Positions 1 to 64,000 of a stretch of 64,000 bases of DNA are shown here, piece after piece (within the stretch, counting starts at the first letter, position 1; every line of letters starts with the position of its first letter). Source of the stretch: a virus; the IMG/VR virus record IMGVR_UViG_3300015371_000006, positions 1-64,000 of that record, one strand, 5' to 3'. A model generated the notes under the pieces. That model was not told the origin of the DNA, ran no database searches, and was given only the letters and a program-made list of their open reading frames with translations. Position numbers and translations under genes: made by a program.

Positions 1-31
1 AAGGAGGAGAGTTACTCCGCTTGCGCGGAGA

Positions 32-973
32 CTAGCCGTCGGCCCCGACGACTTCGGCGTCCACGACCTCTTCCTCGTTCGTGTGCTCGGCGATGAACGC
101 CGCCAGCTCGGCCCGCAGCTTCTTGCGGGCGTCGTCGTCGGCTCCGTCGAGCAGGCCCCGCACCTTTGCCTGCCGCCAGGCGCTGGCGTCGATCTCCCGT
201 GCTCCCTCGACCAGCTCGCGCAGCTCGGCCCCCAGGGCGTCGTCGCCGTAGTCGGGCTCGTCGGGCAGCGCGGTGAGGTTGGTCGACCGGCGGTCGATCT
301 CGTCCTCGCCGACCACGCCGCTGACGCTGAACGCCTTGCGCAGCGCGTACTGCTCGGCCACCTTCAGGATCATCGCCGACTTGTGCGACGACCAGGGCGT
401 CTTGCCGCCTCGGTCGTACTCGCTCAGCGGGGCGAAGTAGAACGTCGGCTCGTGGCCCTCGCGCCGGACCTCTGCCCAGGCACCAACGATGGCCCCTCGG
501 GTCGAGTCGCCGGGCTCGGCGTCGTCCTCGGGGCGCGCGGACTTCCAGCTGTAGACGTGATGGACGTTGCGTGCGCCCTCGTCGTAGCTGACCGTGAACT
601 CGTCGTTCTCATGCACGACGTCGCCGATGATGCCCCGGAAGTCGTCGGACTTGTGCGCCAGCGCCAGCAGCCCGTCGCGGCTGACGATGATCTGGACCGC
701 GCCCTGGATCTTCGCCGCGAACACCTGCTTGGCGAACGGGTCCAGCTCGTAGCGGCCGCAGACTTCCAAGAACATGACGAGTTCCGCGTCGGTGCACTCC
801 TTGGCGACGGTCCGGCGGATCGCCTCCACCTGCTTCGGGTCGAACCCATAGCGCGCAGGCTGCAGGATCGAGTCGGGTCGTTCGTGCAGAATGACGCCCT
901 GCTCCTCGCCCGGTTCGTCGGTCGCGCCGTCGGCGGGTGCCTCGGGCTCGGCCTTGGCCTTCTTCTCAGCCAT
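32..973 (-). CDS. bet: Phage single-strand annealing recombinase (Bet/RecT family)
   Basis: Motifs ELVMFLEVCGRYELDPFAKQVF, IIVSRDG, GAWAEVRR and WSSHKSAMILKVAEQYALRKAF match Red-beta/Bet proteins; acidic C-terminus; AAGGAGG RBS. Confidence 0.88.
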   Translation of the reverse strand: MAEKKAKAEPEAPADGATDEPGEEQGVILHERPDSILQPARYGFDPKQVEAIRRTVAKECTDAELVMFLEVCGRYELDPFAKQVFAAKIQGAVQIIVSRDGLLALAHKSDDFRGIIGDVVHENDEFTVSYDEGARNVHHVYSWKSARPEDDAEPGDSTRGAIVGAWAEVRREGHEPTFYFAPLSEYDRGGKTPWSSHKSAMILKVAEQYALRKAFSVSGVVGEDEIDRRSTNLTALPDEPDYGDDALGAELRELVEGAREIDASAWRQAKVRGLLDGADDDARKKLRAELAAFIAEHTNEEEVVDAEVVGADG

Positions 974-977
974 ATGA

Positions 978-990
978 CCTCCTTGGTCGG
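978..990 (-). promoter_or_regulatory. Start-associated motif CCGACCAAGGAGG upstream of bet
   Basis: Same motif recurs upstream of ligase, Ku, SSB, DUF932 and other genes. Confidence 0.75.
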
Positions 991-1020
991 ATCGATTGCC
1001 CTCCAGGCTACCGCTCGACC

Positions 1021-1420
1021 AGGACGAAGGCCCCCACGAGGGGGGCCTTCAGGAGTCCGGGCGGCGGCCAGTCCGGTCGTCGGCCTTGCGGGCGTCGCCG
1101 GGGTTTGCGGGCGGGGGAGCACACACTGCACCCCGTCCGGCCGGTGTGTCCGATCTACGGACTCGGCGGCACCGTACCACGAGCGAGGGCCCGCCGAAGC
1201 GAGCCCTCTCGCGGCGGTGTCCGGCCCGGTGACGTTGGGCGACGGACGACGACCCGTTGTCACCTTCGCCTTCCTCGTCAGGAAGCCTCCGCTGCGCGCG
1301 ACTGTACCCCAAGAAGAGGCGAAGCCGCCCGAAGGCGGCCCGCCGAGCTTCAGATTCCGTGCGCCACAACCCGACCAAGGGTGTCCCGAGAGGAACATTG
1401 GCGCACGGTCGCGCTCTGCG
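1021..1420 (-). ncRNA. Putative structured non-coding RNA, family unknown
   Basis: About 500-nt gap with no credible CDS; nested stems (1357-1366/1399-1408; 1296-1302/1408-1414); two cUUCGg hairpins (1324-1339, 1185-1208); stem mismatches read as G-U only on the minus strand; TAAGAT -10 at 1425-1430; closing hairpin 1026-1050. Confidence 0.6.
1026..1050 (-). terminator. 10-bp GC-rich hairpin, probable terminator
   Basis: gaaggccccc-acgag-gggggccttc is a perfect inverted repeat; no U-tract follows. Confidence 0.55.
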
Positions 1421-1493
1421 CCGGATCTTACACGGCCTCGTAGGCGCGCCGTCGAAGAAGCGCTGGACGTTCGCTATTTCCGGGCTGCGCGCC

Positions 1494-1982
1494 TCAGTCG
1501 ATGTAGATCGGCGTACCCACGGGCACGACGGCGTACAGCTCGATGACGTCGTCGACGTGCATCCGCAGGCAGCCGTGGGACTCCGCGAAGCCGATGCTGG
1601 CGTCGTCTGCGGTCCCGTGGATGCCCACGCCGTCGCTCGGGGCGGTGACGCCCAGCCAGCGCGCCTTCAGCGGGTTGTTCGGGTCGCCGCCCTTGATGAC
1701 CGTCCCGCGCAGCTCGGGGTCCACCCAGGGGCTGTTCGGCATCAGCCAGTCGGGGTCTTTGACCCGCGAGTTGATGATGTAGAGGCCCTTCGGGGTGTTG
1801 AAGCCCGGTGCGCCGATGGCGACCTTGTAGCGCAGGGCCTGATCGAATTCGACGTCGACCTTGTCGCGGGTGTAGAGCGTCAGCACCTTGCGGTCGCGCT
1901 CGCACACCAGCATCTTCTGCGGGGCCGCCGCGATCTTCTCCAGCTCGTGGGCGGCCCGTCGTTCTCCGCGTTGATCGTTCAT
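1494..1982 (-). CDS. L,D-transpeptidase (YkuD family)
   Basis: VAIG...TPKG motif and catalytic GIHGT...SHGCLRM. Confidence 0.9.
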   Translation of the reverse strand: MNDQRGERRAAHELEKIAAAPQKMLVCERDRKVLTLYTRDKVDVEFDQALRYKVAIGAPGFNTPKGLYIINSRVKDPDWLMPNSPWVDPELRGTVIKGGDPNNPLKARWLGVTAPSDGVGIHGTADDASIGFAESHGCLRMHVDDVIELYAVVPVGTPIYID

Positions 1983-2737
1983 GGGCTCCAGACGTTGACG
2001 TATTTGGTCATGGTGCCGGGGTCGTTGTGCGCGGCGCTACCGAGCGAGTAGTGCTGGCACCACTCCAGCGGCGTCTCGACGGCGTTGCCGTCGGGGAACT
2101 TCGCGCCGATGTTCTTGACCCAGGTCTGCGGCGTCGTCCAGTAGCTCGACAGGCCGCTGACGCCCTTCGTGGCGATCTGGTCGGCCCCGTAGGGATAGTT
2201 GTGACTCAGCATCGCCAGCCGCCACGCCTTCTCGTGCGTCGGTGCTCCGGTCTTGCCGTAGTAGGTGTCCTTGCGTCCGCGCAGCGTCCGGGCGCTGAGG
2301 TTGAGCTGGTAGTAGCCGTCGAAGGCACGCTTGACCACGGCCTCGTCGGCGTAGTCGGCCTCCAGCACCCGACGCTGGGTGTAGCTGCAGTCGACGCCGC
2401 CCGCCACGGTCCAGTTGACCGCCCCGACCAGGTCGCCCGACTCCCCGGTGACCTGCCCGCGCAGCAGCCCTTCGGGCAGGTCGGCGGTGACCCTGCGCTC
2501 CAGCTCCCGCGCCATCGACGACGACGACGCGGGGCCGAAGATCCCGTCGACGGCGAGCCCTTCGTTCGACTGGAACTGGCGGACGGCCTCGTGCGTCGCC
2601 TTGCCGAACAGGCCGTCGGTCGCCAGGCCCCACCCGAGGGCGTTCAGGTTCTTCTGCACGCCCCAGGTGACGATGTTGAAGGTCGGCGACGCCTCCTTGC
2701 GCACCGAGTAGACGGTCGAGGACGGGATCAGCCCCAT
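1979..2737 (-). CDS. Peptidoglycan-binding protein with possible SLT/lysozyme-like C-terminal domain (endolysin-like)
   Basis: PG_binding_1 signature DGLFGKATHEAVRQFQ...LAVDGIFGP; C-terminal LLRGQVTGESG and LAMLSHN resemble SLT motifs. Confidence 0.65.
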   Translation of the reverse strand: MGLIPSSTVYSVRKEASPTFNIVTWGVQKNLNALGWGLATDGLFGKATHEAVRQFQSNEGLAVDGIFGPASSSSMARELERRVTADLPEGLLRGQVTGESGDLVGAVNWTVAGGVDCSYTQRRVLEADYADEAVVKRAFDGYYQLNLSARTLRGRKDTYYGKTGAPTHEKAWRLAMLSHNYPYGADQIATKGVSGLSSYWTTPQTWVKNIGAKFPDGNAVETPLEWCQHYSLGSAAHNDPGTMTKYVNVWSP

Positions 2738-3177
2738 CAGTCGCCGCCGGGTCCGTCCTCCGGCGCGATGTCGTCCGGCTGGCTCAGCAGGAAGTCATCG
2801 TCCGCCTCGATGTAGGGGCCGCCCGCCGCGTTATCGGCGGCCGCCGGGCTCTCGTTCTGTTGGATCGGCGGCTGCTTGCGGTGGTAGCGCGACAGCATCG
2901 GGTCGGCCGTCGGCGACGCCAGCTGGGCCTCGTACTTCTGCCACCCGTCGAGCCACTTGTACGCCGCGACGATTGCGCCGGACGTGGCGACGGTGAAGAT
3001 CCCCGCCAGCCAGTTCGGGTCGAGCGGCGGGATGCCGGGGAAGTGCGCGGCAACCCAGGTGGCGACGAAGCCCGCCAGGGATGCGAGCGGCGCTGCCAGC
3101 ACGGCGACGACGCGGTTGGGCGGCCACTGCTCTCGCAGCTTCGCGTAGAGCTTCTGTAGCCAGCTCGGGGATTCCAT
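2737..3177 (-). CDS. Holin-like membrane protein
   Basis: Two hydrophobic helices; lies between two endolysin-like genes. Confidence 0.6.
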   Translation of the reverse strand: MESPSWLQKLYAKLREQWPPNRVVAVLAAPLASLAGFVATWVAAHFPGIPPLDPNWLAGIFTVATSGAIVAAYKWLDGWQKYEAQLASPTADPMLSRYHRKQPPIQQNESPAAADNAAGGPYIEADDDFLLSQPDDIAPEDGPGGD

Positions 3178-3186
3178 TCGTGCCTC

Positions 3187-4047
3187 CTAGTAGCGGTCTC
3201 CGGCCAGCGCCTTCAGGGTCTTGAACCGGAACTCGCGGTCCTCGTGGTTCCACCCGTGGTCGTCGGCCGTGTCCTTGATCGAGTGCGCTCGCTTGGCGGC
3301 CCACTCGCGGTGGCCCCTGATCTGCTCGCGCTCCTTGTCGGTGATGTTGTCGCCCGCCATCAGCAGCCGGGCGCGGTTGACGTGCTCGCGTTCGTCGTTG
3401 TAGAGCTTGTCCTTGTGGCGCAGCACCCGCCAGGTCTTGCCGCCGACCACGCCGTCTGAGCCGAGGTGGTGGATCAGCTGGAACTCGCGGACGGCGTCGG
3501 CGGTGTTCTCGCCGAAGCTGCCGTCCGCCTTGGGCCGCGTGACTCCCACGTTCCAGCGGTGCAGGTGCTTCTGCATCCGCTTCACAGCGTCGCCCTTGTC
3601 GCCCTTCTTGAGCACCGGGTAGCGGTTCTCTGTGCTGCCGCCGCCGGGGTCGCTGCCGTTCCAGACTCCGGCGCGGTACTTCAGATGCCAGGGCTCCCAG
3701 CTTGCGTCCGACCACTCCTTGGCCCAGCCGAACTGGTGGCCGTATTGGTCGATCAGCGAGCGGACGTAGGGCGGCACGTCGACGGCCAGGCCCCAGCCGT
3801 GGTTGGAGGTGCCGGGGACGGCAGCGTTCTGACACGCGCCGCGACCACACCAGTAGTTGCGCCAGTAGACCTGGCGAGCGTAGGAGCGGTAGCCCGAGTC
3901 GGGGCCGTTGATCTGAATCCACGTCCCGGTTCGGTCGTGGATGTAGTGCGCCATCGCGTTCCAGGCGGCGGCCGCTCCGTTCGCCAGCTGCGTGCCGCCC
4001 ACGATGGGCGATAGCTCGGCGTCGGTCAGGTATCCGTTCGCTGACAC
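3187..4047 (-). CDS. Endolysin: M15/VanY-type zinc peptidase plus peptidoglycan-binding domain
   Basis: SGYRSYARQ, PGTSNHGWGLAVD, EPWH; PG-binding DGSFGENTADAVREFQ...DGVVGGKTW. Confidence 0.88.
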   Translation of the reverse strand: MSANGYLTDAELSPIVGGTQLANGAAAAWNAMAHYIHDRTGTWIQINGPDSGYRSYARQVYWRNYWCGRGACQNAAVPGTSNHGWGLAVDVPPYVRSLIDQYGHQFGWAKEWSDASWEPWHLKYRAGVWNGSDPGGGSTENRYPVLKKGDKGDAVKRMQKHLHRWNVGVTRPKADGSFGENTADAVREFQLIHHLGSDGVVGGKTWRVLRHKDKLYNDEREHVNRARLLMAGDNITDKEREQIRGHREWAAKRAHSIKDTADDHGWNHEDREFRFKTLKALAGDRY

Positions 4048-4091
4048 ACGGGAAGCCTAATGCCTGCGCCCGCCCGAACGGCGTTTGGGCT

Positions 4092-4556
4092 TTAGGTGGG
4101 CCGCGTTTCGCCCGGCTTGAGCGTTTCGCCCGGCGGCGGTGGCTCCTCGGGCGGGGGGTCCGGCAGGCCCTTCTTCAGCGCGGCTTCCGTCTTCGCCAGC
4201 ATGTCCTTGGGCGCTGCCACCATGCCGTGGCTCGGGTCGGGCTTGAAGCCGACGGCTTCGAAGGCCTCCGTCGTCTGCGGCGTGATGTGCGCACGCAGCT
4301 CCTTGATGTCGTGCTCGATTGCCGTCTCGGCGACCACGTTGGCGATCAGGGTCAGCACGCCCGCGCGTCGGGGTTCGTTGCGCATCTCTTCGAACACCCA
4401 GTGGTCGTCGTGGAAGGCGATGGTCACCACTCCGCTGCGCTCTCCCTTTTCCCAGCGGAAGGTGACGTTGTGTCCGTGGCGCTGCTTGTCGACGACCGGG
4501 AAGTCCGAGCGCGACAGGAACCCCTTCGCGTCGGCGATGTCAGCGGGATCTGCCAT
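4092..4556 (-). CDS. Hypothetical protein, possible GNAT-like fold
   Basis: True start is MADPAD, overlapping the upstream stop (TGATG); RRAGV and AFEAVGF resemble GNAT motifs A and B. Confidence 0.45.
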   Translation of the reverse strand: MADPADIADAKGFLSRSDFPVVDKQRHGHNVTFRWEKGERSGVVTIAFHDDHWVFEEMRNEPRRAGVLTLIANVVAETAIEHDIKELRAHITPQTTEAFEAVGFKPDPSHGMVAAPKDMLAKTEAALKKGLPDPPPEEPPPPGETLKPGETRPT

Positions 4557-5146
4557 CAGTGCGCCTTGATGATGTAGTTCAGCGTCGCGTAGTAGCCAGA
4601 GAAGGTGGTGGTGCCCGGCGAGGACGAGCTGGTGCCGGGGGCGGCGCTCCCGACCTTGCCGCCGTGAGTGTGGTCGTAGGACGGAACCAGGGTCGAGCCC
4701 GTGCCGTTGATCGATCTCACTTCGTCCGGGTAGGGCGGCGCGCTGATCGAGTGGGAGTGGCTGTCCACGGTGTGGCTGTGGGAGTTGACCGTGTGGCTGT
4801 GCTTCGGCGTGCGCGATCCCACGGCCAGGCCGTCGCTGTCGCTCAGCGTGTCCACGTCGGCGTGTGTGCCCTTGCCGACGGGCACGCGGCCTCGGAGGTC
4901 GGGCACGGTGAAGTGCGTGGCATCCGAGCCGTAGGGATAGCTCGCGGCGCTGAGCACGGCGTCCAGCGCCGGGTAGTCCGCCTTTAGGTAGCTCGTCGTG
5001 CCGTCGCAGATCAGCCAGCCGGTCGGTGCGCTTGCCCCGGCGAAGGGCAGCACGGCTCCGGCGGGTACCAGCCTGGCCACGGCGTCGGAGGCCAGGCCCG
5101 CGAGCGGGACCGCTGCGTTGGAAGGAAGGTCGCCGACGTTGGTCAT
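4556..5146 (-). CDS. Phage tail collar domain protein
   Basis: PAGAVLPFAG..APTGWLICDG, YPAL, FTVPDLRGRVPVG, LNYIIK. Confidence 0.9.
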   Translation of the reverse strand: MTNVGDLPSNAAVPLAGLASDAVARLVPAGAVLPFAGASAPTGWLICDGTTSYLKADYPALDAVLSAASYPYGSDATHFTVPDLRGRVPVGKGTHADVDTLSDSDGLAVGSRTPKHSHTVNSHSHTVDSHSHSISAPPYPDEVRSINGTGSTLVPSYDHTHGGKVGSAAPGTSSSSPGTTTFSGYYATLNYIIKAH

Positions 5147-5171
5147 CGCGCGTGTCCAATCCTATAGCCGC

Positions 5172-7088
5172 TCACTGCAGCAGCCCCAGAGTGATCAGGT
5201 CGTCGCGCAGGCCGAGGACGTACTGCGCCAGCTGATTGAGGGTGAAGCCGCTCACCAGGGTGCTGGTCGCCGTCAGGCCCGAGCTGTTGGTCCGGGTGGT
5301 CGGGCGGGCTGCCGGGGTCGCGCCGAAGGCCCCGAAGGTGCTCCCGTTGTGGTCGAACGCGCCGCCGATGGTCAGCGCATCGTTGATGTCCACGCCGGAG
5401 GTGTTGATCTCCATCTTCTCGGAGCCGTTGGCGCTGAAGTGGATCGCGTTCTCGTTGGCCGACAGCTGGTAGAGGCCCGTGTTGAGGTCGCCCGTGAAGG
5501 CAATGCCGGGGTTGCCCACGTTGCCCTTGTCGGCCTGCAGCTGGCCCGCCGTCGAGGTGTTGCCGTCCTTGTCCACCAGCAGGTAGCTCGTGCTCCCCGC
5601 GTTGTTCTGCACGCGGAAGATTGCCGCCGTCGGCGTGGTGTCGGTCCCGCGCCGCACCGACAGCGCGACGGAGTCGGTCCCGACGTGGAAGGAGTTCGTG
5701 AATGTCCAGGTGTTCGCCGCCCCGAGCTGGCCGTAGCGCGCGTCAGATGCGGTGCGGTTCATCGCGTCCGAGCCCGCCGTCGCGTCGGCGAGGTTCGTGA
5801 TCTTGACGCCGTTCCAGGTGACGTTCGCGGTCGGTGCCGCCATCTGGTCGAGCCGCGAGGTCCGCACCTGGGTGTCGAAGTTGCTGATCGTGCTCGCGGT
5901 CTGCGTGCCGGTGTGGTTCGCGCGCGCCAGCGGGTCGGTCGCCAGCTTGCTCAGGGCGATGGCGGCGCTCGCGCTGATGTCGGCGTTCAGGATCGTGCCG
6001 TCGAGGATCTCGGTCGTGGTGACCGCCCCGGCGACGATCTGCAGGTTGGAGAAGGTGCCCGAGAGGTCGCCGCCCGCCGTCGAGCCCGAGCCGATGATCG
6101 AGCCGCCACCGATGGTCAGCGAGCCGCCGATGTCCACGCTGCCGGTGACGGTCAGGTTCTGGTCGATGATCACGTTGTCGGGCGTGCGCCAGGTGTCGGC
6201 GGCGTTGCGGTACCAGACGGTGTCGGCGTTGGCCGAGATGCCCGCCTGGGCCGACGGACCTTCGTCGCCGATGACGACCGCCGCCGAGGAGCCCACGCGC
6301 GCGGTGATGTCCACGGCCGACTGCAGGCTGTCGTCGGTCTTCAGCACGTTGGCGGCGCTGCGATACAGCGTCACGTCGCCGCCGATGGTGATCCCGACGT
6401 CCGCCGTCGTGTCGGAAAGGTTGATCGTGTCCTTGCCGCCGTTGGCGCTGATCACCAGGCCCTCGGTCGAGCTGATCGTGACTCCCTGAGTGGCGAGGAT
6501 GTCGCCGTCGCTGTCCACTCGCAGCGCGGCGGTTCCGGTGCTCTCCTCGACCCGGAAGAGGTCGGCGGTCTGCGAGGCCGCGCCGCGCGCGGTCAGCGCC
6601 ACCTGGCTTGCGTGGTCGGAGGTGGCGAGCAGGGGATAGGTGCTGTTGTGCCGCCAGCCGACGATGGGCCGGAAGGCGGTGATCGCCGACGACACGACGT
6701 CGACGTAGCCGATCTGGCGCTTGATCGCGGTGCCGGGGTCGCCGCCGGAAGCCACGATGGAGAGGTAGAAGTTGTAGTCGGTCGGTGAGTCGGGGTCGCC
6801 GACCACGCCCGTGAAGTCGTTGTCCGACCCGGTGACGTAGACGTCGCCGACGCCGTTGGTCAGGCCGCCCGGTAGCGCCGCCGTGGTCGCGGTCGTGCGG
6901 AAGCGGTAGCGCCCCTCGATGGCGACCGCCGCCTGGCTGTTGCCGCTGCCCGCCGTCGCCTGCAGGGTGGTCGAGTTCTGCACGGTGATCTTCAGGCTCG
7001 GGACCGACGCGCCCAGCACCTCTTGGATCGCGTCGAAGAAGCCCTCGTGGACCGGGTCCAGGTAGTCGAGTTCGATGTGCTGGGTCAT
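5172..7088 (-). CDS. Tail fibre protein
   Basis: Start MTQHIE with GGAGG RBS; follows baseplate genes; Gly/Thr/Ala-rich; DVTLYRSAANVLKTDD and KITNLADAT fibre motifs. Confidence 0.75.
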   Translation of the reverse strand: MTQHIELDYLDPVHEGFFDAIQEVLGASVPSLKITVQNSTTLQATAGSGNSQAAVAIEGRYRFRTTATTAALPGGLTNGVGDVYVTGSDNDFTGVVGDPDSPTDYNFYLSIVASGGDPGTAIKRQIGYVDVVSSAITAFRPIVGWRHNSTYPLLATSDHASQVALTARGAASQTADLFRVEESTGTAALRVDSDGDILATQGVTISSTEGLVISANGGKDTINLSDTTADVGITIGGDVTLYRSAANVLKTDDSLQSAVDITARVGSSAAVVIGDEGPSAQAGISANADTVWYRNAADTWRTPDNVIIDQNLTVTGSVDIGGSLTIGGGSIIGSGSTAGGDLSGTFSNLQIVAGAVTTTEILDGTILNADISASAAIALSKLATDPLARANHTGTQTASTISNFDTQVRTSRLDQMAAPTANVTWNGVKITNLADATAGSDAMNRTASDARYGQLGAANTWTFTNSFHVGTDSVALSVRRGTDTTPTAAIFRVQNNAGSTSYLLVDKDGNTSTAGQLQADKGNVGNPGIAFTGDLNTGLYQLSANENAIHFSANGSEKMEINTSGVDINDALTIGGAFDHNGSTFGAFGATPAARPTTRTNSSGLTATSTLVSGFTLNQLAQYVLGLRDDLITLGLLQ

Positions 7089-7096
7089 GGAGCCTC

Positions 7097-7636
7097 CTAG
7101 AGCTGGTCGCCGACCAGGCTGACGCCGACGATGAAGCGGGTGCCGCCCGCGAAGATCAGGACGATGGACAGGTGCGCCGGGGTGATCCTGGTCAGCATGT
7201 CGATCAGCTGGCCCGCCCGGAAGTCGGTGCTTTCGAACGGCACCTCGATGGTCAGCTGGTAGTCGACGGCCGTGTTCTCGACGTGCGTCCACTCCTCGGT
7301 CCCGAGCACGGCGCTGATCAGGTTCCACCAGCCGATCCCCGCCCCGGCGCGTCGGCGCTTCCAGGCCGCGAGCACGATGGCCTTGCGCGTCGCCAGCGAG
7401 ATCCCGGTGGGCTCAACCGGCAGGCCCATCATCAGCTCCCACAGCGCGAGCAGTTGGTACTCGTCGTCGGCGGCGTGCGGCCGCAGCTTCTCGCGCACGG
7501 TGTTGAGGTAGTCCTCGATGCGCTGCAGCTCGCGGCTGCTCGCATCGATCAGCGCCTGGATCGCCGGGTCGTCCTGCTCGTAGGGCGGCAGGTCGAGGAG
7601 GACGTCGGTTCCCTTCTCGGAGAGCGTCGCGGGCAT
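7097..7636 (-). CDS. Baseplate wedge protein (gp48/YmfQ/tail protein I-like)
   Basis: LPPY..., LALWELMMGL, ITPAHL; directly after baseplate J. Confidence 0.75.
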   Translation of the reverse strand: MPATLSEKGTDVLLDLPPYEQDDPAIQALIDASSRELQRIEDYLNTVREKLRPHAADDEYQLLALWELMMGLPVEPTGISLATRKAIVLAAWKRRRAGAGIGWWNLISAVLGTEEWTHVENTAVDYQLTIEVPFESTDFRAGQLIDMLTRITPAHLSIVLIFAGGTRFIVGVSLVGDQL

Positions 7637-7684
7637 CTGGTCTGAGGGTAAAGCCAGGCGGGCCGTCGCCCTGATTCGGACGGG

Positions 7685-9073
7685 CTAGGTCAGGGTCACG
7701 GTCGTCAGCTCAGGCACCTGAGTGGCGCTCACGGCGAGGTTCGCCGCTGCGGCGTTGAGCTGCACCGAGCTGACGTCGTAGACGCCGGGCACTCGGAAGA
7801 AGCGCGACTCCGTCTTGTTCAGCAGGACGTAGCCCGATCCGGCGGGGCTCTCGGAGCCGGGCGGGTTCTCGCCGCCGGGCGGCAGGTTGTCGATGTATTC
7901 GCTCAGCGCGTTCTCGATGTTCGTGCGGGTGGCGATGGTCCCGCCCGCGCCGTCGAGGCTGTAGCCGTCGGCGTGCGACACGGCCGCGCTCACGGTGACG
8001 GCCAGCGTGGTCGGGGTCTGCACGGTGACGATGGCCCCCACGGGCGCGAGGCCCTTGCCCTGCCCGTGCTGCACCACGTCGGTGCCCGCCGTGACGCTGC
8101 CCGAGCCGCCCGTGCAGCCGGTGAAGGTGGTCGAGGTCACGCCCGTGTAGGTGACCAGGTTCGTGCCGACGTAGACCTTCCCGCTCGGCGAGAAGCCCGT
8201 GGTCGAGACGACGTTGATCGTGCCGACCGGCAGCGTGTGCGAGCCGGTCGTCGTCGTGCTCGCGCTGTAGGGGTCGAGGACGACCTGCAGGCCGTCGCGC
8301 ACGACTGTGCTCACCGGGTCGTTCTCGATGTCGGTCACGACCACGCGCACGGTGCCGCCGCCGTTCCACAGCGGCGCGACGCGGACGTTGCCCACGCCGG
8401 GGAAGGCGAGCGACCAGCGCTCGTAGTCGGCCAGCGATCCCGAGCCCTGCGCGGCGCTGTATTCGAGGATCAGCCGGTCGCGGTACTGCTCGTCTGACTC
8501 GATGTCCGAGCCGCCCGTGATCGATGCCGCGTTGGCGACGGCGCTGATGCCGGTGACCGGGGTCAGCAGCAGGGGGACCGCGCCGGTCGCCACGTTGCCC
8601 GCCGAGCCCGCCTCGGAGGCTTCGACGTTGAGCGTCAGCGTGCCGCCGCTGACCGTGCCGCTCTCGGTGGTGACGAAGCTCACCGGCTCGATTTCAGGGT
8701 CGGTCTGCTCGGTCGAGACCTCGGTGCCCACGGCGACGATGGTCCCGTTCGTGCCGGTGAAGGTGATCTCGCCTGTGGACTTGACCGCCGCCTTGCGCGC
8801 GACCGTGATCGTCTCGCCGTGCTCGTCGAGGTAGTCGCCCCAGGAGAAGGCGACGAAGCTCGCAGCGACGAACTCGGTCGCGGCCATGTCCCACAGCCGC
8901 TCCATCTCCAGCGCGATGGCCTGGGTGACGTCGAAGTAGAAGCCACCGGGGGTGGTGTCGATAAAGGCGTCGTCGCTCGGGTCCACCCCCGCGTTGACGT
9001 CGGCGTCCATGCGGGCGCGGATCGACTCGACGGTTTCGATGCGCAGCGGAATGAAGTCCAGCAAGCTCGGCAT
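7685..9073 (-). CDS. Baseplate J-like protein (Mu gp47/XkdT)
   Basis: GDYLD, G.AGN, ITGGSDIESDEQYRDR, GSLADYERW, PLWNGGGTVRV. Confidence 0.92.
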   Translation of the reverse strand: MPSLLDFIPLRIETVESIRARMDADVNAGVDPSDDAFIDTTPGGFYFDVTQAIALEMERLWDMAATEFVAASFVAFSWGDYLDEHGETITVARKAAVKSTGEITFTGTNGTIVAVGTEVSTEQTDPEIEPVSFVTTESGTVSGGTLTLNVEASEAGSAGNVATGAVPLLLTPVTGISAVANAASITGGSDIESDEQYRDRLILEYSAAQGSGSLADYERWSLAFPGVGNVRVAPLWNGGGTVRVVVTDIENDPVSTVVRDGLQVVLDPYSASTTTTGSHTLPVGTINVVSTTGFSPSGKVYVGTNLVTYTGVTSTTFTGCTGGSGSVTAGTDVVQHGQGKGLAPVGAIVTVQTPTTLAVTVSAAVSHADGYSLDGAGGTIATRTNIENALSEYIDNLPPGGENPPGSESPAGSGYVLLNKTESRFFRVPGVYDVSSVQLNAAAANLAVSATQVPELTTVTLT

Positions 9074-9612
9074 CAGATCGGCTCCTCTCCGGTGCTCAGG
9101 GTGGTCTTGAACGTGATGTCGGTTTCGTCGTTCTGCACGACGGTGAACGCGATCTCGACGGCGGCGTCGCCTTCAATCGTGTCGCCGGTCTGGATGACCA
9201 TGTTCTTGACGGCGGTGATCTGCGGGTGGAAGGTCAGCGCGTCCACGATGGCCTCCTCCAGCTCGTGCGTTGTCAGCTCGGGGTGACTGAGGAAGTCCTC
9301 CAGCGGCTGCTCCAGCCCGTAGCCGTCGGGGTGGATCGGGTGTGCCCCCCGGTGTGTGCGGATGCACTTCTCGACCCAGGTCTTCAGCGTCGCCTCTCGC
9401 CGGGTGGTCAGCGGGCCGTGCCCGGCCTTGAGGAAGGTGCCGTTCTTGAAGTCGTAGGCCCAGGACCGGCCGACCGGCGGCACCTCGGGCTCGATGGTGA
9501 GTTCCAGCCCATCGTCGAGCAGCGCGTTCTGCGTGCGCGCCAGCTCGTCCTCCGCGTCGCGGCCTCCCTGGTCAGGGAAGACCTCGTCGATCTTGGTCAG
9601 GGCCTCGGGCAT
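9073..9612 (-). CDS. Baseplate wedge / sheath initiator (DUF2634/XkdS-like)
   Basis: WAYDFKNG, LKTWVEKCIRT, YGLE, DALTFHPQITAV; precedes baseplate J. Confidence 0.75.
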   Translation of the reverse strand: MPEALTKIDEVFPDQGGRDAEDELARTQNALLDDGLELTIEPEVPPVGRSWAYDFKNGTFLKAGHGPLTTRREATLKTWVEKCIRTHRGAHPIHPDGYGLEQPLEDFLSHPELTTHELEEAIVDALTFHPQITAVKNMVIQTGDTIEGDAAVEIAFTVVQNDETDITFKTTLSTGEEPI

Positions 9613-9843
9613 CTAGCGCTTTGCCTTCGCGCGGCTCTTGCTGCCGTTGGCGGGCTCATCGGTCGCCTCTGCCGTGTCGGAGGTCAGCTCAGCAACCAGG
9701 GCCTCCAGCTCGGCGTTGCGTGCCATCAGCTCGGTGAGCTTCTCGCGCAGCAGGTCGATCTCGACCGACTGCTTGCCGATCTTCTCCCACACGGTCGCCT
9801 CGGGGATACCGGCTTGCGGGGCGGGCTGTTGTTCGTCTGTCAC
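9613..9843 (-). CDS. Small coiled-coil protein
   Basis: GTG start after AAGGAG; heptad-rich segment. Confidence 0.55.
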   Translation of the reverse strand: MTDEQQPAPQAGIPEATVWEKIGKQSVEIDLLREKLTELMARNAELEALVAELTSDTAEATDEPANGSKSRAKAKR

Positions 9844-9890
9844 GGTTCTCCTTGGGGTCGGGGTTCGCTGAATCCTCGCATGCCTTTCGG

Positions 9891-10382
9891 TCACGCATCA
9901 CGCTCAATCGTTTGCGGAACGGCCGCGTCCACGTTGTCCCGGTCGGGGATGTCGCGGACCCACAGCCAGCTGCCGGTTGTGCTCAGCAGCCTGATCATCG
10001 GGGGATAGAGCACCTGGACGCCCACGATGCGAGTGTCGTCGAGCACGACCACGCGCGCCTTGGTCAGCAGCTCGTGTACGACGCGCTCGCGGTGGCGGCC
10101 GTCTATCGAGCAATCCACGAACGCCAGATCCGCTGCCTGCAGATCGCGCGCGTAGTCGAGGCTGTCCGCCAGGACGTACTCGACGCCCTCGACCGTCTGC
10201 TCGACCGGCCGGTTGTCGACGGTGACCACCCGGCCAGGCCCCGCCGCGCTGCGCAGGCGCTGGGTGCCGTAGCCCTCTCCGGTGCCGGTCTCGACCACCC
10301 GCTCGGGCGCTAGCACGGCGATCAGCGCGTCGAGCAGATCGTAGGTAGCGTCGCAGGATCGGAACTCCATCGCCAACTCCAT
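9891..10382 (-). CDS. Class I SAM-dependent methyltransferase-like protein
   Basis: VVETGTGEG SAM motif I, VVTVD, DLAFVD, VVVLDD. Confidence 0.75.
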   Translation of the reverse strand: MELAMEFRSCDATYDLLDALIAVLAPERVVETGTGEGYGTQRLRSAAGPGRVVTVDNRPVEQTVEGVEYVLADSLDYARDLQAADLAFVDCSIDGRHRERVVHELLTKARVVVLDDTRIVGVQVLYPPMIRLLSTTGSWLWVRDIPDRDNVDAAVPQTIERDA

Positions 10383-10384
10383 CG

Positions 10385-13297
10385 CTACTCCCATCGGTAC
10401 TCGATCCGTGCGTTGAACCACACGGCCGCGTTGTTGGCGAGCGTCGAGACGTTCTTGCACGTCACCGTGTAATGGGCCTTGCTCGAAATCGTGATCGAAC
10501 TCGACGCCGCGTCCTCGTAGTCACTTGCGTTGAGGTTCGTGTTCGTGATCGTCGCCGTGCCAGCAGCCGACCCGAGCGTCGGGACCATCGTGTCCGTCCC
10601 ACCAGCGAACGTCATCGGGTAGAGGGTGAACGTGAGATCGGTGTTTGGATCGGTCGCGTTTGACTCGGCCCATCCGACGAGTCTGAACCGGAGATTCTTC
10701 CCGGCGATTGTTGCGAACGCAGCTGGGTCGATCAGCACGCGCTCGATGAGCTTCCAGTCGTAGTACGTCGTGACCCCGGCCCCCGGCTGGCCGACGAAAT
10801 ACTCGACTCCTGCGGCCGAGTCGAGTGTCATGTCGCGCCCGGCGAATGCATGGAGCACTTGCCAGGTGTCCTCGAAGTTCGCGCCGAGCCGGTCGCGGCT
10901 GAGTTCGGCGGCGGCGGCGTTCACCACGTCGAGCGAGCCGTCCGAGCGGACGCGGAGAAGGTTGTTCGTGTTCGCCGCGTCGCGGACCTGAAGAATGTCG
11001 CCGGTCGGCGCGGTGTCGGTGCCACGGACGACGCGAAGTGGCGGCGCGTCGTTCCCCGCCCGCGAGAGCGTCGTCAGGCCGTCGATTGTGTTCGCGGTGT
11101 TCAGGCCGGGAACGTCGAGCGTCGTGCGCATGGCGCCCACGGAGGTGTCGTCCAGCAGGCTCCGAGCGGTGGAGGTGAGCGAGGTCGTCGTGGCCGCGCT
11201 CGACGACGTGTAGTAGGGCAGCGTGTCGGTGGCCCCGGTGACGTTGACCAGCGCCCTGCCGCCTGCGGTGAGCGCCTGCAGCGTGACCGTGTTGGAGGCG
11301 CTGAAGTACGGGAACGTGTCGGCGGTGCCAGCGGCGTTGACCAGCGCCCGGCCGCCCGCCGAGAAGTCCGTCTGCGAGAAGGTGTCGGTGCCGGTGGAGT
11401 AGGCGAGCTTGTTCGCGCCGGTCGCCAGCCCAGCGAGCGCCGTCAGGGTCGCGTCGAGCGACTGGTAGGTGCCGCTCAGGCCGGTGAGCTGCTCGTAGCG
11501 CACAGCGTCACCGTTCGTAGTGGCGGCGGCGAGGCCGGTGATCTTCTGGCTGTTCATGGCCGCGCCGGAAAGTGCTGTCAGCGCGCCGGTGACCTGGAGG
11601 GCATCATCGGTCTTGAGCGTGTCGGCGGCGCTGCGGTAGAGGTTCGTGTCGCCGCCAAGCGTTAGGCCCGTATCCGCCCCGGTGCTGGTTAGCACCAGCG
11701 CCGTCTTGCCCGACAACTGCCCGGTGATCTGTCCTGCCGCCACAAAGTAGTCGTCGGTCTTGAGGATGTTCGCGCCGTTGCGATAGAGGTTCACGTCCGG
11801 GGCGGTCGAGCCTCCCGCGCCCCACCACATCTTCCCGTCGCCGAGAATCCCGAAGGCGTACTCGGTGTCTCCCGACACATAGAAGTTGCGCAGGATGCCA
11901 TTGCCTGCGCTGTTGATTTGGAGGATGCCGCCGCCGTTCGGGTACAGGACTACGTTCTTCGTGCCATCGCTGGTGAAAAATGTGTCGCTGGTGGCGAGCA
12001 CATCGGCCGAGGCGCGATAGAGACTTGTGTCGGCCGCCTGCCCGAAGTAGAGCGTCGCCGTGCCGGAGTTGTCCCACCCGAGGACGAGGTTCCGGCTCAG
12101 CAGGGCCGAGCCAGACGAATACTGATCGAGGTAGTGAACGCCGCCGCTGCCGAACGTGAGGCTGCTCCCCGTCACGAACGCGTCGTCGGTCTTCAGGACG
12201 CTTGCGGCCGAGCGGTAGAGGTTGGTGTCCGACGTGAACTGGATCAGGGCCGTCGAGGTTTCCCCCGTCATCGTGATCTGCTTCTTGGTGTGCAGGTCAT
12301 CGTCGGTCTTGAGCACGTCGGCTGAGTCGCGGTAGAGGTTGGTGTCGGGAGCGCCGCTGCCCCCACCCCACTCGTGGAGCCCCTGCGTCTTGATCCAGAA
12401 GCGCGGCCAGCTATCGCCGTTCATGATCGCCCCGAGGGCGACCGCGTTCGTCGCGCCGATCCCGTAGATCGTCGCGGCCTGGAACTCGTCGTCGGTGCGC
12501 AGCACGTTGGCCGCCGCCCGGTAGAGGTTCGTGTCCCAGGCCAACCCCACCCCGGACCACTGAATCGTCCCGTCCGCCATGATGCGCAGGCGTAGGTTGT
12601 CGGTCCAGACGCCCACGCCGAGGGCCGCGCCGCCGGTACTGCCCGGCCAGATCTCGGCCCACCCCGCACCGAAGTAGCTGCCATTCTCGGACGCCGCGCC
12701 GGTCGTGTCGTCCTCAATGGTGAGGTACTGGGTGCCCGTCCCGGCCGGGTCGTCCAGACGCACGACCTCGCCCGTGCCCCGGAAGGTCTGCTTCTCGGTG
12801 AAGACCTGCGCCACGTCGAGGAAGGCGTGCGCGCCGCCGCCGCCGGTCACCGAGTCCACGTAGGCGATGGTCGCCATCACGGTGTCGTCCACGGCCACCT
12901 CGTCGGCGTGCACGTTGATCCCGAAGCCCTCGCCCACGTCCAGCACGTCGTTGTCGGGACCGCTGAAGCTGAGCCCGTCGCCTGCAGTGAAGTCCTGGTG
13001 GCCGGTCGCACTCTCCTGGCTGATCACGTCGGTGGCGATCCAGGTCTGGTTGCGCATCCGCTTGACCGTCAGCGTGTCGCCGACCTTGATCCCCTTCTTC
13101 GCGTCGTAGCGCCGCAGCCACTGGCCGAAGACGATGTCCTCGTCGTCCAGCTCGATGTTGCGCCCGTGCAGCTCGCAGCGCAGCGGGTTGTTGTCCATGA
13201 CCTCCGCGTACTCCAGCTCGCGGACCGTGCTGTCCGCCGTCTGGCGCGTGTGCCTGCGCAGCGCGGCGGCGGCGGCTCGGACGCCACTCTCGGCCAT
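10385..13297 (-). CDS. Baseplate spike (gp45/DUF2577-like N-terminus) fused to a long fibre/receptor-binding region
   Basis: True start MAESGV (TGATG overlap); OB-fold-like AEV..NPL..LKVGD; six DTNLYRxxAxVLKTDD repeats. Confidence 0.7.
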   Translation of the reverse strand: MAESGVRAAAAALRRHTRQTADSTVRELEYAEVMDNNPLRCELHGRNIELDDEDIVFGQWLRRYDAKKGIKVGDTLTVKRMRNQTWIATDVISQESATGHQDFTAGDGLSFSGPDNDVLDVGEGFGINVHADEVAVDDTVMATIAYVDSVTGGGGAHAFLDVAQVFTEKQTFRGTGEVVRLDDPAGTGTQYLTIEDDTTGAASENGSYFGAGWAEIWPGSTGGAALGVGVWTDNLRLRIMADGTIQWSGVGLAWDTNLYRAAANVLRTDDEFQAATIYGIGATNAVALGAIMNGDSWPRFWIKTQGLHEWGGGSGAPDTNLYRDSADVLKTDDDLHTKKQITMTGETSTALIQFTSDTNLYRSAASVLKTDDAFVTGSSLTFGSGGVHYLDQYSSGSALLSRNLVLGWDNSGTATLYFGQAADTSLYRASADVLATSDTFFTSDGTKNVVLYPNGGGILQINSAGNGILRNFYVSGDTEYAFGILGDGKMWWGAGGSTAPDVNLYRNGANILKTDDYFVAAGQITGQLSGKTALVLTSTGADTGLTLGGDTNLYRSAADTLKTDDALQVTGALTALSGAAMNSQKITGLAAATTNGDAVRYEQLTGLSGTYQSLDATLTALAGLATGANKLAYSTGTDTFSQTDFSAGGRALVNAAGTADTFPYFSASNTVTLQALTAGGRALVNVTGATDTLPYYTSSSAATTTSLTSTARSLLDDTSVGAMRTTLDVPGLNTANTIDGLTTLSRAGNDAPPLRVVRGTDTAPTGDILQVRDAANTNNLLRVRSDGSLDVVNAAAAELSRDRLGANFEDTWQVLHAFAGRDMTLDSAAGVEYFVGQPGAGVTTYYDWKLIERVLIDPAAFATIAGKNLRFRLVGWAESNATDPNTDLTFTLYPMTFAGGTDTMVPTLGSAAGTATITNTNLNASDYEDAASSSITISSKAHYTVTCKNVSTLANNAAVWFNARIEYRWE

Positions 13298-14724
13298 CAG
13301 ACGTCCTCCGGGCCGAGGGCCTCCACGGTGACCAGCAGCTTGTCGGTGCTCAGCGGCGCGAGCTGGGCGAACAGGCGGCGGCTGAGGCTGATCTGCTCGT
13401 CGTCGAGGTCGAGGTCCGCCTCGCGGTGGATGTAGGCGATCACGCTGCGCTCGGTGTTCGCCTCGGTGATCTTGACTCGCTGGCCGACGTAGTCGGTCAG
13501 GTCGCCGTCGAGCTGGGCGATGGCGAAGCTCGCATCCTGGCGCTCGGGATCGAAGCGCGTTCCGTGCCAGCTGGCCTCGACGGTCTTGCGCGTGCGCGGG
13601 TCCGCCGCCACGGTCCCGATGGCCGCCTGGGCGGTGTAGAAGCCGTAGCGGGCCAGGTCCAGGTCGGGCAGGTCCGGTGCTGACCACGGGTAGAAGTAGG
13701 TGGCGAATACGGAAGGCCCGACGATTGCGTAGCTGACCGAGGTCGATGCGTGCGCCGTGCCGGTCCAGCCGCTCTGCGGTGAGCCAGGGTTCGCGCCGCT
13801 GAAGTACGCCGTCGCCGTGGTCGCGTTCTCGACCATCATCCCGTCGGTGTAGAGAATGCCCGTGCCCGAGGAGGAGGGCATGCCGCCGCCGCTGTTGCAG
13901 CGGCCGACGATGGTCCCGGCCAGGTCGCCCCCGACCACAGCCAGCCGGGTCGAGATCCGCTGCCACTGATCGCGCAGCGACGTGTTGGCGGCGTTCAGCA
14001 GGGTCTCGGTCGCGCCCGTGTAGGTGGCGTCGGTGGTGATCCACGGCATCCCGCCGTCCCAGTTGGCAGGCACCCACACGTAGCACGACATCGTGTAGGT
14101 GCCCGCGCTGGGGAAGGTGAAGGTGGCGCTCTGCCACAGGCGCGTGTCGGTGCCCGTGCCGTCGAAGGCGTGCTTGTCGCGGTAGCTGCCCTTGTAGGCG
14201 GGGATCGGCCCGGTCTCAGCCTCGCGGGTGACGACGAAATCGCCCACGCTTGAGAACTTCGCGGCGGTCTCGCCGGTCGGGTTCGTGTAGTAGTTGGTCC
14301 GCTGGCTGGTGCCCGCAGGCAGCGTCGCCGACGGGCCGTCGCTGTAGGTGTCGGTGCCCACCCGGCCGCTCAGGTCGTCCGTGCCGTAGGCGCGAGCCGC
14401 GTTGCCTGCGCCGCCCAACAGGCCGAAGTAGTAGTCGCCGGGCTCGATGGTGCGCGGGGTCGGGAAAGACCAGTCCACCCAGCCTGCCGTCTGCCCCGCC
14501 TCGACGATGACCGGGTCGCTGTAGGCCAGCAAGTCGCCGTCGGCGTCGCGCAGCGTTGCGACGATTTCCTGATCGTTGCCGCCCGCCCGCAGGCCATCCA
14601 CGTAGGCCGTGAGCTTCGCCAGGGTGACCTCCACGTCGATCTCGAAGCTGTCGCTCAGCAGCTCGCGGTCGAGGTCGAGATTCACCGTCGCTGCGCCGGA
14701 GGTTGTGATGCCGAAGAGGTTCAT
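13297..14724 (-). CDS. Tail-associated protein with CBM-like insert
   Basis: Located between hub and spike; RTNYYTNP..E, YTMSCYVWVP, WQRIS, DGMMVE, YFSG resemble phage carbohydrate-binding modules. Confidence 0.5.
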   Translation of the reverse strand: MNLFGITTSGAATVNLDLDRELLSDSFEIDVEVTLAKLTAYVDGLRAGGNDQEIVATLRDADGDLLAYSDPVIVEAGQTAGWVDWSFPTPRTIEPGDYYFGLLGGAGNAARAYGTDDLSGRVGTDTYSDGPSATLPAGTSQRTNYYTNPTGETAAKFSSVGDFVVTREAETGPIPAYKGSYRDKHAFDGTGTDTRLWQSATFTFPSAGTYTMSCYVWVPANWDGGMPWITTDATYTGATETLLNAANTSLRDQWQRISTRLAVVGGDLAGTIVGRCNSGGGMPSSSGTGILYTDGMMVENATTATAYFSGANPGSPQSGWTGTAHASTSVSYAIVGPSVFATYFYPWSAPDLPDLDLARYGFYTAQAAIGTVAADPRTRKTVEASWHGTRFDPERQDASFAIAQLDGDLTDYVGQRVKITEANTERSVIAYIHREADLDLDDEQISLSRRLFAQLAPLSTDKLLVTVEALGPEDV

Positions 14725-16049
14725 GCGTGCGTGTGCGCGTCGCGTCGGTGGTTGCGCCGGTCGTCGCTGCCCCCGCCGCCCGGCGCGTAGGGGTCGTAGT
14801 CGTTGCGGACGTGCCCGTGGCGGCAGAAGTCAGGCGCGCGGCGGCCCTTCTTCTTCGCCTCCTTGCAGATCTTCTCGCGGGTCGCGTCGCCTTCCTCGTC
14901 GGTGTAGGGATCGTCGAAGCTCAGCGTCACGTCCATCGTGTAGTCGCCGGGGCTGACCGAGTGCGAGACCGAGCTGACGTAGAGCAGCTCCTTGATGAAG
15001 CCCAGGCCGACCTTGACCGAGTCGCCGCGTCGCAGCGTCACCTCGCCCGCCATCGTCACGCTGACCTCGCGCTTGGGCTCCAGGCGCTCCTTCATCTCGC
15101 GCTGGGCGAGCTTCTTGACCTTGGCCTTGCTGTCGACCTTCTCGTCGATCTCCCAGAAGTTGTGGATGACGCCGAAGCGCTTGCGGATGTCCCTGCTCGC
15201 CTGCACCTCGACTTCGATCTTCTTGTGCTCGCCCTTCTTGCGCTTCGACGAGGCGCGGACGCTGAGCAGCGTGGCGACGTTCTTCGGCAGCATCCGGGTC
15301 ACGTCTGCGCCGAGCAGCTGGCCGCCGAGGATCAGCAGCGTGCGCGAGCGCTTCAACGTCTCGACGTAGAGCTTGCCCTTCTCCATGCGAATGACGAAGC
15401 GCTTGCCCGTTTCTTCGCGCTCCTTCTTGTAGGCCTGGTTGATGATCTTCAGCGGCGAGGTGTTCTGCTCGGTGATCTCGATGCGGGCGTCGCACTTCGC
15501 CAGGTGCCCGACGCCGATCCCGTAGCGCTTGGCGATGTCCTCGACGATCTGGTGACCGAGCCAGCCGTCCTTTTTCTTGTGGCGCGACTTGCCGTCGCCC
15601 TTCTTGTATTCGAAGTCGTCGCGGCTGCGCTTCAGCCACTCCAGCTCGTCGGCCGCCTCCAGGCTGATATCGCCGGAGGCGCTCTGCGTCACGTTCGTGA
15701 CCCGCAGCTCCCACAGCCGGTGCCAGTTGGCCCCCGTGCCGTCCTCGCGCGCGTAGTCGACCTTCAGCTTGTAGCCCTCCTTGATCGTCACCAGGTCTTC
15801 GCGCTCGGGGCTCATGACCGTCAGGCTCGCGGTCTGGATCAGCGCGTCTTCCCAGGTGAGGCTGGTGAGGATCGGGTCCAGGCTGAGCACGTCGCCGCCC
15901 TTCTTCAGGTCGGGTCGCGCGCAGGTGATGTTCCAGTAGAACGACGACTGCTCCAGGGGCTTCTCGTCGCGCTGCCAGTAGTTGCGCAGCTCTTCGTCGT
16001 CCTCGTTGCGGTCCTCGCGGTTGCGGCTGCGCTTGTCGCGGTCGGCCAT
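14721..16049 (-). CDS. Baseplate hub protein (XkdQ/Mu gp44-like)
   Basis: Follows the LysM gene; DIAKRYGI.VG, LRRGDSV, LYVSSVSH..YTMDVTL. Confidence 0.75.
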   Translation of the reverse strand: MADRDKRSRNREDRNEDDEELRNYWQRDEKPLEQSSFYWNITCARPDLKKGGDVLSLDPILTSLTWEDALIQTASLTVMSPEREDLVTIKEGYKLKVDYAREDGTGANWHRLWELRVTNVTQSASGDISLEAADELEWLKRSRDDFEYKKGDGKSRHKKKDGWLGHQIVEDIAKRYGIGVGHLAKCDARIEITEQNTSPLKIINQAYKKEREETGKRFVIRMEKGKLYVETLKRSRTLLILGGQLLGADVTRMLPKNVATLLSVRASSKRKKGEHKKIEVEVQASRDIRKRFGVIHNFWEIDEKVDSKAKVKKLAQREMKERLEPKREVSVTMAGEVTLRRGDSVKVGLGFIKELLYVSSVSHSVSPGDYTMDVTLSFDDPYTDEEGDATREKICKEAKKKGRRAPDFCRHGHVRNDYDPYAPGGGGSDDRRNHRRDAHTHA

Positions 16050-17002
16050 CAGTCACGCCCCGACTTCTTCGGGATCGTCAGCTTGCGATGCGAGCCCTGT
16101 CCGACCCAGCCCGCCAGCGGGGTGTCGCCGCCCCAGTGGTCGATCCCGTTGCGCGCGGCGATGATCTTCCACTCGCTCGCGGAGCCGTAGAACGCCTTCG
16201 CCAGCTTGGTCAGCGAGGCATTCTCGATCTTGTCCTGGTTGCGCTCGGGGATGCTCTCGCCGCCCTGCTCGACGGTGAACGCGTTGCCGTTGCCCATGAC
16301 GTGGACGATGGCCGGGAGCTTCTCGTGGCGGTCGCGGCCGTAGCGCTTGCGCTTGGTCATCGCGGTCCGGTACTCCGTGAAGCCGAGGTCGAAGTAGCGG
16401 GCGTCGGGCTCGCCGCCGCGCTCGCGCACCGAGTAGGTGCGGATGGTGACCGCCATGTCGATGTCGGGCTTCATCTCCAGCGCCCGGTTCCAGACCACGA
16501 GGTTCAGCGGCTCGCCCACGTCACAGAGCGTGTCGAGGTCACGGGCCACGTTGGCCGGGTGGGGGGCGTCGCCACCGGGCTCGGGCCAGTTGACGCCGGG
16601 GTTGACCACCTCGGTCAGCGGATGGGCGTCGCCTCGGGAGGTGCCGTCGATGGAGTAGCTGCCGCGCTGGTGCGTGCGCCCCCCGGCGATGGACGACCAG
16701 CTCGGGTTGTAGTCGACGACCAGGGAGCTGATCGACAGCGTGCGCAGCACCCGGCCGCCGTCGCGGGTGAACTGGCCCTTGGTCACGGTGTCGTAGTCGA
16801 TCCAGTTGTAGCTGTGGTCCCAGCCGAACTCGTCGAGTGGTGCGACCTGGAAGCGGTAGGGCTTCTTCAGCAGCTTTGGCGAGGTGATGCCGGGGATGCG
16901 GCTCAGGGTCACCGACAGGCCCGACTCCAGGTGGCGGTGATAGCTGCGGTCATCGACCATGCCCTGCGGCTCGTGTGTGCGCCCGCTGCCCTTGTCTGCC
17001 AT
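16049..17002 (-). CDS. Tail tube initiator with LysM domain (XkdP-like)
   Basis: True start MADKGS; C-terminal SLTKLAKAFYGSASEWKIIAARNGI...KLTIP. Confidence 0.78.
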   Translation of the reverse strand: MADKGSGRTHEPQGMVDDRSYHRHLESGLSVTLSRIPGITSPKLLKKPYRFQVAPLDEFGWDHSYNWIDYDTVTKGQFTRDGGRVLRTLSISSLVVDYNPSWSSIAGGRTHQRGSYSIDGTSRGDAHPLTEVVNPGVNWPEPGGDAPHPANVARDLDTLCDVGEPLNLVVWNRALEMKPDIDMAVTIRTYSVRERGGEPDARYFDLGFTEYRTAMTKRKRYGRDRHEKLPAIVHVMGNGNAFTVEQGGESIPERNQDKIENASLTKLAKAFYGSASEWKIIAARNGIDHWGGDTPLAGWVGQGSHRKLTIPKKSGRD

Positions 17003-20000
17003 CAGACCACCCCGTCGTGGTTGCCGACGCCGTCCATCTCGCGGGCCAGCTCGCCGAAGGCGGCGTGGATCTCGCGCTTGAGCTGGTTCTTGATGTCGCC
17101 GTCGCGGTTGTTCGTGATGTGGATCTGGCCGATGCTGACGCCGCCCATGCCGCCGCCGCCCTTGGTCACGGTGACGGTCTCGCGGCCCTTCTCGCCGACG
17201 CCCAGCAGGGTCGGTCGGTTGGCGGTGAAGCTGCCGCCGTCGCCGAACCATCCGGCGAAGCCAGCGCGCCCACCCGTCGCCAGCCCCTTGCCCGCGCCTC
17301 CGAAGTGGATGTTGGAGCCGGTCAGATAGCGGGTGCCGTACCACGCGCCGATGCCCTGCGAGCTGTAGATCTCCTTGGCCGCTCGGGCGTTGATCAGCGG
17401 GTTGAGCATCGCCTGCACGCCACCCAGCCGCGCGATCAGCTCGTCGTTGAAGCCGTCGGTGATCGCCCACAGGCCGTAGCCGTGCGTGCCGCCGGGGTCG
17501 GTGCCCGCCGAGCCCGGCCGCATCCCCGACTCGCCCTTGGCGATCTGCGCGAAGGTGACGCCCGGCAGCCCCGCCCACTCGGCGATGGAGGCCACGGTGT
17601 TGAACGGCAGCGTCTCGCCGGAGAAGTCCGGGGCCATGTGCATCTGGTAGCTGTGGTTGTAGCGCTGGAACTGAGCCGGAACGCGCCCTGCCGACGCGCC
17701 TCGCACGGCCAGGCCGCCCGCGCCGAGCTTCTTGTTGACGGCGGCCTGCATCCCCGCTGCCATCGCCCTCGACCCTGCGTTCGACATGGCTCCCGGCGCG
17801 CCCCGCAGCTTGCTGCCCGGTGCTTTGACCCGCAGTGCCTTCGGGGTTGCCGCCCGGATCGCCCCGCCGATTCCAGCGATGGCGGCCCCACCCGCGCCGC
17901 CGGGGAAGAAGCCGATGTGGACGTGGTCGCTGTGGCCGCCGATGGAGCCCGGCACCCGCTGGCCCTCATCGATGTAGTAGGGCTCGGGGTCGTAGAAGAG
18001 TTCGTTGATCGAGCCGCTGAAGGCCGACTGCGCGCGTCGCCAGTAGGCGTCCATCAGCGTTGGCGAGCCGCTCACGTCGTAGGCGAGGCCCGAGTAGTGC
18101 AGCGACCCGCTCGCGTGGCCGCTCGACGGGACGCCGCCGCCGTAGGGCGGGGGCCCCTCGCCGACAGCCAGGCCCATGCTCTGCGCCAGCGCCCCGGCCG
18201 CCTGGATTCCCTGGGCCGCGCCCCGGCCGCGCCGCCCGCCTCGGGCGTAGCGCATGCCGTAGGCAGCGTTGCGCTCGCGGATGCGGCCGCCCGCCGCCGG
18301 GATTGCCGAGTGCGGCGTGTGCTCCCCGGCCACCATCCGCCCCAGCGCGCCCTTGGCCCCCAGCATCGTGTCCACGTCGGCTTCGGTGTGGCGGTTGACG
18401 TACAGCTCGCCCGGCGCGGCGTACTCGCCTCCACCCACGCCGACGGTGTCGCGGTGGCCCACGCCGGGGATGCGCCCGCCACCCGCGTATCCCGCGCGAC
18501 CTCCCCGCGCCTTGTTGCCGCCCCCGGCCGTCATGCCGCCCGGCGAGGTGTAGTGCGGGTCGAGGTTGTGGTGCGTGCCCATGATGGAGGCCGGGTCCGC
18601 GCCGCCTTGCTGCAGGTTCATGAACTTGCGCGCCTCGGAGGCCGTGTAGCCCATGCCCTGCAGCTGGTTGAGGACGTACTGCTCAATCTGCGTGCTCGCG
18701 CCCTTGACCTCTGACGCGGCGTCCCACATGCGCGAGCTGATCGCCTTGCCGATGTTCTTCCAGCTCGCCTCGCTGCCTCGGTAGATGCGGCCGTTGACGA
18801 TCTCGACGTTCTCGCCCATGCGCTTGAAGCGATCCTCGATGCCGCTGACCAGCTCGCGGTACTCGTCGCGGAGCTTCGGGTTCTTCTCGGCCGCCTTGCG
18901 CGCCATGTTCAGCGAGGTCTGCGCGACCGTGTCGGCGGCGTCGACGGGGAGCTTCTTCATCTCACCCGTGACGTCGTTGATCATCGCCGTGAACGCCTTG
19001 CCCGCGCCCTGTTCGTCGCGGCGAATGTCGAAGGCTCCGAAGATGTCCTTCCAGGCGTCCTGGGCCTTCTGGTCGGAGATCGCAGCCTGCATCTGCTTGA
19101 TGACCGCCAGGCGTTCCTTGGTTGCGATCAGGCCGCCCTTCAGCGCCTCGCGGTCGTCCTCGTCCGCCGCCGCCATCGCCTTGCGGTAGTTCGCCAGCAT
19201 GAGCGTCGCGCGGATCGACTCCTTGGCGAGCATCGCGTACTGCCCGCCGCCCTGCGGGATGCCCTCGCGCGATTGCGCCAGCAGCTCCTGGCCCTTCGTG
19301 TAGCCCTGCTGGTTCAGCTCCTCGTAGGTCGGCGGTGCCGGGATGATCCCGAGCGTCGCCGCCGAGACGCCACCGGCCGCCTTGCGCCGCCAGTCACCCT
19401 CGGTCTGCGAAGCCCCGCTGAGCGCCGACAGGCCGGTGATCGCCAGCCCGATGGGGCCGAGCAGCCGCGCCGCTGCGCCCCCGGCCATCGCCCCGCCCCT
19501 CAGCAGTCCGCCAGGCAGCGAGCGTGCCGCAGCCCCGACGCCGCCGGGCATGGACAGAGTGGCCCCGAGCCTCGCTGCGCCCATGCGCAGGCCCGGCAGC
19601 ACGCCTCCGGCGCGCCCCGCCACGGCCCCGCCGCCGAGCAGCAGCGGCGCTGCACCAGCTCCGGGCGACGCCTGCCCTGCGGCCGCCGCGCCCCGTCGGC
19701 CGCCGCCGAGCATCAGCGGCAGCGGTAGCGCCCCGCCGCGCATCTTGCTGAAGGTGAAGGCCGCCAGCATCGCGGTCAGCGCGTTGATGTTGCCGATGTT
19801 GATCGAGGCGATGAAGTGGACGATGTCGCCGATGGCGCGGCTGATCGGTCGCATCGCGTCGGCCACGTCCATGACCACCGGAGCGAGGTCGCCGAACAGC
19901 CGGGCGAGATCCTTCGCGCCCTCAACGGAGGTCCGCCAGAAGCGGTTCATCTCCTCGGGGTTCTGGCGCATCCAGCGAGTGCCCTCGCGGATCTTGTTGG

Positions 20001-21171
20001 TCATGTCCTCGACCAGGCCCTGCCCTTCGTCCGCGCCGGAGCCGAACAGCACCCGGACGAAGTTCCAGCTCGCCCGCAGCAGCCGCCACCACTCCGAGGT
20101 CTGTTGCACCAGGCCGTGAACGTCGTCCTGCAGCTGGCCCGCGTTCTCGGTCGCCTCCACCCAGCCGGAGGTGGTCTCGCTCATCCGCATGAACATCTTC
20201 TCCACGTCCGGCGCGACGGCGACGGCGATCCGCGCCAGGATCTGGCCCAGGTCGGCGGCGATGTCGGTCATGAACGGCAGCGTGCGCTCGGCGAGCGTCG
20301 TCATCCGGTTCCAGAAGCGGTCGAACTCGGGTGAGTCCAGGCGACCCAGCAGCTGGTCGACCGCGTCGTTGAACGCGCCCATGATCCGGTTCGCCGAGCC
20401 GCTGAAGAGGCCCAGGCGGCCCGCGATGAAGTCGAGCGCGGAGTTGGCCGCGCCGAACATGGCGCGCTGGCCTGGCTTGATCGCGTTCATCCAGTTCTCG
20501 CGCAGCGAGGTCGTGCGGCCCAGCAGGCCCATCGCCGGACCGACGGCCAGGCCCTGGCTGCGCATCTGTTGCTGCACGCGGTGCAGCTCCTTGGCGGCGT
20601 CCTTGGCCTCGCGGCTCGACGCGCCGTACTGTTGCTGGGCCTGGGTCAGCCCAGCGAAGCTCGTCTTCAGCTCGCCCAGGGAGCTGACCGTGGGCGCGAT
20701 CACCGAGACCAGTCCCGTCAGCGCCACGATCCCCGCGCCGCCGATGGCGGCACCCAGCGCTCCCACTCCCGCCGCCGCCGCGCCCAGCGAGCCCACGAGC
20801 GCGCCGAGCGCGCCTCCCAGGTCAATGATGTAGGGCAGCGCGACGGTGACGGCCGCGACCATGAAGCGCAGCCGTCCGGTAAACAGGTTCAGGGAGTTGG
20901 CCGAGCGGTCCGAGGAGTCGCCGACGTTCGTGATCTGGTCGGAGACACGGCTCATCGTCCGGTCGGTGTCGGTGCCCTGGCGGTCGAGGTCGCGCAGCTT
21001 GCGGTCGGTGTCCTCCATCTGGCGGATCTGCTTGTTCGTCCCGATGTCGTCGAGCGAATCGCCCGCCCCTCGGATCGCCAGGTCGGTGCGCTCGGCCTGC
21101 TCCTGCATGCGGCGCATCGGACCGGAGGCCCGGTCGATGATCTGGAAGATGCCGGTGACTGTTGCGGCCAC
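17002..21171 (-). CDS. Tape measure protein with C-terminal peptidase and lytic transglycosylase domains
   Basis: 1389 aa, helical and Ala/Gly-rich, after the chaperones; HASGSLHYSGLAYD...HSDHVH (M15-like) and AKGESG...YGLWAI...NARAA (SLT-like). Confidence 0.9.
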   Translation of the reverse strand: MAATVTGIFQIIDRASGPMRRMQEQAERTDLAIRGAGDSLDDIGTNKQIRQMEDTDRKLRDLDRQGTDTDRTMSRVSDQITNVGDSSDRSANSLNLFTGRLRFMVAAVTVALPYIIDLGGALGALVGSLGAAAAGVGALGAAIGGAGIVALTGLVSVIAPTVSSLGELKTSFAGLTQAQQQYGASSREAKDAAKELHRVQQQMRSQGLAVGPAMGLLGRTTSLRENWMNAIKPGQRAMFGAANSALDFIAGRLGLFSGSANRIMGAFNDAVDQLLGRLDSPEFDRFWNRMTTLAERTLPFMTDIAADLGQILARIAVAVAPDVEKMFMRMSETTSGWVEATENAGQLQDDVHGLVQQTSEWWRLLRASWNFVRVLFGSGADEGQGLVEDMTNKIREGTRWMRQNPEEMNRFWRTSVEGAKDLARLFGDLAPVVMDVADAMRPISRAIGDIVHFIASINIGNINALTAMLAAFTFSKMRGGALPLPLMLGGGRRGAAAAGQASPGAGAAPLLLGGGAVAGRAGGVLPGLRMGAARLGATLSMPGGVGAAARSLPGGLLRGGAMAGGAAARLLGPIGLAITGLSALSGASQTEGDWRRKAAGGVSAATLGIIPAPPTYEELNQQGYTKGQELLAQSREGIPQGGGQYAMLAKESIRATLMLANYRKAMAAADEDDREALKGGLIATKERLAVIKQMQAAISDQKAQDAWKDIFGAFDIRRDEQGAGKAFTAMINDVTGEMKKLPVDAADTVAQTSLNMARKAAEKNPKLRDEYRELVSGIEDRFKRMGENVEIVNGRIYRGSEASWKNIGKAISSRMWDAASEVKGASTQIEQYVLNQLQGMGYTASEARKFMNLQQGGADPASIMGTHHNLDPHYTSPGGMTAGGGNKARGGRAGYAGGGRIPGVGHRDTVGVGGGEYAAPGELYVNRHTEADVDTMLGAKGALGRMVAGEHTPHSAIPAAGGRIRERNAAYGMRYARGGRRGRGAAQGIQAAGALAQSMGLAVGEGPPPYGGGVPSSGHASGSLHYSGLAYDVSGSPTLMDAYWRRAQSAFSGSINELFYDPEPYYIDEGQRVPGSIGGHSDHVHIGFFPGGAGGAAIAGIGGAIRAATPKALRVKAPGSKLRGAPGAMSNAGSRAMAAGMQAAVNKKLGAGGLAVRGASAGRVPAQFQRYNHSYQMHMAPDFSGETLPFNTVASIAEWAGLPGVTFAQIAKGESGMRPGSAGTDPGGTHGYGLWAITDGFNDELIARLGGVQAMLNPLINARAAKEIYSSQGIGAWYGTRYLTGSNIHFGGAGKGLATGGRAGFAGWFGDGGSFTANRPTLLGVGEKGRETVTVTKGGGGMGGVSIGQIHITNNRDGDIKNQLKREIHAAFGELAREMDGVGNHDGVV

Positions 21172-21247
21172 GGGTCAGAGCCCCCCGCCTGGCCGTCGGA
21201 CAGCGCCTCTGAGCGGATCTCTCCACTCAGAGGGCCGTCCGGTCGGC

Positions 21248-21601
21248 TTAGCCTGTTCGCGGGTCAGAACGCCGCACGCGGCCTCCGGCTGCCTTCGCGT
21301 CCATCTCGCGTAGGCCGACCGAGAACCCGTAGAGCAGGGACCGCAGGCGGCGCGGGTGCGATGGCAGCGTCGGCTCGCCTGGTGTCGCCCTCGGGATCTC
21401 GACGTAGCCGCGCCATTGGCACAGCGCGCAGGGCTCCATGTTCCCTGAGCGTCGGGTCGCGTAGCACGCCGGGCACTCCTGGCGGTCGGTGAGCGGCCGG
21501 TACTCGCTGTCGAGAGAGTTGTAGAGCTGGAACGGGTCAGCACCATTTCTCCAGGCCATCGCAAGCAGGGCGGCCTCGCCTCCCGCCCTTACGAGTTTCC
21601 C
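21248..21601 (-). CDS. Tail assembly chaperone -1 frameshift extension (gpGT-like)
   Basis: The -1 frame from GGGAAAC reads KLVRAGGEAALLAMAWRNG... and stays open to 21248. Confidence 0.78.
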   Translation of the reverse strand, partial: GKLVRAGGEAALLAMAWRNGADPFQLYNSLDSEYRPLTDRQECPACYATRRSGNMEPCALCQWRGYVEIPRATPGEPTLPSHPRRLRSLLYGFSVGLREMDAKAAGGRVRRSDPRTG

Positions 21602-22185
21602 GCCGCAGCGACCTGCTCGACTTCCTGCACGTCGTCATCGTCGAAGCCGCTCAGGCTCATGATGTGTCCCGCGATCTGCGCGATGAAGCCGGGCTTCTTC
21701 TGGAACCGGATGCGCACGCACTCGACGGGATCGAGCGGACCCGTCTTCGCCTCGTGCATCCGTCGCGCTGCCTCCTGCAGGTCGGGATCGACCGTTCCGG
21801 CGGCGACCACCTCCAGGTTGACGCGGTACTCGTCGACGCTGCCGGTGCGCCGGGCCGCGCGGCTCTGCGTCGCGCGCTGGCGGATCGCCCGCATCGTTTC
21901 CATCGAGACCGGGCAGATCGTCCAGGTGATCCACTTCGGCGTCTCGTCGGTGCCGAAGTTCAGCTTCAGCGGCTTGGTCTCGGGGGCTTCGTCCTCGTCG
22001 ATACCGACGAACCACTCCAGGGCGTCGGTCTGCGCCTGCGGCGTCAGCTTCTCAGCGTCCTCCGGCTTGACGGTGGCGGCGGCCTTGACTGCGGCCTTCT
22101 TGTCGCCGGGCTCGCCTACGGGATCGTCGGCGTTGCCAGCCGCTTCACGGAGCGGCTGCCCCGACAGGGTGCTCTCTGGTGCCAT
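21589..22185 (-). CDS. Tail assembly chaperone (gpG/XkdN-like)
   Basis: Between tube and tape measure; GTVDPDL and IMSLSGF motifs; slippery site at end. Confidence 0.82.
   Translation of the reverse strand: MAPESTLSGQPLREAAGNADDPVGEPGDKKAAVKAAATVKPEDAEKLTPQAQTDALEWFVGIDEDEAPETKPLKLNFGTDETPKWITWTICPVSMETMRAIRQRATQSRAARRTGSVDEYRVNLEVVAAGTVDPDLQEAARRMHEAKTGPLDPVECVRIRFQKKPGFIAQIAGHIMSLSGFDDDDVQEVEQVAAAGNS
21595..21601 (-). other. -1 ribosomal slippery heptamer G GGA AAC
   Basis: X XXY YYZ in the correct phase one sense codon before the chaperone stop; -1 frame joins the downstream ORF. Confidence 0.85.
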
Positions 22186-22423
22186 TGCTTGCCTCCTCGG
22201 CAGCTAGTGGGGGTGTCTGTCCGGGCATGCCGTCCGTCCTCGCGGGACGGTCCGTAGTGGCCCTTGTTGAACGTGGTGCGGGTACAGCTTCGGTGTCGTG
22301 GTCGAGCATGCACTCGACCTCCAGCCGCGCCATCGCGGCGTGTAGGTCGCGCTGCCCGTGACTCCGCTTCTCGTCGATGTGCGCCTTGAGGTGGAGCCAC
22401 GCGCGCTCGTAGTCCACGAGCAC
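22145..22423 (-). CDS. Hypothetical protein
   Basis: Fills the gap between tube and chaperone; N-terminal half looks globular. Confidence 0.45.
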   Translation of the reverse strand: MLVDYERAWLHLKAHIDEKRSHGQRDLHAAMARLEVECMLDHDTEAVPAPRSTRATTDRPARTDGMPGQTPPLAAEEASNGTREHPVGAAAP

Positions 22424-22432
22424 GGCTCAGCC

Positions 22433-22996
22433 TCAGCGACCCGACGGGTTCTGCGTCGTGTAGGGGTAGGTGATCGCCGGGAGCTTCGTGACCGGGTTGG
22501 TCTGCCCCGTGCGGACGAAGGCCTCGATGGGCTTCTCGTTCTCGTAGGTGAACGGGAACTCCAGGTCGCGGATGTCGTCGCCGATGTTGAAGCCGAGCGG
22601 CAGTCGCCACAGCAGGCAGCCGTCGAGCTGCCAGCGCTCGACGCCGAGGGCCTCGGGATCGTCGTAGCCGACCAGCAGGCTGAAGGGCCGCAGGACGCTG
22701 TTCTCGGTCCCGCGCATCGCTCGGCGCTCCTCCAGCGTCGTCGATACGAAGCGGTAGACCTCCAGCTCCCACTTGGAGTCGATCTTCTGGCAGCGGAAGG
22801 TGCCCTCTCGCGTGATCCGGCCGGGCTTGTAGCCCTGCTTGCCGGTGCCGACGATGGGGACTTCGATCCGGTTGACCTCGGCGGTGGCCGTGACCTCGGT
22901 GACCTCGGCGAGCAGGTTGCCTGCCAGGTCGCGGGCCTCTCCCCACATGCCGCTGATGCGGAAGAGCCCCTCGTTGTTGATCAGTGGGGAAGGCAT
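22433..22996 (-). CDS. Tail tube protein (XkdM-like)
   Basis: ISGMWGE, EGTF..KIDS, DDPEALG.ER, EFPFT; directly after sheath. Confidence 0.85.
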   Translation of the reverse strand: MPSPLINNEGLFRISGMWGEARDLAGNLLAEVTEVTATAEVNRIEVPIVGTGKQGYKPGRITREGTFRCQKIDSKWELEVYRFVSTTLEERRAMRGTENSVLRPFSLLVGYDDPEALGVERWQLDGCLLWRLPLGFNIGDDIRDLEFPFTYENEKPIEAFVRTGQTNPVTKLPAITYPYTTQNPSGR

Positions 22997-23025
22997 CTCT
23001 TAGCTCTCCTAGTTCGTCGTTGGCC

Positions 23026-24501
23026 CTAGCCGACGCTGACCGTGAAGTAGACCTGCTCCAGGGAGCGGGCGAACGACACGGTGATCGCGAGGGCGATGAA
23101 CTCGTCTTCGGGGGTTGGCGGTGGATCTTGGTCGATGCTGACCGACCAACCCGACTGGATCGAACCCGACGCCTCGCGCTCGGTGAGCCGGGACTTGACC
23201 TCGGCGATGAGCGCGGTGCGAGTGGCTTCGTTGATGGGCCGCTGGCCGATGATGTTCTCCTCGGCCCAGCGGGTCAGGTCTGCCCCGATGCCGTGCATCG
23301 TGGCGACGTACTTCGGCTGACGGTAGATCAGGTACGGCTTCGACGCATCCGCGTCGGCGTCGCTCGACGTCCAGGTGGTGAGCCCGGTCTTGACGTGGAC
23401 CGGCGCGGTCGCGTGCGAGTCGCGCGCCAGGACGACGACGCCCTCATCGAAGGCGGTCTCCAGGTCGCTGACCGTGGCCCCGACGACGATCTCGACTCCG
23501 GCGAGCCGCGCGTGCGTGAGGCTCTGATGCTCTCCGCGTGCCGCAAGGATGCCCGCGATCCGTGGCGCGAGCTGGGCGGTGCCGATGTCCAGCTCGGTGC
23601 GGTCGGCCCCCAGGTCGAGGTCGCGGATGGTGCCGACGCCCACGTTGATGATGTTCGGCGAGGCGAGCGTGCCCGAGCGGGTGGCCGCCGTGCTGACCGA
23701 CTCCCCGGCGGCCCCGCCGACGACGAGCGTGTGGTACTTGCCCGCGTCGTTGAGGTCATCGGTCCAGGCCGCGAAGGAGGCCAGGATGCCGGAGTCGGTG
23801 AGGTTGTACGGGGCGACGACACCGAAGGGCTCGACTTCGAACGCGGTCATCGCGGCGGTGTAGTCGGCGGCGAGCAGCGTGGTTCCGTCGTTTCCTCCGG
23901 TGAACGCCTGCGAGGCAACCGCCGTCAGCGCGGTGCCCGAGGTGATCGCGCCCGTGTAGTCGACCCAGTCACTGAACTCGCGGATGTCGGCGGCCAGCGT
24001 GGTGATGTCGGTCTGCACGTACTGGTAGCGCTCCAGCAGGACCGCGCCGTCGTAGATCAGCAGCTCGTCGCTCCCGGCCGTGGCCGAGTCCTGCACGGTG
24101 ACCCGAAGGTCGTCGCCGCGCGTGCCCTCGTAGCGCGCCTGCAGCGTGATCGCTGTCGTCGTGCCGTTGGACAGCGCCTTGGTCGACTTCGCCGCAGCGG
24201 AGCCGCCCATGCGGAAGCTGAGCACCTCGCCCGCCCCGCCCTGGCCCACGAGGCCGGAGCCTTCGAACGCCTGGCGGACGGCACGGTAGCCGTCGGTGTC
24301 GTCGGCGTTGCCGTAGATCGCCTGCCACTCGGCGAAGCTTCCCGTCCGCGAGACCTCTTCGAAGGGGCCCCAGTCGTGCGTGAAGGGGATCGCCACGATG
24401 GAGCCGGGGTTGACCGGCACCGGGACGACGGCCCTGGCCTCGAAGTTGAAGTACGCGCCCGGCAGCTTCGGGCGACTTGACTTGCTGAAGATGCCAGCCA
24501 T
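23026..24501 (-). CDS. Tail sheath protein
   Basis: KLPGAYFNF, DWGP, ARYEGTRGD, SLT, C-terminal LEQVYFTVSV. Confidence 0.93.
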   Translation of the reverse strand: MAGIFSKSSRPKLPGAYFNFEARAVVPVPVNPGSIVAIPFTHDWGPFEEVSRTGSFAEWQAIYGNADDTDGYRAVRQAFEGSGLVGQGGAGEVLSFRMGGSAAAKSTKALSNGTTTAITLQARYEGTRGDDLRVTVQDSATAGSDELLIYDGAVLLERYQYVQTDITTLAADIREFSDWVDYTGAITSGTALTAVASQAFTGGNDGTTLLAADYTAAMTAFEVEPFGVVAPYNLTDSGILASFAAWTDDLNDAGKYHTLVVGGAAGESVSTAATRSGTLASPNIINVGVGTIRDLDLGADRTELDIGTAQLAPRIAGILAARGEHQSLTHARLAGVEIVVGATVSDLETAFDEGVVVLARDSHATAPVHVKTGLTTWTSSDADADASKPYLIYRQPKYVATMHGIGADLTRWAEENIIGQRPINEATRTALIAEVKSRLTEREASGSIQSGWSVSIDQDPPPTPEDEFIALAITVSFARSLEQVYFTVSVG

Positions 24502-24503
24502 GT

Positions 24504-24767
24504 TCAGGCCTCCTTGTCGGGCTCGTCGGTCTTCACGTCACGGTTGAGGAACTTCTCGACGGCGCTCTTGGCCTGGTCGGCCGTCAGCGGGTTGTCGCCA
24601 CCCTTGTCAGCGAGGGCACCGGCCACGACGTGGCGCGGGTGGCCCGTGATGGCGAGCGACTCGTCGAGCAGACGCTCGCGGCTGAACTTGTCGCTGGCGG
24701 CGGGCTCGTCGACGTAGGCCTGATCGGCCTCTGCCTTCGACGCTGCCTTGCTCTTCGACTCTGCCAC
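24504..24767 (-). CDS. Small protein preceding sheath (YqzN/YkzM-like)
   Basis: FSRERLL, VVAGAL, AKSAVEKFL; AAGGAG RBS. Confidence 0.55.
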   Translation of the reverse strand: MAESKSKAASKAEADQAYVDEPAASDKFSRERLLDESLAITGHPRHVVAGALADKGGDNPLTADQAKSAVEKFLNRDVKTDEPDKEA

Positions 24768-24854
24768 CTGGTTCTCCTTCAGCTTTCTCGGGTGCGTGAC
24801 CCTTGTCTTGCCCGACGGTAACAGCGGTTAGGGCACGCAGCCCAAGTGGACTTT

Positions 24855-25394
24855 TCAGGGGGCGTCGAAGCCGACCGTCAAGCGCTCGGCCGTGACGCCG
24901 CCCTGATCGGGCTCGCCGACCCGTCGCCAGGCCAGGCGCAGGTCGCAGGTGACGGTGAACAGCAGCTCCTCGGTCGGGTTCTGCACCCGCTGCACCGAGC
25001 AGTCTCGGACCCGCAGGTAGTCCGGGTAGGAGCGGGCGTCGGTGCCCTCGTCCCACGCCACGTCCTCGTAGTCGAACAGGGGGATGCGACAGGCGTGTCC
25101 GCCCGCCAGGCCGATGCGGAAGGCGTCGGTCATCGTGTTCTCGACCACAGCGGCGAGCCCCAGCGATTCCTGCACCGATTCGCCGGGCTCGGGGAAGACG
25201 TGGACGCTGAAGCTCTGCAGGTTGTCGATGGTGTGGCGGGGGCCGGTCAGGTCGTTGGCGGTCGTGTCCATGACCTGGGCCGCCGGGCGCTTGAAGGTGC
25301 CCTGCTCGGTCAGCAGGCGGACCTCGTAATCGTCGCCCAGCGCGATGGCGACGTAGCGCTTCAGGGAGCGGATGGCATCGAGCGACGTTCTCAT
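24855..25394 (-). CDS. Tail terminator/completion protein
   Basis: True start MRTSLD; lies between gp10-like gene and sheath. Confidence 0.6.
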   Translation of the reverse strand: MRTSLDAIRSLKRYVAIALGDDYEVRLLTEQGTFKRPAAQVMDTTANDLTGPRHTIDNLQSFSVHVFPEPGESVQESLGLAAVVENTMTDAFRIGLAGGHACRIPLFDYEDVAWDEGTDARSYPDYLRVRDCSVQRVQNPTEELLFTVTCDLRLAWRRVGEPDQGGVTAERLTVGFDAP

Positions 25395-25900
25395 GTCAGC
25401 GTCGCCCAGGGGTTCTGTCGTTCGACCTCGCGGGTCCAGTTGCGCATCACGGGCCGCACGAGGCGCTCCCACGTCGCCTCCAGCCAGTTGGCGCTGATCT
25501 CCAGCATGTGATTGCCCGGCGAGCCGGGGTGCATGACGTAGGAGGCGAAGCGGTCCTGGCCGGTGGCGCGGTCCACCCAATGCAGCGTGCCGCCGGGCGT
25601 CTTCGGGACGATCAGGTACTTGCGGTGCTCGGGGCCGTAGAGGCCGGTGCCGTCGTTGACGTAGGCCGCGTAGTCGGTGTCGTTGTACCACTCTGCCTGC
25701 CAGCCCAGGCCGATGAAGGTCATCGTCCTGACCGCCCGCGAGGTCTGCCAGTTGTCGCGCAGGTCGCCCGTGTCGACCGGGGTGTTCGTCGCCGCGATCT
25801 CGGCGGCCTCGGTGACGCCGACGCGGATCATGTTGCGGATCGCGCGCGGGTTCGGATCGCTGTCGAACCAGGGGGCCAGCTTGCCGCCGATGTACGCCAT
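25391..25900 (-). CDS. HK97 gp10-family neck protein
   Basis: TPVDTGDLRDNW, YAAYVNDGTG, VMHPG. Confidence 0.85.
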   Translation of the reverse strand: MAYIGGKLAPWFDSDPNPRAIRNMIRVGVTEAAEIAATNTPVDTGDLRDNWQTSRAVRTMTFIGLGWQAEWYNDTDYAAYVNDGTGLYGPEHRKYLIVPKTPGGTLHWVDRATGQDRFASYVMHPGSPGNHMLEISANWLEATWERLVRPVMRNWTREVERQNPWATLT

Positions 25901-26286
25901 CAGAGCCCCGCCGCATCCAGCTCGTCGAGGCGCTTCAGGGTCGCCGTCCAGCAGATCACCCGGCGGCGCTTTCGGCCTGGCTGCACGTCGCCCTGCACCT
26001 CGTAGTTGTGCGTGCCCAGCTGCTCTGACTCGACCCGCAGGCGGTCGGACGCCTTGATCTCGACCGGGTTGCCCTCGGCGTCGTTGCGCAGCAGCAGCAG
26101 GGTCGGCGTCGGCTCGGTGAACACCCGCCCGTCCTCGCGGCGCTCGCCCGGCTGGTTGAGGGTCAGGCGCGCGCGGATGACCGGGCTTTCGGACGGCGCG
26201 AAGACCGTGGTGCCCTCCACCTTGCGCCCGTCGGCCTGCTTTCGCAGGATGTAGGCCCGGTCGACCAGTGCCGATCCCAGCGCCAT
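25900..26286 (-). CDS. Head closure (stopper) protein
   Basis: Position, size and beta-rich pattern (IKASDRLRV, YEVQG). Confidence 0.6.
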   Translation of the reverse strand: MALGSALVDRAYILRKQADGRKVEGTTVFAPSESPVIRARLTLNQPGERREDGRVFTEPTPTLLLLRNDAEGNPVEIKASDRLRVESEQLGTHNYEVQGDVQPGRKRRRVICWTATLKRLDELDAAGL

Positions 26287-26289
26287 CGG

Positions 26290-26811
26290 CTACTCCAGCA
26301 GGTAGGGGTAGTCGCCGGGCAGCCCTGCTTGCCCCGGCCGGTCGTCGGAGTGTCGCCAGTCCACCTCGGTGACGGCGAACGCCGGGGCGTTCTGCACGTT
26401 CCAGGTGTCGAGCCACTCGTCCTTCTTGTCGTCGGTCGCCAGGTTCCACAGCAGGTCGTGCAGCAGCGGCCAGGGGTGGATCATCTGCGCCTTGCGCGCG
26501 TCCTCGGCGGCCCGACGGTTCTCGCTGTAGCCGGTCACCGAGAAGCTGACGATCAGATCGAAGTCAGCGGCCGTCTCGATGATGTCGGCCTGGCTGCGGT
26601 AGGCGGTGTGCTCGACCCAGCGCTGGACCGCCTCGGCGGCCAGCGGCTCCAGGGACGTATCGATGGTGTCCAGCTCCTGGCCGGTGACCAGCTCTGTGAA
26701 GGCCACGGCGCGGTCGATCAGCAGTTGCATCTGCTCGGTCGTGGTATAGCCGAGCGAGTCGAAGTCGACCTGGCTCCACTCCTCGATGTCAGCGGGGGTC
26801 GGGATGTCCAT
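26290..26811 (-). CDS. Head-tail adaptor
   Basis: Start MDIPTP; LLIDRA..F...TG and SFSVTGYSE; first neck gene after capsid. Confidence 0.6.
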   Translation of the reverse strand: MDIPTPADIEEWSQVDFDSLGYTTTEQMQLLIDRAVAFTELVTGQELDTIDTSLEPLAAEAVQRWVEHTAYRSQADIIETAADFDLIVSFSVTGYSENRRAAEDARKAQMIHPWPLLHDLLWNLATDDKKDEWLDTWNVQNAPAFAVTEVDWRHSDDRPGQAGLPGDYPYLLE

Positions 26812-26840
26812 CGCTCTCCATTGTGCCCCCTGAAACGGCC

Positions 26841-27191
26841 TTACCCCGGTTTCAACCGGCTCCAGACCTCCCTCCACTCACGGGCGTGCTCCAGGCGGTG
26901 GCAGTTCGCGCACAGCGTTTCCAGATTCTCCGGGCGGTTGTTTCGGCGGTTGCGATCACGGTGATGCAGTTCCAGCTGCACCTCGTCCACCGGCTCAAAC
27001 CCACATCGGTCGCAGGTGTCGGAGCGAAGTCTCGGCACAGGCGACCCGTTCCCAGGCCCGCAGCGCCAACGCGGGGTGCCGTCAGCGCCTCTCCGCTTCA
27101 GCCAAATGTGGACCCGCTCTCCGCAGCCCTCGCAATAGGCGGTCCTGCCCTCGGGGTCGACCTCGCGCAGCCGGTGCTTCCACTTCCCCAC
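26841..27191 (-). CDS. HNH endonuclease (start approximate)
   Basis: CDRCG...LELHHRDRNRRNNRPENLETLCANCHRLEH. Confidence 0.85.
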   Translation of the reverse strand: MGKWKHRLREVDPEGRTAYCEGCGERVHIWLKRRGADGTPRWRCGPGNGSPVPRLRSDTCDRCGFEPVDEVQLELHHRDRNRRNNRPENLETLCANCHRLEHAREWREVWSRLKPG

Positions 27192-27221
27192 GCGACCAAC
27201 ACACCAGGCCCCTCGGACGGC

Positions 27222-27251
27222 GAAGGGCTGGGTTTTTACACCCAGCCCTTC
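27222..27251 (-). terminator. 12-bp hairpin, probable terminator of the capsid transcript
   Basis: gaagggctgggt-ttttac-acccagcccttc. Confidence 0.7.
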
Positions 27252-27276
27252 TGACCGTTCAGACGGAGGACTCCGT

Positions 27277-27687
27277 CTAGGACTTCTTGCTCGACGCCTT
27301 CTTCTTCGGGGCCTCGGCCTCCGGGTCAGCGGCCTTGGCCGCCTCCTTCTCGGCGGTCGATGCCGCCTTGCCGACGCTGTCCGCGAGGATCGCGCCCTTC
27401 TCGACGCGGCCCCCGTTGTCGTGGTCGACGTAGCTGTAGACGACGGTGTCGCCACGGACGGTGTAGCCGAGGAGGTCATCCCCGTCCACTCCGGCCGACT
27501 TGGCGACGTCCGCCTCCTTCAGCTCCTCGGTCGCCTCGGCGTCGACCTGCTTGAGCTGGGCCGCCCCGAGCAGCCCAGCGAAGCGGGTCCGGTTCGCCTG
27601 GATCAGATCCTCGGCGCGGCCGGTTCCCTGGCCGAACTTGTCGGCCAGCTCGTTGAGTGCGTTCTGAGCGTCGTTTCCTGCGGGCAT
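27277..27687 (-). CDS. Hypothetical protein after major capsid
   Basis: AGGAGG RBS; GC-biased codons; Lys/Ala-rich tail. Confidence 0.7.
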   Translation of the reverse strand: MPAGNDAQNALNELADKFGQGTGRAEDLIQANRTRFAGLLGAAQLKQVDAEATEELKEADVAKSAGVDGDDLLGYTVRGDTVVYSYVDHDNGGRVEKGAILADSVGKAASTAEKEAAKAADPEAEAPKKKASSKKS

Positions 27688-27729
27688 GTTGGATCGCCTC
27701 CTAGTCGAAGTTCGTCATCCAGCCTATGG

Positions 27730-28806
27730 CTAGGTGACGACGCTCCGGTAGGCCCCGAGGGGATCGACGGTCCCGGTCCCGAAGTCGAACCGCACCTTGA
27801 AGTCGACGCTGTCGACCTCCCAGGTGTACGGATCGTTGCCGCCGCCGCCGCTGACACGGGCCTCCGGGTTCTTGAGCAGCACCTGCGGCTCTTCGCGCCC
27901 GTTGAGGAATCCGATGGCGAATGCGGGGACGTCGTTCGGGTCCGCGAGCAGGTACCAGTTGTTCGCGTCCGACCAGAACGGATCGCGGACGACTGCGTCG
28001 CCGGGCAGGATGCCCTGCAGCGGGTTGTCCGTGCCCTTGTCGAAGATGTTCGCCCCGGCACCAGCGGCCTGCGCGATGGTGGCCGTGGCCCCCGTCAGCT
28101 GGCTGTTGATGATCCGGTTGGCGATCAGCTCCATGCGCACGTTCTGAACGGCGAGCGTGCGGGGGCGGACCGTGATCCGACGACCGTCGGAGTCGAGTCG
28201 GTTCTCCATCGTCGAGATGGCATCGGCGAGCGCGTCCTCTGAGAGGGCGGCCGTGCCGGTGTTCCCGTGGTTGGAGTGGAACAGGGCCGTGCCGTCAGGC
28301 GCGGTCGGGTTCGACTCGATGAACGCGATGATCGCCTCGGTCACGAAGTTGCCCGCTTCGAACCCCATCTCCTCGGGGTTGTCGCGGAGCAGCGCTCCGT
28401 TCTCGTCGTTGATCGCCGCCTGACGAGTGACGCTGTAGACGCCCCCGTAGGTGTCGATCTGCAGCGAGGCCGAGGGACGCTCGGTCCGACGCATCTCCGG
28501 GTACTCGCCCTGGTCGCCGACGTATCCGATCCCTCGGATGCCGTTCAGCCCCTTGATCCGGCGAGCGCGGAAGTCGTTGAGCGACTCCACCCTGCCGTAG
28601 CGGCGGTACTGCGGCTGGACGCGCGTGTAGCCCTTGTAGAGCGACGTGCTGATCGGCCCGTAGAGGAAGGACGGGAAGTCCGCCTTGCTCATGGCCTCTT
28701 GGAGGCTCAGGCCAGCGGCCTCGCCCTCCCTGACCTTCTCGTCGCGCCAGTCGATGAACGCCTCGTAGAGCATGACCGGGCGACCGATGTCTCCGTATCT
28801 GGACAC
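27730..28806 (-). CDS. Major capsid protein (Mu gpT-like, HK97 fold)
   Basis: DFPSFL, LNDFR, TYGGVYSVTRQAAINDE, DGTALFHSNHGN, FLNGREEP, FKVRFDFG..DP.GAY. Confidence 0.92.
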   Translation of the reverse strand: MSRYGDIGRPVMLYEAFIDWRDEKVREGEAAGLSLQEAMSKADFPSFLYGPISTSLYKGYTRVQPQYRRYGRVESLNDFRARRIKGLNGIRGIGYVGDQGEYPEMRRTERPSASLQIDTYGGVYSVTRQAAINDENGALLRDNPEEMGFEAGNFVTEAIIAFIESNPTAPDGTALFHSNHGNTGTAALSEDALADAISTMENRLDSDGRRITVRPRTLAVQNVRMELIANRIINSQLTGATATIAQAAGAGANIFDKGTDNPLQGILPGDAVVRDPFWSDANNWYLLADPNDVPAFAIGFLNGREEPQVLLKNPEARVSGGGGNDPYTWEVDSVDFKVRFDFGTGTVDPLGAYRSVVT

Positions 28807-28844
28807 TGTGATCGTCTCCTAGTTCTTCGCGGTTGCCTGGTTGC

Positions 28845-29225
28845 TCAGGGCTTCAGATCGAGGTCGATCCGAACCTTGTTGGTCGGGGTGCCACGCTGGC
28901 CCTCGATCTCGACAACCCGCCCGAAGGAGATGTTGCCGGAGGACGTCTCGGTGAGGGCGTTCGTGGCAGCGACGATGTAGACGGGGTCGCCCTTGGCGAA
29001 CCCGCTGACCTCGTCGACCTGCACGATGCCCTTCGTGATGAGGAAGTACTCCTCGTCATCGAGGATGTCGTCCTGTAGCGCGACCGTGCTGTCCCAGCCC
29101 GTTGCGCGCTGCTTGACGGCGACGCCCACGAAGCCAGCCTCTTGGGCGGCCTGGCCGTGCGAGATGGTCGCCGACGTCGAGGTGTTCGTGACGTAGACGC
29201 CACGTCCTGGCCTGTTGTAAGGCAT
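28845..29225 (-). CDS. Capsid cement/decoration protein (DUF2190-like)
   Basis: GFVGVAV, FAKGDPVY, FGRVV; between protease and capsid. Confidence 0.78.
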   Translation of the reverse strand: MPYNRPGRGVYVTNTSTSATISHGQAAQEAGFVGVAVKQRATGWDSTVALQDDILDDEEYFLITKGIVQVDEVSGFAKGDPVYIVAATNALTETSSGNISFGRVVEIEGQRGTPTNKVRIDLDLKP

Positions 29226-30469
29226 CAGTCCTTCTCCTCAGTGCTCTTGTTGCCGTATGCCTCGTCGGGATCGATCCCGGCCTCTTCCAGCGCCTCGCGC
29301 CAGTAGGGCTTCTCGGCGGTCTCGGCCGCCGGGCTGTCGCCGTCGGTGTCCGACGGTCCCTGATCCTCGACGCGGGTCGGGTTGGCCTCGGCCATGTGCT
29401 CCCGCGCCTCCTCGATGTCGCGCTCGACGCTCTCGCGCAGCGACGCCATCGCGGTCTTCGTGACCTTCTCGTCCTCGACCGTATCCGTGCGGTCGAGCTT
29501 CGGGGTGGGCTCGCGGCCGTCCATGTCGTACTCACCCTTGAGCCGGGTGGACGTCTTGTCGGGCAGCTTCGCCTCCTCGATGAGCTTGTGCGCCTCGTCC
29601 TTCATGTCGCGGAGGGCGAGTTGGCGGTGCGCCTCAGCGGATGCCTCGTTACGGGCCTCCTCACGCGCCTCCTCCAGCTCGCGCTCGTGGCGCTCGCGCT
29701 CCTCGGTCATCTTTTCTTCGACCAGGCTGTTGGCCCGATCCTCGACCAGCTCCTTGACGGCTCGCGAGACTCCGCTGTCCGGGTCGCGCAGCGCCTCTTC
29801 CAGCTGCTTCACGCTGTCGCCTCCTTCGGCGTCGTTGTCCTCGTCTGCCGCCTCGGCCACTTCGGCCTCCTCGGCGTCTTCATCGGGGGAATCGACTTCG
29901 TCGACCATCGCCTCGATGAGGTTGGCTACGCGACCTCCCGCGCCGCCCTCTGACACCCAATCCACCGAGCCCGGAGGCTGGCTTCGGATGCCCTCTACCA
30001 CCCACACCTGTTCGCCATCCTCGATGCTCTCGTGCACGTCGGTGGCCTTGGCGCGGATTGAAGCTTCCAGCAGGTGGGGGTCTTCCTCGATGAGCTTCTT
30101 GACCTGGCCCACGGGCTTGACGGTTGCGACCACAGCGCCCTTGCCGAAGCGGCCCGACGCCGGGACGCTGTCGTCCCACTTGCTCTCGATGATCCGGCCC
30201 CCCAGGTCACGGATCGAACGCGGGAGCCCCCCGGCGGCCTTCTTGGCCTCCGGCGACTGGTGATCGATGTACATCTTCCAGCCGGTGAAGACGTCGGCGT
30301 TCTCCCGCAGCATCTCCGCGCTGTACTTGTGACGCCCGCGCCCCTGCCCGACGGTCGGGCGGATGACGTGGATCAGGACATTGCCTTCAGCGTCGAGACC
30401 AGCGGGGCGGGAGGCCAGCGCCTCCTGCAGCTCGAAAGCCTCGCGCGGGGGGGTTGCCGTAGCGCTCAT
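29225..30469 (-). CDS. Prohead protease / scaffold fusion
   Basis: Y....LR, MYIDH, RSIRDLGG, SIRA, SVDWVSEGGAGGR protease motifs followed by an acidic coiled-coil. Confidence 0.82.
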   Translation of the reverse strand: MSATATPPREAFELQEALASRPAGLDAEGNVLIHVIRPTVGQGRGRHKYSAEMLRENADVFTGWKMYIDHQSPEAKKAAGGLPRSIRDLGGRIIESKWDDSVPASGRFGKGAVVATVKPVGQVKKLIEEDPHLLEASIRAKATDVHESIEDGEQVWVVEGIRSQPPGSVDWVSEGGAGGRVANLIEAMVDEVDSPDEDAEEAEVAEAADEDNDAEGGDSVKQLEEALRDPDSGVSRAVKELVEDRANSLVEEKMTEERERHERELEEAREEARNEASAEAHRQLALRDMKDEAHKLIEEAKLPDKTSTRLKGEYDMDGREPTPKLDRTDTVEDEKVTKTAMASLRESVERDIEEAREHMAEANPTRVEDQGPSDTDGDSPAAETAEKPYWREALEEAGIDPDEAYGNKSTEEKD

Positions 30470-30514
30470 GCCCCGGAGGGTAAGGGCATCCGAGCGGCCC
30501 GTTCCAAATGGACT

Positions 30515-31003
30515 TTAGTTGCGGCGGGTCGCCACGGTGAGCGCGCTTCGCATGCTCTCGGCGACCGGCCCGCCGGGCTCGGCGCTGACCCAGGTGCCCA
30601 GGCCCACGCCGTCGTCGGTGCGCAGCACCAGGGCGTCCCATGCCTCCAGGGTCTCGGTGCTGCCGACGACGACGGTGACGTGCTCGGTGCGGTCGGGGTG
30701 CTCGGCGGGCCGAGGCCCGATCCCGAGCAGCGCCTTGCGGTTGGCCTCGGCGTCATCGAGCTGGTAGCTCATCTGAACCCGTGCGGCGAAGTGCGCCCGC
30801 TCATGGACGATCATCGCGGCCAGCTGCGGGAGCGCTTCGTGCTCGGCCAGCTTGCCCTCCAGGGGCACGATGCCGAGCCCGCGCGGGGTGTCGAGGAGCA
30901 GGGTCGGCATCCAGTCGTCCTCGGGTCCGAGCGTCGAGCCGATCCGCGCGACCGAGCCGAGGACGAAGCCGCGCCAGACCTCCAGGGTCATCGGGTCGTC
31001 CAT
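30515..31003 (-). CDS. Hypothetical protein
   Basis: Start MDDPMT (TGATG overlap); DDWMPTLLL motif. Confidence 0.6.
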   Translation of the reverse strand: MDDPMTLEVWRGFVLGSVARIGSTLGPEDDWMPTLLLDTPRGLGIVPLEGKLAEHEALPQLAAMIVHERAHFAARVQMSYQLDDAEANRKALLGIGPRPAEHPDRTEHVTVVVGSTETLEAWDALVLRTDDGVGLGTWVSAEPGGPVAESMRSALTVATRRN

Positions 31004-31227
31004 CAGATGCCCTTCAGCCCGCTGCGGCGAAGCTGCGCGCGGAGGTTCTTGACCGAACGGTGGTCGCTCGGGCTGATCGGCGCGACGACCATGTGCTTGC
31101 CGTCGGGGCTCATCATCTTGATGTGGCCGTTGCCCTTGCGCATCCTCCACTTCGCCTTCCACGCGATCTTGATCAGCTTGTCGACCTCCCGGCAGGCTGC
31201 CTTCGGCCGCTTGGTCTGCGCCGTCAT
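31003..31227 (-). CDS. HicA-like mRNA interferase fold protein
   Basis: 74 aa, basic; W...KGNGHIKMMSPDG..VVAPISPSDHR..KN. Confidence 0.65.
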   Translation of the reverse strand: MTAQTKRPKAACREVDKLIKIAWKAKWRMRKGNGHIKMMSPDGKHMVVAPISPSDHRSVKNLRAQLRRSGLKGI

Positions 31228-32162
31228 GACAGCAGCTCCAGCTTGCAGTCGTCGGCGGGCTTGTCGGGGCGGCGCTTCTTGAACTGGGGGTGGCGGAAGC
31301 CGCCGGTCGGCATCTGCCCCATGTGCGCGACCTCGACGACGGTGCCGATCCAGGCGTCCGGGTTCTTGGTCATCGCCTCGCGGGTCTTCATGTCCATCCC
31401 GCTGCAGCGCCCGGCCTCGACCAGGTTGCCGTCGGCGTCGTGCGCGCCGAAGATGATCGCGCCGACCATCCCAGCGAAGCCGTTCTCGCCCGGCTTGAAG
31501 CCCATGACGATCACGTCGATGGTGTCGGCGGGCTTGATCTTCGTCCAGCCTGCTCCGCGCTTGCCGCTCGCGTAGCGCGCGCGGGTGTCCTTGATGACGA
31601 GCCCTTCGAAGCCCTGCGCGAGGACCGCGTTGAGGCTCGCCTCGGTCGGCTTGACCTGCGGGATCAGGATCGTCCGCTTGAGGTCGGTCTGCGCGAAGAG
31701 GCTTTCGAGCAGCGCCCTGCGCTTCGCGTAGGGCAGCCGCCTCGCGTCGATCCCGTCGAGCGCGATCAGGTCGAAGACCATCAGGCTGATCTTGTCGCGC
31801 GTCGCCTTCGGCTTCGCGCTGCCGCCGCCGAAGGCGCTCTGCGCGATGCCCCACTCGTAGGCGATCTTGCCGTCCTGCATCGTCATGCCGACCGCCTCGC
31901 AGTCGAGCCATGTTCCTGCGGGGAGCCGCTCGGCCAGCTCGGCCTCGTGCTCGGGCAGGCAGCCGGTGTATGCCTTGGCGGTCCGGCTGTAGAGGTGGAC
32001 GCCGTCGTCGGCGATGTGCACGAGCATCCGCCAGCCGTCTAGTTTCGGCTCGGCGGTGAAGTGCGGGGCTGCGTATGGCGCAAGCCCTTGAACCTTCGGG
32101 GCCTCGGCGTTCTGCGCCAGCTTCTCGGCGCTTGTCGGGGCGGTGGTGGTCAGCGTGGTCAT
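31224..32162 (-). CDS. ATP-dependent DNA ligase (minimal: adenylation plus OB domain)
   Basis: EPKLDGWR (motif I), LDCE, FDLI, FEGLVIK, WTKIK, FRHPQF..RRPDK; start MTTLTT. Confidence 0.93.
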   Translation of the reverse strand: MTTLTTTAPTSAEKLAQNAEAPKVQGLAPYAAPHFTAEPKLDGWRMLVHIADDGVHLYSRTAKAYTGCLPEHEAELAERLPAGTWLDCEAVGMTMQDGKIAYEWGIAQSAFGGGSAKPKATRDKISLMVFDLIALDGIDARRLPYAKRRALLESLFAQTDLKRTILIPQVKPTEASLNAVLAQGFEGLVIKDTRARYASGKRGAGWTKIKPADTIDVIVMGFKPGENGFAGMVGAIIFGAHDADGNLVEAGRCSGMDMKTREAMTKNPDAWIGTVVEVAHMGQMPTGGFRHPQFKKRRPDKPADDCKLELLS

Positions 32163-32169
32163 CGGGAAC

Positions 32170-32291
32170 CTCCTTGGTCGGTGCTTCAGATCATAGCACA
32201 CCCTAGCTACGATCTGTAGCGCGCTCCCGGTCCGCCCCGTTGCGGGGTGTGCTATCATGTGTAGCAGTTGTTCCCGACCAGGAGGTTCCCG
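32170..32291. promoter_or_regulatory. Divergent promoter region with three GCTA(C/T)-N5-GTAGC-like palindromes and two CCGACCA leader motifs
   Basis: Palindromes at 32183-32197, 32206-32220 and 32251-32265; extended -10 elements TGcTATGAT (-) and TGcTATCAT (+). Confidence 0.75.
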
Positions 32292-32723
32292 ATGAGCCCT
32301 CGCTCTACCTTCACCGTCCGCTTCTCCGACGCCGCGTATCAGCTCGTCTCCGAGGAGTGCCGTCAGGCCCGCGCCGTCGCGCGGGAGTTCCGCTTCGACC
32401 CGCCCCGGTCGCTGACCAACGCGATCCGGCAGGCCCGCGCGTACCGCGAGGCCGGGGTCGAGGTGCTCTACGTCTACGAGCAGGCGTGGCAGCGCTGCGG
32501 GTCCATCCAGGGCCTCGGCTCGATGGAGGAGCAGGTCGGGCCGACCCGCTACTTCGACCTCGACCGCTCCGAGTTGTCGTCCGACGAGCGCCACCTGCGC
32601 GACTACCACTCCCGCCGGGCGTGGCTGAAGACGACGGCGGTCCGTTGGGGCGACGGCTCGACCCGGCGCGGCAAGCTGCTCGCGCTGCAGGTCGAGTACC
32701 GGACGCTCGGGTTGGAGGTCTGA
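32292..32723 (+). CDS. Hypothetical protein
   Basis: AGGAGG RBS and promoter upstream; start MSPRST. Confidence 0.7.
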   Translation: MSPRSTFTVRFSDAAYQLVSEECRQARAVAREFRFDPPRSLTNAIRQARAYREAGVEVLYVYEQAWQRCGSIQGLGSMEEQVGPTRYFDLDRSELSSDERHLRDYHSRRAWLKTTAVRWGDGSTRRGKLLALQVEYRTLGLEV

Positions 32724-32724
32724 G

Positions 32725-32997
32725 ATGGCCTCCGATCCCCGCCACCCGCTCGCCCTTCCCGACTCCCCGCTCGCCTGCGTGGTCTGCGAAGGCTTCGGCT
32801 CCGTCTACGTCGACGGGTCCGGCTGCAACGACTACGACTGCGGCGCGTGCGATGCGCTCGGCTTCCACGCCGACCGCGTGACCGCGTTGCAGGTCGAGGC
32901 GCTGTTGGAGGACGAGGCGCGCACCGAGGATGCGTGGCTCGCCGCCGAGGAGGCTTATCTGTTGTCCGTCAACCCGACCGAGGAGGTTCTGTCATGA
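32725..32997 (+). CDS. Small CxxC-CxxC zinc-binding protein
   Basis: CVVCEGFG...CGACDALG. Confidence 0.6.
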   Translation: MASDPRHPLALPDSPLACVVCEGFGSVYVDGSGCNDYDCGACDALGFHADRVTALQVEALLEDEARTEDAWLAAEEAYLLSVNPTEEVLS

Positions 32998-33245
32998 ACG
33001 CCCCCACTCATTTCGAGGTCAGCCCCGAGGACGGCTCGGCCTACTACGTCATCCCCGCCAACGACCTGTTCCCCGACACCCTCATCCAGGTGCCGCTCGA
33101 CTCTGAGGGCGCGCCGCTGTTTGAGGCGTCCGACGACGACACGTTCTTCGGCGGCGGCGAGGTCGATTGGGCTCGCGGTTTCGAGGACGATGCCGACCGG
33201 GATCGCGTCCAGGCGATCTTCGAAAGGCTGCGGGCCGGTGTTTGA
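32994..33245 (+). CDS. Small acidic hypothetical protein
   Basis: Start MNAPTH with GAGGAGG RBS and CCGACC motif. Confidence 0.65.
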   Translation: MNAPTHFEVSPEDGSAYYVIPANDLFPDTLIQVPLDSEGAPLFEASDDDTFFGGGEVDWARGFEDDADRDRVQAIFERLRAGV

Positions 33246-33393
33246 GCGGCCCGTCCACTTCCTGATCTTCCTCGCGGTGTTCTCTGCGCCCGTCGTGCTG
33301 ATCGCGCGGGTGCAGGGGCTGCCGTGGTGGCAGATCGGGGCGTGCTTCGCCGTTGCCGTCGTGCTCGTCGGCCTCCGGCGTTCCGTCCGCTGA
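33238..33393 (+). CDS. Small two-helix membrane protein
   Basis: FLIFLAVFSAPVVLIA and WWQIGACFAVAVVLVGL. Confidence 0.5.
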   Translation: MFERPVHFLIFLAVFSAPVVLIARVQGLPWWQIGACFAVAVVLVGLRRSVR

Positions 33394-33438
33394 TGTGCTA
33401 CAGTCTGTAGCTCCAGTTCCCGACCAAGGAGGCCCCTC

Positions 33439-34287
33439 ATGCGAGGCACCCACTCTCAGTTGATCGTCACCACGACCGTCGATGAAGCGACGGGCTCCGA
33501 GGTGCCGCTGTTCCATTTCCCCGTCCAGATCTGCAAGGCCACGTCGGATGCGTCGGAGGTCAAGTTCGACCGCGCCGCTCCGTCGGGCGGCGAGTTGACC
33601 CGGCAGGAGATCGACTCCGTGACCGGCGAGGTCGTCGCGTCCGAGGACGTGCTGCGCGGTGTGCGGACCGGGGATTCGTTCTCCACGATCCCGGCCGAGA
33701 AGATCGCCGAGATCACCGACGCGACCAAGCTCGATGACGTGCGCGTGATCGACACGGTCGAGTTGGACGCGGTCCCGCGTGATCGCGGTGTCGCCCGGTA
33801 CTTCCTGCAGTCGCCCGCCAAGGGCGGGTCGCCGCAGGCGTTCCGGCTCACCTACGAGGCGCTGCTCCCGGCGAAGAAGAAGGGCTCGACGCCCGCTCGC
33901 CCGGCGCTTGCGCTGAAGGTGAAGTTCGGCGGCACGACCCGGCAGAAGTTCGGCATCGTCTACGCCGACGTGGCGACCGAGTCGCTGATCCTGCAGCAGC
34001 TGGTGTTCGGCGCGCAGGTCCGCGAGGCCGACGAGCAGGTCCGCTCGCACCTCGCCGTCCAGGTCGAGGAGCCGATGATCGCCAAGGTGCGGGCCGTGCT
34101 CGACGGGATGCTCGACGAGTCTGCGGACTTCGACGAGCCCGCCGATGATCTGATCCCCGCCCGCGAGGCGCTGATCGAGATCGCCCTGTCCGGGCAGGCC
34201 ATCCCGGCTCCGGTCGCCGAGGCCGAGGTCGCCGCGACCGACAACGTCGAGGCTGCCCTTGAGGCGAGCCTCGCCGCGCTCGCCTAG
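33439..34287 (+). CDS. ku: Ku protein (non-homologous end joining)
   Basis: PVQICKAT...VKF, DSVTGEVVASEDVLRG, RYFLQ, AFRLTYEAL, LVFGAQVR, LEASLA match prokaryotic/phage Ku. Confidence 0.82.
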   Translation: MRGTHSQLIVTTTVDEATGSEVPLFHFPVQICKATSDASEVKFDRAAPSGGELTRQEIDSVTGEVVASEDVLRGVRTGDSFSTIPAEKIAEITDATKLDDVRVIDTVELDAVPRDRGVARYFLQSPAKGGSPQAFRLTYEALLPAKKKGSTPARPALALKVKFGGTTRQKFGIVYADVATESLILQQLVFGAQVREADEQVRSHLAVQVEEPMIAKVRAVLDGMLDESADFDEPADDLIPAREALIEIALSGQAIPAPVAEAEVAATDNVEAALEASLAALA

Positions 34288-34310
34288 CGAGCAACCGCAT
34301 CGCATCCGAG

Positions 34311-34339
34311 CGACGGCCCCGCCTTGCGCGGGGTCGTCG
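34311..34339. terminator. Hairpin terminator after ku
   Basis: cgacggccccgc-cttgc-gcggggtcgtcg followed by tcgtctt. Confidence 0.6.
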
Positions 34340-34382
34340 TCGTCTTGTGGTCCCGCCGTCGGGGCGTGCCACCATTCACGCG

Positions 34383-34592
34383 ATGAGCCGCGACCGGGTG
34401 TTTCTCTACGTGCTCGGCGCGCTGTTCGGGTTCATGATCATGTTCGGGGCCGGGGCCATCATCGTGTCGCTGATCCGCGACCCGACCGAGGTGGTGACGC
34501 TGCGCGTCGTCGGTGCGCTGGCGTCGATGTTCTCGGCCGTCGTCGGCCTGATCCTGGGCTACCTGGTCGGGCGCAACGGCAACGGCGGCTAG
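34383..34592 (+). CDS. Small two-TM membrane protein
   Basis: MSRDRVFLYVLGALFG...AVVGLILGYLVG. Confidence 0.55.
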   Translation: MSRDRVFLYVLGALFGFMIMFGAGAIIVSLIRDPTEVVTLRVVGALASMFSAVVGLILGYLVGRNGNGG

Positions 34593-34732
34593 GCCAGCGC
34601 GCAGATGGCGAGCGCGAGGCCGAGCAGGAAGGTCAGCAGTCCGAACGGTCCGGCCTGATCGCCCGCGCCGCCCGCGACCATCAGCAGGTAGCCGACGAAG
34701 CCGACGAGGTAGAGGATCGCGAGCGCCGTCAT
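34589..34732 (-). CDS. 47-aa membrane protein (not in the ORF track)
   Basis: MTALAILYLVGFVGYLLMVAGGAGDQAGPFGLLTFLLGLALAICALA; starts directly after the ssb stop. Confidence 0.5.
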   Translation of the reverse strand: MTALAILYLVGFVGYLLMVAGGAGDQAGPFGLLTFLLGLALAICALA

Positions 34733-35185
34733 CTAGAACGGGATGTCGTCGTCGCTGCCGGTGACCTCGCCGCCGCCGGTCGCCGGGGGCAGGTCGGCGG
34801 TGTCGGCGGGCACGTCGGAGGTCTGTCCGCTCGCGCCGCTGCCGCCCGCTTCGTTGGGCTTGCCGCCGAGGAAGATCACGTCGTGCGCGACGATCTCGAC
34901 CGCCTGGCGCTTCGTCCCGTCCTTGGCCTCCCACTCGCGCCACTCCAGCCGTCCCTGCAGGCCGACCTTGCGGCCCTTCGCCAGGTACTCAGCGGCGTTC
35001 TCGCCCTGCTTGCCCCACACGGTCACGTCGAAGTAGTTGGGCTTGTCCACCCAATCGTTGCCCTCCTTGCGGCGGGTGTTGCTCGCCACGCGCATGTTGC
35101 AGACGGGGGTGCCGCCTCCGGTGTGGCGCAGCTCGGGGTCGCGGGTGAGATTGCCCGTCAGGACGACGGTGTTCAGCTCAGGCAT
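34733..35185 (-). CDS. ssb: Single-stranded DNA-binding protein
   Basis: LNTVVLTGNLTRDPELR, WGKQGENAAEYLAKG, C-terminal DDDIPF. Confidence 0.96.
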   Translation of the reverse strand: MPELNTVVLTGNLTRDPELRHTGGGTPVCNMRVASNTRRKEGNDWVDKPNYFDVTVWGKQGENAAEYLAKGRKVGLQGRLEWREWEAKDGTKRQAVEIVAHDVIFLGGKPNEAGGSGASGQTSDVPADTADLPPATGGGEVTGSDDDIPF

Positions 35186-35220
35186 CGAGGCCTCCTTGGT
35201 CGGGTAACGATGCCAGGAGG

Positions 35221-35517
35221 CTACCGCACAGCGCGGCGGCGGGCGAGTGCTCGGGCGGCTTTCTCTGCCACGGTCTGTAGCGATCCGTTGGCCGCAGCGA
35301 GGCACTCGGCTTCGCTGTCGGTGAGGTAGATCTCAACGCCCGCCCGGCGTGAGCGCGGGCGCTTCGGGTTCGGTCTGCCGCTCGGGTAGGGCAGCGGCAG
35401 GCCCTCATGCTCCAGGCGGGTTTTCTCTGCCCGGCAGCTGGAGCCACAGGCGTGGGCGTCCACGCGCTTGCCGGTGATGTCGCCGCCACAGATGACGCAG
35501 ATGCGGGCCTGCTTCAT
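35221..35517 (-). CDS. Small zinc-finger protein
   Basis: CVICG...DAHACGSSCR. Confidence 0.55.
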   Translation of the reverse strand: MKQARICVICGGDITGKRVDAHACGSSCRAEKTRLEHEGLPLPYPSGRPNPKRPRSRRAGVEIYLTDSEAECLAAANGSLQTVAEKAARALARRRAVR

Positions 35518-35837
35518 CCCAGCTGCGGTCGGACGCGCAGGACTTGCTTGCTCGGGAAGGTCTTGCGAACGCCGTTGGGGAAGGTGACCTCCACCTCGCT
35601 GTCGTAGAGCCCCGGTGTGTCCAGGTCGTCGTTGCCCCAGGGCACGGTCGCGCGGTTGCTGTCCACGACGGGCACGTCGCAGGTGACCGTGACGGCCTTG
35701 ACCCCCTCGCGCTGGTCGATTCGGAACACGACCGTTGAGCCGTCGACCAGCGGAACGGGGCCGTTGATGTCTGAGACCTCGATCTCCATCGGCTGGGTGT
35801 CGCCCTGGGTGAGTTCCACAACGGTCGCGTCAGCCAT
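35514..35837 (-). CDS. BppU N-terminal-like structural protein
   Basis: QGDT, PVPL.G.TV.F, W...DLDTPGLY.SEVEVTF..G..KTFP. Confidence 0.65.
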   Translation of the reverse strand: MADATVVELTQGDTQPMEIEVSDINGPVPLVDGSTVVFRIDQREGVKAVTVTCDVPVVDSNRATVPWGNDDLDTPGLYDSEVEVTFPNGVRKTFPSKQVLRVRPQLG

Positions 35838-35846
35838 GCCGGAACC

Positions 35847-38800
35847 CTAGCCCGGCTGGCGGATGCGCACAACAGCGCGGTCGTCGATGAGCCCCGCCTG
35901 GGCGGCGGTGTCCTGCGCGCGGGCGCGCGCGCGGGTGTCGATCAGCAGCGCCAGGGCGTTGACCGCCGCCACCATCCGCATCGTCAGCTCGCCCTCCACG
36001 GTCGGGGAGGTGATCGTGGTGAGGATCAGGGCGGCGGTGGTGGCCTGCGCTGCGGCCTCGGCCAGCAGCAGCGTCGTGGGCCCGCTGAGCGTGAGCTGCG
36101 CGTCCGACTGAGCTGCGGCGTGCAGCAGCAGCTTCAGGACCAGGGCGAGCGCCGCCGTCGACTCGCCGTTGGCCGCCGCCAGCACCACGGTCGCGGCCAC
36201 GCCGAGCTGCAGGTCGGCGTCCGAGGTCGCGGTCGCGTCGCTCAGCAGCAGGTCGGCGGCGACGCTCAGCCTCGCCGTTGCGTCGCTCAGGGCGGTCGCG
36301 GGGGCGAGGATCACGGTCGTCGGCGCGGTGATGGCCAGGGAGCCCGACGAGGTCGCAGCGGCGCTCAGATCGACGAACGTCGGCGCGGTGGTGAGTGCGA
36401 GGCTCGCGGTGGACTGGCCTGCAGCCGTCAGCGTCAGCCGCGCCGGGGCGGTGAGCGTCAGGCTCGCGCTCGACGTTGCGGCCGAGCTGCCGAGTGCCAC
36501 CAGGCCGGGCGCGGTCAGCGCCAGGGTGGCCGACGAGCTGCCCGCCGTCGACAGGGTGAGGTACGGGACCGTGTCGGTCTGCACGAACAGCGTCGCGTTC
36601 GACTGGGCGCTCGCCGCGTCGAGCTGCACATAGGTCTGCGCGCGCAGAGCGAGGCTCGCCGCCGAGCTGCCTGACGTGCTCAGCGTCAGCAGCGCCGGAG
36701 CTGTCAGCGCCAAGGTTGCTGAGCTGCTCACCGTCGAGCTGCCGAGCTGCACCGTGGTCGGGGCGCTCAGCGCGAGGGTTGCCGAGCTGCTCGCGGCGGC
36801 TGGGTCCAGCGCCACCTCGGTCTTCGCGGTGAGCTGCAGGGTCGCGGCCGAGGCTGCCGCCGACGACAGCGAGAGGTACGGCACGGTGTCGCTCTGCACG
36901 AAGCACGTCGCCGAGGACTGAGCGTTGGCCGGGTCGAGCGGGATTACCGTCTGCGCGGTGAGGGCCAGCGTCGCGCTGCTTTGCGCGGCTGCCGTGCCGA
37001 GCGGCAGGATGGCCGTCGCCGTCAGGGTCAGCGCAGCGGTGCTCTGTGCTGCGGCGGGGTCGAGGGGCACGGTGGTCGGTGCGGTCAGCGCGAGAGTGGC
37101 GCTGCTCTGCGCGGCCGCCGTGCCGAGCGGCACATAGGTCTGGGCGGTGAGCGCAAGGCTCCCCGTCGACGTCGACGCCGCCGTGCCGAGCACCACGCGG
37201 GCGGCCGCCGAGAGCGCGAGCGTTGCTGAGGACTGCGCCGCAGCCGTGCCGAGCGCCACCGTGGCCGGGGCGGTGAGTGCCAGGGTGGCCGCCGACTGCG
37301 CCGTGGCCGTGCCGAGGGCCACGCGGGTCTGCGCCGTCAACGCCAGGGTGGCACTCGATACCGCCGCCGAGGTGCCGAGCGGGATCTGCGTCTTCGCGGT
37401 GAGCGCCATCGTCGCGCTCGATTGCGCCGTGGAGGTCAGCGTCAGCAGAGCCGGTGCGGTGAGCGTCAGCGTCGCGGTCGAGGTCGCTGCCGCCGTGCCC
37501 AGCGTCAGCAGTGCCGGTGCGGTGAGGGCGAGGGTCGCCGAGGACTGTGCGGCTGCGCTGCCAAGCGCCACCGTCGTCTTCGCCGAGAGCGCGAGCGTGG
37601 CCGAGGACTGGGCGGCGGCCGCGCCGAGCGCGATGGTCGTCTGCGCGGTGAGCGCGAGGGTGGCACTCGACTGCCCGTCGCTCGCCCCCAGCGGGATGAT
37701 CGGGATGGTCGCCGGGATGGTGAGCGCGAGAGTGGCCTGCGCCCTTCCCAGGGTGGGGGTGCCCTGCAGCTCGCCGACGTGAACGTCATCGATGCTCTGC
37801 GCCCCGAAGACGCCGACATAGGCGCGCACCGTGGTCACCGACGAGGTGACCGACTTGCTCAGCACGACCGTCCACGTCGAGCTGGCGGCGGGCTTGTACC
37901 AGACGGTTGCGTCGCCGTTGGCCTCCAGCGAGACGCCGATCTGATCGCCGAGGGACAGCGGGTTGTCCTCGGTGCCGACGCCGTAGCCGTCGGCCGTCCC
38001 GGCCTCGTATGCGTTGACCTGGTACGGAAGGTCGGTGGGCTGGCCGGTCCAGGTGCCGGGCGCGATCTCGACCTCGACGCCGACGTTTGAGTTGCTCGCG
38101 TCGACGATCCCGAAGTACGACCAGATGGTCGGCTCCAGCTCGTCGCCGAGGGTGAAGAAGATCCCCGCCGGGGCGGTGAGGTCGTGCGGCCAGAGGGCGG
38201 CGGAACCGTCCTGCAGGTCGCTGATCGAGTGCAGTTCGTTGCCGCGAATCTCGGCCAGCGTCACCGGGTAGGCGCTGCCCGGCACACTGTCCCATCCAGC
38301 AGGGGGCGATTCGTCGGCGCGATTGAAGTCGTCGACCAGGGGCAGGCGGGCGAAGTCGTCAGCCTCGGTGGCCCCGTTCAGCGTCAGGATCGCCGGGGCG
38401 GTGAGTGCCAGAGTTGCCGAGGACGTGGCCGCTGAGGTGCCCAGCGCCACCTTCGTGGCAGCGGTCAGGGCCAGGGTCGCGCTCGACTGGGCGGCGGCGG
38501 TACCCAGGGCCACCGTGGTCTTCGCCGTCAGCGCCAGGGTGGCGCTGGAGGTGGCCTGGCTGCTTTGCAGCGGGATCGTGGTCTGCGCGGTGAGCGCGAG
38601 GGTCGCGTTGCTGAGCGCGTCGGCCTGCCCGAGCACCACCTTTGCCGGGGCCGTCAACGCAAGGGTGGCGCTCGATTGCGCCGTGCTGGTCGCCAGCGAC
38701 ACCGGAGCCGGGGTCGCCAGCGCCAGGGTGGCGGCCGCGACCGCGCCGCTGGCCTGCGGGAAGATCCAGGCCGACGACTCGTAGGTCCACGGGCTCGGGC

Positions 38801-39536
38801 CGGTCGTGATAACCGTCGTGCCGGTGACCGTGTTTCCGTCGTAGCCGTGGGCGGTGACATCGGCCACCGGAGTGGCGGCCGCGCTCTGATCGAACTCCAG
38901 CAGCTGGGCCGGAGACAGCGCCGCCCAGTCAGAGGTCGCCCGGTTCGTGACCAGGGACTCGATGTTGCCGTCGCTCAGGGCCGAGGTCCACTCGCCCACC
39001 ATCGAGAAGTCGACGGGGTAGTAGGCGATGATCGCCGAAGCGAGCCAGAAGAAGCCCCCCGTATGGTCGTTCGGGTTGCCCATCGTGCCCGCGCCGTCTT
39101 CGTGCGTCCACGCGCCGCCCTTGTAGATGTGGAAACGAGGGGTCGCTGTGCCGCTGGCCTTCGTGACCGCCGCGATCACCCAGCCATCCGAGTCGGTGAT
39201 CGTCGTCGTCGAGGTCCGCGCGGTGCTGCCGACGATGGCGAGGTTCAGCTGGTTGGACGCGTTGATCCGCAGGCTGAGCGCCTCGGCGAAGCCCGAGGTC
39301 GAGTGCAGGATCACGTAGTCCGCCGAGCCTGCGCGCGTGCGCCTGATCAGCGTTGCAATCGTGAACGCGCCGGTCAGGTTGACGGTGTCGCCGGTAATTA
39401 CATCGCTTGAGCCATTGAAGCTCCGGGCGGTGACCGGCGTCACCGTGGTCGGCGTCAGGCCACCTCGCGGGCCCGACATCGGTACGCGCAGACCAGCGCG
39501 TACCGGCTCGTTGCCGCCTGAGCCGATGTTCGCCAT
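35847..39536 (-). CDS. Large virion fibre-like protein: LamG-like head plus Ala/Thr-rich ~21-aa repeats
   Basis: N-terminal RSFNG..D/LamG-like domain; dozens of ATLALTAxxxxxLGxAAAQSS repeats; acidic insert in the middle. Confidence 0.65.
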   Translation of the reverse strand: MANIGSGGNEPVRAGLRVPMSGPRGGLTPTTVTPVTARSFNGSSDVITGDTVNLTGAFTIATLIRRTRAGSADYVILHSTSGFAEALSLRINASNQLNLAIVGSTARTSTTTITDSDGWVIAAVTKASGTATPRFHIYKGGAWTHEDGAGTMGNPNDHTGGFFWLASAIIAYYPVDFSMVGEWTSALSDGNIESLVTNRATSDWAALSPAQLLEFDQSAAATPVADVTAHGYDGNTVTGTTVITTGPSPWTYESSAWIFPQASGAVAAATLALATPAPVSLATSTAQSSATLALTAPAKVVLGQADALSNATLALTAQTTIPLQSSQATSSATLALTAKTTVALGTAAAQSSATLALTAATKVALGTSAATSSATLALTAPAILTLNGATEADDFARLPLVDDFNRADESPPAGWDSVPGSAYPVTLAEIRGNELHSISDLQDGSAALWPHDLTAPAGIFFTLGDELEPTIWSYFGIVDASNSNVGVEVEIAPGTWTGQPTDLPYQVNAYEAGTADGYGVGTEDNPLSLGDQIGVSLEANGDATVWYKPAASSTWTVVLSKSVTSSVTTVRAYVGVFGAQSIDDVHVGELQGTPTLGRAQATLALTIPATIPIIPLGASDGQSSATLALTAQTTIALGAAAAQSSATLALSAKTTVALGSAAAQSSATLALTAPALLTLGTAAATSTATLTLTAPALLTLTSTAQSSATMALTAKTQIPLGTSAAVSSATLALTAQTRVALGTATAQSAATLALTAPATVALGTAAAQSSATLALSAAARVVLGTAASTSTGSLALTAQTYVPLGTAAAQSSATLALTAPTTVPLDPAAAQSTAALTLTATAILPLGTAAAQSSATLALTAQTVIPLDPANAQSSATCFVQSDTVPYLSLSSAAASAATLQLTAKTEVALDPAAASSSATLALSAPTTVQLGSSTVSSSATLALTAPALLTLSTSGSSAASLALRAQTYVQLDAASAQSNATLFVQTDTVPYLTLSTAGSSSATLALTAPGLVALGSSAATSSASLTLTAPARLTLTAAGQSTASLALTTAPTFVDLSAAATSSGSLAITAPTTVILAPATALSDATARLSVAADLLLSDATATSDADLQLGVAATVVLAAANGESTAALALVLKLLLHAAAQSDAQLTLSGPTTLLLAEAAAQATTAALILTTITSPTVEGELTMRMVAAVNALALLIDTRARARAQDTAAQAGLIDDRAVVRIRQPG

Positions 39537-40285
39537 TACGACCTACGCTGCGGAATCCACAGCGGCTTGTTCTGCGGGATGGCCAGGGCGTTGCCCATCG
39601 TCGCTGCCCGGAAGCACAGCGCCGTGGTCAGGGTTCGACTGGAGGTCGTGTTCGACGGCGTGATCGTCGCGGTGCCGGTCGAGCCCGAGGCCGTCAGCGA
39701 CTTGTAGCCGATCTCGGTGCCGTGTCCGGTGCCCGTGGTCGTGTGCGCGTCGTAGCCCTCGGTCAGCGTGGCGATGGTGAACGTGTGCGCGGTGTCGTTG
39801 ACGCGCATCCCCATCCCGATCCACAGCGAGTTCGTGTTCGACGGCGAGCAGGCGTTGACGGTGAACGAGGTCGTGCTCGCCTGATCCTGCGCGGTCGCCA
39901 GCGAGCCGTCCAGGGTCTCGATTGCGTAGCGGAACGAGAGAATGCGCGCTCCGGCCGAGTCGCCCGTCGTGCCGGTTGTCAGCGACGACCACTGGAAGGA
40001 GGCATCGTCGGCCGAGCCGCTGGTCGAGGTGGCGATCCGCGTGAAGACGTAGAACTTGCCGCCGCTCGCCGTAGCCGACGCCACCGGGAACCCCGAGACG
40101 GTGTTCCAGCCCGAGGGCGTGGCAGCCGTCGCGCTGTTGCTGCGCGAGTTCGTGATCAGCACCAGCAGGTCGCCCACCAGCCGCGTCGGCGCGGCGGGGG
40201 CGAGGGTCGTCGGCGTCACCACGTTATTCGCGGTGAACGCACCCGAGCCCGCCGCGACGAATTCCGGTGTGTTGGGCCAGGCCAT
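39536..40285 (-). CDS. Putative virion structural protein
   Basis: Start MAWPNT; GDLLVL, TPSGW..V, VFTRIAT; Thr/Ser-rich. Confidence 0.55.
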   Translation of the reverse strand: MAWPNTPEFVAAGSGAFTANNVVTPTTLAPAAPTRLVGDLLVLITNSRSNSATAATPSGWNTVSGFPVASATASGGKFYVFTRIATSTSGSADDASFQWSSLTTGTTGDSAGARILSFRYAIETLDGSLATAQDQASTTSFTVNACSPSNTNSLWIGMGMRVNDTAHTFTIATLTEGYDAHTTTGTGHGTEIGYKSLTASGSTGTATITPSNTTSSRTLTTALCFRAATMGNALAIPQNKPLWIPQRRS

Positions 40286-41715
40286 CAGCGCAGCCTCGGC
40301 GCGGCGTTGACGATCAGCGTGCGGTCGGAGGGGCCGGTGGTCGCCACGAACCCCGCCGCCGTCGCCAGCGACAGGATGGTGGCTCCGCTCAGGGCGCTGT
40401 TCCAGACCGCCACCTCGTCCAGCCCTCCGTAGAACGGCGCATTGTTGGGCACGCCCGAGTCGCCGACGGTGAAGTTGCCCCGGTTCCCGGCTGAGCCGTT
40501 GTAGCCGTTGGCGATGCCGACGTTCTGCGTCGTCCCGATTTGCTGGCCGTTGATGTAGAGGCTCGCGGGGCAGGGGTCTACGTCCGTGTAGACGATGGCG
40601 ACGTGGAAGTTGACGCCGAGCGTGATCCCGGTCGAGGCGAACGACCAGCCGACGGCGGTGCCGAAGTTCGCGTCCCAGTTGATGTTGTTGCCCGCCACGT
40701 CGTAGTACAGCTCGGGCGCGTTGACGCCGCTGCCTCCCCAAAAGACGCGGTAGGTGGAGATGTCGTCGAGGCGCGCGATGCCGACGAAGGTGTTCGAACC
40801 TCCGGGCGTGAAGCAGTTGTAGGACGAGGAGCAGCGCGATGACGCCGTGGCGTTCATCGTGATCGCCTGGTCGCCGTCGGAGGGCAGCAGCGAGGTCGCC
40901 TTGCGCGTGACTCCGCTCGCCACGGTCGCGTTGCGAGCGTTGCCGGAGCGGTCCACCATGTCGCCGAAGGGCTCGTCGAGCCGGTAGTAGATCGCCGGGC
41001 TCTGCGCCATGACAGCGGCCGGGTAGGTGGCGGTGAGATCGTCCCAGGCTTCCAGGCCGGTGGTGACCGAAGTGCCCGTGGTCGAGACCTCGTCTGCGGT
41101 GCCGATGGTGTCCTGCACGGCGGTCCCGGTGCTGCTCTGCGTCAGCGGCCAGAAGGCGGCGGGCGTGGACTGCTCCCAGGCGGTGCGCGAGCTGACCAGG
41201 TTCTCCACAGCGGCGTCCGACAGCGCCGACGACCAGTAGCCGAGCGCCTGCATCTGGCCGTCCCAGCCGTTGCCCGCCGAGTCGTTGTCCTGGCCAATCC
41301 AGACCGCACTGGTGGCTCCGATGGCACCCAGGTCGGCCTGCGTCCCGCCGCCGTTCTCATGGACCCAGCTCTGCGTCGTGTAGTCGTAGATGTGGAAGCG
41401 CGGCGTCGAGGTGCCCGTCGCCTTGGTCACGCAGGCCAGGTGCCAGCGACCCGAGACGATGCGAGAGGCAGCGGAGTTGCGCTTGCCCCCGACCGCCTCG
41501 GTGAACAGCGCCACGCTCTCGTCGGCGTCGACCTGGAACGTCCAGGCGTTCGATCCGGCGGGGCCGAAGGCGGCGATCACCTTCGTGTTGGTCACGTCCG
41601 TCGTCTTGATGATGGCGGCGATGGACGAGCCCCCGCCCCACTCAAGGCCCGTGGTTCCGTTGTTGCAGTTGACCTCGGAGTCAGGCCGGACGAACGTGCG
41701 GGCGTAGGTAGCCAC
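40285..41715 (-). CDS. Tandem LamG / concanavalin A-like domain protein
   Basis: WHLACVT, YYRLDE, FHVAIVY...LYING, FYGGLDEVAVWNSALS. Confidence 0.8.
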   Translation of the reverse strand: MATYARTFVRPDSEVNCNNGTTGLEWGGGSSIAAIIKTTDVTNTKVIAAFGPAGSNAWTFQVDADESVALFTEAVGGKRNSAASRIVSGRWHLACVTKATGTSTPRFHIYDYTTQSWVHENGGGTQADLGAIGATSAVWIGQDNDSAGNGWDGQMQALGYWSSALSDAAVENLVSSRTAWEQSTPAAFWPLTQSSTGTAVQDTIGTADEVSTTGTSVTTGLEAWDDLTATYPAAVMAQSPAIYYRLDEPFGDMVDRSGNARNATVASGVTRKATSLLPSDGDQAITMNATASSRCSSSYNCFTPGGSNTFVGIARLDDISTYRVFWGGSGVNAPELYYDVAGNNINWDANFGTAVGWSFASTGITLGVNFHVAIVYTDVDPCPASLYINGQQIGTTQNVGIANGYNGSAGNRGNFTVGDSGVPNNAPFYGGLDEVAVWNSALSGATILSLATAAGFVATTGPSDRTLIVNAAPRLR

Positions 41716-41729
41716 GGCGGGCTACCTCG

Positions 41730-42032
41730 CTACTCGTACCCGCGTCCGAAGTGGACCGGCTTATCCGCTTCCCAGGACTTCTTCTGGTGCTTCGGCGTCT
41801 TGGTCTTGGTTTCCGGGTTCCAGACCTCGACCTCGACCTTGCTGTAGGTCGGGACCATGTGCGTCGTCCAGCCGTTCGGGTTCTCCTCGGTGCAGAGCGC
41901 GAAGTCCTGAATCGGCTGCTCCTCTTCGCCCGTGACCTCGGCGGCCTTCAGCACTACGCCGGTCCAGTAGCCGGTCGGCTTGCCGTTGTCTGCGTGGAAC
42001 TCCGCGCCTTCTGCGAGGTCGCCCAGTTGCAT
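41730..42032 (-). CDS. Hypothetical protein (SH3/KOW-like start LGDLAEGAEF)
   Basis: In operon; GC-biased codons. Confidence 0.55.
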   Translation of the reverse strand: MQLGDLAEGAEFHADNGKPTGYWTGVVLKAAEVTGEEEQPIQDFALCTEENPNGWTTHMVPTYSKVEVEVWNPETKTKTPKHQKKSWEADKPVHFGRGYE

Positions 42033-42035
42033 CGT

Positions 42036-42473
42036 TCACTCGTCCCAGTGGATGTAGAAATCGAAGAATTGCCCGGTACCCGTCGGCAAATTAATGATGA
42101 TCCCGTTGCCGGTACCTGCCGCTCGGATGATCCCATTCTCGCCAAACGTCCAGACCCAACCGGAGCCGATAGCAGCCCCGATGGAGACGTGGCCGAACGC
42201 CGCGCCCACGGCGGTCGAGTCCGACGACTGCGAGGTGAAGGCGGCAGCACCCGGCGTCGAGCCCGGATCGTCGAGCGCCACCTCGGTCAGGCCGCCCGCC
42301 TGCGTGCCGGAGGTCGAGATCAGCAGCAGCGACGCCGCGAAGGCGGTCGTGGTCGTGTTCGTGATCCCGATCTCGCGGATCTTGATCGACTTCGACGCGC
42401 CCGCGCACACGCCCGGTCCGCGCAGCGAAGTCGGGAGGTTCGTGACGCCGCGCCCACCTGCAGAGCAGCGCAT
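42036..42473 (-). CDS. Putative structural protein
   Basis: Beta-rich; in operon; ends in WDE. Confidence 0.55.
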   Translation of the reverse strand: MRCSAGGRGVTNLPTSLRGPGVCAGASKSIKIREIGITNTTTTAFAASLLLISTSGTQAGGLTEVALDDPGSTPGAAAFTSQSSDSTAVGAAFGHVSIGAAIGSGWVWTFGENGIIRAAGTGNGIIINLPTGTGQFFDFYIHWDE

Positions 42474-42479
42474 GGTGCC

Positions 42480-43010
42480 TCAGTCCAGCGTGATGACTAG
42501 CCCGCCGATGGCGACCGTCGGCGGCGTCTGCGTCGTCGAGATCACCGTCGAGGTCGCGGTGCCCCAAACGATGTTGTCGCCCGCGCCCGAGGACGAGCTG
42601 GCCAGCATCCAGAAGGTCACCGTGCCGCCGCCGGAGGTGACCGCCGGGAAGGTGATCGCCACGTCGTTGGTCACCGAGCCGCCCGAGGCCGCGCTCATGT
42701 TCGTGGAGCTGATCGCCTGGCGGGCGTAGGTGGTGTAGGTCAGCTCGCCCGCCGTGGCGGCCGTCGAGGTGTCGTCGAGCGTCGATGTCCACAGCGCCAG
42801 GTACGGAGCCGGGGCCGTGTAGGTCGCGTTGGCGACGAGGTGGTCGAGCACCTTGTTCTCGACCGCGTTGCCGATGGAAGCGTTGACGAGGCCGAGCGGC
42901 ACTTGCTGCCTGACCAGCGACCAGCCGTAGGGGGTCAGCCGTCCGGGGTTGAGCGTGATCCGGTTCTCGACCGGCTCGACACCCTGCACCGGCTCGATGT
43001 CACTCGCCAT
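42480..43010 (-). CDS. Putative virion structural protein
   Basis: ENKVLDHL, YLALWT, E....YARQ, N...ITFP, G.VT motifs typical of small phage structural proteins. Confidence 0.65.
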   Translation of the reverse strand: MASDIEPVQGVEPVENRITLNPGRLTPYGWSLVRQQVPLGLVNASIGNAVENKVLDHLVANATYTAPAPYLALWTSTLDDTSTAATAGELTYTTYARQAISSTNMSAASGGSVTNDVAITFPAVTSGGGTVTFWMLASSSSGAGDNIVWGTATSTVISTTQTPPTVAIGGLVITLD

Positions 43011-43305
43011 GCTTTCTCCCTCCGTCCTCGATGGTCGGGCCGGTGAGGGCGTCCCACCCGGCCTTCGTGTTCTTCCAGCCCTTCTTCGCCTTGGTCGCGT
43101 CGCCGTCTGCTTCCAGGTCGGCGAGGATCTCCACCACCTCGTCTACGTCGAGGTCGAGGAAGTCGTCGCGCTCCACCCGCACCATCAGGTCTTCGACGCT
43201 GATGTGGTCGTCGTCGGGGTTGGCGAGGTTCGCCATCACTCGACGGTGGGCGTCGGAGGCGAAGTTGCCGCCGGGGTCCGGTCTGCTTCTGAAGGTGGCT
43301 GCCAT
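43000..43305 (-). CDS. Winged-helix-like hypothetical protein
   Basis: EVVEILADLEADGDA...W..TKAGWDAL; late-type promoter upstream. Confidence 0.5.
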   Translation of the reverse strand: MAATFRSRPDPGGNFASDAHRRVMANLANPDDDHISVEDLMVRVERDDFLDLDVDEVVEILADLEADGDATKAKKGWKNTKAGWDALTGPTIEDGGRKHGE

Positions 43306-43351
43306 GAAAGCGATGCTAAGGCACCCTGCGCGCCCGCCTTAGATCGGACTT

Positions 43352-43909
43352 TCAGTCCGGTGGGATCGGCGGCGGGTACGCCTTCTCGCAGTCGGCGTAG
43401 ACGGCCTTGACGCGCACCTCGCGGTTCTTGGCGGTCTCGGTGCCGGGGTAGAGCTGCAGGCCCTGGGCTCGCAGCGGCTCCACCATGTCCATGAACCGCT
43501 CCTCGTAGTCGCGGATGGCCTGCTCGGTGGACTCCAGCTCGGTTCCGGTCTGCGACTCGGCGGCGGCGATGTTGCGGGCCTGGGCGTCGAGGATGAACCC
43601 CGCCAGCACGCCCCGGATCGCCGGGTTGCTGCGCGAGCAGGCGTCGCGCTGGGCGTCGACCAGCAGCGTGTCCTGCTCGTTGAGCTTCTTCTCCAGGTCG
43701 TCCTGGGAGTTGACGTTCAGCCGCCAGACGCTGACCACGGCGACCACCAGAATGAAGATGGAGGCGATGGTCCGCCAGCGCTGCCCGTACTCGATGGTGT
43801 CGAAGCGGTCCCTGTTGTGCTGGTGGCCTCTCTCCAGCCGGGCGATGCGCTGCTCGGCCGTCAGCGGCTCAGGTGCGGTGACGGGCTCGGGGGGCTCAGT
43901 CGTTGCCAT
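43352..43909 (-). CDS. Single-TM membrane protein
   Basis: IASIFILVVAVVSVW helix; two Cys in the extracellular part. Confidence 0.6.
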   Translation of the reverse strand: MATTEPPEPVTAPEPLTAEQRIARLERGHQHNRDRFDTIEYGQRWRTIASIFILVVAVVSVWRLNVNSQDDLEKKLNEQDTLLVDAQRDACSRSNPAIRGVLAGFILDAQARNIAAAESQTGTELESTEQAIRDYEERFMDMVEPLRAQGLQLYPGTETAKNREVRVKAVYADCEKAYPPPIPPD

Positions 43910-44477
43910 CAGACGGCGGCGGGATCGGCTCGCCGGACAGGACGCTCTCGACCAGCGCCTTGCAGTCCTCGGTGTCCTCCAGTTGGCGCTGGACCTCTTC
44001 GAAGCGCTGTTGCAGCGGCGAGTCCTCGGGGATCGACTGGATTACGTCGTTGATCGAGTTCAGCACCTGCACGTCGAAGGCGTCCAGGTTGCTCAGGTCT
44101 GCGCCCGTTCCGAACGGCGGCTGGGCGAGCGAGGCTGCCACCAGCCTCGCCAGCAGCAAGTCCTGGTTGTTGTCGGTGTTGCATCCGCGCTCGATGATCG
44201 AGCTGAAACCAGACGTGCGAGCGGCACGCTCGTCGTTGATCTTGTCGATGGCCTCGGAGTTCTTGCTGATAGCCGCGTATGCCCCGCCGAGGGAGATCAG
44301 CACGGCCCCGAACAGGACGATGTAGCCCCGGAACGCGCGCTTGCGGTAGCGCTCGTGAGCCTCGCGCTCGGCGACGAACTCCGCGATCAGCTTGTCCTCG
44401 CGCCGTCGCTGGAAGTCGACCAGCTCGTCGGTGGTCATCTCCTCGAAAGGCTTGTCGGGCTTCATCTTGTCCGGCAT
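43896..44477 (-). CDS. Single-TM membrane protein
   Basis: YIVLFGAVLISLGGAYAAI helix; two Cys; same layout as its neighbour. Confidence 0.6.
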   Translation of the reverse strand: MPDKMKPDKPFEEMTTDELVDFQRRREDKLIAEFVAEREAHERYRKRAFRGYIVLFGAVLISLGGAYAAISKNSEAIDKINDERAARTSGFSSIIERGCNTDNNQDLLLARLVAASLAQPPFGTGADLSNLDAFDVQVLNSINDVIQSIPEDSPLQQRFEEVQRQLEDTEDCKALVESVLSGEPIPPPSDGND

Positions 44478-44482
44478 GGGCT

Positions 44483-44584
44483 CTAGGGCTTGACCAGGGT
44501 GAGCACGAGGATGACCGTGACGACAGCAGCGATGTAAAGCTCCACCAGCCGTCCGCCGTGCAATGCCCGCGCCAGCCTATCCAT
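44483..44584 (-). CDS. 33-aa membrane peptide
   Basis: MDRLARALHGGRLVELYIAAVVTVILVLTLVKP; TGATG overlap. Confidence 0.4.
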   Translation of the reverse strand: MDRLARALHGGRLVELYIAAVVTVILVLTLVKP

Positions 44585-44802
44585 CACTCGATCTCTTCGT
44601 CGAAGCCGTTTCGGCGCTTGCGGTCCCGGAGGTTGAGCGCGATCTGCCCCGCGATTACGTCGGGGAGGCCGAGCAGGCCCGCGATGAGCAGCCCCACCCA
44701 TGAGGGCAGCCCCGGCGGGTTCACGAACACGATGTAGGCCAGGAACAGCAGGCCCGAGCCTCTGCGAATCCAGTCCCAGGTCCGGTCTCCCTGTTCGTTC
44801 AT
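44584..44802 (-). CDS. Small two-TM membrane protein (holin-like)
   Basis: GLLFLAYIVFV and WVGLLIAGLLGLP; charged tail. Confidence 0.55.
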   Translation of the reverse strand: MNEQGDRTWDWIRRGSGLLFLAYIVFVNPPGLPSWVGLLIAGLLGLPDVIAGQIALNLRDRKRRNGFDEEIE

Positions 44803-44822
44803 TCACAATCCGCCGACCGGCC

Positions 44823-47800
44823 TTATGGCTTCAGCCCGGCCGCCTTGATGACAGCAACCAGGGTATCCGCGTTCTCGACGGCAGGATCGAGGTCAATGCC
44901 CTGGGTTGCGAGTTGCGCAAGGGCGCTCTGCACGGCGGCGGCATTCCAATCGGGGCCGAGCGACTGGGCGGCGTCCGCCAGCCGCTGGTCAGCCTCGGTT
45001 ACCTCGGGCTCGGCGTCCCACTCGTCGGCGCGGTCGACCGCCGCCTTGGCGTCCTTGTATACCTCCGGCGAGTCGTAGCTCTCGCCGGGCGTGGGCTTGA
45101 CCACCAGGTAGGTGCTCTTCGTCTTGACGATCTGCGTCCCGTTCGGCAGCGTCTCGGTGTGGCCGGGCTCGGCGTCGTTCAGCGTGGCGACTCGGTCGCT
45201 CATGTTCGGCGCGGCCGTCGGCGTCGGCTCCTCGGCGGGCGGCTCGCCGTGGTCGGCGAACGCCTTGGCCTCGATCTTCGCCGCCTTCGCGTCGGCCAGC
45301 ACCGAGTCCATGCCCCGCGCCTCCAGCTCGTTGTTGACCTGCTGGGCGGCCCACGGATCTTTGTCCTCGTAGCCGACCATCTGATCGGCGAGGCCCGCCA
45401 GCTTTGCGTCGCTCATCTTCGGGATGTTGCGGAGGTTGCCCTTCGCGGAGTAGGCGGGGCTCACCTTCTGATCGTCGCCCGGCTCGGGCTCGCCGGGGGT
45501 GAAGTCGGGAGTGGTGCCGGGCTTCGGCTGGTCGCCCAGGCCCGCCAGCGGATCTTCGCCGGAGGGCGTCGGCCCGCCCTTGTCCAGCGTCAGGTCGATC
45601 CACCCCACATCGCTCAGCGGCACGCCCTCGGCCTTCAGCGCAGTGGCGATCTCGTCGCGCACGGCGGTGTCGTTGACCTCCGGGTGGTCGGAGGAGATGA
45701 TGTCCATCGTGCCCTTGAGCATCATCTCCCGCTCGCCGGGCTCGGCGTTGACGATGGCCTTGACCATCCGGTCGACCGCCAGGTTGCCCTCGGGGCTGAA
45801 CATGCCCAGGTCCGGCGCGTCGTAGAGGGCCTTATCGGCGGCGTCGGCCTTCGCGCCTGGCTCGATGTAGGAGGCCGGTGGCGCATCCCCTGCCGGGTCG
45901 CCGCTCTTCGCGCCGACCGAGGCCACGCTCTTCTTCAGGAGGTCGTACAGGTCGTCGTCGTTTCCGGCCGTCTGCGCCGCCACGGGTGCCGGGGTGGGCT
46001 TCGGGGCGGGTTCGGGCGCAGAGGCGCTCACAGGCGCTGCCACAGGCGCAGGCGCGCCCGTGGTGAAGCCACGCGACTCCATCTCGGTCTGCACGGCCGC
46101 GTATCCGTCGGGATCGGCGTGCGCGTAGGGGCTCATGTCGGCCCACAGGTTCTTCAGCTTGCCGTCGTTCATCGCCTTGACGTTGCGGATGTTGCCCTTG
46201 GCCGAGCGCACCGGGCTCTCGGGGTTGACGGGCAGCGGGGCGGCCGGGGTGACGCTCCACTCGTCGCTGTAGTCGGGGTGCATGTCGCCGAACGCGCCAG
46301 GCGGCATCCGGTAGTGGAAGATGCGGCGCTTCTCGCCCTGGTACTTCGACGGGGCCGGGTCGGAGGTCAGGATCTCGCCCGTGGAGGGATCGATGGGCTT
46401 GGCGATCACCCAGTTGCCGTTCGCCTTGTGGACGACGTAGCCGTAGCCGTCGTGGATGAACTTCGTCCCGACGGGCACCTCGCCCAGCTCGGTCGAGGAG
46501 GTGTTGGGGGTGAAGCCGTCCGGCACGCTGCCGGGGCTCGCCTGCCCCAGCTTCAAGCCGCCCAGCTCGCTCAGCACCTTCGCGCTCGCCTTCTTGTCGG
46601 AGCCGTTCGCGTACTCATCCCAGGCGGGCAGCAGCACAGCGCTGACGTCCGGCGGTGAGCGGTCGAGTGCGTCGGCGAGCATGACCGCGTTGACGGGGAA
46701 GGTCTGCACCCGGCCGGTGACGCCGCCGGAGCTGATGTTGATTCCGTCGGGCGTGCGCTCCAGCTTCGCGCCGCTGTTGAGCTGCGTCTCGCCGAAGCGA
46801 TCCAGCTCAGCGCCGTTCTTCAGCAGGGTCACCTCGTACTGCGTGCCGACCGCCAGGCCGGGGCTGTACTGGCCGTAGTTCGGGTCGAGCATGTCGGCCG
46901 CTGCGTCGGCGATCTCGTTGTCGAAGCGGTCCTCGTCGCTGTAGAGGCCCCGCGAGGTGCCCTTCGGGTTGCCGTGCACGGTGTCGAGCGCGTCCTCCAG
47001 GCGCTGCAGCAGATCGACGTACTCCTGCGCGCGGTAGTCGTCGTGCTCGGCGACCACCGGGAACCAGTCGCTCTGCACGTCGCCCGCCAGGTCGTCGATG
47101 AACTCGCCGTCGGCGTCCTTGCCCTGCGCCTCCACCTTGGCGATCTCCGTCTCCCACAGCTTCGGGCTCGCCTGGCCATCCTTGCCGAAGATGACGCCCG
47201 TGCCCTTCGCCAGCGGGTGCACGCCCAGGCCCACGCCCTCGTCGACGGCGTCGGGAAGCTTCATCGGGTCCGGCCAGGGGTTCGCCTTCGCCCAGATGCC
47301 CGTGCCCTCGGCCTCCTGGCGCTTCGCCCGCGCAGCGTCGGCCTTGTTCGCGGCGGCCTGCGCCTTCGCCCCGCCCGCGAGGAAGCCGGGGTAGCCGGGG
47401 CTTTGCTGGCCGGGCAGCCGGTAGAGCTGGGCGCGGCCGTCCTTCCACACCTCGACGACGCCCTGCGCCTCGTTGACGTTCACCTCGTCGGCCTTCGGGA
47501 AGTGCTTGGCCTTCAGGTCGGCCTGCAGCTTCTCGCGGCTTTGGGCGGCCTTCGGATCGACCACCTTCATCGCCGGGCTGCGCTGGCCCATCTTGCGGTC
47601 GTCGATCTCGCGGTCGACGGCCTCGTCGCGCGCAGCTTCGTTGGCGAGTTCGTCGTGCAGCTCAGCGACGTCGTCGGGCGTCTTCGCGTCGCCGAAGACG
47701 AAGGTGCCCTCCAGGTCGGTGATGACGTAGCTGTGCTCGTCGTCGCGCGCGATGACGGCGTTCGGTGCGACCGCCACCTCGTCGCCCACGGCCAGCTTCT

Positions 47801-50800
47801 CGGCGGCGTCCAGCGCGTCCTCGCGGCTCAGCGACGAGGAGGGGCTCGCCTGGCCTCCGGCGAAGCGACGCAGGTCGGGGTAGGTGGCGGCGAATTGCGC
47901 GTCGCTCATCGGCCGCCCACGCACGGAGCCCGTGCTGCCGACGGTCTGCGGGTCGCCCTCGTAGATGTACCAGCCGCGTCCGGCTCGCTGGGCGACGACG
48001 CGCCCGCCGGTCAGGCCGGGCTCGGGGCCGGGGCGGTCCCACACGTACTCGTCCAGCTTGCCGCCCCGTTCCTTGCGCACCTCCAGGCGGCCGCTGCCGG
48101 GGCTGCTTCCGGGGCTCCACTGGCCGGTCTTCTGGATCGCCAGCGCAGCTTCGACGGCCGGGCGCGGGACCATCTCCTCGTAGTCGAACTTCAGCATCAC
48201 GGCGTCGCCGTCATCCTCGTCGAGAGCGCTCTGCAGTTGCTCCTTCGTGAAGGCCCAGGCCAGCATCCCCGGCTCGTCGGTGTAGTCGTAGCTCGCCTGG
48301 TCGGTGCGGCCCTGCGGGATGAAGCGCTTGCCTGACTTGTCTGGCGCGGTCGCGCCCAGGCGCGCGTAGATCTCGGGCTTGCCGCCGCTGGCGGTCATGA
48401 ACGCTTCGCTCTCGCGCTTGCCGTCCTTGCCCACCCGGTACGCCTTGCCGTTGGTCGTGATCCCGCCGTAGCCGGAGTTGCCGTAGATCATGAAGCGGTT
48501 GCCGTCGTTGTCGACCGCAGCGGTGCCGTACTTGTCGGCCCAGCTCTGCGAGTCGGCGTTGATCAGCTTGTCCATCGAGCCCCACACGTAGCGGGCCTTG
48601 GAGGTGTCGCCCTCCCAGCCCTTCGTCCAGCCGAGCTTCTTCTTGCCCGTGCCGGGTGACGCCTGGCCGGGGCTGTGCTGACCGCCCATCGAGTCGGTGA
48701 AGCCGGGCGGCGGTTCGACTTCCTGATCGCTGGTCTCGACCTTGTCCAGCGGGACCACGAGCGTGCCGTGGTTGTCGGTCTTGACCCGCAGCTGGCCGAA
48801 CTTGTGGTCGACGACCTCGCCCTGGACGAGATCCTCCTGCCCGCCGATCCTCGCCACCTTCGTGGTGATGTTCGTGCCCACCGGGTAGGCGGCCCTCGCC
48901 GCTGCGTCGCGCTCCTCGCGGCTGAGCTTTCCGCCGGGGCTGGCCTGGCCCAGTGGCCCCGTGGTCACCGGCACCGAACCGCCCGCGTTCTTGAGCTGGC
49001 GCTTCTCGCCCTTGGTCAGCTCGCGCTTCTCGGCGACCCGACTGAGCAGCTGGGCGATCTGCTTGTCCCGCATCTCGGCGTTCGCCGAGGTCCGGCTGCG
49101 GATCTGGCGGATCGAGCGCTGGATCGACTCGTGCTCGGGCGTCCCACCGAGGGTCATCGTGGGGCTGCGCTGACCCAGCGGCGGCATGCTGCTCACGCCA
49201 CCGGACGCCAGCCTGCGGTTGTGAGCGCCCTTCGCCCGCGCGTAGTCGTTGGCCTGCTTGCGGGCGAGGTAGTCCTGGTCGTCGAGGACGGCTTCGGCGG
49301 CTCGGGGCGGGTCGTATCCCTCCCCGACCGAACCGTCGGCGTAGTGGACGTCCACCAGCCCGTCCTCGCGGGCCTTCACCCAGGTCAGGCCATAGCTCTG
49401 CTCCTCGCCGGGCCAGAGGTAGTCGAGGTCGCCGACGATCTCGTCCTTGCTCAGCGCCTCGCCGGGGCTGCGCTGGCCGCCGGGCTTCGCGTCGCGCAGC
49501 TTGACGATCAGGTCGAGATCCTCGGGGTCGATGATCGTCTTGTTGCGCAGTGACTTCGCCAGGTTGCCGAACACCCGGCGGGTGTTCTCCTTGTTGACGC
49601 CGTTCTTCGCCACGTCGGCGGCTAGGTTGCCGTCGGTCATCTTGATCATCGACACCACGTCGTCCATCTCGGCGTCGCTCATGTGCGTGTCGATTCGGCT
49701 GCGCTTCTTCGCCAGCTGCCGCAGCATGTCGTGGTCGCTGAGGCCGGGGCTCGCCTGGTAGCTGTCGGCGCGCATCTTCTCCAGCGCCGCGTCGTAGTCC
49801 AGCTTCGGCAGCTCGGGTGCCTTGCCGGTGGACGGGACGCGCTTGCGGCGTTCCAGGGCTCGCCGCTGCGGCGCGAGGGAGCGCACGGCAGCGTCGGCCT
49901 CCTCGGAGGGCGCGGCCTGCAAGCTCGGCGGGGAGAGCTGCAGCTTGTGGCCCGCGACCATCACCGACTTGCCGTCGGGGGTCACCTTGCCGCGCGAGCC
50001 GCCCAGGCTCACGCTGTCGCCGGGACGCAGCACGCGGCCGCGCCCCTCGGGGGCGAAGGTGCCGTCGGGCAGGCGGCGGATGCGGGCGATCCGGGCGGCC
50101 AGCTCGGAGGTCTTGCGCGCGGCTCCGCGCAGGCTCGCCTCCAGCAGCTCGCAGGCGGCTTCCTGCACGTCGATGTTCGGGTAGCGGCGCTTGACGGCGG
50201 CGCGGACCTTCTTCTTCTCGTCGGCCGATCCGTGCTGGCTTACGCGCGCGAGCGCGTTGCGCGCGTGGGCCTCGTCGTGGATCGGGTAGCGGCGGTCCGG
50301 CAGCGCGAAGTCGGAGTCGGGACGCTTCTTCCGAGCGGCGGCCGTCAGCGTGCCCTCCTCGACCTCCTTCTTGTTCGCGGCCGCCTTGGCCTTGAACTTC
50401 TCGTCGCGGGCCTTGCTCAGGGAGTGGCCGCACTTCTTGCAGTCGGCGTTGCGGGCGCTCTGCTCGGTGCCGCACTCGGGACACTTGACGCTCTGCTCGG
50501 TTGTCTCGTCGCCCTTGCCCTCCTTCTCGGCCTTCGTGTCAGCCTCGGCCAGGCTCTGGTCGCGCTGGGGGTTGCGGGCGTTGCGCTTCTTGCGGCGCTT
50601 GTTGCGCTCGGCATCGGTCAGCTTCGGCTCGGGGGTGGAGGTATCAGCCGCAGGCTTGTTTCCCAGCAGGCGCTTGCGCAGCTTGCGCTTGTCCTGCGGG
50701 GTGAGCGCGCCTGGCGTGACTTGAGCCGCCTCGCCGCCTGAAAGCAGCGCCGTAGCAGTCTGGTGACCCACGATCCCGTCGACCATTAGCCCGTTTTCGC

Positions 50801-52346
50801 GCTGGTATTGCCTGACCGCCTGTTGGAAGCCCTGGCCGCCGCCGCCCACCTTGTCGGCGATGGCCGATCCCAGGCCACCGGAGGCCGAGCGGATGAACTG
50901 GCCGCCGCCGGTCCGGCCCTTCGCGGCGCGCGGGTGCTTCTTTTCGAAGTCGCCTCCGGCCGACTGGCCGTCGCGGCCCTTCGGCTTCTTGCCGTAGTTC
51001 ATCCCCCAGCGCGTGGTCCCGAAGGGCGTCGTGATCGACTTCGTGCGGAACTCCTCCACGTCGGCGATGCTCTCCTCCAGCTTGTCGCCGTTCTTGCCGT
51101 GGCGCTTGAGCAGCGCCCACGTCTCCGGCCCGATGGCCCCGTCGGCCTTCAGCCCGTAGCGGCGCTGGATGCGCTTGACGCCCTTCTCGGTCTCCGGCCC
51201 GAAGCGCCCGTCCGGCCCGGCGTCGCCGACGTAGGTGCCCATCGCACCCATCGCCTCCTGGGCGGCCTTGACGGAGGGGTCGCCCTCGCCCTGTCCGACG
51301 CCCCGGCCCTTCGCCAGCCAGACGTTCGCGCTGGGCGTATCCGTGGGCGTATCCGTGGGCGTATCGTCGGCGTCCGCGTCGCCCTCGGGCTCGCTCGGGT
51401 TCGCCTCCTCATCAGGATTTCCCCCATTGGGGGAACCGGCGCGCAGCTTCTCCACGTCCTCGGGCGAGGTGCCGCGCATGGCGATCCGGGTCTTGTCGCC
51501 CAGCACGCCGTCGGGCTTCAGCTCGTGGTCGCCCTGAAAGCTCTCGACCGCGCCCTTGGTCTCCTCGCCGTACTCCCCGTCGACGCCGACGTCGTAGCCC
51601 AGCGTCTTCAGCCTGGCCTGGGCCTGGCCTACGAGTTCCCCGGACCCTCCCTGCTTGAGGGTCAGCCCGTCGCTATGTGCCTCGGTAGGGCGGCCTCGTG
51701 GGCTACGCGCTTTGACCTTGGACATGCGCCGCTCTGCATCAGCGACCGGGTCGTCCTTGGCCTCGCGTACCTCCCCGCCCAATTCCTTGGCGAGAGCACG
51801 AAGCTCGGTTGCCTCGGTCAGCAGCGCTCTCGCTGCCTGCGCCTGAGCGCGGGGTTCGGCCGGTGGGCCACCCATCTGCACGATCCGCACGGATTCGCTG
51901 AGCGGAGTTTCGATCAGCTCGGGGACGGCCTTGACCAGTCCCGCCTTGCCCGTTGTCCTCGGTTCGCTGAGCGGTCCCAGCGCGCCCTCGATGACGACCA
52001 GCCGCGCTTGCACCTCGCGCAGCACCCGCGCCGCCTCCTCGTCGCTGAGGATCAGGTCGGCGACCTCGGCCTCGGTCAGCTTCTTGCGCGAGTGCTTCAG
52101 TCGCCCCGGATCGAACTTGTCGAGCAGCACGGCGCAGCGGCGGTTCGCGTGATCCTTGCTGAGCCCGTGCTTGACCTGGTCGCGCACGCAGGACGTGAAC
52201 GGGTGCGGTTTCGCCAGGTAGTGCTTCGCCAGCGGCGCGATCTTCTTCGTGTCGCCAGGGGTTACGTCCGCCGTGCCGGGCTTGCTGAAGGTCTCCACCT
52301 CTTCGAGGTCACGCCTCTCGGGCGGCTGTTGCTGCGCCTCGGCCAC
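44823..52346 (-). CDS. Giant modular protein (~2507 aa): three peptidoglycan-binding domains, zinc ribbon, DUF6582-like domain, then GQxSP-delimited modules
   Basis: Probable GTG start at 52346 just after a TACGAT -10; DGxxGxxT PG-binding motifs; CPECG..CKKCG; SDFALPDRRYPIHDEAHARNALAR; 13 GQxSP motifs. Confidence 0.8.
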   Translation of the reverse strand: MAEAQQQPPERRDLEEVETFSKPGTADVTPGDTKKIAPLAKHYLAKPHPFTSCVRDQVKHGLSKDHANRRCAVLLDKFDPGRLKHSRKKLTEAEVADLILSDEEAARVLREVQARLVVIEGALGPLSEPRTTGKAGLVKAVPELIETPLSESVRIVQMGGPPAEPRAQAQAARALLTEATELRALAKELGGEVREAKDDPVADAERRMSKVKARSPRGRPTEAHSDGLTLKQGGSGELVGQAQARLKTLGYDVGVDGEYGEETKGAVESFQGDHELKPDGVLGDKTRIAMRGTSPEDVEKLRAGSPNGGNPDEEANPSEPEGDADADDTPTDTPTDTPSANVWLAKGRGVGQGEGDPSVKAAQEAMGAMGTYVGDAGPDGRFGPETEKGVKRIQRRYGLKADGAIGPETWALLKRHGKNGDKLEESIADVEEFRTKSITTPFGTTRWGMNYGKKPKGRDGQSAGGDFEKKHPRAAKGRTGGGQFIRSASGGLGSAIADKVGGGGQGFQQAVRQYQRENGLMVDGIVGHQTATALLSGGEAAQVTPGALTPQDKRKLRKRLLGNKPAADTSTPEPKLTDAERNKRRKKRNARNPQRDQSLAEADTKAEKEGKGDETTEQSVKCPECGTEQSARNADCKKCGHSLSKARDEKFKAKAAANKKEVEEGTLTAAARKKRPDSDFALPDRRYPIHDEAHARNALARVSQHGSADEKKKVRAAVKRRYPNIDVQEAACELLEASLRGAARKTSELAARIARIRRLPDGTFAPEGRGRVLRPGDSVSLGGSRGKVTPDGKSVMVAGHKLQLSPPSLQAAPSEEADAAVRSLAPQRRALERRKRVPSTGKAPELPKLDYDAALEKMRADSYQASPGLSDHDMLRQLAKKRSRIDTHMSDAEMDDVVSMIKMTDGNLAADVAKNGVNKENTRRVFGNLAKSLRNKTIIDPEDLDLIVKLRDAKPGGQRSPGEALSKDEIVGDLDYLWPGEEQSYGLTWVKAREDGLVDVHYADGSVGEGYDPPRAAEAVLDDQDYLARKQANDYARAKGAHNRRLASGGVSSMPPLGQRSPTMTLGGTPEHESIQRSIRQIRSRTSANAEMRDKQIAQLLSRVAEKRELTKGEKRQLKNAGGSVPVTTGPLGQASPGGKLSREERDAAARAAYPVGTNITTKVARIGGQEDLVQGEVVDHKFGQLRVKTDNHGTLVVPLDKVETSDQEVEPPPGFTDSMGGQHSPGQASPGTGKKKLGWTKGWEGDTSKARYVWGSMDKLINADSQSWADKYGTAAVDNDGNRFMIYGNSGYGGITTNGKAYRVGKDGKRESEAFMTASGGKPEIYARLGATAPDKSGKRFIPQGRTDQASYDYTDEPGMLAWAFTKEQLQSALDEDDGDAVMLKFDYEEMVPRPAVEAALAIQKTGQWSPGSSPGSGRLEVRKERGGKLDEYVWDRPGPEPGLTGGRVVAQRAGRGWYIYEGDPQTVGSTGSVRGRPMSDAQFAATYPDLRRFAGGQASPSSSLSREDALDAAEKLAVGDEVAVAPNAVIARDDEHSYVITDLEGTFVFGDAKTPDDVAELHDELANEAARDEAVDREIDDRKMGQRSPAMKVVDPKAAQSREKLQADLKAKHFPKADEVNVNEAQGVVEVWKDGRAQLYRLPGQQSPGYPGFLAGGAKAQAAANKADAARAKRQEAEGTGIWAKANPWPDPMKLPDAVDEGVGLGVHPLAKGTGVIFGKDGQASPKLWETEIAKVEAQGKDADGEFIDDLAGDVQSDWFPVVAEHDDYRAQEYVDLLQRLEDALDTVHGNPKGTSRGLYSDEDRFDNEIADAAADMLDPNYGQYSPGLAVGTQYEVTLLKNGAELDRFGETQLNSGAKLERTPDGINISSGGVTGRVQTFPVNAVMLADALDRSPPDVSAVLLPAWDEYANGSDKKASAKVLSELGGLKLGQASPGSVPDGFTPNTSSTELGEVPVGTKFIHDGYGYVVHKANGNWVIAKPIDPSTGEILTSDPAPSKYQGEKRRIFHYRMPPGAFGDMHPDYSDEWSVTPAAPLPVNPESPVRSAKGNIRNVKAMNDGKLKNLWADMSPYAHADPDGYAAVQTEMESRGFTTGAPAPVAAPVSASAPEPAPKPTPAPVAAQTAGNDDDLYDLLKKSVASVGAKSGDPAGDAPPASYIEPGAKADAADKALYDAPDLGMFSPEGNLAVDRMVKAIVNAEPGEREMMLKGTMDIISSDHPEVNDTAVRDEIATALKAEGVPLSDVGWIDLTLDKGGPTPSGEDPLAGLGDQPKPGTTPDFTPGEPEPGDDQKVSPAYSAKGNLRNIPKMSDAKLAGLADQMVGYEDKDPWAAQQVNNELEARGMDSVLADAKAAKIEAKAFADHGEPPAEEPTPTAAPNMSDRVATLNDAEPGHTETLPNGTQIVKTKSTYLVVKPTPGESYDSPEVYKDAKAAVDRADEWDAEPEVTEADQRLADAAQSLGPDWNAAAVQSALAQLATQGIDLDPAVENADTLVAVIKAAGLKP
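46533..49760 (-). repeat. Dispersed 15-nt / 5-aa motif GGC CAG NNN AGC CCC (GQxSP), 13 copies
   Basis: Copies start (+ coordinates) at 46533, 46860, 47163, 47397, 47574, 47841, 48111, 48654, 48669, 48936, 49161, 49464 and 49746 (last is YQASP). Confidence 0.85.
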
Positions 52347-52374
52347 GTCGTCATCGTAACCGCGCCCTGGGCGG

Positions 52375-52584
52375 CTACCCCGGTTGGACTTCGATCCGTA
52401 GCGGCGTGTTGCCCGGTGCGGTGACGTGGATGATCCGGCGGCGGTGCTCGGTGCGGACCTCGCTGATCTTGATATCGGGGTCGGCGACCAGCGCCTGCTC
52501 GACGCCACTGAAGCCCCGGTTCAGCCGCTCGCGCGTGTCAGGCGGCGACGAGGAGGTCTTCGTCTCGGGCGTCGATGAGTCCAT
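52375..52584 (-). CDS. Hypothetical protein (start uncertain)
   Basis: Fills the gap; C-terminal part looks globular. Confidence 0.35.
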   Translation of the reverse strand: MDSSTPETKTSSSPPDTRERLNRGFSGVEQALVADPDIKISEVRTEHRRRIIHVTAPGNTPLRIEVQPG

Positions 52585-52837
52585 CGATGAGGGCGTTGAT
52601 GTCGAGCGGGGAGCCGATCCCGAGGTAGCAGCTCTCCCACGCCGGTCGGGTGTCTAGGAGGACGCGCTTCCATTCATGGCGGTTCTCCTTGTCGTGGGGC
52701 CAGACGATTCGTTGCTGGGCGATCCGCCAAGCGTGGTCGAAGGCGAGGCCCTTGCGCTTCATCCGCACCAGCTCCTCGCAGAGCTGTCGGGGCGGGGGAA
52801 CGCTCCTACGCCTCGCCTGTTCCAGCTCCGTTGCCAT
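52538..52837 (-). CDS. Hypothetical protein
   Basis: Start MATELE with GGAGGG RBS. Confidence 0.55.
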   Translation of the reverse strand: MATELEQARRRSVPPPRQLCEELVRMKRKGLAFDHAWRIAQQRIVWPHDKENRHEWKRVLLDTRPAWESCYLGIGSPLDINALIDGLIDARDEDLLVAA

Positions 52838-53012
52838 CTCTGCCCTCCAGCTGCAGTCGCGTGTCATTGCGATACGTGCGGATGACGCCGAGGGTGTCGG
52901 TGAGGTCGCGCTCTAGGACCGACAGTGCGCGGTCGCGCTCTGCGGGGTCGGTGAGGGTCGCCTGCGTGCGCTCGACGTGTGCCCGGAGATCCTTCAGCAC
53001 CTGCGGGGCCAT
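52806..53012 (-). CDS. Hypothetical protein
   Basis: TACTAT -10 shortly upstream; helical. Confidence 0.45.
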   Translation of the reverse strand: MAPQVLKDLRAHVERTQATLTDPAERDRALSVLERDLTDTLGVIRTYRNDTRLQLEGRDGNGAGTGEA

Positions 53013-53028
53013 GTGCGCGAGATAGTAG

Positions 53029-53229
53029 CTAGCCGTCGGACGGAATGGGGCCGTCTGTCGGAATGTCGGAGTGGTAGATGGAGCGAGTCGCCTGCCAGCG
53101 GTTCGGTGCGTCGTCGAAGACTTGCTCGGCGATGGTGCGCGCCTTGTCCCATCGGTCGCGGTTCTCAGGCGTCACCACGAAGGGCGGGTACTCCTCGGGT
53201 TCGGCCGCTGGCCGGGCCTCATCTGCCAC
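53029..53229 (-). CDS. Hypothetical protein
   Basis: GTG start after GGTACGCT -10; VADEARP...IYHSDIPTD. Confidence 0.45.
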   Translation of the reverse strand: MADEARPAAEPEEYPPFVVTPENRDRWDKARTIAEQVFDDAPNRWQATRSIYHSDIPTDGPIPSDG

Positions 53230-53255
53230 CCGGCCAGCGTACCGTTCTCGTCGGC

Positions 53256-53789
53256 CTACCCCTTCGGCTCGCGGTTGCCGAGCCGCACGCAGTCGCCGCA
53301 CCACTCGGTGCCGTTGTCGATCACGGCGTCGGGGTCGGTGGTGTCGATCTCGTCGCCGCAGCCGTCGCACATGGCGAAGCCGTGCGGCTCGCGGTCGAGC
53401 ACCGGCCAGTCCCACTCCATCTGGAAGCCGTCGCTCTCGACGCCCTCCCGGCCCTCGCGCTCGATGGCGAGCAGCCTGCCCCACACGGCGCTGTAGGTGC
53501 CCGCGCGCTCGTATCCGCAGCGCTGTCCGACCGCGTTCTTGAAGTTGTCGTAGTCGATGTCCCATGCGAGACGCTCTACGACCTTCGCCCACTCGGCCTT
53601 GGCGAGCACGATCCTTGCGGGGTAGTCCGCGCCCTTGATCCCTTCGATGATCTCCGGGGCCGTGTCGCGCTCCAGCAGCTCGATGAGACGCTCCAGGTCG
53701 GCGCGGGCGCGTGCCCGGACCATCACCAGGGTGTCGTCATCGCGGTGCTCGACGGCGCTGTAGAACCCGATGTCTGTCATCAGCCACAT
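53256..53789 (-). CDS. Conserved phage hypothetical protein with C-terminal CxxC pair
   Basis: MWLMT..GFYSAV, VMVRAR, ADYPAR, IDYDNFK; AGGAGG RBS. Confidence 0.7.
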   Translation of the reverse strand: MWLMTDIGFYSAVEHRDDDTLVMVRARARADLERLIELLERDTAPEIIEGIKGADYPARIVLAKAEWAKVVERLAWDIDYDNFKNAVGQRCGYERAGTYSAVWGRLLAIEREGREGVESDGFQMEWDWPVLDREPHGFAMCDGCGDEIDTTDPDAVIDNGTEWCGDCVRLGNREPKG

Positions 53790-53791
53790 GG

Positions 53792-54196
53792 CTAGGCCTC
53801 CTGCTTCGCGTCGAGGTGCTCGCGCATCTCGCCGAGCCCGCTGAGGGTCGAGTTCTGCATGCCGTTCATGCTCGGCAGCCGCTGCGAGGCGAAGCCGACC
53901 GCGTCGGCCTGCCGCTCCGCAAGGTGCGCCTGCGAGCCCCGGACCAGCCCCAGGATGTAGTCGGTGTCGTCGCCGTCGTCGGTGACGATCTCGACCGGGA
54001 TCGCCCGCAGCTTGCGCGGCTGCAGGACGTAGCCCTCGACCTGGAACGTGGTGCCGTAGCTGAGGTACTTGTGCTCGTTCGCCTCCTCGTCGGTGACCAG
54101 GGTGCTGGTCGCCAGGAAGATGTTGAGGCTGTCCGCTCCGCTGCCCATGAACTCGCGCAGCTCGGCGGTGTCGGTGATGTAGTCGTTGTTGCTCAT
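53792..54196 (-). CDS. Hypothetical protein
   Basis: GAGGA RBS; GC-biased codons. Confidence 0.6.
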   Translation of the reverse strand: MSNNDYITDTAELREFMGSGADSLNIFLATSTLVTDEEANEHKYLSYGTTFQVEGYVLQPRKLRAIPVEIVTDDGDDTDYILGLVRGSQAHLAERQADAVGFASQRLPSMNGMQNSTLSGLGEMREHLDAKQEA

Positions 54197-54211
54197 GTTG
54201 TCCTCTCTGCC

Positions 54212-54721
54212 CTAGACCGCGTACTCGCGGAGGTCGGGCATGGTCGGGTCGTTCATGACCTGCTCGGCGCGGTCCGCGCCCTCTGCGGTCAGTTCCTGCT
54301 TCGGCAGCCGCGCCTTGATGTGGATGTCGAAGCCGTGGGCGGGCCAGAAGCGCCTGCCCTCGTCGTCGACCTCCGGCAGGGTCGCGTCCTCGTCCAGCTT
54401 CAGGACGAAGCCGGGGCTGCAGGGGCACATCGAGCAGCCCGCGTGCTGGTCCCACCGGAGGGTGCCGCTGATGCCCAGCTCGGCGAGCGCCACCTTGGCG
54501 ATCTTCCGGTAGAGCGCCGTCGGGCGGCTCGTCCGGTTCGCCATGTTCTCCAGCAGGTTCTCGCCCTCCGGCCAGACGTAGACGCGGGGGGCCTTGTTCC
54601 GGCTGCGCCAGCTGCGCTCGTAGCGCCTGCCGCTGATCGCCGCCTTGACGTCCAGGCCGTCGGCCGGGGTGCGGCGGGTCTTGATCGTCCGGTATCCGTC
54701 CTTGTCGGTGCGTGTGCTCAT
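54212..54721 (-). CDS. Hypothetical phage protein (WxQxAGCSMCPCSPGF motif)
   Basis: Start MSTRTD with promoter and leader cassette upstream. Confidence 0.7.
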   Translation of the reverse strand: MSTRTDKDGYRTIKTRRTPADGLDVKAAISGRRYERSWRSRNKAPRVYVWPEGENLLENMANRTSRPTALYRKIAKVALAELGISGTLRWDQHAGCSMCPCSPGFVLKLDEDATLPEVDDEGRRFWPAHGFDIHIKARLPKQELTAEGADRAEQVMNDPTMPDLREYAV

Positions 54722-54737
54722 CGGGAACCTCCTGTAG

Positions 54738-54770
54738 TTGGTCGGGCTACTGCTACAGATGGTAGCACAT
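54738..54770 (-). promoter_or_regulatory. Promoter/operator cassette TGTGCTACCATCTGTAGCA plus CCCGACCAA
   Basis: Palindrome at 54752-54766 overlapping an extended -10. Confidence 0.7.
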
Positions 54771-54798
54771 GACGACGGCGGTGATACGGTGGTGCGCA

Positions 54799-55527
54799 AT
54801 GGGGATTGCGGTCGTCAAGCGCGACGTCTGTTCGGTGCCGGACCCGCTTCCGTTCTGGCACGCCGTGGGCGCTGACCGCGTGGACGGCAAGCCCGAGGAG
54901 CAGTCGACGTCGCTCGCCCAGGTCACGCCCAGCCGCATCGACTGGTTCGCCTCCGGGGGCCCCGGCAACCGGCCCTTCCGACGGCTGCGGGTTCTGCCCG
55001 GCGATGAGTGCTTCGGGGAGCGGTGCGAGTTGGGCAACAACGGCCAGCCGACGTTCTTCGTCTATGCGCCCGAGACCTATTCGGTCACCCGCTATCACCT
55101 GCGGCTCGGCCCCTTCCCGCTCGACACCCGGTCGTGGCAGGTGGTGACGCAGTTCAAGCAGGTGCAGCCGCACCCGCGCGAGGACACCAACGGCTCGCCG
55201 ATCCTCGCCATCGAGGCCAACGAGGGGCGCTGGTGGTTGAAGTCGTCGGGCGAGAAGGTGCTCCAGGGGCCGCCCGCAGCGCTCGCGCGGTGGACGTTCC
55301 TGTCGCTGAAGGTGCGCTGGTCGCTGACCGGGGGCCGGGTGCAGTTCATCGTCGACGACTGGCGCTCGGAGGTGCGCTCGATGCGGACGCTGAAGTTCGC
55401 CGCCGAGGCCGGGCGCGGGTTCGCTGCCGGTGATCCGATCCCCTGCCACCTCCGCATCGGTCCGTACCACGCCACGGGGCTGCCCGAGGCCGTGGTCGAC
55501 GTCGCCAACGTCCGCGTGCTGGCCTGA
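54799..55527 (+). CDS. Polysaccharide lyase-like (heparin lyase I / beta-jelly-roll) protein
   Basis: GERCEL, WQVVTQFKQ, SPILAI, W....LKVRWS..GG.VQ, HLRIGPY; lone + strand gene. Confidence 0.65.
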   Translation: MGIAVVKRDVCSVPDPLPFWHAVGADRVDGKPEEQSTSLAQVTPSRIDWFASGGPGNRPFRRLRVLPGDECFGERCELGNNGQPTFFVYAPETYSVTRYHLRLGPFPLDTRSWQVVTQFKQVQPHPREDTNGSPILAIEANEGRWWLKSSGEKVLQGPPAALARWTFLSLKVRWSLTGGRVQFIVDDWRSEVRSMRTLKFAAEAGRGFAAGDPIPCHLRIGPYHATGLPEAVVDVANVRVLA

Positions 55528-55534
55528 ACGACAT

Positions 55535-55557
55535 GAGCCCGGCGCGTGGCCGGGCTC
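55535..55557. terminator. Hairpin between convergent genes
   Basis: gagcccggc-gcgtg-gccgggctc. Confidence 0.6.
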
Positions 55558-55600
55558 TGTCGCATAGGGGTGCGCAGTCAGGTCGCGCGACCCTATCGCC

Positions 55601-56632
55601 TCATGCAGCGAGCACCAGGTCCAGACCCTTCTGCTTGAGGTTCTGATCCTCGAAGCTCCGCTGCACCTGGTCGGTGCGCTTCGTGACCCGCCGGAAGTGG
55701 TCGGCGAATTCCGCGACCGCGTTCGCGGCCACCCACTTCGTGCCGGGGCTGTTCCCGGTCGTGTCGCCGTCCGGCGCGGTGCCGTTGAAGAGCGCGTTCA
55801 GCAGCTCGCGGTTGTCCTCGCGGTTGCGGATTGCGATCTTGCGGTCGGCGTCGCGCATCTCGGCCTCCTGCGCCTCGGTGAATCCGATCAGCGGCCGGAC
55901 CACCTTCTTGTCGAAGCGGTCGGGGCTCATCGCCTCGCGGGCGAGTTCGTCGCCGAGCTTCTTCATGGCGGCGTTCCAGTTGAGGGTGATGTCCATGACC
56001 TTGCGGGCCTCGCCCAGCTTCTCGGCCATGTCACCCGTGTGCCGGAACTTGTAGGTGCGGGGGCTGTTCTCCGACTTGGAGAGCGCCCATCCGAGGGTGT
56101 TCGCGCAGACGATCCGCACGTCGGTCGCGGCAGCAGTGACCGCCATCGAGCCGTCGTGCGAGTTGGCGCAGTAGACGTAGCGGGCGATCTCGTCGCCGCC
56201 GATCTCCACCAGCTCGGGGATCTTCGCCAGCACCCACACGCGGCGTCCGTTGCCGAGGCTGCCTGCCGTCTCGATCTCGATCTCGCCGCCGAGCAGCGCG
56301 TCGAGCCAGAGGAAGGCGTCGCGGTTCGGGACCACCTTGTAGTCGTTGCTGACGATCCCGAGGACTTCCGAGGTGTCCTCGCGGATGTTCGCCCGCCAGT
56401 TCGCAGCCTGCACGAGGTTGCTCTCCATCTGCGGGACGAAGATGCCGGGCATGCCCTCCTGCGGGGGGAGCGCGACGAACACGTCGCCCTGGTTGACGGC
56501 CCAGGTCAGCTCGGCCTTCTCCAGCGCCTCGTCGATGGACTTCGGATAGTCGTCGAGGACGACGCCGAGTCCGTGCCAGGGCATGCTGCGGACGCTGAAC
56601 ATGCTGTCCGCTTCCTTGATTCCGTGAGCCAT
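55601..56632 (-). CDS. DUF932 family protein
   Basis: MAHGI...PWHGLG, LGIVS..YKVVPNRDAF, ETAGSL..GRRVW, NSHDGS, RIVCANTL, RHT. Confidence 0.9.
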   Translation of the reverse strand: MAHGIKEADSMFSVRSMPWHGLGVVLDDYPKSIDEALEKAELTWAVNQGDVFVALPPQEGMPGIFVPQMESNLVQAANWRANIREDTSEVLGIVSNDYKVVPNRDAFLWLDALLGGEIEIETAGSLGNGRRVWVLAKIPELVEIGGDEIARYVYCANSHDGSMAVTAAATDVRIVCANTLGWALSKSENSPRTYKFRHTGDMAEKLGEARKVMDITLNWNAAMKKLGDELAREAMSPDRFDKKVVRPLIGFTEAQEAEMRDADRKIAIRNREDNRELLNALFNGTAPDGDTTGNSPGTKWVAANAVAEFADHFRRVTKRTDQVQRSFEDQNLKQKGLDLVLAA

Positions 56633-56683
56633 GTTGGCCTCCTTGGTCGGTTGACCGGACAGCCTACCAGCAATTTCTTACGG

Positions 56684-56851
56684 CTATTTATTACTGCGGC
56701 TCAGGGTGCCCGCCAGCCGGATCGGGCAGGCGCGCGCGTGTGAGGTCGTCTCGCGGTCGCAGATGCGGCAGTAGTCGCCGAGGCCGGGGTAGCGGCGGTG
56801 GCCGTTGATCCAGATCCAGTAGAACGCGTCGCTCAGCGTGGATCGCCCCAT
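56684..56851 (-). CDS. Small Cys/His-containing protein
   Basis: CRIC...H...C; GGAGGAGG RBS. Confidence 0.45.
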   Translation of the reverse strand: MGRSTLSDAFYWIWINGHRRYPGLGDYCRICDRETTSHARACPIRLAGTLSRSNK

Positions 56852-57264
56852 TGCGCCTCCTCCAGCTCGACCTCGCACTCGGGCACGCGCGCGTCGTTGA
56901 GGCCGCGCCGCCAGAACTCCAGCACGCGGATCGGCTCGCTGTTCATCGTCGGGCCGCTTGCGCAGCAGCCCGCGTTGGGCGGGTCGCCGTAGTGCAGCCC
57001 GTTGCCCTTGCGCAGCGCGTTCTCCATCTCGTTGGGGCTCCAGTGGAATCCCTTCGGCCCGAAGTTGCCGGGCGTGTTGCTGATCGCCACCTTGAAGTGC
57101 GTGTGGCAGTTCTGGCAGCGGATCTCCAGCAGCGCGATCTCGTTCGCGTAGATGTGCGCCCCCTCGTCGGGGCCGAACTCGCAGTAGCGGGGCACGCCGT
57201 CCTCGTCCCACCACTTCGGCCGCTCGTCGATGCGGTCGATGATGTCGCGGTAGTGGTGGTGCAT
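56833..57264 (-). CDS. Conserved phage hypothetical protein
   Basis: Start MHHHYRDI; PKWWDE.GVPRYC.F.P, I.CQ.C, LHYGDPPN..CC..G.TMNS. Confidence 0.65.
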   Translation of the reverse strand: MHHHYRDIIDRIDERPKWWDEDGVPRYCEFGPDEGAHIYANEIALLEIRCQNCHTHFKVAISNTPGNFGPKGFHWSPNEMENALRKGNGLHYGDPPNAGCCASGPTMNSEPIRVLEFWRRGLNDARVPECEVELEEAQWGDPR

Positions 57265-57449
57265 CAGGCCGGGTCGGGCTCGTCCGGCATCATTGCGCCG
57301 ATGTAGTCGAGGCCCAGCTTGATCGGCATGTCCGATCCCTCCCACCAGCCGATCCAGCGGCCGTCGGCGGCGATCCCGACGCGGATGAAGGTGTCGCCCT
57401 CGCCGTCGGTGAAGCGCTCCTCGGTGCAGGCTTCGCTCGGGCTAGTCAA
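57264..57449 (-). CDS. Hypothetical protein
   Basis: Overlapping start and stop codons with neighbours. Confidence 0.45.
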   Translation of the reverse strand: MTSPSEACTEERFTDGEGDTFIRVGIAADGRWIGWWEGSDMPIKLGLDYIGAMMPDEPDPA

Positions 57450-57723
57450 CGCGCCACCCGGCTTCCAGCATCTCGTCGAGCGTCGCGTATTCGGTCTGCT
57501 CCAGCTTGTCGATCCCGTCGTGGCTTGTGACGTGCTCGGCCAGGTCGTACCAGTTGACGTGGTGCACGCGCGTGAGCCCGCGCCCGAGGATCAGGCAGCC
57601 AAGCGTCGGCCGGTCGGCGCTGTCCAGCTGCGCGAAGTTCTTCATCGGCAGCACGCTGCCCATCGACCAGCTCGCCGGGTTGCGGATGATCTGACGGTCG
57701 CGTGTCGGGTCGGGAAGGCTCAC
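57442..57723 (-). CDS. Hypothetical protein
   Basis: GTG start; NPASW...VLPMK and YATLDEMLEAGWRVD. Confidence 0.55.
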   Translation of the reverse strand: MSLPDPTRDRQIIRNPASWSMGSVLPMKNFAQLDSADRPTLGCLILGRGLTRVHHVNWYDLAEHVTSHDGIDKLEQTEYATLDEMLEAGWRVD

Positions 57724-57920
57724 CCGACCGCCCTGTATTCGACCAGCTTCATCGACGTGCGCTTGTGCGAGGCCCCCGCCGGGCCGGTGCAGGCGTAGCT
57801 GGTGCGCGCGCCGCCGGGCTGCTTGCCGACCAGGCCGCATTCGGGGCAGACGGGCAGCTCGACGCTGCGCGCTGCCTCGGGGACCGGGGTGCCGTTCATG
57901 TGCTCGGTGAAGCGTTCCAT
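57720..57920 (-). CDS. Small zinc-binding protein
   Basis: CPECG...C.G....H. Confidence 0.45.
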   Translation of the reverse strand: MERFTEHMNGTPVPEAARSVELPVCPECGLVGKQPGGARTSYACTGPAGASHKRTSMKLVEYRAVG

Positions 57921-57931
57921 CGGCCGCGACC

Positions 57932-58213
57932 CTAGCGCGCCTGCTTGACGCCCTCGTCGGTGGCCCAATAGGCCACGCCGCTCAGCCCGTCCGGGCGCTG
58001 CACCTGGTCGATCAGGCCCTGGCGGTGCAGGCTGGTGAGGCTGGAGATGATCCGCTGCGCCGGGTTGAACACCCGGTGGCCCTTGCCGCGCCCGCCCTGC
58101 CCCCGTCCGCCGTGGACGGGGGTCATGCCGATGCCGTGGGCGATCTGCGCCGGGGTCTGCGCCTGCTCGCGGAGGCTGAGCCAGCGCAGGATGTCGAGCT
58201 GGCGCTCGGTCAC
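57932..58213 (-). CDS. Winged helix-turn-helix protein
   Basis: TERQLDILRWL, TPAQIA, LTSLHRQGLI, YWATDEG. Confidence 0.6.
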   Translation of the reverse strand: MTERQLDILRWLSLREQAQTPAQIAHGIGMTPVHGGRGQGGRGKGHRVFNPAQRIISSLTSLHRQGLIDQVQRPDGLSGVAYWATDEGVKQAR

Positions 58214-58416
58214 GCCCGCCTCGCTGCCGTGCGCAGGATCGCCGCGCGCTCGTCGTGCGTCTCGCGCTGCCAGCGCATCGCGTCGGCCATGCTCACCCGG
58301 CGGCAGGCCCCGCAGATGTCCTCGCCCTCGCGCGCGAAGCCGTTGCGCTCGCGCGGGATCGGCCGACCGCACTTCGTCCACAGGCTGTTGCCGGGGTAGT
58401 AGGCGTGCTCCTTCAC
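58210..58416 (-). CDS. Small Cys-containing protein
   Basis: H...TKCG...CGAC. Confidence 0.45.
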   Translation of the reverse strand: MKEHAYYPGNSLWTKCGRPIPRERNGFAREGEDICGACRRVSMADAMRWQRETHDERAAILRTAARRA

Positions 58417-58492
58417 TTGCGCGCCCCCTGCGGCCCGGCCAGAATTGCGAGGCCCGCAGCTTTGGTCGCCTGCAGGCCCCGCAGGTAGGCCC

Positions 58493-58696
58493 TTACGTAT
58501 GCCGCTTCGTGTGGCGCTTCTCTGCGACCTTCGTATGCCGCTTCGTGTGGCGCTTCGTGTGCCGCTTCGTGTGGCGCTTCTCCTGCGCGGAGGTCACCTT
58601 CGTGTGCCGCTTCGCCGTCGCGGTCGCCCCGAAGGACGCCCCCGTGAAGGCCAGGGCCAGGGTCGTTGCCGCCACGGCCAGACGCTTTCCGAACAT
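58493..58696 (-). CDS. Secreted cationic KRHT-repeat peptide
   Basis: GGGAGG RBS and promoter upstream; signal-peptide-like N-terminus; seven KRHT units. Confidence 0.55.
   Translation of the reverse strand: MFGKRLAVAATTLALAFTGASFGATATAKRHTKVTSAQEKRHTKRHTKRHTKRHTKVAEKRHTKRHT
58496..58579. repeat. 12-bp tandem repeat (AAGCG(G/C)CA(C/T)ACG on the minus strand)
   Basis: cttcgtgtgccg / cttcgtgtggcg / cttcgtatgccg units, with one further copy near 58600. Confidence 0.8.
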
Positions 58697-58777
58697 CGTT
58701 CCTCCCGGTTGCGGGGTCGGTTGTCCGGGCCACGCTACTCGGCGGCAGCCCCGCCGTCCAGCCCTTGTGTCGGGGCA

Positions 58778-59113
58778 TCAGACGCGCTCCCACTCTGCGG
58801 CGGCGATGGCGCGCTCGCACGCGGGGCACTCGGTGTCGACGTCGCCCGCGTACTCGCCATGCGTCGGGCAGCGCTGCATCTCGCCGCGAAGCTCGCCGTC
58901 CTCGTCGAGGCGCGCGCGCTCCCACTCGCGCTGCAGGTCGACGAGCGCCTGCGCGGTCGGGTAGTTGGTCGGGCTCGGGCCGGTGAGCCGGTCGCCCGCC
59001 CACTCCACGAAGTCGTCGGCGTGCTCGGCCGAGGCGAACAGCGGTCCGCCGATGGTCTGCCCGGTCGTCGTGTCGTAGAGCGCGAAGGCCAAGTTGTCGG
59101 TGGCGCGGATCAT
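58778..59113 (-). CDS. Hypothetical protein
   Basis: ALYDTTTG..GPLF; C-terminal C..H...CPAC. Confidence 0.55.
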   Translation of the reverse strand: MIRATDNLAFALYDTTTGQTIGGPLFASAEHADDFVEWAGDRLTGPSPTNYPTAQALVDLQREWERARLDEDGELRGEMQRCPTHGEYAGDVDTECPACERAIAAAEWERV

Positions 59114-59403
59114 GCTGCGACCTCCAGTTCGTCGGTGACGTATTCCTCGTCGTAATCGCCGGGGTAGCGGACCGGGCTCGCCAGCTCGGATTCGAACTCC
59201 GACTCCTCGGGGTCGCCGGGGAAGCGGACCGTGATCCGGGGGCAGATCAGGTAGACCCGCTCCGGGGCGTCGCGGTCGTCGATGTCCGGTTCGTGGATGG
59301 CGGTGATGATCCCGATCTCGGCCGGGTCGTCGGCGTAGGGCGCGGTGACCTTTCCGCCGACCTTCAGCTCGCGCTTGCCTGCGTCCGTCAGGGTGAATTC
59401 CAT
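59110..59403 (-). CDS. Acidic SH3-like hypothetical protein
   Basis: ELKVGGKV...GIITAI. Confidence 0.55.
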   Translation of the reverse strand: MEFTLTDAGKRELKVGGKVTAPYADDPAEIGIITAIHEPDIDDRDAPERVYLICPRITVRFPGDPEESEFESELASPVRYPGDYDEEYVTDELEVAA

Positions 59404-59639
59404 CAGCTCATCTCCAGCCGGAACTCGTCGCAGAAGGCGAAGCTGCCGCTTGCGCCGTCGGGGATCGCCATCGTCTGCAGGTCGCCGTCGGGCTTGCGGA
59501 CCGCGAGGCCGTTCTCCACGTTGGCGGTGAAGGTGACCTTCATGCGGCCGGGCATGCTCTGGCTCGCGCGCAGGCTCAGCTCGGCAAGTTTGGGCGTGCC
59601 GTCCTCGTTCGTGAGGAGGGCGAGGGGTCGTGTGCTCAT
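59403..59639 (-). CDS. Hypothetical protein
   Basis: Start MSTRPL with AAGGAG RBS and promoter cassette. Confidence 0.6.
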   Translation of the reverse strand: MSTRPLALLTNEDGTPKLAELSLRASQSMPGRMKVTFTANVENGLAVRKPDGDLQTMAIPDGASGSFAFCDEFRLEMS

Positions 59640-59659
59640 CTGTCGCTCCTTCGGTAGTG

Positions 59660-59690
59660 CCTTGGTCGGTGCTACCGACTGTAGCACACC
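59660..59690 (-). promoter_or_regulatory. Promoter/operator cassette TGTGCTACAGTCGGTAGCA-CCGACCAAGG
   Basis: Palindrome at 59671-59685; leader motif at 59660-59669. Confidence 0.72.
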
Positions 59691-59698
59691 GGGCGGCG

Positions 59699-60052
59699 CT
59701 AACGGAAGGCTGCGGGGGCCGTTGAGTGGAGCGCGGTGAGCAGCCGTTGGCGGGTCGCGCGCGGGGTGGCCCTGAAGGTGAGGCCCTCGCTGAGTTGCGC
59801 CCGTCGGTACGCCTTGCGGCACTTCGTCTTGCCGATGCCCGGCGTGTGGATGATCAGCGCGGCGATGCGCATCGTCGTCAGCCACTCCGGGTCTTCGTGG
59901 GGGTGTCGCCCAAGCAGCTCCTCCAGCGTGACCTCGCCGGACTTGAGTTGCCCCTTCAGCTTTGACCTTGAGGACCGATGCGCGTTCGCCTTGCGCAGCG
60001 CCCTCTCGCGCTGCTCCAGCTGGTGGCCGGTCCCTGCAACCGATATCGCCAT
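59699..60052 (-). CDS. mihF: Actinobacterial integration host factor homologue (mIHF/sIHF, H2TH fold)
   Basis: QRERALRKAN..R..RSKLKGQLKSG.VTL.ELL, MRI..L....PGIGK.K, TRQRLL. Confidence 0.82.
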   Translation of the reverse strand: MAISVAGTGHQLEQRERALRKANAHRSSRSKLKGQLKSGEVTLEELLGRHPHEDPEWLTTMRIAALIIHTPGIGKTKCRKAYRRAQLSEGLTFRATPRATRQRLLTALHSTAPAAFR

Positions 60053-60067
60053 GCGCGGCACGCTACC

Positions 60068-63000
60068 TCACGAGTCCAGCTCACGGACCCGGTTCACGCC
60101 GCTGACCAGGAACGCCTTGCCGGTCGCGGGCCGCCAGATCAGAACCAGGCCCCCTCCGGCGGCCTGCACGTAGATGTATTCGTTGCCGCCCTTGTCGCGG
60201 AAGCCCTGGCCCGGCATCAGATCCTTGACGTGGGGGTGCTTGTATTTCCCGCCGCTTCCCCATGCGGATTTGTAGCCCAGCAGATCGGTCATCGGGACGC
60301 CGCTGATGCTCCCGTGCTCGGCGAGGATCTTCGCCAGCAGCGCCTTCGCGTCGCCGCCCGTGTTCGTCTCGGCCTCCACGTCGGGGCTGCTCAGCTCGGT
60401 CGCAGCCTTCGGCTGCACGTCGTCGAGCTTGGTCTGGTCGCTGACCACCTGCAGCAGCCCGCTCTGCAGATCCTTGACGATCACCTGGTTGCCCTGGCTC
60501 GGGCCGGGCGGGGTCTTGAAGGCGACCACCTGGAAGGGATGCCCGCTCGCGTTCTCGAACTCGTACTCGGGTTCCATGTCGTAGAGGTAGCCCCCGGTGA
60601 ACGGCGTCGTCTCGGTTTCGGCCTCCGGGTCGGCGGCGGGCGGTTGCTCGGGGAGGTCCGCCAGCGGCGTGCCGGGGCTCACCTTGGTCATCCCGGCGGC
60701 GTCGGGGCCGGAAGGCCCCACGACCTTCTCGCCGTTCGCCAGCTCGGCCACGACGATCCACGGCTCGCCATCCGGGCCGGTGAAGGTTTCGCCGCCCTGC
60801 AGCTGGTCGATGTTCGTCGGCTCGGGGTCGGGCGGTGTCGGCGCGACGCTGATCTTCGCGGGCTTCAGCGCCCCGACCACTCCGGTGATCGTTGACTCGG
60901 TGCCGTTCTGCAGGCTGACCGCCTTCTCGTGGTCCGACTTCATGAACTTGTAGCCGCCGTATTCGTAGGTGCTGCCGATGGGCAGGTCGTCGACGGCGAG
61001 GCCTTCGGTGTTGTCGTAGGTCGGCGGGTCGTGGTCGGGGATCGTCTGCGTCGGCGTCGGCGTCTGTGGCGGCAGCGCCATGCCGCCGGGCGGGCCGGGC
61101 ACAAAGCCCTCTTCGAACTTCAGCGTCTCGCCGGGGTCGCCGCTACTCCCGAAGCTCTTCTTCAGCAGCGTCACCTCGACCTGTCCGTTGACCGGGCCGC
61201 CCTGCACCTCGTAGATCGAGCCGGAGGCCATCTTGATCTGCGTCCCTGCGGGCATCTCGCCCAGCGTGGCGGTGGTCGGCTGGAAGGCCGCTTCGGGGAA
61301 CGGCGCGGCCAGGCCCTCGGGCGGCTCCACGCTGATCGGCGTGCCCCCTCCCGCCGGGGTCGCCAGCGCCTTCACGTCCTTGGCGTAAACCATCTTCAGG
61401 CCGCCCGTGGTGTAGACGCCCTTGATCCCGGTGCCCGCCACCTGGTTGTCGGTGATCTTGACCGTCTGCCCGTCCGTCAGCTCCACGACGTCGCCGTTCG
61501 CCAGCGAGTTGAAGAGTTCCTCCTGGTCGGCGGTTGCGATTCCCGCCTCGGGCGCTGGCCAGGTGATGACGGTCGGGTTGTCGACCGTCGTGTCCATCGG
61601 CACGGTGCCCCCGGTCGCCACGTTCTCCAGGTCGACGAAGCCGTCGAAGTTGTTCGTCACCTTGTAGCGGACGTCCTGGTAGATGACGGTCTGCCCCACC
61701 GGGATGTCGGCGAGCTTCACCTGCGCGCCGGTGGCCCCCGGAGGTGCCGCAACAGCGCCCGGCTCGTCTACGTCGGTCATCTGCGGCCCCGGCTGCGTGA
61801 CCACCTTCTCCAGGCTGACCGTGTACTCCTTCTGGCCCTTCTGGATCAGCAGCGCGTCCTTGCCCGACGGCGTGGTCGCTGATCCGACCACGGTGCCGGT
61901 CCAGGTCTTGCCGTCGGCGCGCTTCATCTCGACCGTCTGCCCCAGCTCGTAGCCGTGGTGCTTGATCGGCTCAGCGGGTGCCATGTCCAGGCCCTGTCCC
62001 GGCGGCGGCGGGGCGTCCATCGTCTCCTCGGGCAGCTCGCGCACGCGCAGCTTTCCGCTCACGGTGAAGTTCGTCTGCCCGTCGGAGATGATCGGCTCGT
62101 CGCCCGCGACCTGCAGCTTGAACAGCTTTCCGGTCTTGTCGCGGAACACGGTCCCGGCGGGCAGGTTCTTGATCCGCTCGTGCTTGTAGGCCCCGCCCGG
62201 CCCGTGGGAGGACTTGTAGGGCACCAGCTGGTCGCCGATGTCGAACAGCGCGTCCTCGGCCTGCTCGGACTGGTTGAGGCTCGGCGACGTGGTTGCGGGC
62301 TTGAGCGCAGGGTGGCTTTCGCCGTAGGTGACGTTGTCGCTCGGGGCGGGCATCGTCGTCTTCTGCGGGTTCAGCGTCCCGTCCTCGCGGATCAGGTTGC
62401 CGGTGATCTGCTTCTCGCCCGACTCGCCGACCGACACGCCGGTCACCTGCCACACCTTGCCGTCGTGGATGAACGTGTCGAAGTTCTCCAGCTGCTCGGC
62501 TTGGACCGTGTCGCCCGGCTTCAGCTCGGAGTGCGGGGTCAGCGACTTCGGCGGCCCGGACTTCTTGACCTGGCTCTCGTTGGTCGGGCTCTCGTGGTCG
62601 TGCCCCACGCCACCGTCTGCCGACTCCAGGGACTTGACCTTCTTCTTCAGCAGCGCCTTGCCGGTCTCCCCGGTGTCCAGGTTCGTGAAGTAGACCCAGC
62701 TCTCGTCCTTGCTGTCCACGCGGTAGGGGCGGATGCGCGAGCCCCGGCCGCCGTGGAACAGGTCGCCGTCGGCGAGGTCGCCCATCTGCGTGGACTTGCC
62801 GATCTTCCACGCCTTCGGGTTGAACAGGCCCTGCAGCGCGTCGTTGTCAGGGTCGATCTGCACGACCTTCGCGCCGGGCTTGGCCTCCTTGATCGAGACG
62901 ATGCCGTTCTTCTTGACCGAGGTGACGACGTGCTTGGCCCCGTTGTAGGCCAGCGTCATCCCCTTCTCCGGCGGCTGCTTCAGCTTGAAGTAGCCCTCGA

Positions 63001-64000
63001 TTTCGACCAGCTGCACGGCCTTGTAGTCGCCGTTGATGGTGCCGGTCAGGCCGCTGTTCAGGTCTTGGATCTGCGTCAGGCCCAGCGTGGGCGTGTCCTT
63101 GATCTCATACGGCGTCCCGTTGACCTTGAACTTGTCGCCGATCTGCATCTTGGCGATGGGCTTCGCGTCGTCGGTGCCGAATTGCCAGGCGGCCGGGTCG
63201 AAGCCGCTCTCCTCGACCTTGGTCGGCGGCACGTTGCCCAGCAGCTTGTAGTTCGGGTAGCCCTCTTGGAAGGCCATCTCCTCGCCGTTGTATTTCAGCC
63301 CGCCCTCGCCGTCGGGCACGATCTTGTGGATGCGCAGCCCGCTGGGGCTGGCAGGGTCGGCGTTGACGTAGTAGAGGGTGCCCTGCAGGCCCATCAGGAA
63401 GTCACCTGCGCCCGCGTGCGACTCGGCTGCCTCCAGCGCCTCGGGGTTGCCGTTGGGGTCGAGGTTGTCGAATGGCAGCCCCAGCTTCCCCAGCTCCTCG
63501 GGTGACCAGCCGGACTTGATCTCGGGCAGCTTGTCGGCGTACTCCTCCAGCGCGGTGATCGCAGCGGGCGGTGGCGGCAGGTGCGCCGAGCCCTTCATCT
63601 TGATCTCGGCTGCGACCGGCGGCACGGGCAGCGGCTCGCCGCCTCGGACAGCCGACAGGAACATGCGGATCGTGTCGCCGCCTCGGGGCTGCTTGGTCAT
63701 CTTCCCCAGCCACTGGCGGTAGCCGGACGGCACCTCGTCGTTGTGGTAGCTGATCGCCTGGTCCGGGTCCAGCACCATCTGGTAGGGGATCGCCACCTCC
63801 TGCTCGCCGTGGCAGCTCCCCTGCGCGTTCTTCATCGGCCCCGAGACGTAGGTCGCCATGACGATGTGGCGCATGCTGACCGCCGTCGCCACGCCGGTCT
63901 GCTTCTTGCCGATGGCCTCGCTGTTGAAGCTGCAGCTCAGGCCGCTGAACACCCTCGCCTTGCCGCTGATGAACTTCTTCCACCACGAGGTCGGCTTCGC
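60068..64000 (-). CDS. 3' part of a giant multidomain protein: ART-like segment plus ~13 SH3/KOW-like repeats (5' end outside the window)
   Basis: Frame open to position 64000; SCS...GEQEV motif; recurring (L/M)xxGxx(F/V)...G..(Y/W)xV units. Confidence 0.75.
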   Translation of the reverse strand, partial: AKPTSWWKKFISGKARVFSGLSCSFNSEAIGKKQTGVATAVSMRHIVMATYVSGPMKNAQGSCHGEQEVAIPYQMVLDPDQAISYHNDEVPSGYRQWLGKMTKQPRGGDTIRMFLSAVRGGEPLPVPPVAAEIKMKGSAHLPPPPAAITALEEYADKLPEIKSGWSPEELGKLGLPFDNLDPNGNPEALEAAESHAGAGDFLMGLQGTLYYVNADPASPSGLRIHKIVPDGEGGLKYNGEEMAFQEGYPNYKLLGNVPPTKVEESGFDPAAWQFGTDDAKPIAKMQIGDKFKVNGTPYEIKDTPTLGLTQIQDLNSGLTGTINGDYKAVQLVEIEGYFKLKQPPEKGMTLAYNGAKHVVTSVKKNGIVSIKEAKPGAKVVQIDPDNDALQGLFNPKAWKIGKSTQMGDLADGDLFHGGRGSRIRPYRVDSKDESWVYFTNLDTGETGKALLKKKVKSLESADGGVGHDHESPTNESQVKKSGPPKSLTPHSELKPGDTVQAEQLENFDTFIHDGKVWQVTGVSVGESGEKQITGNLIREDGTLNPQKTTMPAPSDNVTYGESHPALKPATTSPSLNQSEQAEDALFDIGDQLVPYKSSHGPGGAYKHERIKNLPAGTVFRDKTGKLFKLQVAGDEPIISDGQTNFTVSGKLRVRELPEETMDAPPPPGQGLDMAPAEPIKHHGYELGQTVEMKRADGKTWTGTVVGSATTPSGKDALLIQKGQKEYTVSLEKVVTQPGPQMTDVDEPGAVAAPPGATGAQVKLADIPVGQTVIYQDVRYKVTNNFDGFVDLENVATGGTVPMDTTVDNPTVITWPAPEAGIATADQEELFNSLANGDVVELTDGQTVKITDNQVAGTGIKGVYTTGGLKMVYAKDVKALATPAGGGTPISVEPPEGLAAPFPEAAFQPTTATLGEMPAGTQIKMASGSIYEVQGGPVNGQVEVTLLKKSFGSSGDPGETLKFEEGFVPGPPGGMALPPQTPTPTQTIPDHDPPTYDNTEGLAVDDLPIGSTYEYGGYKFMKSDHEKAVSLQNGTESTITGVVGALKPAKISVAPTPPDPEPTNIDQLQGGETFTGPDGEPWIVVAELANGEKVVGPSGPDAAGMTKVSPGTPLADLPEQPPAADPEAETETTPFTGGYLYDMEPEYEFENASGHPFQVVAFKTPPGPSQGNQVIVKDLQSGLLQVVSDQTKLDDVQPKAATELSSPDVEAETNTGGDAKALLAKILAEHGSISGVPMTDLLGYKSAWGSGGKYKHPHVKDLMPGQGFRDKGGNEYIYVQAAGGGLVLIWRPATGKAFLVSGVNRVRELDS

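Follow-up and report, generated by a model that had tools for sequence, protein, structure and literature searches.

Background

The nearest characterised mechanism to the one proposed below is that of the c4 antisense RNA of phages P1 and P7, a small RNA that lies upstream of its target on the same strand and whose exposed loops pair with the ribosome binding site (RBS) region. Its targets lie in one operon, with which it shares a transcript that is processed to release it. In the literature searched, no single RNA is described as controlling a set of genes of the phage that encodes it.

A different kind of signal is found in Cluster K mycobacteriophages. Their start-associated sequences (SAS) are short asymmetric motifs that contain a Shine-Dalgarno core (Pope et al. 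2011, PMC3203893). Between 11 and 19 copies are present per genome, all in one orientation and placed a few bases before the start codons of non-structural genes; about half are preceded by inverted repeats (extended SAS), whose consensus varies by subgroup while the motif stays constant (PMC3203893). The K1 phages also carry a single SAS in the opposite orientation, away from gene starts. This reverse copy was left without an interpretation, and the partner of the SAS was left as "RNA or protein" (PMC3203893). Cluster A phages provide a third precedent in the stoperators of the L5 repressor, which are numerous 13-base asymmetric sites with an orientation bias relative to transcription (cited in PMC3203893).

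Results and Discussion

Genome context

The window analysed here comprises the first 64 kb of a linear IMG/VR record of 111,596 bases, which has a GC content of 69% and is estimated to be about 89% complete. Genes in the window lie mostly on the minus strand. On that strand the structural block and the lysis cassette, with a YkuD L,D-transpeptidase gene (1494-1982) as its last member, are followed by a gap of 520 bases and then by recT. The coordinates of the features discussed are collected in Table 1. A DNA search identified no close relative among cultured phages, and the RecT proteins of cultured phages that best match the window RecT are only 25-36% identical to it. The genome encodes DUF4190, DUF2510 and DUF6011, Pfam families typical of actinobacteria and their phages. 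Together with the rhizosphere metagenome labels of the matching public sequencing runs, none of which is listed as RNA, these families suggest that the source is an uncultured actinobacterial soil phage.

Table 1. Positions in the 64-kb window of recT, the features of the adjoining gap and the leader tags of other genes
Feature	Coordinates	Strand	Basis or remark
recT, RecT family recombinase	32..973	-	Pfam PF03837, E 4.5e-35
recT leader tag with Shine-Dalgarno (13-mer)	978..990	-	motif search
Candidate -10-like box TAGCCT of recT promoter	1005..1010	-	read from sequence; box type also before other tagged genes
Second structured non-coding stretch	1021..1310	-	TACAGT box 1301-1306, second UUCG loop, GCAA loop, terminal hairpin 1025-1050
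Terminator-like hairpin T1 (UUCG loop, 1318-1344) with U-rich tract (1311-1317)	1311..1344	-	predicted fold
Closing helix P1, 3' strand	1357..1366	-	exact 10-bp complement of 1399-1408
Anti-leader hairpin H2, stem ACCC/GGGU, loop UUGGUC	1369..1382	-	predicted fold
Hairpin H1, 5 bp, UCUC loop, one U-G pair	1383..1396	-	predicted fold
Closing helix P1 of three-way junction, 5' strand	1399..1410	-	pairs with 1357-1366; MFE and centroid agree
Candidate -10-like box TAAGAT, putative small-RNA promoter	1425..1430	-	read from sequence
Leader tag, ATP-dependent DNA ligase gene	32172..32181	-	motif search and Pfam
Leader tag, 83-aa gene	32974..32983	+	one mismatch, pairs as G-U
Leader tag, Ku gene	33420..33429	+	motif search and Pfam
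Leader tag, SSB gene	35194..35203	-	motif search and Pfam
Leader tag, DUF932 gene	56641..56650	-	motif search and Pfam
Leader tag, 78-aa gene	59660..59669	-	within leader-hairpin loop; separate Shine-Dalgarno downstream

A ten-base tag in the leaders of non-structural genes

The leader tag is ten bases long and consists of CCGACC followed by AAGG, usually continuing into the AGG of the Shine-Dalgarno sequence. Allowing at most one mismatch, the 10-mer occurs 23 times in the window, compared with 6.85 +/- 2.5 times in shuffled sequences, none of which reached 23. Genome-wide, the 13-mer that includes AGG has 10 occurrences and the reversed control has none. The genome contains 18 exact 10-mers: 14 before start codons, three within coding sequences, where they encode Pro-Thr-Lys, and one intergenic copy in reverse orientation. 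Fourteen of the 18 exact copies are followed by AGG or an equivalent, with a start codon 4-20 bases further on.

With one-mismatch copies included, about 19 genes are tagged in the 111.6-kb genome, seven of them in the window; the original prediction of about ten leader copies was above the count for the window and below that for the genome. Its gene identities are confirmed by Pfam: recT (there called bet), ligase, Ku, SSB and DUF932 all belong to the tagged set, which also includes DUF4190/DUF2510, DUF6011 and HARE-HTH genes. The copy said to pair through one G-U before gene 32994 is likewise present, its single mismatch being of the type that pairs as G-U. Tags precede non-structural genes only and are co-oriented with them, and no copy heads a gene of the structural block (2-31 kb).

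The tag starts about 1-25 bases after a promoter or operator, of which there are two types. In one, the -10 box lies within a 15-base palindrome centred on TACAGT; the other has a TAGCCT or TAGGCT box, usually preceded by GG. The distance between tag and promoter is variable, while the fusion of tag and Shine-Dalgarno sequence is nearly always kept. Because the tag is both near the promoter and fused to the Shine-Dalgarno sequence, the leaders are probably only about 20-30 bases long, with the tag at their 5' end. At genome position 109896 a copy falls within the last codons of the preceding gene, whose stop codon is too close to the following start to leave room for a promoter. Exactly the same tag occurs 24-25 times in each of G001 and G002, complete relatives of 130 and 135 kb whose palindromic operators nevertheless differ in sequence from those of the window phage. 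Since the tag is fused to the Shine-Dalgarno sequence, can lie inside an upstream coding sequence and is the same beside differing operators, it behaves, as far as sequence can tell, as an RNA-level signal linked to translation that is more conserved than the adjacent transcription signals. We also considered whether the tag pairs more extensively with 16S rRNA, and rejected this, as AAGGAGG is the only part that fits the actinobacterial 3' end.

Comparison with known systems

The tag resembles the SAS in being a Shine-Dalgarno-linked motif that is present in many copies before co-oriented, non-structural genes and that has a single reverse copy in an intergenic region. Here too, the inverted repeats ahead of the motif differ between phages that share it. 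The tag differs in its sequence, which is unlike the 13-base consensus of Cluster K, in the lineage that carries it and in its place at the extreme 5' end of very short leaders. By these features the window system is a close analogue of the Cluster K SAS and not a member of that family. We therefore looked at the Cluster K phage Anaya, which has 16 forward SAS copies and one reverse copy. A 6-bp hairpin presents the reverse SAS in its loop and lies between gp96 and gp97, in a gap of 385 bases with a fold z-score of -7.3; gp97 itself has no SAS.

With the stoperators the tag shares its high copy number, its asymmetry and its orientation bias. Stoperators are, however, repressor sites in DNA that are not fused to an RBS, whereas the tag overlaps the Shine-Dalgarno sequence and its reverse copy lies in a conserved, RNA-like fold. 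The likeness to c4 is that a small phage RNA would lie upstream of an RBS target, on the target's own strand. In contrast to c4, the target sequence here is common to about 19 leaders, and a terminator and a promoter precede the nearest target. A search of the window against Rfam returned no family at the gathering score and only chance-level matches at E up to 10, and the C4 family (RF01695) gave no match in 900-1600 at E up to 10.

The gap upstream of recT

The gap at 974-1493 had been described as free of any credible coding sequence, and its composition bears this out. Third-position GC is 0.67-0.85 in the ORFs of the gap and at least 0.92 in real genes, and second-position GC is 0.62-0.73 as opposed to at most 0.50. 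No frame has a coding signature and the two longest ORFs have no match in Pfam, and the idea of a hidden small protein was dropped for lack of such a signature.

The gap contains the only intergenic reverse copy of the tag, at 1371-1380 in plus-strand orientation. Read on the strand of the neighbouring genes (the minus strand in the window; gene strand hereafter), this copy, which we call the anti-tag, forms a hairpin within a three-way junction. The loop had been predicted to be the complement of the leader motif, and the position of the reverse copy agrees with this; hairpin H2 and its 3' flank down to 1367 are complementary to the leader tag together with the CAAC that flanks it. The hairpin ACCC/UUGGUC/GGGU and the closing repeat around it, exact over 10 bp, were found at the positions predicted, as were the TAAGAT box, both UUCG loops, the GCAA loop and the terminal hairpin. 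The T1 hairpin and its U-rich tract come about 12 bases after the junction, as they do in relatives.

The same prediction regarded the region as a single RNA of 410 bases. It is indeed structured, but two units are more likely: an anti-leader RNA of 105 nt, which the terminator of 1311-1344 would bring to an end, and a second, separate structure of about 290 nt (1021-1310) that would lie outside the conserved unit. No counterpart of 1021-1310 is present in the relatives, whose entire gaps measure 215-250 bases. A replication origin or origin-like DNA element was also considered and rejected, as there are no iterons and the corresponding regions of relatives are so short; with it goes the origin part of an earlier alternative that placed a DNA-binding site inside such an element.

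Conservation of the element in related phages

Loci were gathered by alignment of RecT homologues and by DNA patterns. About 100 RecT homologues were found, mostly from Logan assemblies, and the DNA context was examined for eight loci: the window, G001 (L012), G002 (L013), G003 (L009), G004 (L010 and L011, near-identical), L170, L171 and L301. The last of these was found by its DNA pattern, and its gene was then confirmed as RecT by Pfam. RecT identity to the window protein is 49-59% in the seven that came from the RecT search, and among the eight loci it is only 50-60%. The RecT-alignment scans yielded two useful loci from the metagenome collection and none from the genome collection. No relative was found by a single-protein RecT scan of viral contigs or by an exact 23-mer search, and a 14-mer scan gave only chance matches among the matches listed.

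Every recT locus whose upstream gene is co-directional, eight in all, has the same arrangement. On the gene strand a TAnnnT box follows the stop codon of the upstream gene, and the anti-tag comes 28-63 bases later; beyond it, across a short spacer, a GC hairpin ends in a U-rich tail, and the recT promoter box and the tagged leader come last. In each case the gene behind this leader encodes RecT. The gene upstream of the element varies and encodes a YkuD protein, a PG-binding protein, an M15 peptidase, an HNH endonuclease or a protein of no assigned family. Seven loci have the TAnnnT box, at 28-63 nt before the anti-tag, and the eighth, L170, has TAGCCC instead. G001 and L301 share the form TAGCCT, with GG before it in L301; tagged genes also use a box of this type. 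As candidate promoter elements these -10-like boxes are weak. A scan for sigma-70 and terminator consensus sequences gave zero sites, its criteria being ill-suited to the signals of high-GC actinobacteria. In a MAFFT alignment of the eight phages the only invariant columns are one C and GGTCGG, and the gaps are otherwise unalignable. These comparisons support the view that the same element is conserved across eight related phages and is bounded like a small RNA gene.

More distant phages give a less regular picture. The element is absent from G006, whose RecT is 39% identical and whose upstream gene is divergent. Broad scans for orphan copies in G005-G008 were noisy; a clear orphan copy is lacking in G006, and G008 has a single weak candidate. 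The G005 orphan copy forms the loop of a 7-8 bp stem in the 5' UTR of a tagged gene, 55 bases before that gene and with no terminator in between. Other pairs of motifs in opposite orientation (G006, G008, G010-G012, G014 and L299) were set aside as the leaders of ordinary divergent genes.

Predicted structure and its covariation

For folding, each candidate unit was taken to run from seven bases after the box to the end of the U-rich tail. The eight units, 105-141 nt in length, are all predicted to fold into a closing helix, a multiloop that contains the anti-tag hairpin, and a terminator, with z-scores of -2.9 to -4.3 relative to dinucleotide shuffles. The five central bases of the loop are unpaired with a probability of 0.67-0.99, compared with 0.30-0.39 for each RNA as a whole; for the UUGGUC loop of the window the value is 0.98. 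A U-turn pattern, YUNR, was reportedly described by Franch et al. in 1999 in antisense RNAs that pair fast, and the start of the loop, UUGG, fits it.

The stem of the anti-tag hairpin is ACCC/GGGU in the window and in G002, and AACCC/GGGUU in L170. It is GUCC/GGAC in G001, with two compensatory pairs, and ACCU/GGGU in L171, with one U-G pair, and G003 and G004 have shorter stems with five-base loops. An equivalent closing helix of different sequence is present in all eight phages. A hairpin of different sequence occupies the position of H1 in L170, G003 and G004, and these three and the window form the full three-way junction from differing sequences. RNAalifold recovers the junction from those four phages, with a compensatory double change in six of 12 pairs; MAFFT misaligned two cores when all eight units were included, and the pair count rests on the alignment of four. 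The anti-tags of L301 and G004 have a 5' flank that tracks the recT leader variant of the same phage, and the G004 anti-tag differs from its leader by an indel. Co-variation between loop and tag is glimpsed in these two phages only, the core of the tag being invariant in this group.

The claim that G-U pairs in the region work only on the minus strand proved weak. G-U pairs number 8 versus 4 on the two strands, and the plus strand folds equally well or better, with a z-score of -3.82 for the whole region against -2.95 for the minus strand. Local folding energies in the eight phages show no strand preference either, with domains split evenly. Other features do differ between the strands. U-rich tails after the terminator hairpins are found on the gene strand only, in the seven relatives and, at its weakest, in the window. 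L171 and L301 have U-G pairs in the anti-tag stem, and the opposite strand would have A-C mismatches in their place. Folding energy leaves the matter undecided, and it is the U-rich tails, the TAnnnT boxes and these U-G pairs that point to the element being read on the gene strand. Because the anti-tag lies upstream of the terminator, an RNA carrying it would end before the recT promoter.

A candidate anti-leader RNA

We propose that 1314-1418 on the minus strand is a candidate gene for an anti-leader small RNA of about 105 nt that acts on the tagged mRNAs, a reading that draws on a sample of eight sequences and to which we assign a probability of about 0.45. Transcription would start a few bases after the TAAGAT box and end at the GC hairpin with its U-rich tail. 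The closing helix would hold a three-way junction, one arm of which is a 4-bp hairpin that would present the six-base loop UUGGUC single-stranded. This loop would seed pairing with a leader, after which the hairpin would open and the duplex extend, until the loop, the 3' half of the stem and the next bases were paired with the first 10-14 bases of any of about 19 leaders. The duplex would take in the first four bases of the leader Shine-Dalgarno sequence. Ribosome loading would be reduced, or the mRNA would be marked for cleavage, and recT and the rest of the tagged set would be tuned together. We infer repression of the tagged mRNAs rather than their activation or stabilisation. Complementarity to the Shine-Dalgarno sequence is limited to four bases, and in G003 and G004 it is mostly the part 5' of it that is matched.

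The flanks of the anti-tag bear on which leaders it would reach. In most of the phages the anti-tag also complements 2-4 bases of the common CAAC-type flank of the leaders, and in the window its 3' flank matches the CAAC of other leaders and not the flank of recT. The recT leader of G003 is deviant; the G003 anti-tag fits the other leaders of that phage better and does not reach the recT Shine-Dalgarno sequence. A ranking of targets by duplexfold was not discriminating in this GC-rich genome, with 69 genes at -18 kcal/mol or below and a mean of 59 for a shuffled probe. Of the original proposal that one RNA controls the whole regulon, a conserved structured unit, an exposed loop, a terminator and a tag that appears to act at the RNA level now stand in favour, and the interpretation as such is partly supported.

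Alternative explanations

The anti-tag might instead be a cis-acting element for recT only, pairing with the downstream recT leader in a read-through transcript or a long 5' UTR and masking its RBS, so that recT would be translated only from the transcript of its own promoter. We regard this as rather unlikely, but a local role is suggested by the strict linkage to recT in all eight loci, where the upstream gene varies, by the flanks in G004 and L301 that track the recT leader of the same phage, and by the G005 orphan copy, which stands in a 5' UTR with nothing to terminate transcription before the tagged gene. Minimum-free-energy folds of the whole gap also pair the anti-tag with the recT leader in four of six cases. 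A role confined to recT is nevertheless hard to reconcile with the strong terminator and the recT promoter that intervene in all eight loci, so that most recT mRNA would lack the anti-tag, or with the gene that follows the Anaya hairpin, which has no start-associated sequence. The G003 anti-tag is out of reach of the recT Shine-Dalgarno sequence and the window flank matches other leaders, and for these reasons, along with the intervening terminator and promoter, we prefer an RNA that would act in trans.

A site in DNA is a less probable explanation still. The tag would then be an asymmetric binding site for a phage or host protein, and the reverse copy with its palindromic flanks one more such site, perhaps for a dimer. 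The L5 stoperators are a precedent for asymmetric, orientation-biased sites (cited in PMC3203893); the tags begin about 1-25 bases past a promoter or operator, folding energy favours neither strand, and CCGACC is kept in both orientations, as would be expected of a protein site. Yet the tag keeps to the Shine-Dalgarno sequence, to which it is fused, and stands anywhere from 1 to 25 bases from the -10 box; inside an operon, one copy has no room for a promoter between stop and start. The U-G pairs disrupt the palindrome and keep the RNA pairing, the G004 indel could be tolerated as a bulge in a duplex but not by a single protein site, and around the reverse copy it is the fold of the junction and terminator that is conserved, not the sequence. 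Least probable of all, in our estimate, is that the anti-tag has no regulatory role and is a relic or by-product, either what is left of the leader of a divergent promoter since lost, or a piece of the 3' UTR and terminator region that closes the upstream operon. Divergent pairs of tagged genes are common in these phages. The plus-strand bases upstream of the window copy resemble the palindromic operator of this phage, and those in G003 resemble its extended leader consensus; in G001 and G002, however, the opposite strand has no shared promoter. In eight phages with unalignable flanking sequences, a relic would not be expected to hold both its sequence and its position, nor to keep hairpin-forming flanks through compensatory changes.

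Implications

Overall, the observation is confirmed and extended, and its interpretation, reached by computation, is partly supported. What is new here is the conservation of the anti-tag arrangement across eight recT loci and the finding that the reverse SAS of Anaya sits in a hairpin loop. It is possible, and we hold this more tentatively than the reading of the window itself, that tag-using phages generally encode one small RNA whose loop complement sets the translation of the tagged set. If so, such an RNA would be the missing partner of the Cluster K SAS described in 2011, and there would be a phage-wide RNA regulon with independent origins in several lineages.

If the proposal of an anti-leader RNA is true, a single RNA of about 100 nt would coordinate the translation of about 20 recombination, repair and replication genes, and the tag and its RNA would make a compact, portable pair for switching gene sets in actinobacteria. 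The hypothesis is concrete enough for ordinary genetics, and the Cluster K mycobacteriophages, which share this layout, can be grown in culture.

Surroundings of the anti-tag unit

The gap upstream of recT that holds the conserved anti-tag unit (about 105 nt) lies downstream of a lysis cassette in which a VanY/PG-binding peptidase, an unknown 146-aa protein and a PG-binding protein precede the last gene, a stand-alone YkuD L,D-transpeptidase. Beside the unit is an additional structured non-coding stretch, with one UUCG loop and one GCAA loop, whose sequence has no counterpart in this phage genome or in the relatives; the corresponding gaps of the relatives are only 215-250 bases long. The stretch may encode a second RNA, or it may have arisen by insertion.

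Features of the phage record, its relatives, G005 and phage Anaya (genome, whole 111,596-base record)
Feature	Position	Strand
Structured non-coding stretch, ~290 nt	window 1021-1310	minus
TACAGT box of this stretch	window 1301-1306	minus
Terminal hairpin of this stretch	window 1025-1050	minus
Lysis cassette	window 1494-4047	
TACAGT-centred 15-base palindrome	window 33395-33411, 59670-59690, others	
TACAGT-centred 15-base palindrome	genome 74650, 85140, 94650, 110500	
Tag within hairpin loop, leader of 78-aa gene	window 59650-59682	minus
Palindrome-type promoter, then one-mismatch tag	genome 85121-85130 (L179 about 1121-1130)	minus
Operon-internal tag inside upstream gene's last codons	genome 109880-109910 (L180)	
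Operator-type promoter + tag copies (n=3)	G001 22938-22947, G001 51023-51032, G002 68711-68720	
Orphan anti-tag in loop of 7-8 bp GC stem	G005 25800-25900 (L165)	minus
10-bp GC hairpin, six-base loop UUGGUC	L301 8950-8985	
gp96-gp97 gap, Mycobacterium phage Anaya	L304 34683-35070 (record 59682-60069)	

Anti-tag-like hairpins away from recT

In the tag-using record G005, a tagged gene of unknown function has an orphan anti-tag in its 5' UTR, downstream of a small Cys-rich ORF, and no terminator lies between this anti-tag and the tagged leader. In L301, which carries a relative's recT locus, a hairpin that is not beside recT has a loop identical to that of the anti-tag. The sole reverse copy of the start-associated sequence in the Cluster K phage Anaya is likewise in a hairpin loop, in a gap that begins with a terminator and has a very strong fold (z -7.3).

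Promoters and leaders of tagged genes

One promoter class has a -10 box overlapped by the TACAGT-centred palindrome, which lies 1-9 bases upstream of the tag. G001 and G002 have the same tag but another palindrome; such phage-specific palindromes beside a constant tag recall Cluster K, where the inverted repeats differ between subclusters. In three copies from these two relatives, the tag is followed by a common short sequence, a small hairpin and then a distant Shine-Dalgarno; this arrangement appears to be a variant of the leader that is structured and conserved.

In this phage, the operon-internal copy has no promoter, and the stop codon of its upstream gene immediately adjoins the next start. 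There is no start codon near the one-mismatch tag at genome 85121-85130, and its palindrome-type promoter and the tag could belong to a further non-coding transcript or a long leader. The leader of the 78-aa gene has a separate Shine-Dalgarno 8 bases downstream of its hairpin-borne tag, which could be a loop-loop partner of the anti-tag hairpin.

Follow-up and report, generated by a model that had tools for sequence, protein, structure and literature searches.

We propose that a recurrent G-Q-x-S-P peptide, which punctuates the giant #3 protein of an uncultured tailed phage, forms linkers that a protease recognises and cuts, setting packaged effector modules free, a reading to which we give an even chance. 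Giant #3 would be a cargo polyprotein composed of a carrier, a hypervariable string of modules and a conserved C-terminus. The roughly 12 small modules would fold independently, each behind an unstructured G-Q-x-S-P-(G) peptide, and a trans-acting factor would recognise this peptide; most likely the factor is an endoprotease, whose cuts would divide the chain into separate small proteins. The phage would use this signal again in a second giant carrying GNAT, ART and zeta-toxin domains. The carrier, the scaffold and the capsid appear to be trimmed at (L/V)xE by a gp21-like protease, which is probably not what reads the linkers; the phage would then have two codes, xE for the head-maturation cuts and GQxSP for module release, possibly after injection. 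Arrays would probably grow and shuffle through the copying of linker-plus-module units, which would account for their partly uniform codons. What we infer in this model is that the protein is packaged, injected and cleaved, what reads the linkers, and that the modules serve as effectors. Were the cut to fall between the conserved Ser and the Pro that follows it, this Pro would be an unusual residue at P1'.

Layout of giant #3 and its linkers

The window, by which we mean the whole 64,000-nt stretch analysed, derives from the 111.6-kb genome (69% GC) of an uncultured myovirus without a cultured relative, and all features given here in window coordinates lie on the minus strand. Giant #3 spans 44823..52508 when read as 2561 aa from a GTG at 52508 (P0001) and 44823..52346 in its database form (P0002, 2507 aa), whose start at 52346 is probably the true one; residue numbers follow the 2561-aa form, and GC3 is 0.92 across the whole frame. 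The gene order is terminase, probable portal, giant #1, giant #2, DUF932, giant #3, protease-scaffold and capsid, which places giant #3 between the probable portal and the protease-scaffold and capsid genes. The DUF932 gene upstream (55601..56632) keeps its synteny in the phage G001 and is not specific to array-bearing phages. The N-terminal carrier (aa 55-916, 49761..52346), kept in about 19 relatives, contains by Pfam three PG_binding_1 domains (aa 289-592) and DUF6582 (711-786), together with a small conserved N-domain, a zinc ribbon (675-697) and a near-invariant RRLPDGTFAP block (805-860). GQxSP is absent from the carrier, which is rich in prohead-protease-type sites, with 11 [LVIM]xE[AGS] vs 3.2 expected, a count reached in 0 of 5000 shuffles; both this enrichment and the head-region gene order count for the cargo-polyprotein reading. 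The module array follows (aa 917-1992, 46533..49760), in which (G/Y)QxSP precedes each of about 12 modules, unrelated to one another and 54-176 aa long, and the protein ends in a conserved region (aa 1993-2561, 44826..46532) that has no linker motif.

The thirteen GQxSP-type motifs that the initial annotation had placed at 46533-49760 are present in frame at exactly these coordinates, twelve as GQxSP and one as YQASP. Numbered from the N-terminus, they are YQASP at aa 917 (49746..49760), GQRSP at 1011 (49464..49478) and 1112 (49161..49175), GQASP at 1187 (48936..48950), linkers 5 and 6 as a tandem GQHSP-GQASP starting at 1276 and 1281 (aa 1276-1285, 48654..48683), GQWSP at 1462 (48111..48125), GQASP at 1552 (47841..47855), GQRSP at 1641 (47574..47588), GQQSP at 1700 (47397..47411), GQASP at 1778 (47163..47177), GQYSP at 1879 (46860..46874) and GQASP at 1988 (46533..46547), with successive spacings of 94, 101, 75, 89, 5, 181, 90, 89, 59, 78, 101 and 109 aa. 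Residue x is Ala in six, Arg in three and otherwise His, Trp, Gln or Tyr. Composition predicts 0.043 GQxSP for giant #3 vs the 12 observed, the maximum in 20,000 shuffles was 3-4, and only two others turn up when the 64-kb window is read in all six frames.

At the DNA level, Ser is AGC in 12 of the 13 motifs and Pro is CCC in 11, and the exact string GGCCAGNNNAGCCCC occurs six times in the window vs 0 in 100 shuffles. Gene-wide, AGC makes up 48% of Ser codons (motif bias P = 1e-3) and CCC 41% of Pro codons (P = 2e-3), and the DNA constraint claimed at the outset thus holds as a codon bias that is only moderate once this usage is allowed for. Comparison of synonymous sites across genes found mixed codons at the motif in giant #1 and giant #2 of G001 and in giant #1 of G003; since the codons vary between genes, the conserved entity is the peptide and not the DNA, which argues against a purely DNA-level joint.

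The segments between motifs are, as had been supposed, mutually unrelated (best pairwise BLAST E = 0.47; pI 4.1 to 10.9), and in neither giant #3 nor the second giant does a predicted domain (Pfam, AF2 models) cross a motif. Linkers, including linker 4 and the tandem, sit in AF2 low-confidence coil (pLDDT 55-67) beside compact cores (pLDDT ~90). As anticipated, several modules also occur as free-standing genes of 60-100 aa, and at least three have free-standing homologues that are 60-190 aa long and start or end at a linker, in small genes with a Met directly after the linker position or an end directly before the linker. The core of module 4 (aa 1197-1256, 48741..48920; pLDDT ~90), modelled by AF2 as a 4-strand Tudor/SH3-like barrel with a helix, has free-standing homologues of 59-97 aa, and those of module 6b (aa 1396-1461, 48126..48323), the 'PxGRTDxxSYDYTD...LKFDYEE' family, are 63-77 aa long, with Met at the module's first residue and an end where the linker begins. 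The 'anti-defence' content once suggested for the modules is unsupported.

The same motif in a second giant and its dialects in relatives

The second giant, giant #1 (genome 65542-72813), has seven GQxSP vs 0.024 expected; these flank a GNAT (1136-1197, motifs at 1117 and 1262), an ART (1436-1481, motifs at 1341 and 1487) and a Zeta_toxin (1708-1867, motifs at 1644 and 1963). Its conserved C-terminal domain scores 0.82-0.85 in ESM Atlas to HipA_2 and PI3_PI4_kinase clusters and has a homologue, P0164, that carries PF00454, although the kinase assignment is a weak lead that falls below the tool's reliability threshold. Giant #2 (1669 aa; 60068..64000, reaching genome position 65077) has no GQxSP in this phage, and its homologue in G001 has four MASP. 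When approximately 28,000 aa of coding sequence from the whole genome were scanned, the motif appeared outside these two array giants only as a single GQASP(G) at aa 500 of the 1390-aa tape measure protein (19663..19677), which lies in an Ala/Gly-rich stretch, has Ser as TCG and is possibly due to chance.

About 20 relatives retain both terminal parts of the protein, but their central arrays are almost entirely different, bearing out the expectation that module content varies among homologues, and each lineage has its own homogeneous linker. The dialects are GQxSP, GMxSPG, M[AD]SP, MATPT, KKSPGTTG, PPQTPG, EKxDPG, GKADPGT, GGKASP, ARSEGPG, RTEGV and GLxSP, with the common core [QMKRL]-x-[STDE]-[PG]. 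Linkers 7, 12 and 13, which read GQWSPG, GQYSPG and GQASPG in giant #3, have positional orthologues in P0003 that read NMWSPG, GMRSPG and AMASPA; Gln has changed to Met in all three together, and the middle residue is kept as Trp in the first and Ala in the last. The dialect is identical in both giant families on 5 of 5 contigs where both carry arrays (GQxSP twice, MASP, MATPT and PQxPG), the placement of both giants on one contig being deduced for 4 of these pairs only from the equal length of the contigs. Because the linker recurs in the second giant and is rewritten in relatives, it most likely serves as a signal for cutting or for recognition, and its co-variation by genome across genes together with the concerted change of orthologues favours a signal read in trans. 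The initial annotation had left a choice between protease site, recombination joint and docking motif, and this evidence favours the trans-read signal; it is the comparison of synonymous sites that argues against a joint acting at the DNA level alone. Array-to-array recombination could be an alternative source of the within-genome concordance and codon uniformity.

Candidate readers and competing explanations

The only protease-like gene recognised encodes P0064 (29225..30469), in which an acidic coiled-coil scaffold follows, as a fusion, on a gp21/S77-S80-like N-terminal part of 195 aa. This protein has no Pfam or PHROG match; its ESM Atlas feature score (0.95) and structural TM of 0.62-0.65 to S77/S80 clusters suggest that the N-terminal part is probably a prohead protease. 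The counterpart in G001 is 71% identical, and P0064 has 15 [LVIM]xE[AGS] vs 3.0 expected. Three (L/V)xE(A/G) sites lie within the first 42 aa of the major capsid protein (27730..28806), and these presumptive N-terminal sites are conserved between the present phage, G000 (GQxSP), and G001 (GMASP). As they are the same despite different linkers, the gp21-like protease does not explain the dialect change and is probably not the linker reader. Prohead proteases read a P3-x-P1 code, such as A-X-E in SPN3US, whose head proteins, e.g. gp245, receive several prohead-protease cuts each (PMC10052503). That this enzyme nonetheless cuts the linkers inside the prohead, through a broader or second specificity and in the manner of the T4 internal proteins and giant-phage head proteins, we consider very unlikely: it is the one protease-like gene recognised, the [QMK]-x-[STDE] layout resembles the A-X-E and L-x-E codes and Glu occurs in the dialects ARSEGPG and RTEGV, but the classical (L/V)xE(A/G/S) sites of the capsid N-terminus and scaffold are unchanged in G001 where the linker has Met for Gln, GQxSP is absent from the capsid, scaffold and portal proteins, and fragments of 60-100 aa would be expected to leak like scaffold peptides. 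Among the ORFs scanned, a set that covers the small ones only in part, no other peptidase family and no protease with a specificity matching the linker was identified, and neither MPTase-PolyVal nor a MuF domain was found in this phage genome.

It is possible, though unlikely, that the protein is never cut and works as beads on a string, with the linker as a hinge, docking motif or modification site. Small modules on flexible linkers, which lie in coil, could pass the tail tube uncut, and no matching protease was found among the ORFs scanned; a simple hinge, however, needs no fixed four-residue signal rewritten in concert at orthologous positions, and the free-standing homologues show modules functioning as separate proteins. 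One version invokes Pro-directed Ser/Thr phosphorylation, perhaps by the HipA/PI3K-like domain of giant #1, with the Asp/Glu dialects as phosphomimics. The dialect core, mostly [S/T]-P and otherwise D-P or E-G, would suit it, as would the weak kinase-like leads for that domain, but these lie under the threshold given above and the domain is also present in the array-less relatives G002 and G004. A linker that is only a recombination joint, short in-frame DNA for module insertion, deletion and swapping with no protein role, we hold to be decidedly unlikely. Hypervariable array content between conserved flanks fits such a joint, as do one dialect in two or three genes of the same genome, the approximately 18-20 nt that three giant #1 linkers have in common, and a per-genome Ser codon class uniform beyond codon-usage expectation (AGY in 19 of 20 motif copies with both array giants of G000 pooled; TCG 19/24, GCA 17/18 in giant #3 of G001). 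Yet the middle codon is free in giant #3 (six residues), so that the identical DNA falls into stretches of 6 and 9 nt, and the peptide holds despite the mixed codons of the three genes named above; moreover, the orthologues that kept Trp while Gln became Met imply two point substitutions rather than joint replacement, and one module is flanked by GKADPGT in P0007 and by GQxSPG in giant #3. We give next to no credence to a 2A-like 'stop-carry on' at x-S-P-G or D-P-G, which would separate modules during translation with no protease: many dialects end in P-G (SPG, TPG, DPG), which loosely resembles NPG|P, the eukaryotic viral 2A peptide site, but MATPT, GMASP[AN] and RTEGV do not, no nascent-chain segment is conserved upstream of the linkers, and 2A peptides are not known to act on bacterial ribosomes.

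Relation to known systems

Our literature search turned up no paper on linkers of this kind, in agreement with the earlier impression that it belongs to no described family. MARTX toxins are secreted bacterial toxins with effector-domain arrays, in which an internal cysteine protease domain (the InsP6-activated C80 protease) cuts inter-domain linkers at Leu-based sites. Like giant #3, a MARTX toxin joins several unrelated modules in one polypeptide; its repertoire differs from strain to strain, and release proceeds by cuts in unstructured linkers after delivery, but no such protease domain is detected here and the present linker is longer and lineage-specific. The polyproteins of RNA viruses, in which 3C-like proteases cut Gln|Gly/Ser sites that co-evolve with the viral protease, are also single translation products with a recurrent short site including Gln, whereas ours is a DNA phage in which no chymotrypsin-like protease is recognised and the position after Gln is unconstrained. 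Polymorphic toxins have pre-toxin motifs, VENN in CdiA and PxxxxDPxGL in Rhs (where the border is also cleaved), at a single border per protein, followed by a C-terminal toxin and accompanied by an immunity gene; the short conserved peptide and DNA motif at the border of variable cassettes is alike, but here each protein has 7-25 borders and no immunity genes are evident.

Phages and conjugative elements encode polyvalent proteins, giant multidomain products whose genes lie beside virion and packaging genes and which are predicted to enter the host with DNA and to be proteolytically processed (Iyer, Burroughs, Anand, de Souza and Aravind 2017, PMC5512222). That work ascribes processing to peptidase domains within the proteins themselves, zincin-like MPTase or others, and reports no motif that recurs between domains, the word 'linker' being absent. 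The giants of this phage share with them ART, GNAT, zeta-toxin-like, kinase-like and peptidoglycan-directed domains, but show no MPTase-PolyVal or MuF domain, consist mostly of tiny, unannotated modules, and carry at their boundaries a lineage-specific peptide common to genes of one genome. Compared with the gp21-type substrates, GQxSP is without Glu, is missing from capsid and scaffold and differs where the capsid xE sites match, and known substrates of this type lose a propeptide rather than being strings of a dozen cargo modules without relation to one another. As with T4 IPI-III/Alt and the head proteins of giant phages, however, this phage has a gp21/S77-S80-like protease-scaffold gene, sites of the form (L/V)xE(A/G/S) are enriched in its carrier, scaffold and capsid N-terminus, and giant #1 ends in a Vip2/CdtA-like ART that is an analogue of T4 Alt.

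The linker array of giant #3

Giant #3, the gene under study, lies on the minus strand at 44823..52508 and encodes 2561 aa from a GTG codon (P0001, whose numbering is used here); in a public protein collection its start is placed 54 codons downstream, at 52346, giving 2507 aa. Between an N-terminal carrier and a C-terminal part, aa 917-1992 (window 46533-49760) hold 12 copies of GQxSP and one of YQASP, the free residue being A, R, H, W, Q or Y, where 0.043 copies of GQxSP are expected from composition and the most seen in 20,000 shuffles was 3-4. The exact DNA string GGCCAGNNNAGCCCC is present six times in the window and in none of 100 shuffles. The linkers divide the array into 12 segments of 54-176 aa each, with pI from 4.1 to 10.9; module-against-module BLAST found no similarity between them (best E 0.47), and the two modules modelled with AF2 differ in fold. 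The thirteen motifs, their free residues and the unrelated, acidic to basic segments are as the initial annotation described them, and a cryptic tandem-repeat domain protein is rejected because the units are not homologous.

Pfam places three PG_binding_1 domains (aa 289-592) in the N-terminal third, a zinc ribbon at aa 675-697 and, as a weak match, DUF6582 at about aa 711-786 (window 50151-50378), and finds no domain in the array; together with some 12 modules, many unrelated domains are thus combined in one polypeptide. The DUF6582-like domain is 60-72% identical to stretches located elsewhere in other giants (the N-terminus of P0054/P0055 and the middle of P0059), and about 61-64% identical over some 60 aa to hypothetical proteins of the Streptomyces phages Frankenweenie, Kela and JustBecause; judged by these similarities, it is a further module found both embedded and free-standing. 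A short motif, (K/E)(K/L)HPRxxxGxF, occurs at aa 517-536 (window about 50900-50960) and in the relatives P0003, P0007, P0009 and P0031; its position varies among many of these giants, and small proteins have it too.

With aa 900-2010 as query, HMMER run over all of 1.8 billion representatives returned 30 matches, made up of some other giants and many small proteins that match a single module. Some 15 proteins of 59-97 aa match module 4 (aa 1187-1275), those matching module 6b (the C-terminal half of module 6, aa 1396-1461) measure 63-161 aa, and module 3 is matched by the end of a 190-aa protein, so that the free-standing homologues anticipated for the modules do exist for modules 3, 4 and 6b. 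The initial methionine of three independent small proteins (P0017, P0018 and P0020) is the first conserved residue of module 6b, and the C-termini of P0017 and P0018 fall within a few residues of the start of GQWSP in giant #3. The AF2 models, built on the alignments of these matches, show a compact helix and four-strand Tudor/SH3-like barrel at aa 1197-1256 (pLDDT about 90) and a second compact core at aa 1413-1461, with the linkers as low-confidence coil in both. In fold searches the first module resembled nothing more specific than a generic Tudor/SH3-like barrel (E about 0.03) and the second had no match, which gives no functional lead.

The N-terminal part retrieves about 30 giants of 1400-3800 aa. 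BLAST comparison with 19 of these shows conservation of aa 140-925 and about 1890-2561 of giant #3, and between these ends each protein has an array that is almost wholly its own; just three modules of giant #3 recur in relatives, the stretches in common beginning or finishing at a linker. Module content does vary among homologues, as had been suggested. Array-less relatives, among them a 1500-aa protein from the complete 130-kb phage G002, branch as the sister clade to the giants with arrays (support 98/98 and 91/95).

Linker dialects and the entity under conservation

Each array-bearing relative uses one homogeneous linker, spaced typically at 60-130 aa, and these lineage dialects (GQxSP, GMxSPG, M[AD]SP, GMASP[AN], MATPT, KKSPGTTG, PPQ[TS]PG, EKxDPG, GKADPGT, GGKASP, ARSEGPG, R[ST]EG[VI] and GLxSP) have in common the core [Q/M/K/R/L]-x-[S/T/D/E]-[P/G]. 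Where modules are common to giant #3 and P0003, the linkers are orthologous by position and differ in concert, as GQWSPG/NMWSPG, GQYSPG/GMRSPG and GQASPG/AMASPA. In the first of these pairs the free Trp is kept while Gln has become Met, which amounts to two point changes at the site and not to replacement of the joint.

The same dialect extends to a second giant gene of this phage. Giant #1 (genome 65542-72813, L002:5545-12813, minus strand, 2423 aa) lies outside the window and carries seven GQxSP copies, at aa 1095, 1117, 1262, 1341, 1487, 1644 and 1963, which bracket its Pfam domains GNAT (1136-1197), ART (1436-1481) and Zeta_toxin (1708-1867); its full domain set is GNAT, ART, Zeta_toxin, kinase-like and Vip2-like ART. 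The conserved C-terminus combines a HipA/PI3K-like kinase-like domain, a weak lead, with a Vip2/CdtA-like ADP-ribosyltransferase, the latter an analogue of T4 Alt. A metagenome scan with this C-terminus gave 61 loci, among which one (L050, with QASP seven times) is a close relative; the others have the kinase-like domain alone in common and hold no arrays. Outside giants #1 and #3, about 28,000 aa of coding sequence contain a single GQxSP, a full-consensus GQASPG at aa 500 of 1390 in the tape measure protein (window 19663-19677). It lies in an Ala/Gly-rich stretch and is probably there by chance or independently, the alternative being a real processing site; its Ser is encoded by TCG, whereas 19 of the 20 array copies use AGY, a codon class that accounts for 31% of Ser before Pro genome-wide. 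In the related phage G001 (58-59% GC), M-x-S-P is present in 24-25 copies in the giant #3 homologue, 11 in the giant #1 homologue and four in that of giant #2.

Concordance between the giant #3 and giant #1 families was assessed blind by pairing their members wherever the contigs had the same length in bp, equal length being our basis for placing two genes on the same contig. Both families carry GQxSP at 111,596 bp (G000, the phage studied here) and at 74,066 bp, MATPT at 31,680 bp and PQxPG at 50,788 bp, and the 35,799-bp contig, probably the same phage as G001, pairs GMASP in the giant #3 family with MASP in the giant #1 family. The dialect therefore agrees in all five pairs with arrays in both genes, across four dialects; in the pairs at 134,735 bp and 116,483 bp neither gene has an array.

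The initial annotation had further held that the motif is constrained as DNA, with Ser as AGC in 12 of 13 copies, and had proposed comparing synonymous sites with the peptide. The count was reproduced, and the codon bias in giant #3 proves moderate (AGC in 12/13 against 48% gene-wide, P = 1e-3; CCC for Pro in 11/13 against 41%, P = 2e-3). Bias is strong in the giant #3 homologue of G001 (TCG in 19/24 against 14%, P = 8e-13; GCA in 17/18 against 35%), but in G001 giants #1 and #2 and in giant #1 of G003, another related phage, the codons are mixed (TCG/AGC/AGT/TCA for Ser and all four CCN for Pro). As mixed codons specify the same peptide, it is the peptide that is conserved across genes and genomes. 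The uniform Ser codon class in G000, together with some 18-20 nt shared by three giant #1 linkers, suggests at the nucleotide level that new linkers arise as copies of existing ones, and arrays may lengthen and rearrange as units of linker plus module are duplicated or recombined. We regard recombination as how the arrays evolve, not why the motif is kept. An integron-like cassette array of DNA elements is rejected, since the array is one uninterrupted frame and the joint is a coding element of 15 nt with a free middle codon and mixed codons in other genes.

A proposed model for the packaging and cleavage of the giants

The window covers the initial 64 kb of an IMG/VR virus contig of 111,596 bp, with 69% GC and a completeness of 89% as estimated by CheckV, from a myovirus-like phage with tail sheath, baseplate wedge, tape measure and HK97-type capsid protein on one strand. 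In the direction of transcription the genes run from a GpA-type terminase (genome 82194-83927) and a probable portal (genome 77723-79822; weak Phage_portal_2 match, E 1e-3, the gene being kept in three relatives) through giant #1, giant #2, DUF932, giant #3, an island and Ku/ligase genes to P0064, a probable protease-scaffold protein, and the capsid gene. With terminase and probable portal on one side and protease-scaffold and capsid on the other, all on the same strand, the giants take up the position in the head-gene module that normally belongs to genes for packaged minor head proteins.

The N-terminal 195 aa of P0064 (414 aa, window 29225-30469) resemble T4 gp21-type prohead proteases, with Peptidase_S77 in 21 of the 30 nearest ESM Atlas clusters (score 0.95) and a structural TM of 0.62-0.65 to an S80 cluster; the remainder is an acidic coiled coil typical of scaffolds. 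The protease domain has no sequence match in Pfam, PHROGs or the PDB, and we treat the assignment as a good lead, not proof. T4-type sites of the form [LVIM]-x-E-[AGS] number 11 in the carrier (window 49761-52346) against 3.2 expected, a count reached in none of 5000 shuffles, and 15 in P0064 against 3.0 expected; three (LYEA, VREG and LQEA) lie within 42 aa of the capsid N-terminus (window 28681-28806), and the array shows no enrichment (4 against 3.6 expected). The G001 protease-scaffold is 71% identical to P0064, and the G001 capsid N-terminus has xE(A/S) sites at corresponding places (LYEA, KAES and LAEA) while the linker dialect there is GMASP. It therefore seems that the Glu-directed code of the prohead protease was retained through a change in the linker code, and GQxSP is thus most likely, from these sequence comparisons, a second code with a different reader.

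We propose that the giants are packaged cargo polyproteins and that a second protease, acting in trans, cuts their arrays at the linkers, a model to which we give about an even chance. The steps that we infer are packaging, injection and cleavage: the giants would be packaged as cargo, the carrier would be handled by the prohead protease, and the array would be cut at its linkers by the second protease, possibly only after injection, freeing small proteins that other phages encode as separate genes. In a fuller and more tentative form, tailed phages of this clade would use two proteolytic codes, a prohead Glu code for head maturation and a rapidly rewritten linker code, here GQxSP, through which a host-encoded or co-injected protease would free a swappable kit of small effectors from giant injected carriers only after delivery; the rewriting of that code in concert over two or three genes of each genome would reflect co-evolution with this second reader.

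The principal competitor, which we consider doubtful, is an uncut chain of beads on a string in which the linker would act as a hinge, a docking point or a site of phosphorylation. Hints in this direction come from the S/T-P core, the D/E dialects and giant #1's kinase-like domain, although the kinase lead is weak. That the linker is purely a recombination joint is unlikely, given the Trp linker that changed at two points without being replaced and the peptide's persistence across genes despite mixed codons. Cleavage by the prohead protease itself is disfavoured and quite improbable, as the capsid xE sites are kept in G001 while the dialect differs; moreover, gp21-type cleavage motifs (L/I-x-E, A-x-E) have Glu at P1 whereas GQxSP contains none, and the capsid, protease-scaffold and portal proteins carry no GQxSP. 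Translational separation of the modules by a 2A-like mechanism we find scarcely credible.

As for the reader in the cargo-polyprotein model, Pfam listed no peptidase family, C80 included, in giant #3 (at E <= 1) or giant #1 (at E <= 0.001), and none was seen in the other large ORFs or in ten more unannotated ones. Comparing G000 and G001, which have arrays, with G002 and G004, which have none, yielded no convincing array-specific gene, and DUF932 was rejected as an array-specific partner, since it adjoins a giant in G000 and G001 but has a distant copy in array-less G004. The phages with these dialects differ in GC (69%, 63% and 58-59%), which makes a host protease a possibility.

Known systems and genomic surroundings

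The closest described class is that of polyvalent proteins, giants of many domains encoded among late genes, which contain ART/GNAT/zeta-like domains and are predicted to enter the host with the DNA and to be processed (Iyer et al. 2017, PMC5512222). The G000 giants resemble them in their many unrelated domains and their virion/packaging gene context, but differ in that searches for the hallmark MuF (PF04233) and MPTase-PolyVal (PF18818) domains gave no match anywhere in the genome at E <= 1; that paper makes no mention of linkers or of a repeated inter-domain motif. The layout of GQxSP, with a free residue between specific ones, parallels the A-X-E code in gp245 of SPN3US, whose prohead protease makes several cuts in head proteins (PMC10052503). 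With T4 internal proteins, Alt and the head proteins of giant phages, G000 shares the xE sites of the carrier and, if the assignment of P0064 is right, a gp21-type protease, but not the linker of the array.

MARTX toxins, 3C-type viral polyproteins and the border motifs of polymorphic toxins offer functional analogies; arrays of the MARTX type hold an internal C80 cysteine protease domain, none of which was detected in giants #1 and #3. Our literature search on motif strings and phage polyprotein cleavage linkers returned nothing relevant, in agreement with the initial annotation, which knew of no described family with this linker. If the linkers are cut sites, giant unannotated phage proteins could be parsed into functional units from sequence alone, and each phage could then yield dozens of small candidates for host-takeover or anti-defence proteins, to be found and tested singly. 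Processing of polyvalent phage proteins after or before injection is a long-standing prediction that explicit linker sites make testable, and the differences between related phages permit natural swap experiments. Furthermore, the apparent distinctness of the linkers from capsid-maturation sites implies a second protease or other reader, the genome-wide, lineage-specific rewriting of a four-residue signal would be a clear example of substrate-reader co-evolution, and the dialects could serve as orthogonal cleavage tags for engineering.

The phage has no cultured relatives, its capsid being less than 30% identical to that of any isolate. In tblastn against 50,697 phage records the array went unmatched, and hits to the N-terminal part of giant #3 were confined to PG-binding domains of the endolysin type and small DUF6582-like genes. 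Giant #2 (genome 60068-65077, window 60068-64000; 1669 aa) is kept in all four compared phages at 29-38% identity; it has no GQxSP in G000 and no Pfam domain, and its G001 homologue has four MASP. About ten minus-strand genes at window 35500-44800, with no homologues in G001, G002 or G004, look like an accessory island inserted between giant #3 and the Ku/ligase genes; they include a 1229-aa repeat protein (TX13_rpt Pfam repeat model, 46 bits) and a 476-aa Laminin_G_3/ConA-like protein. The ATP-dependent DNA ligase (window 31224-32609, minus strand) and the Ku-like end-binding protein (window 33439-34287, plus strand) lie between the giants and the head genes, are both kept in G001 and G002, and form an NHEJ-type pair as in some actinophages. 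Finally, a protein with an Rpf-type transglycosylase-like domain (PF06737) is encoded at L004:3404-4042 (genome 103401-104042), and this domain, the Ku/ligase pair and the high GC together hint at an actinobacterial host.
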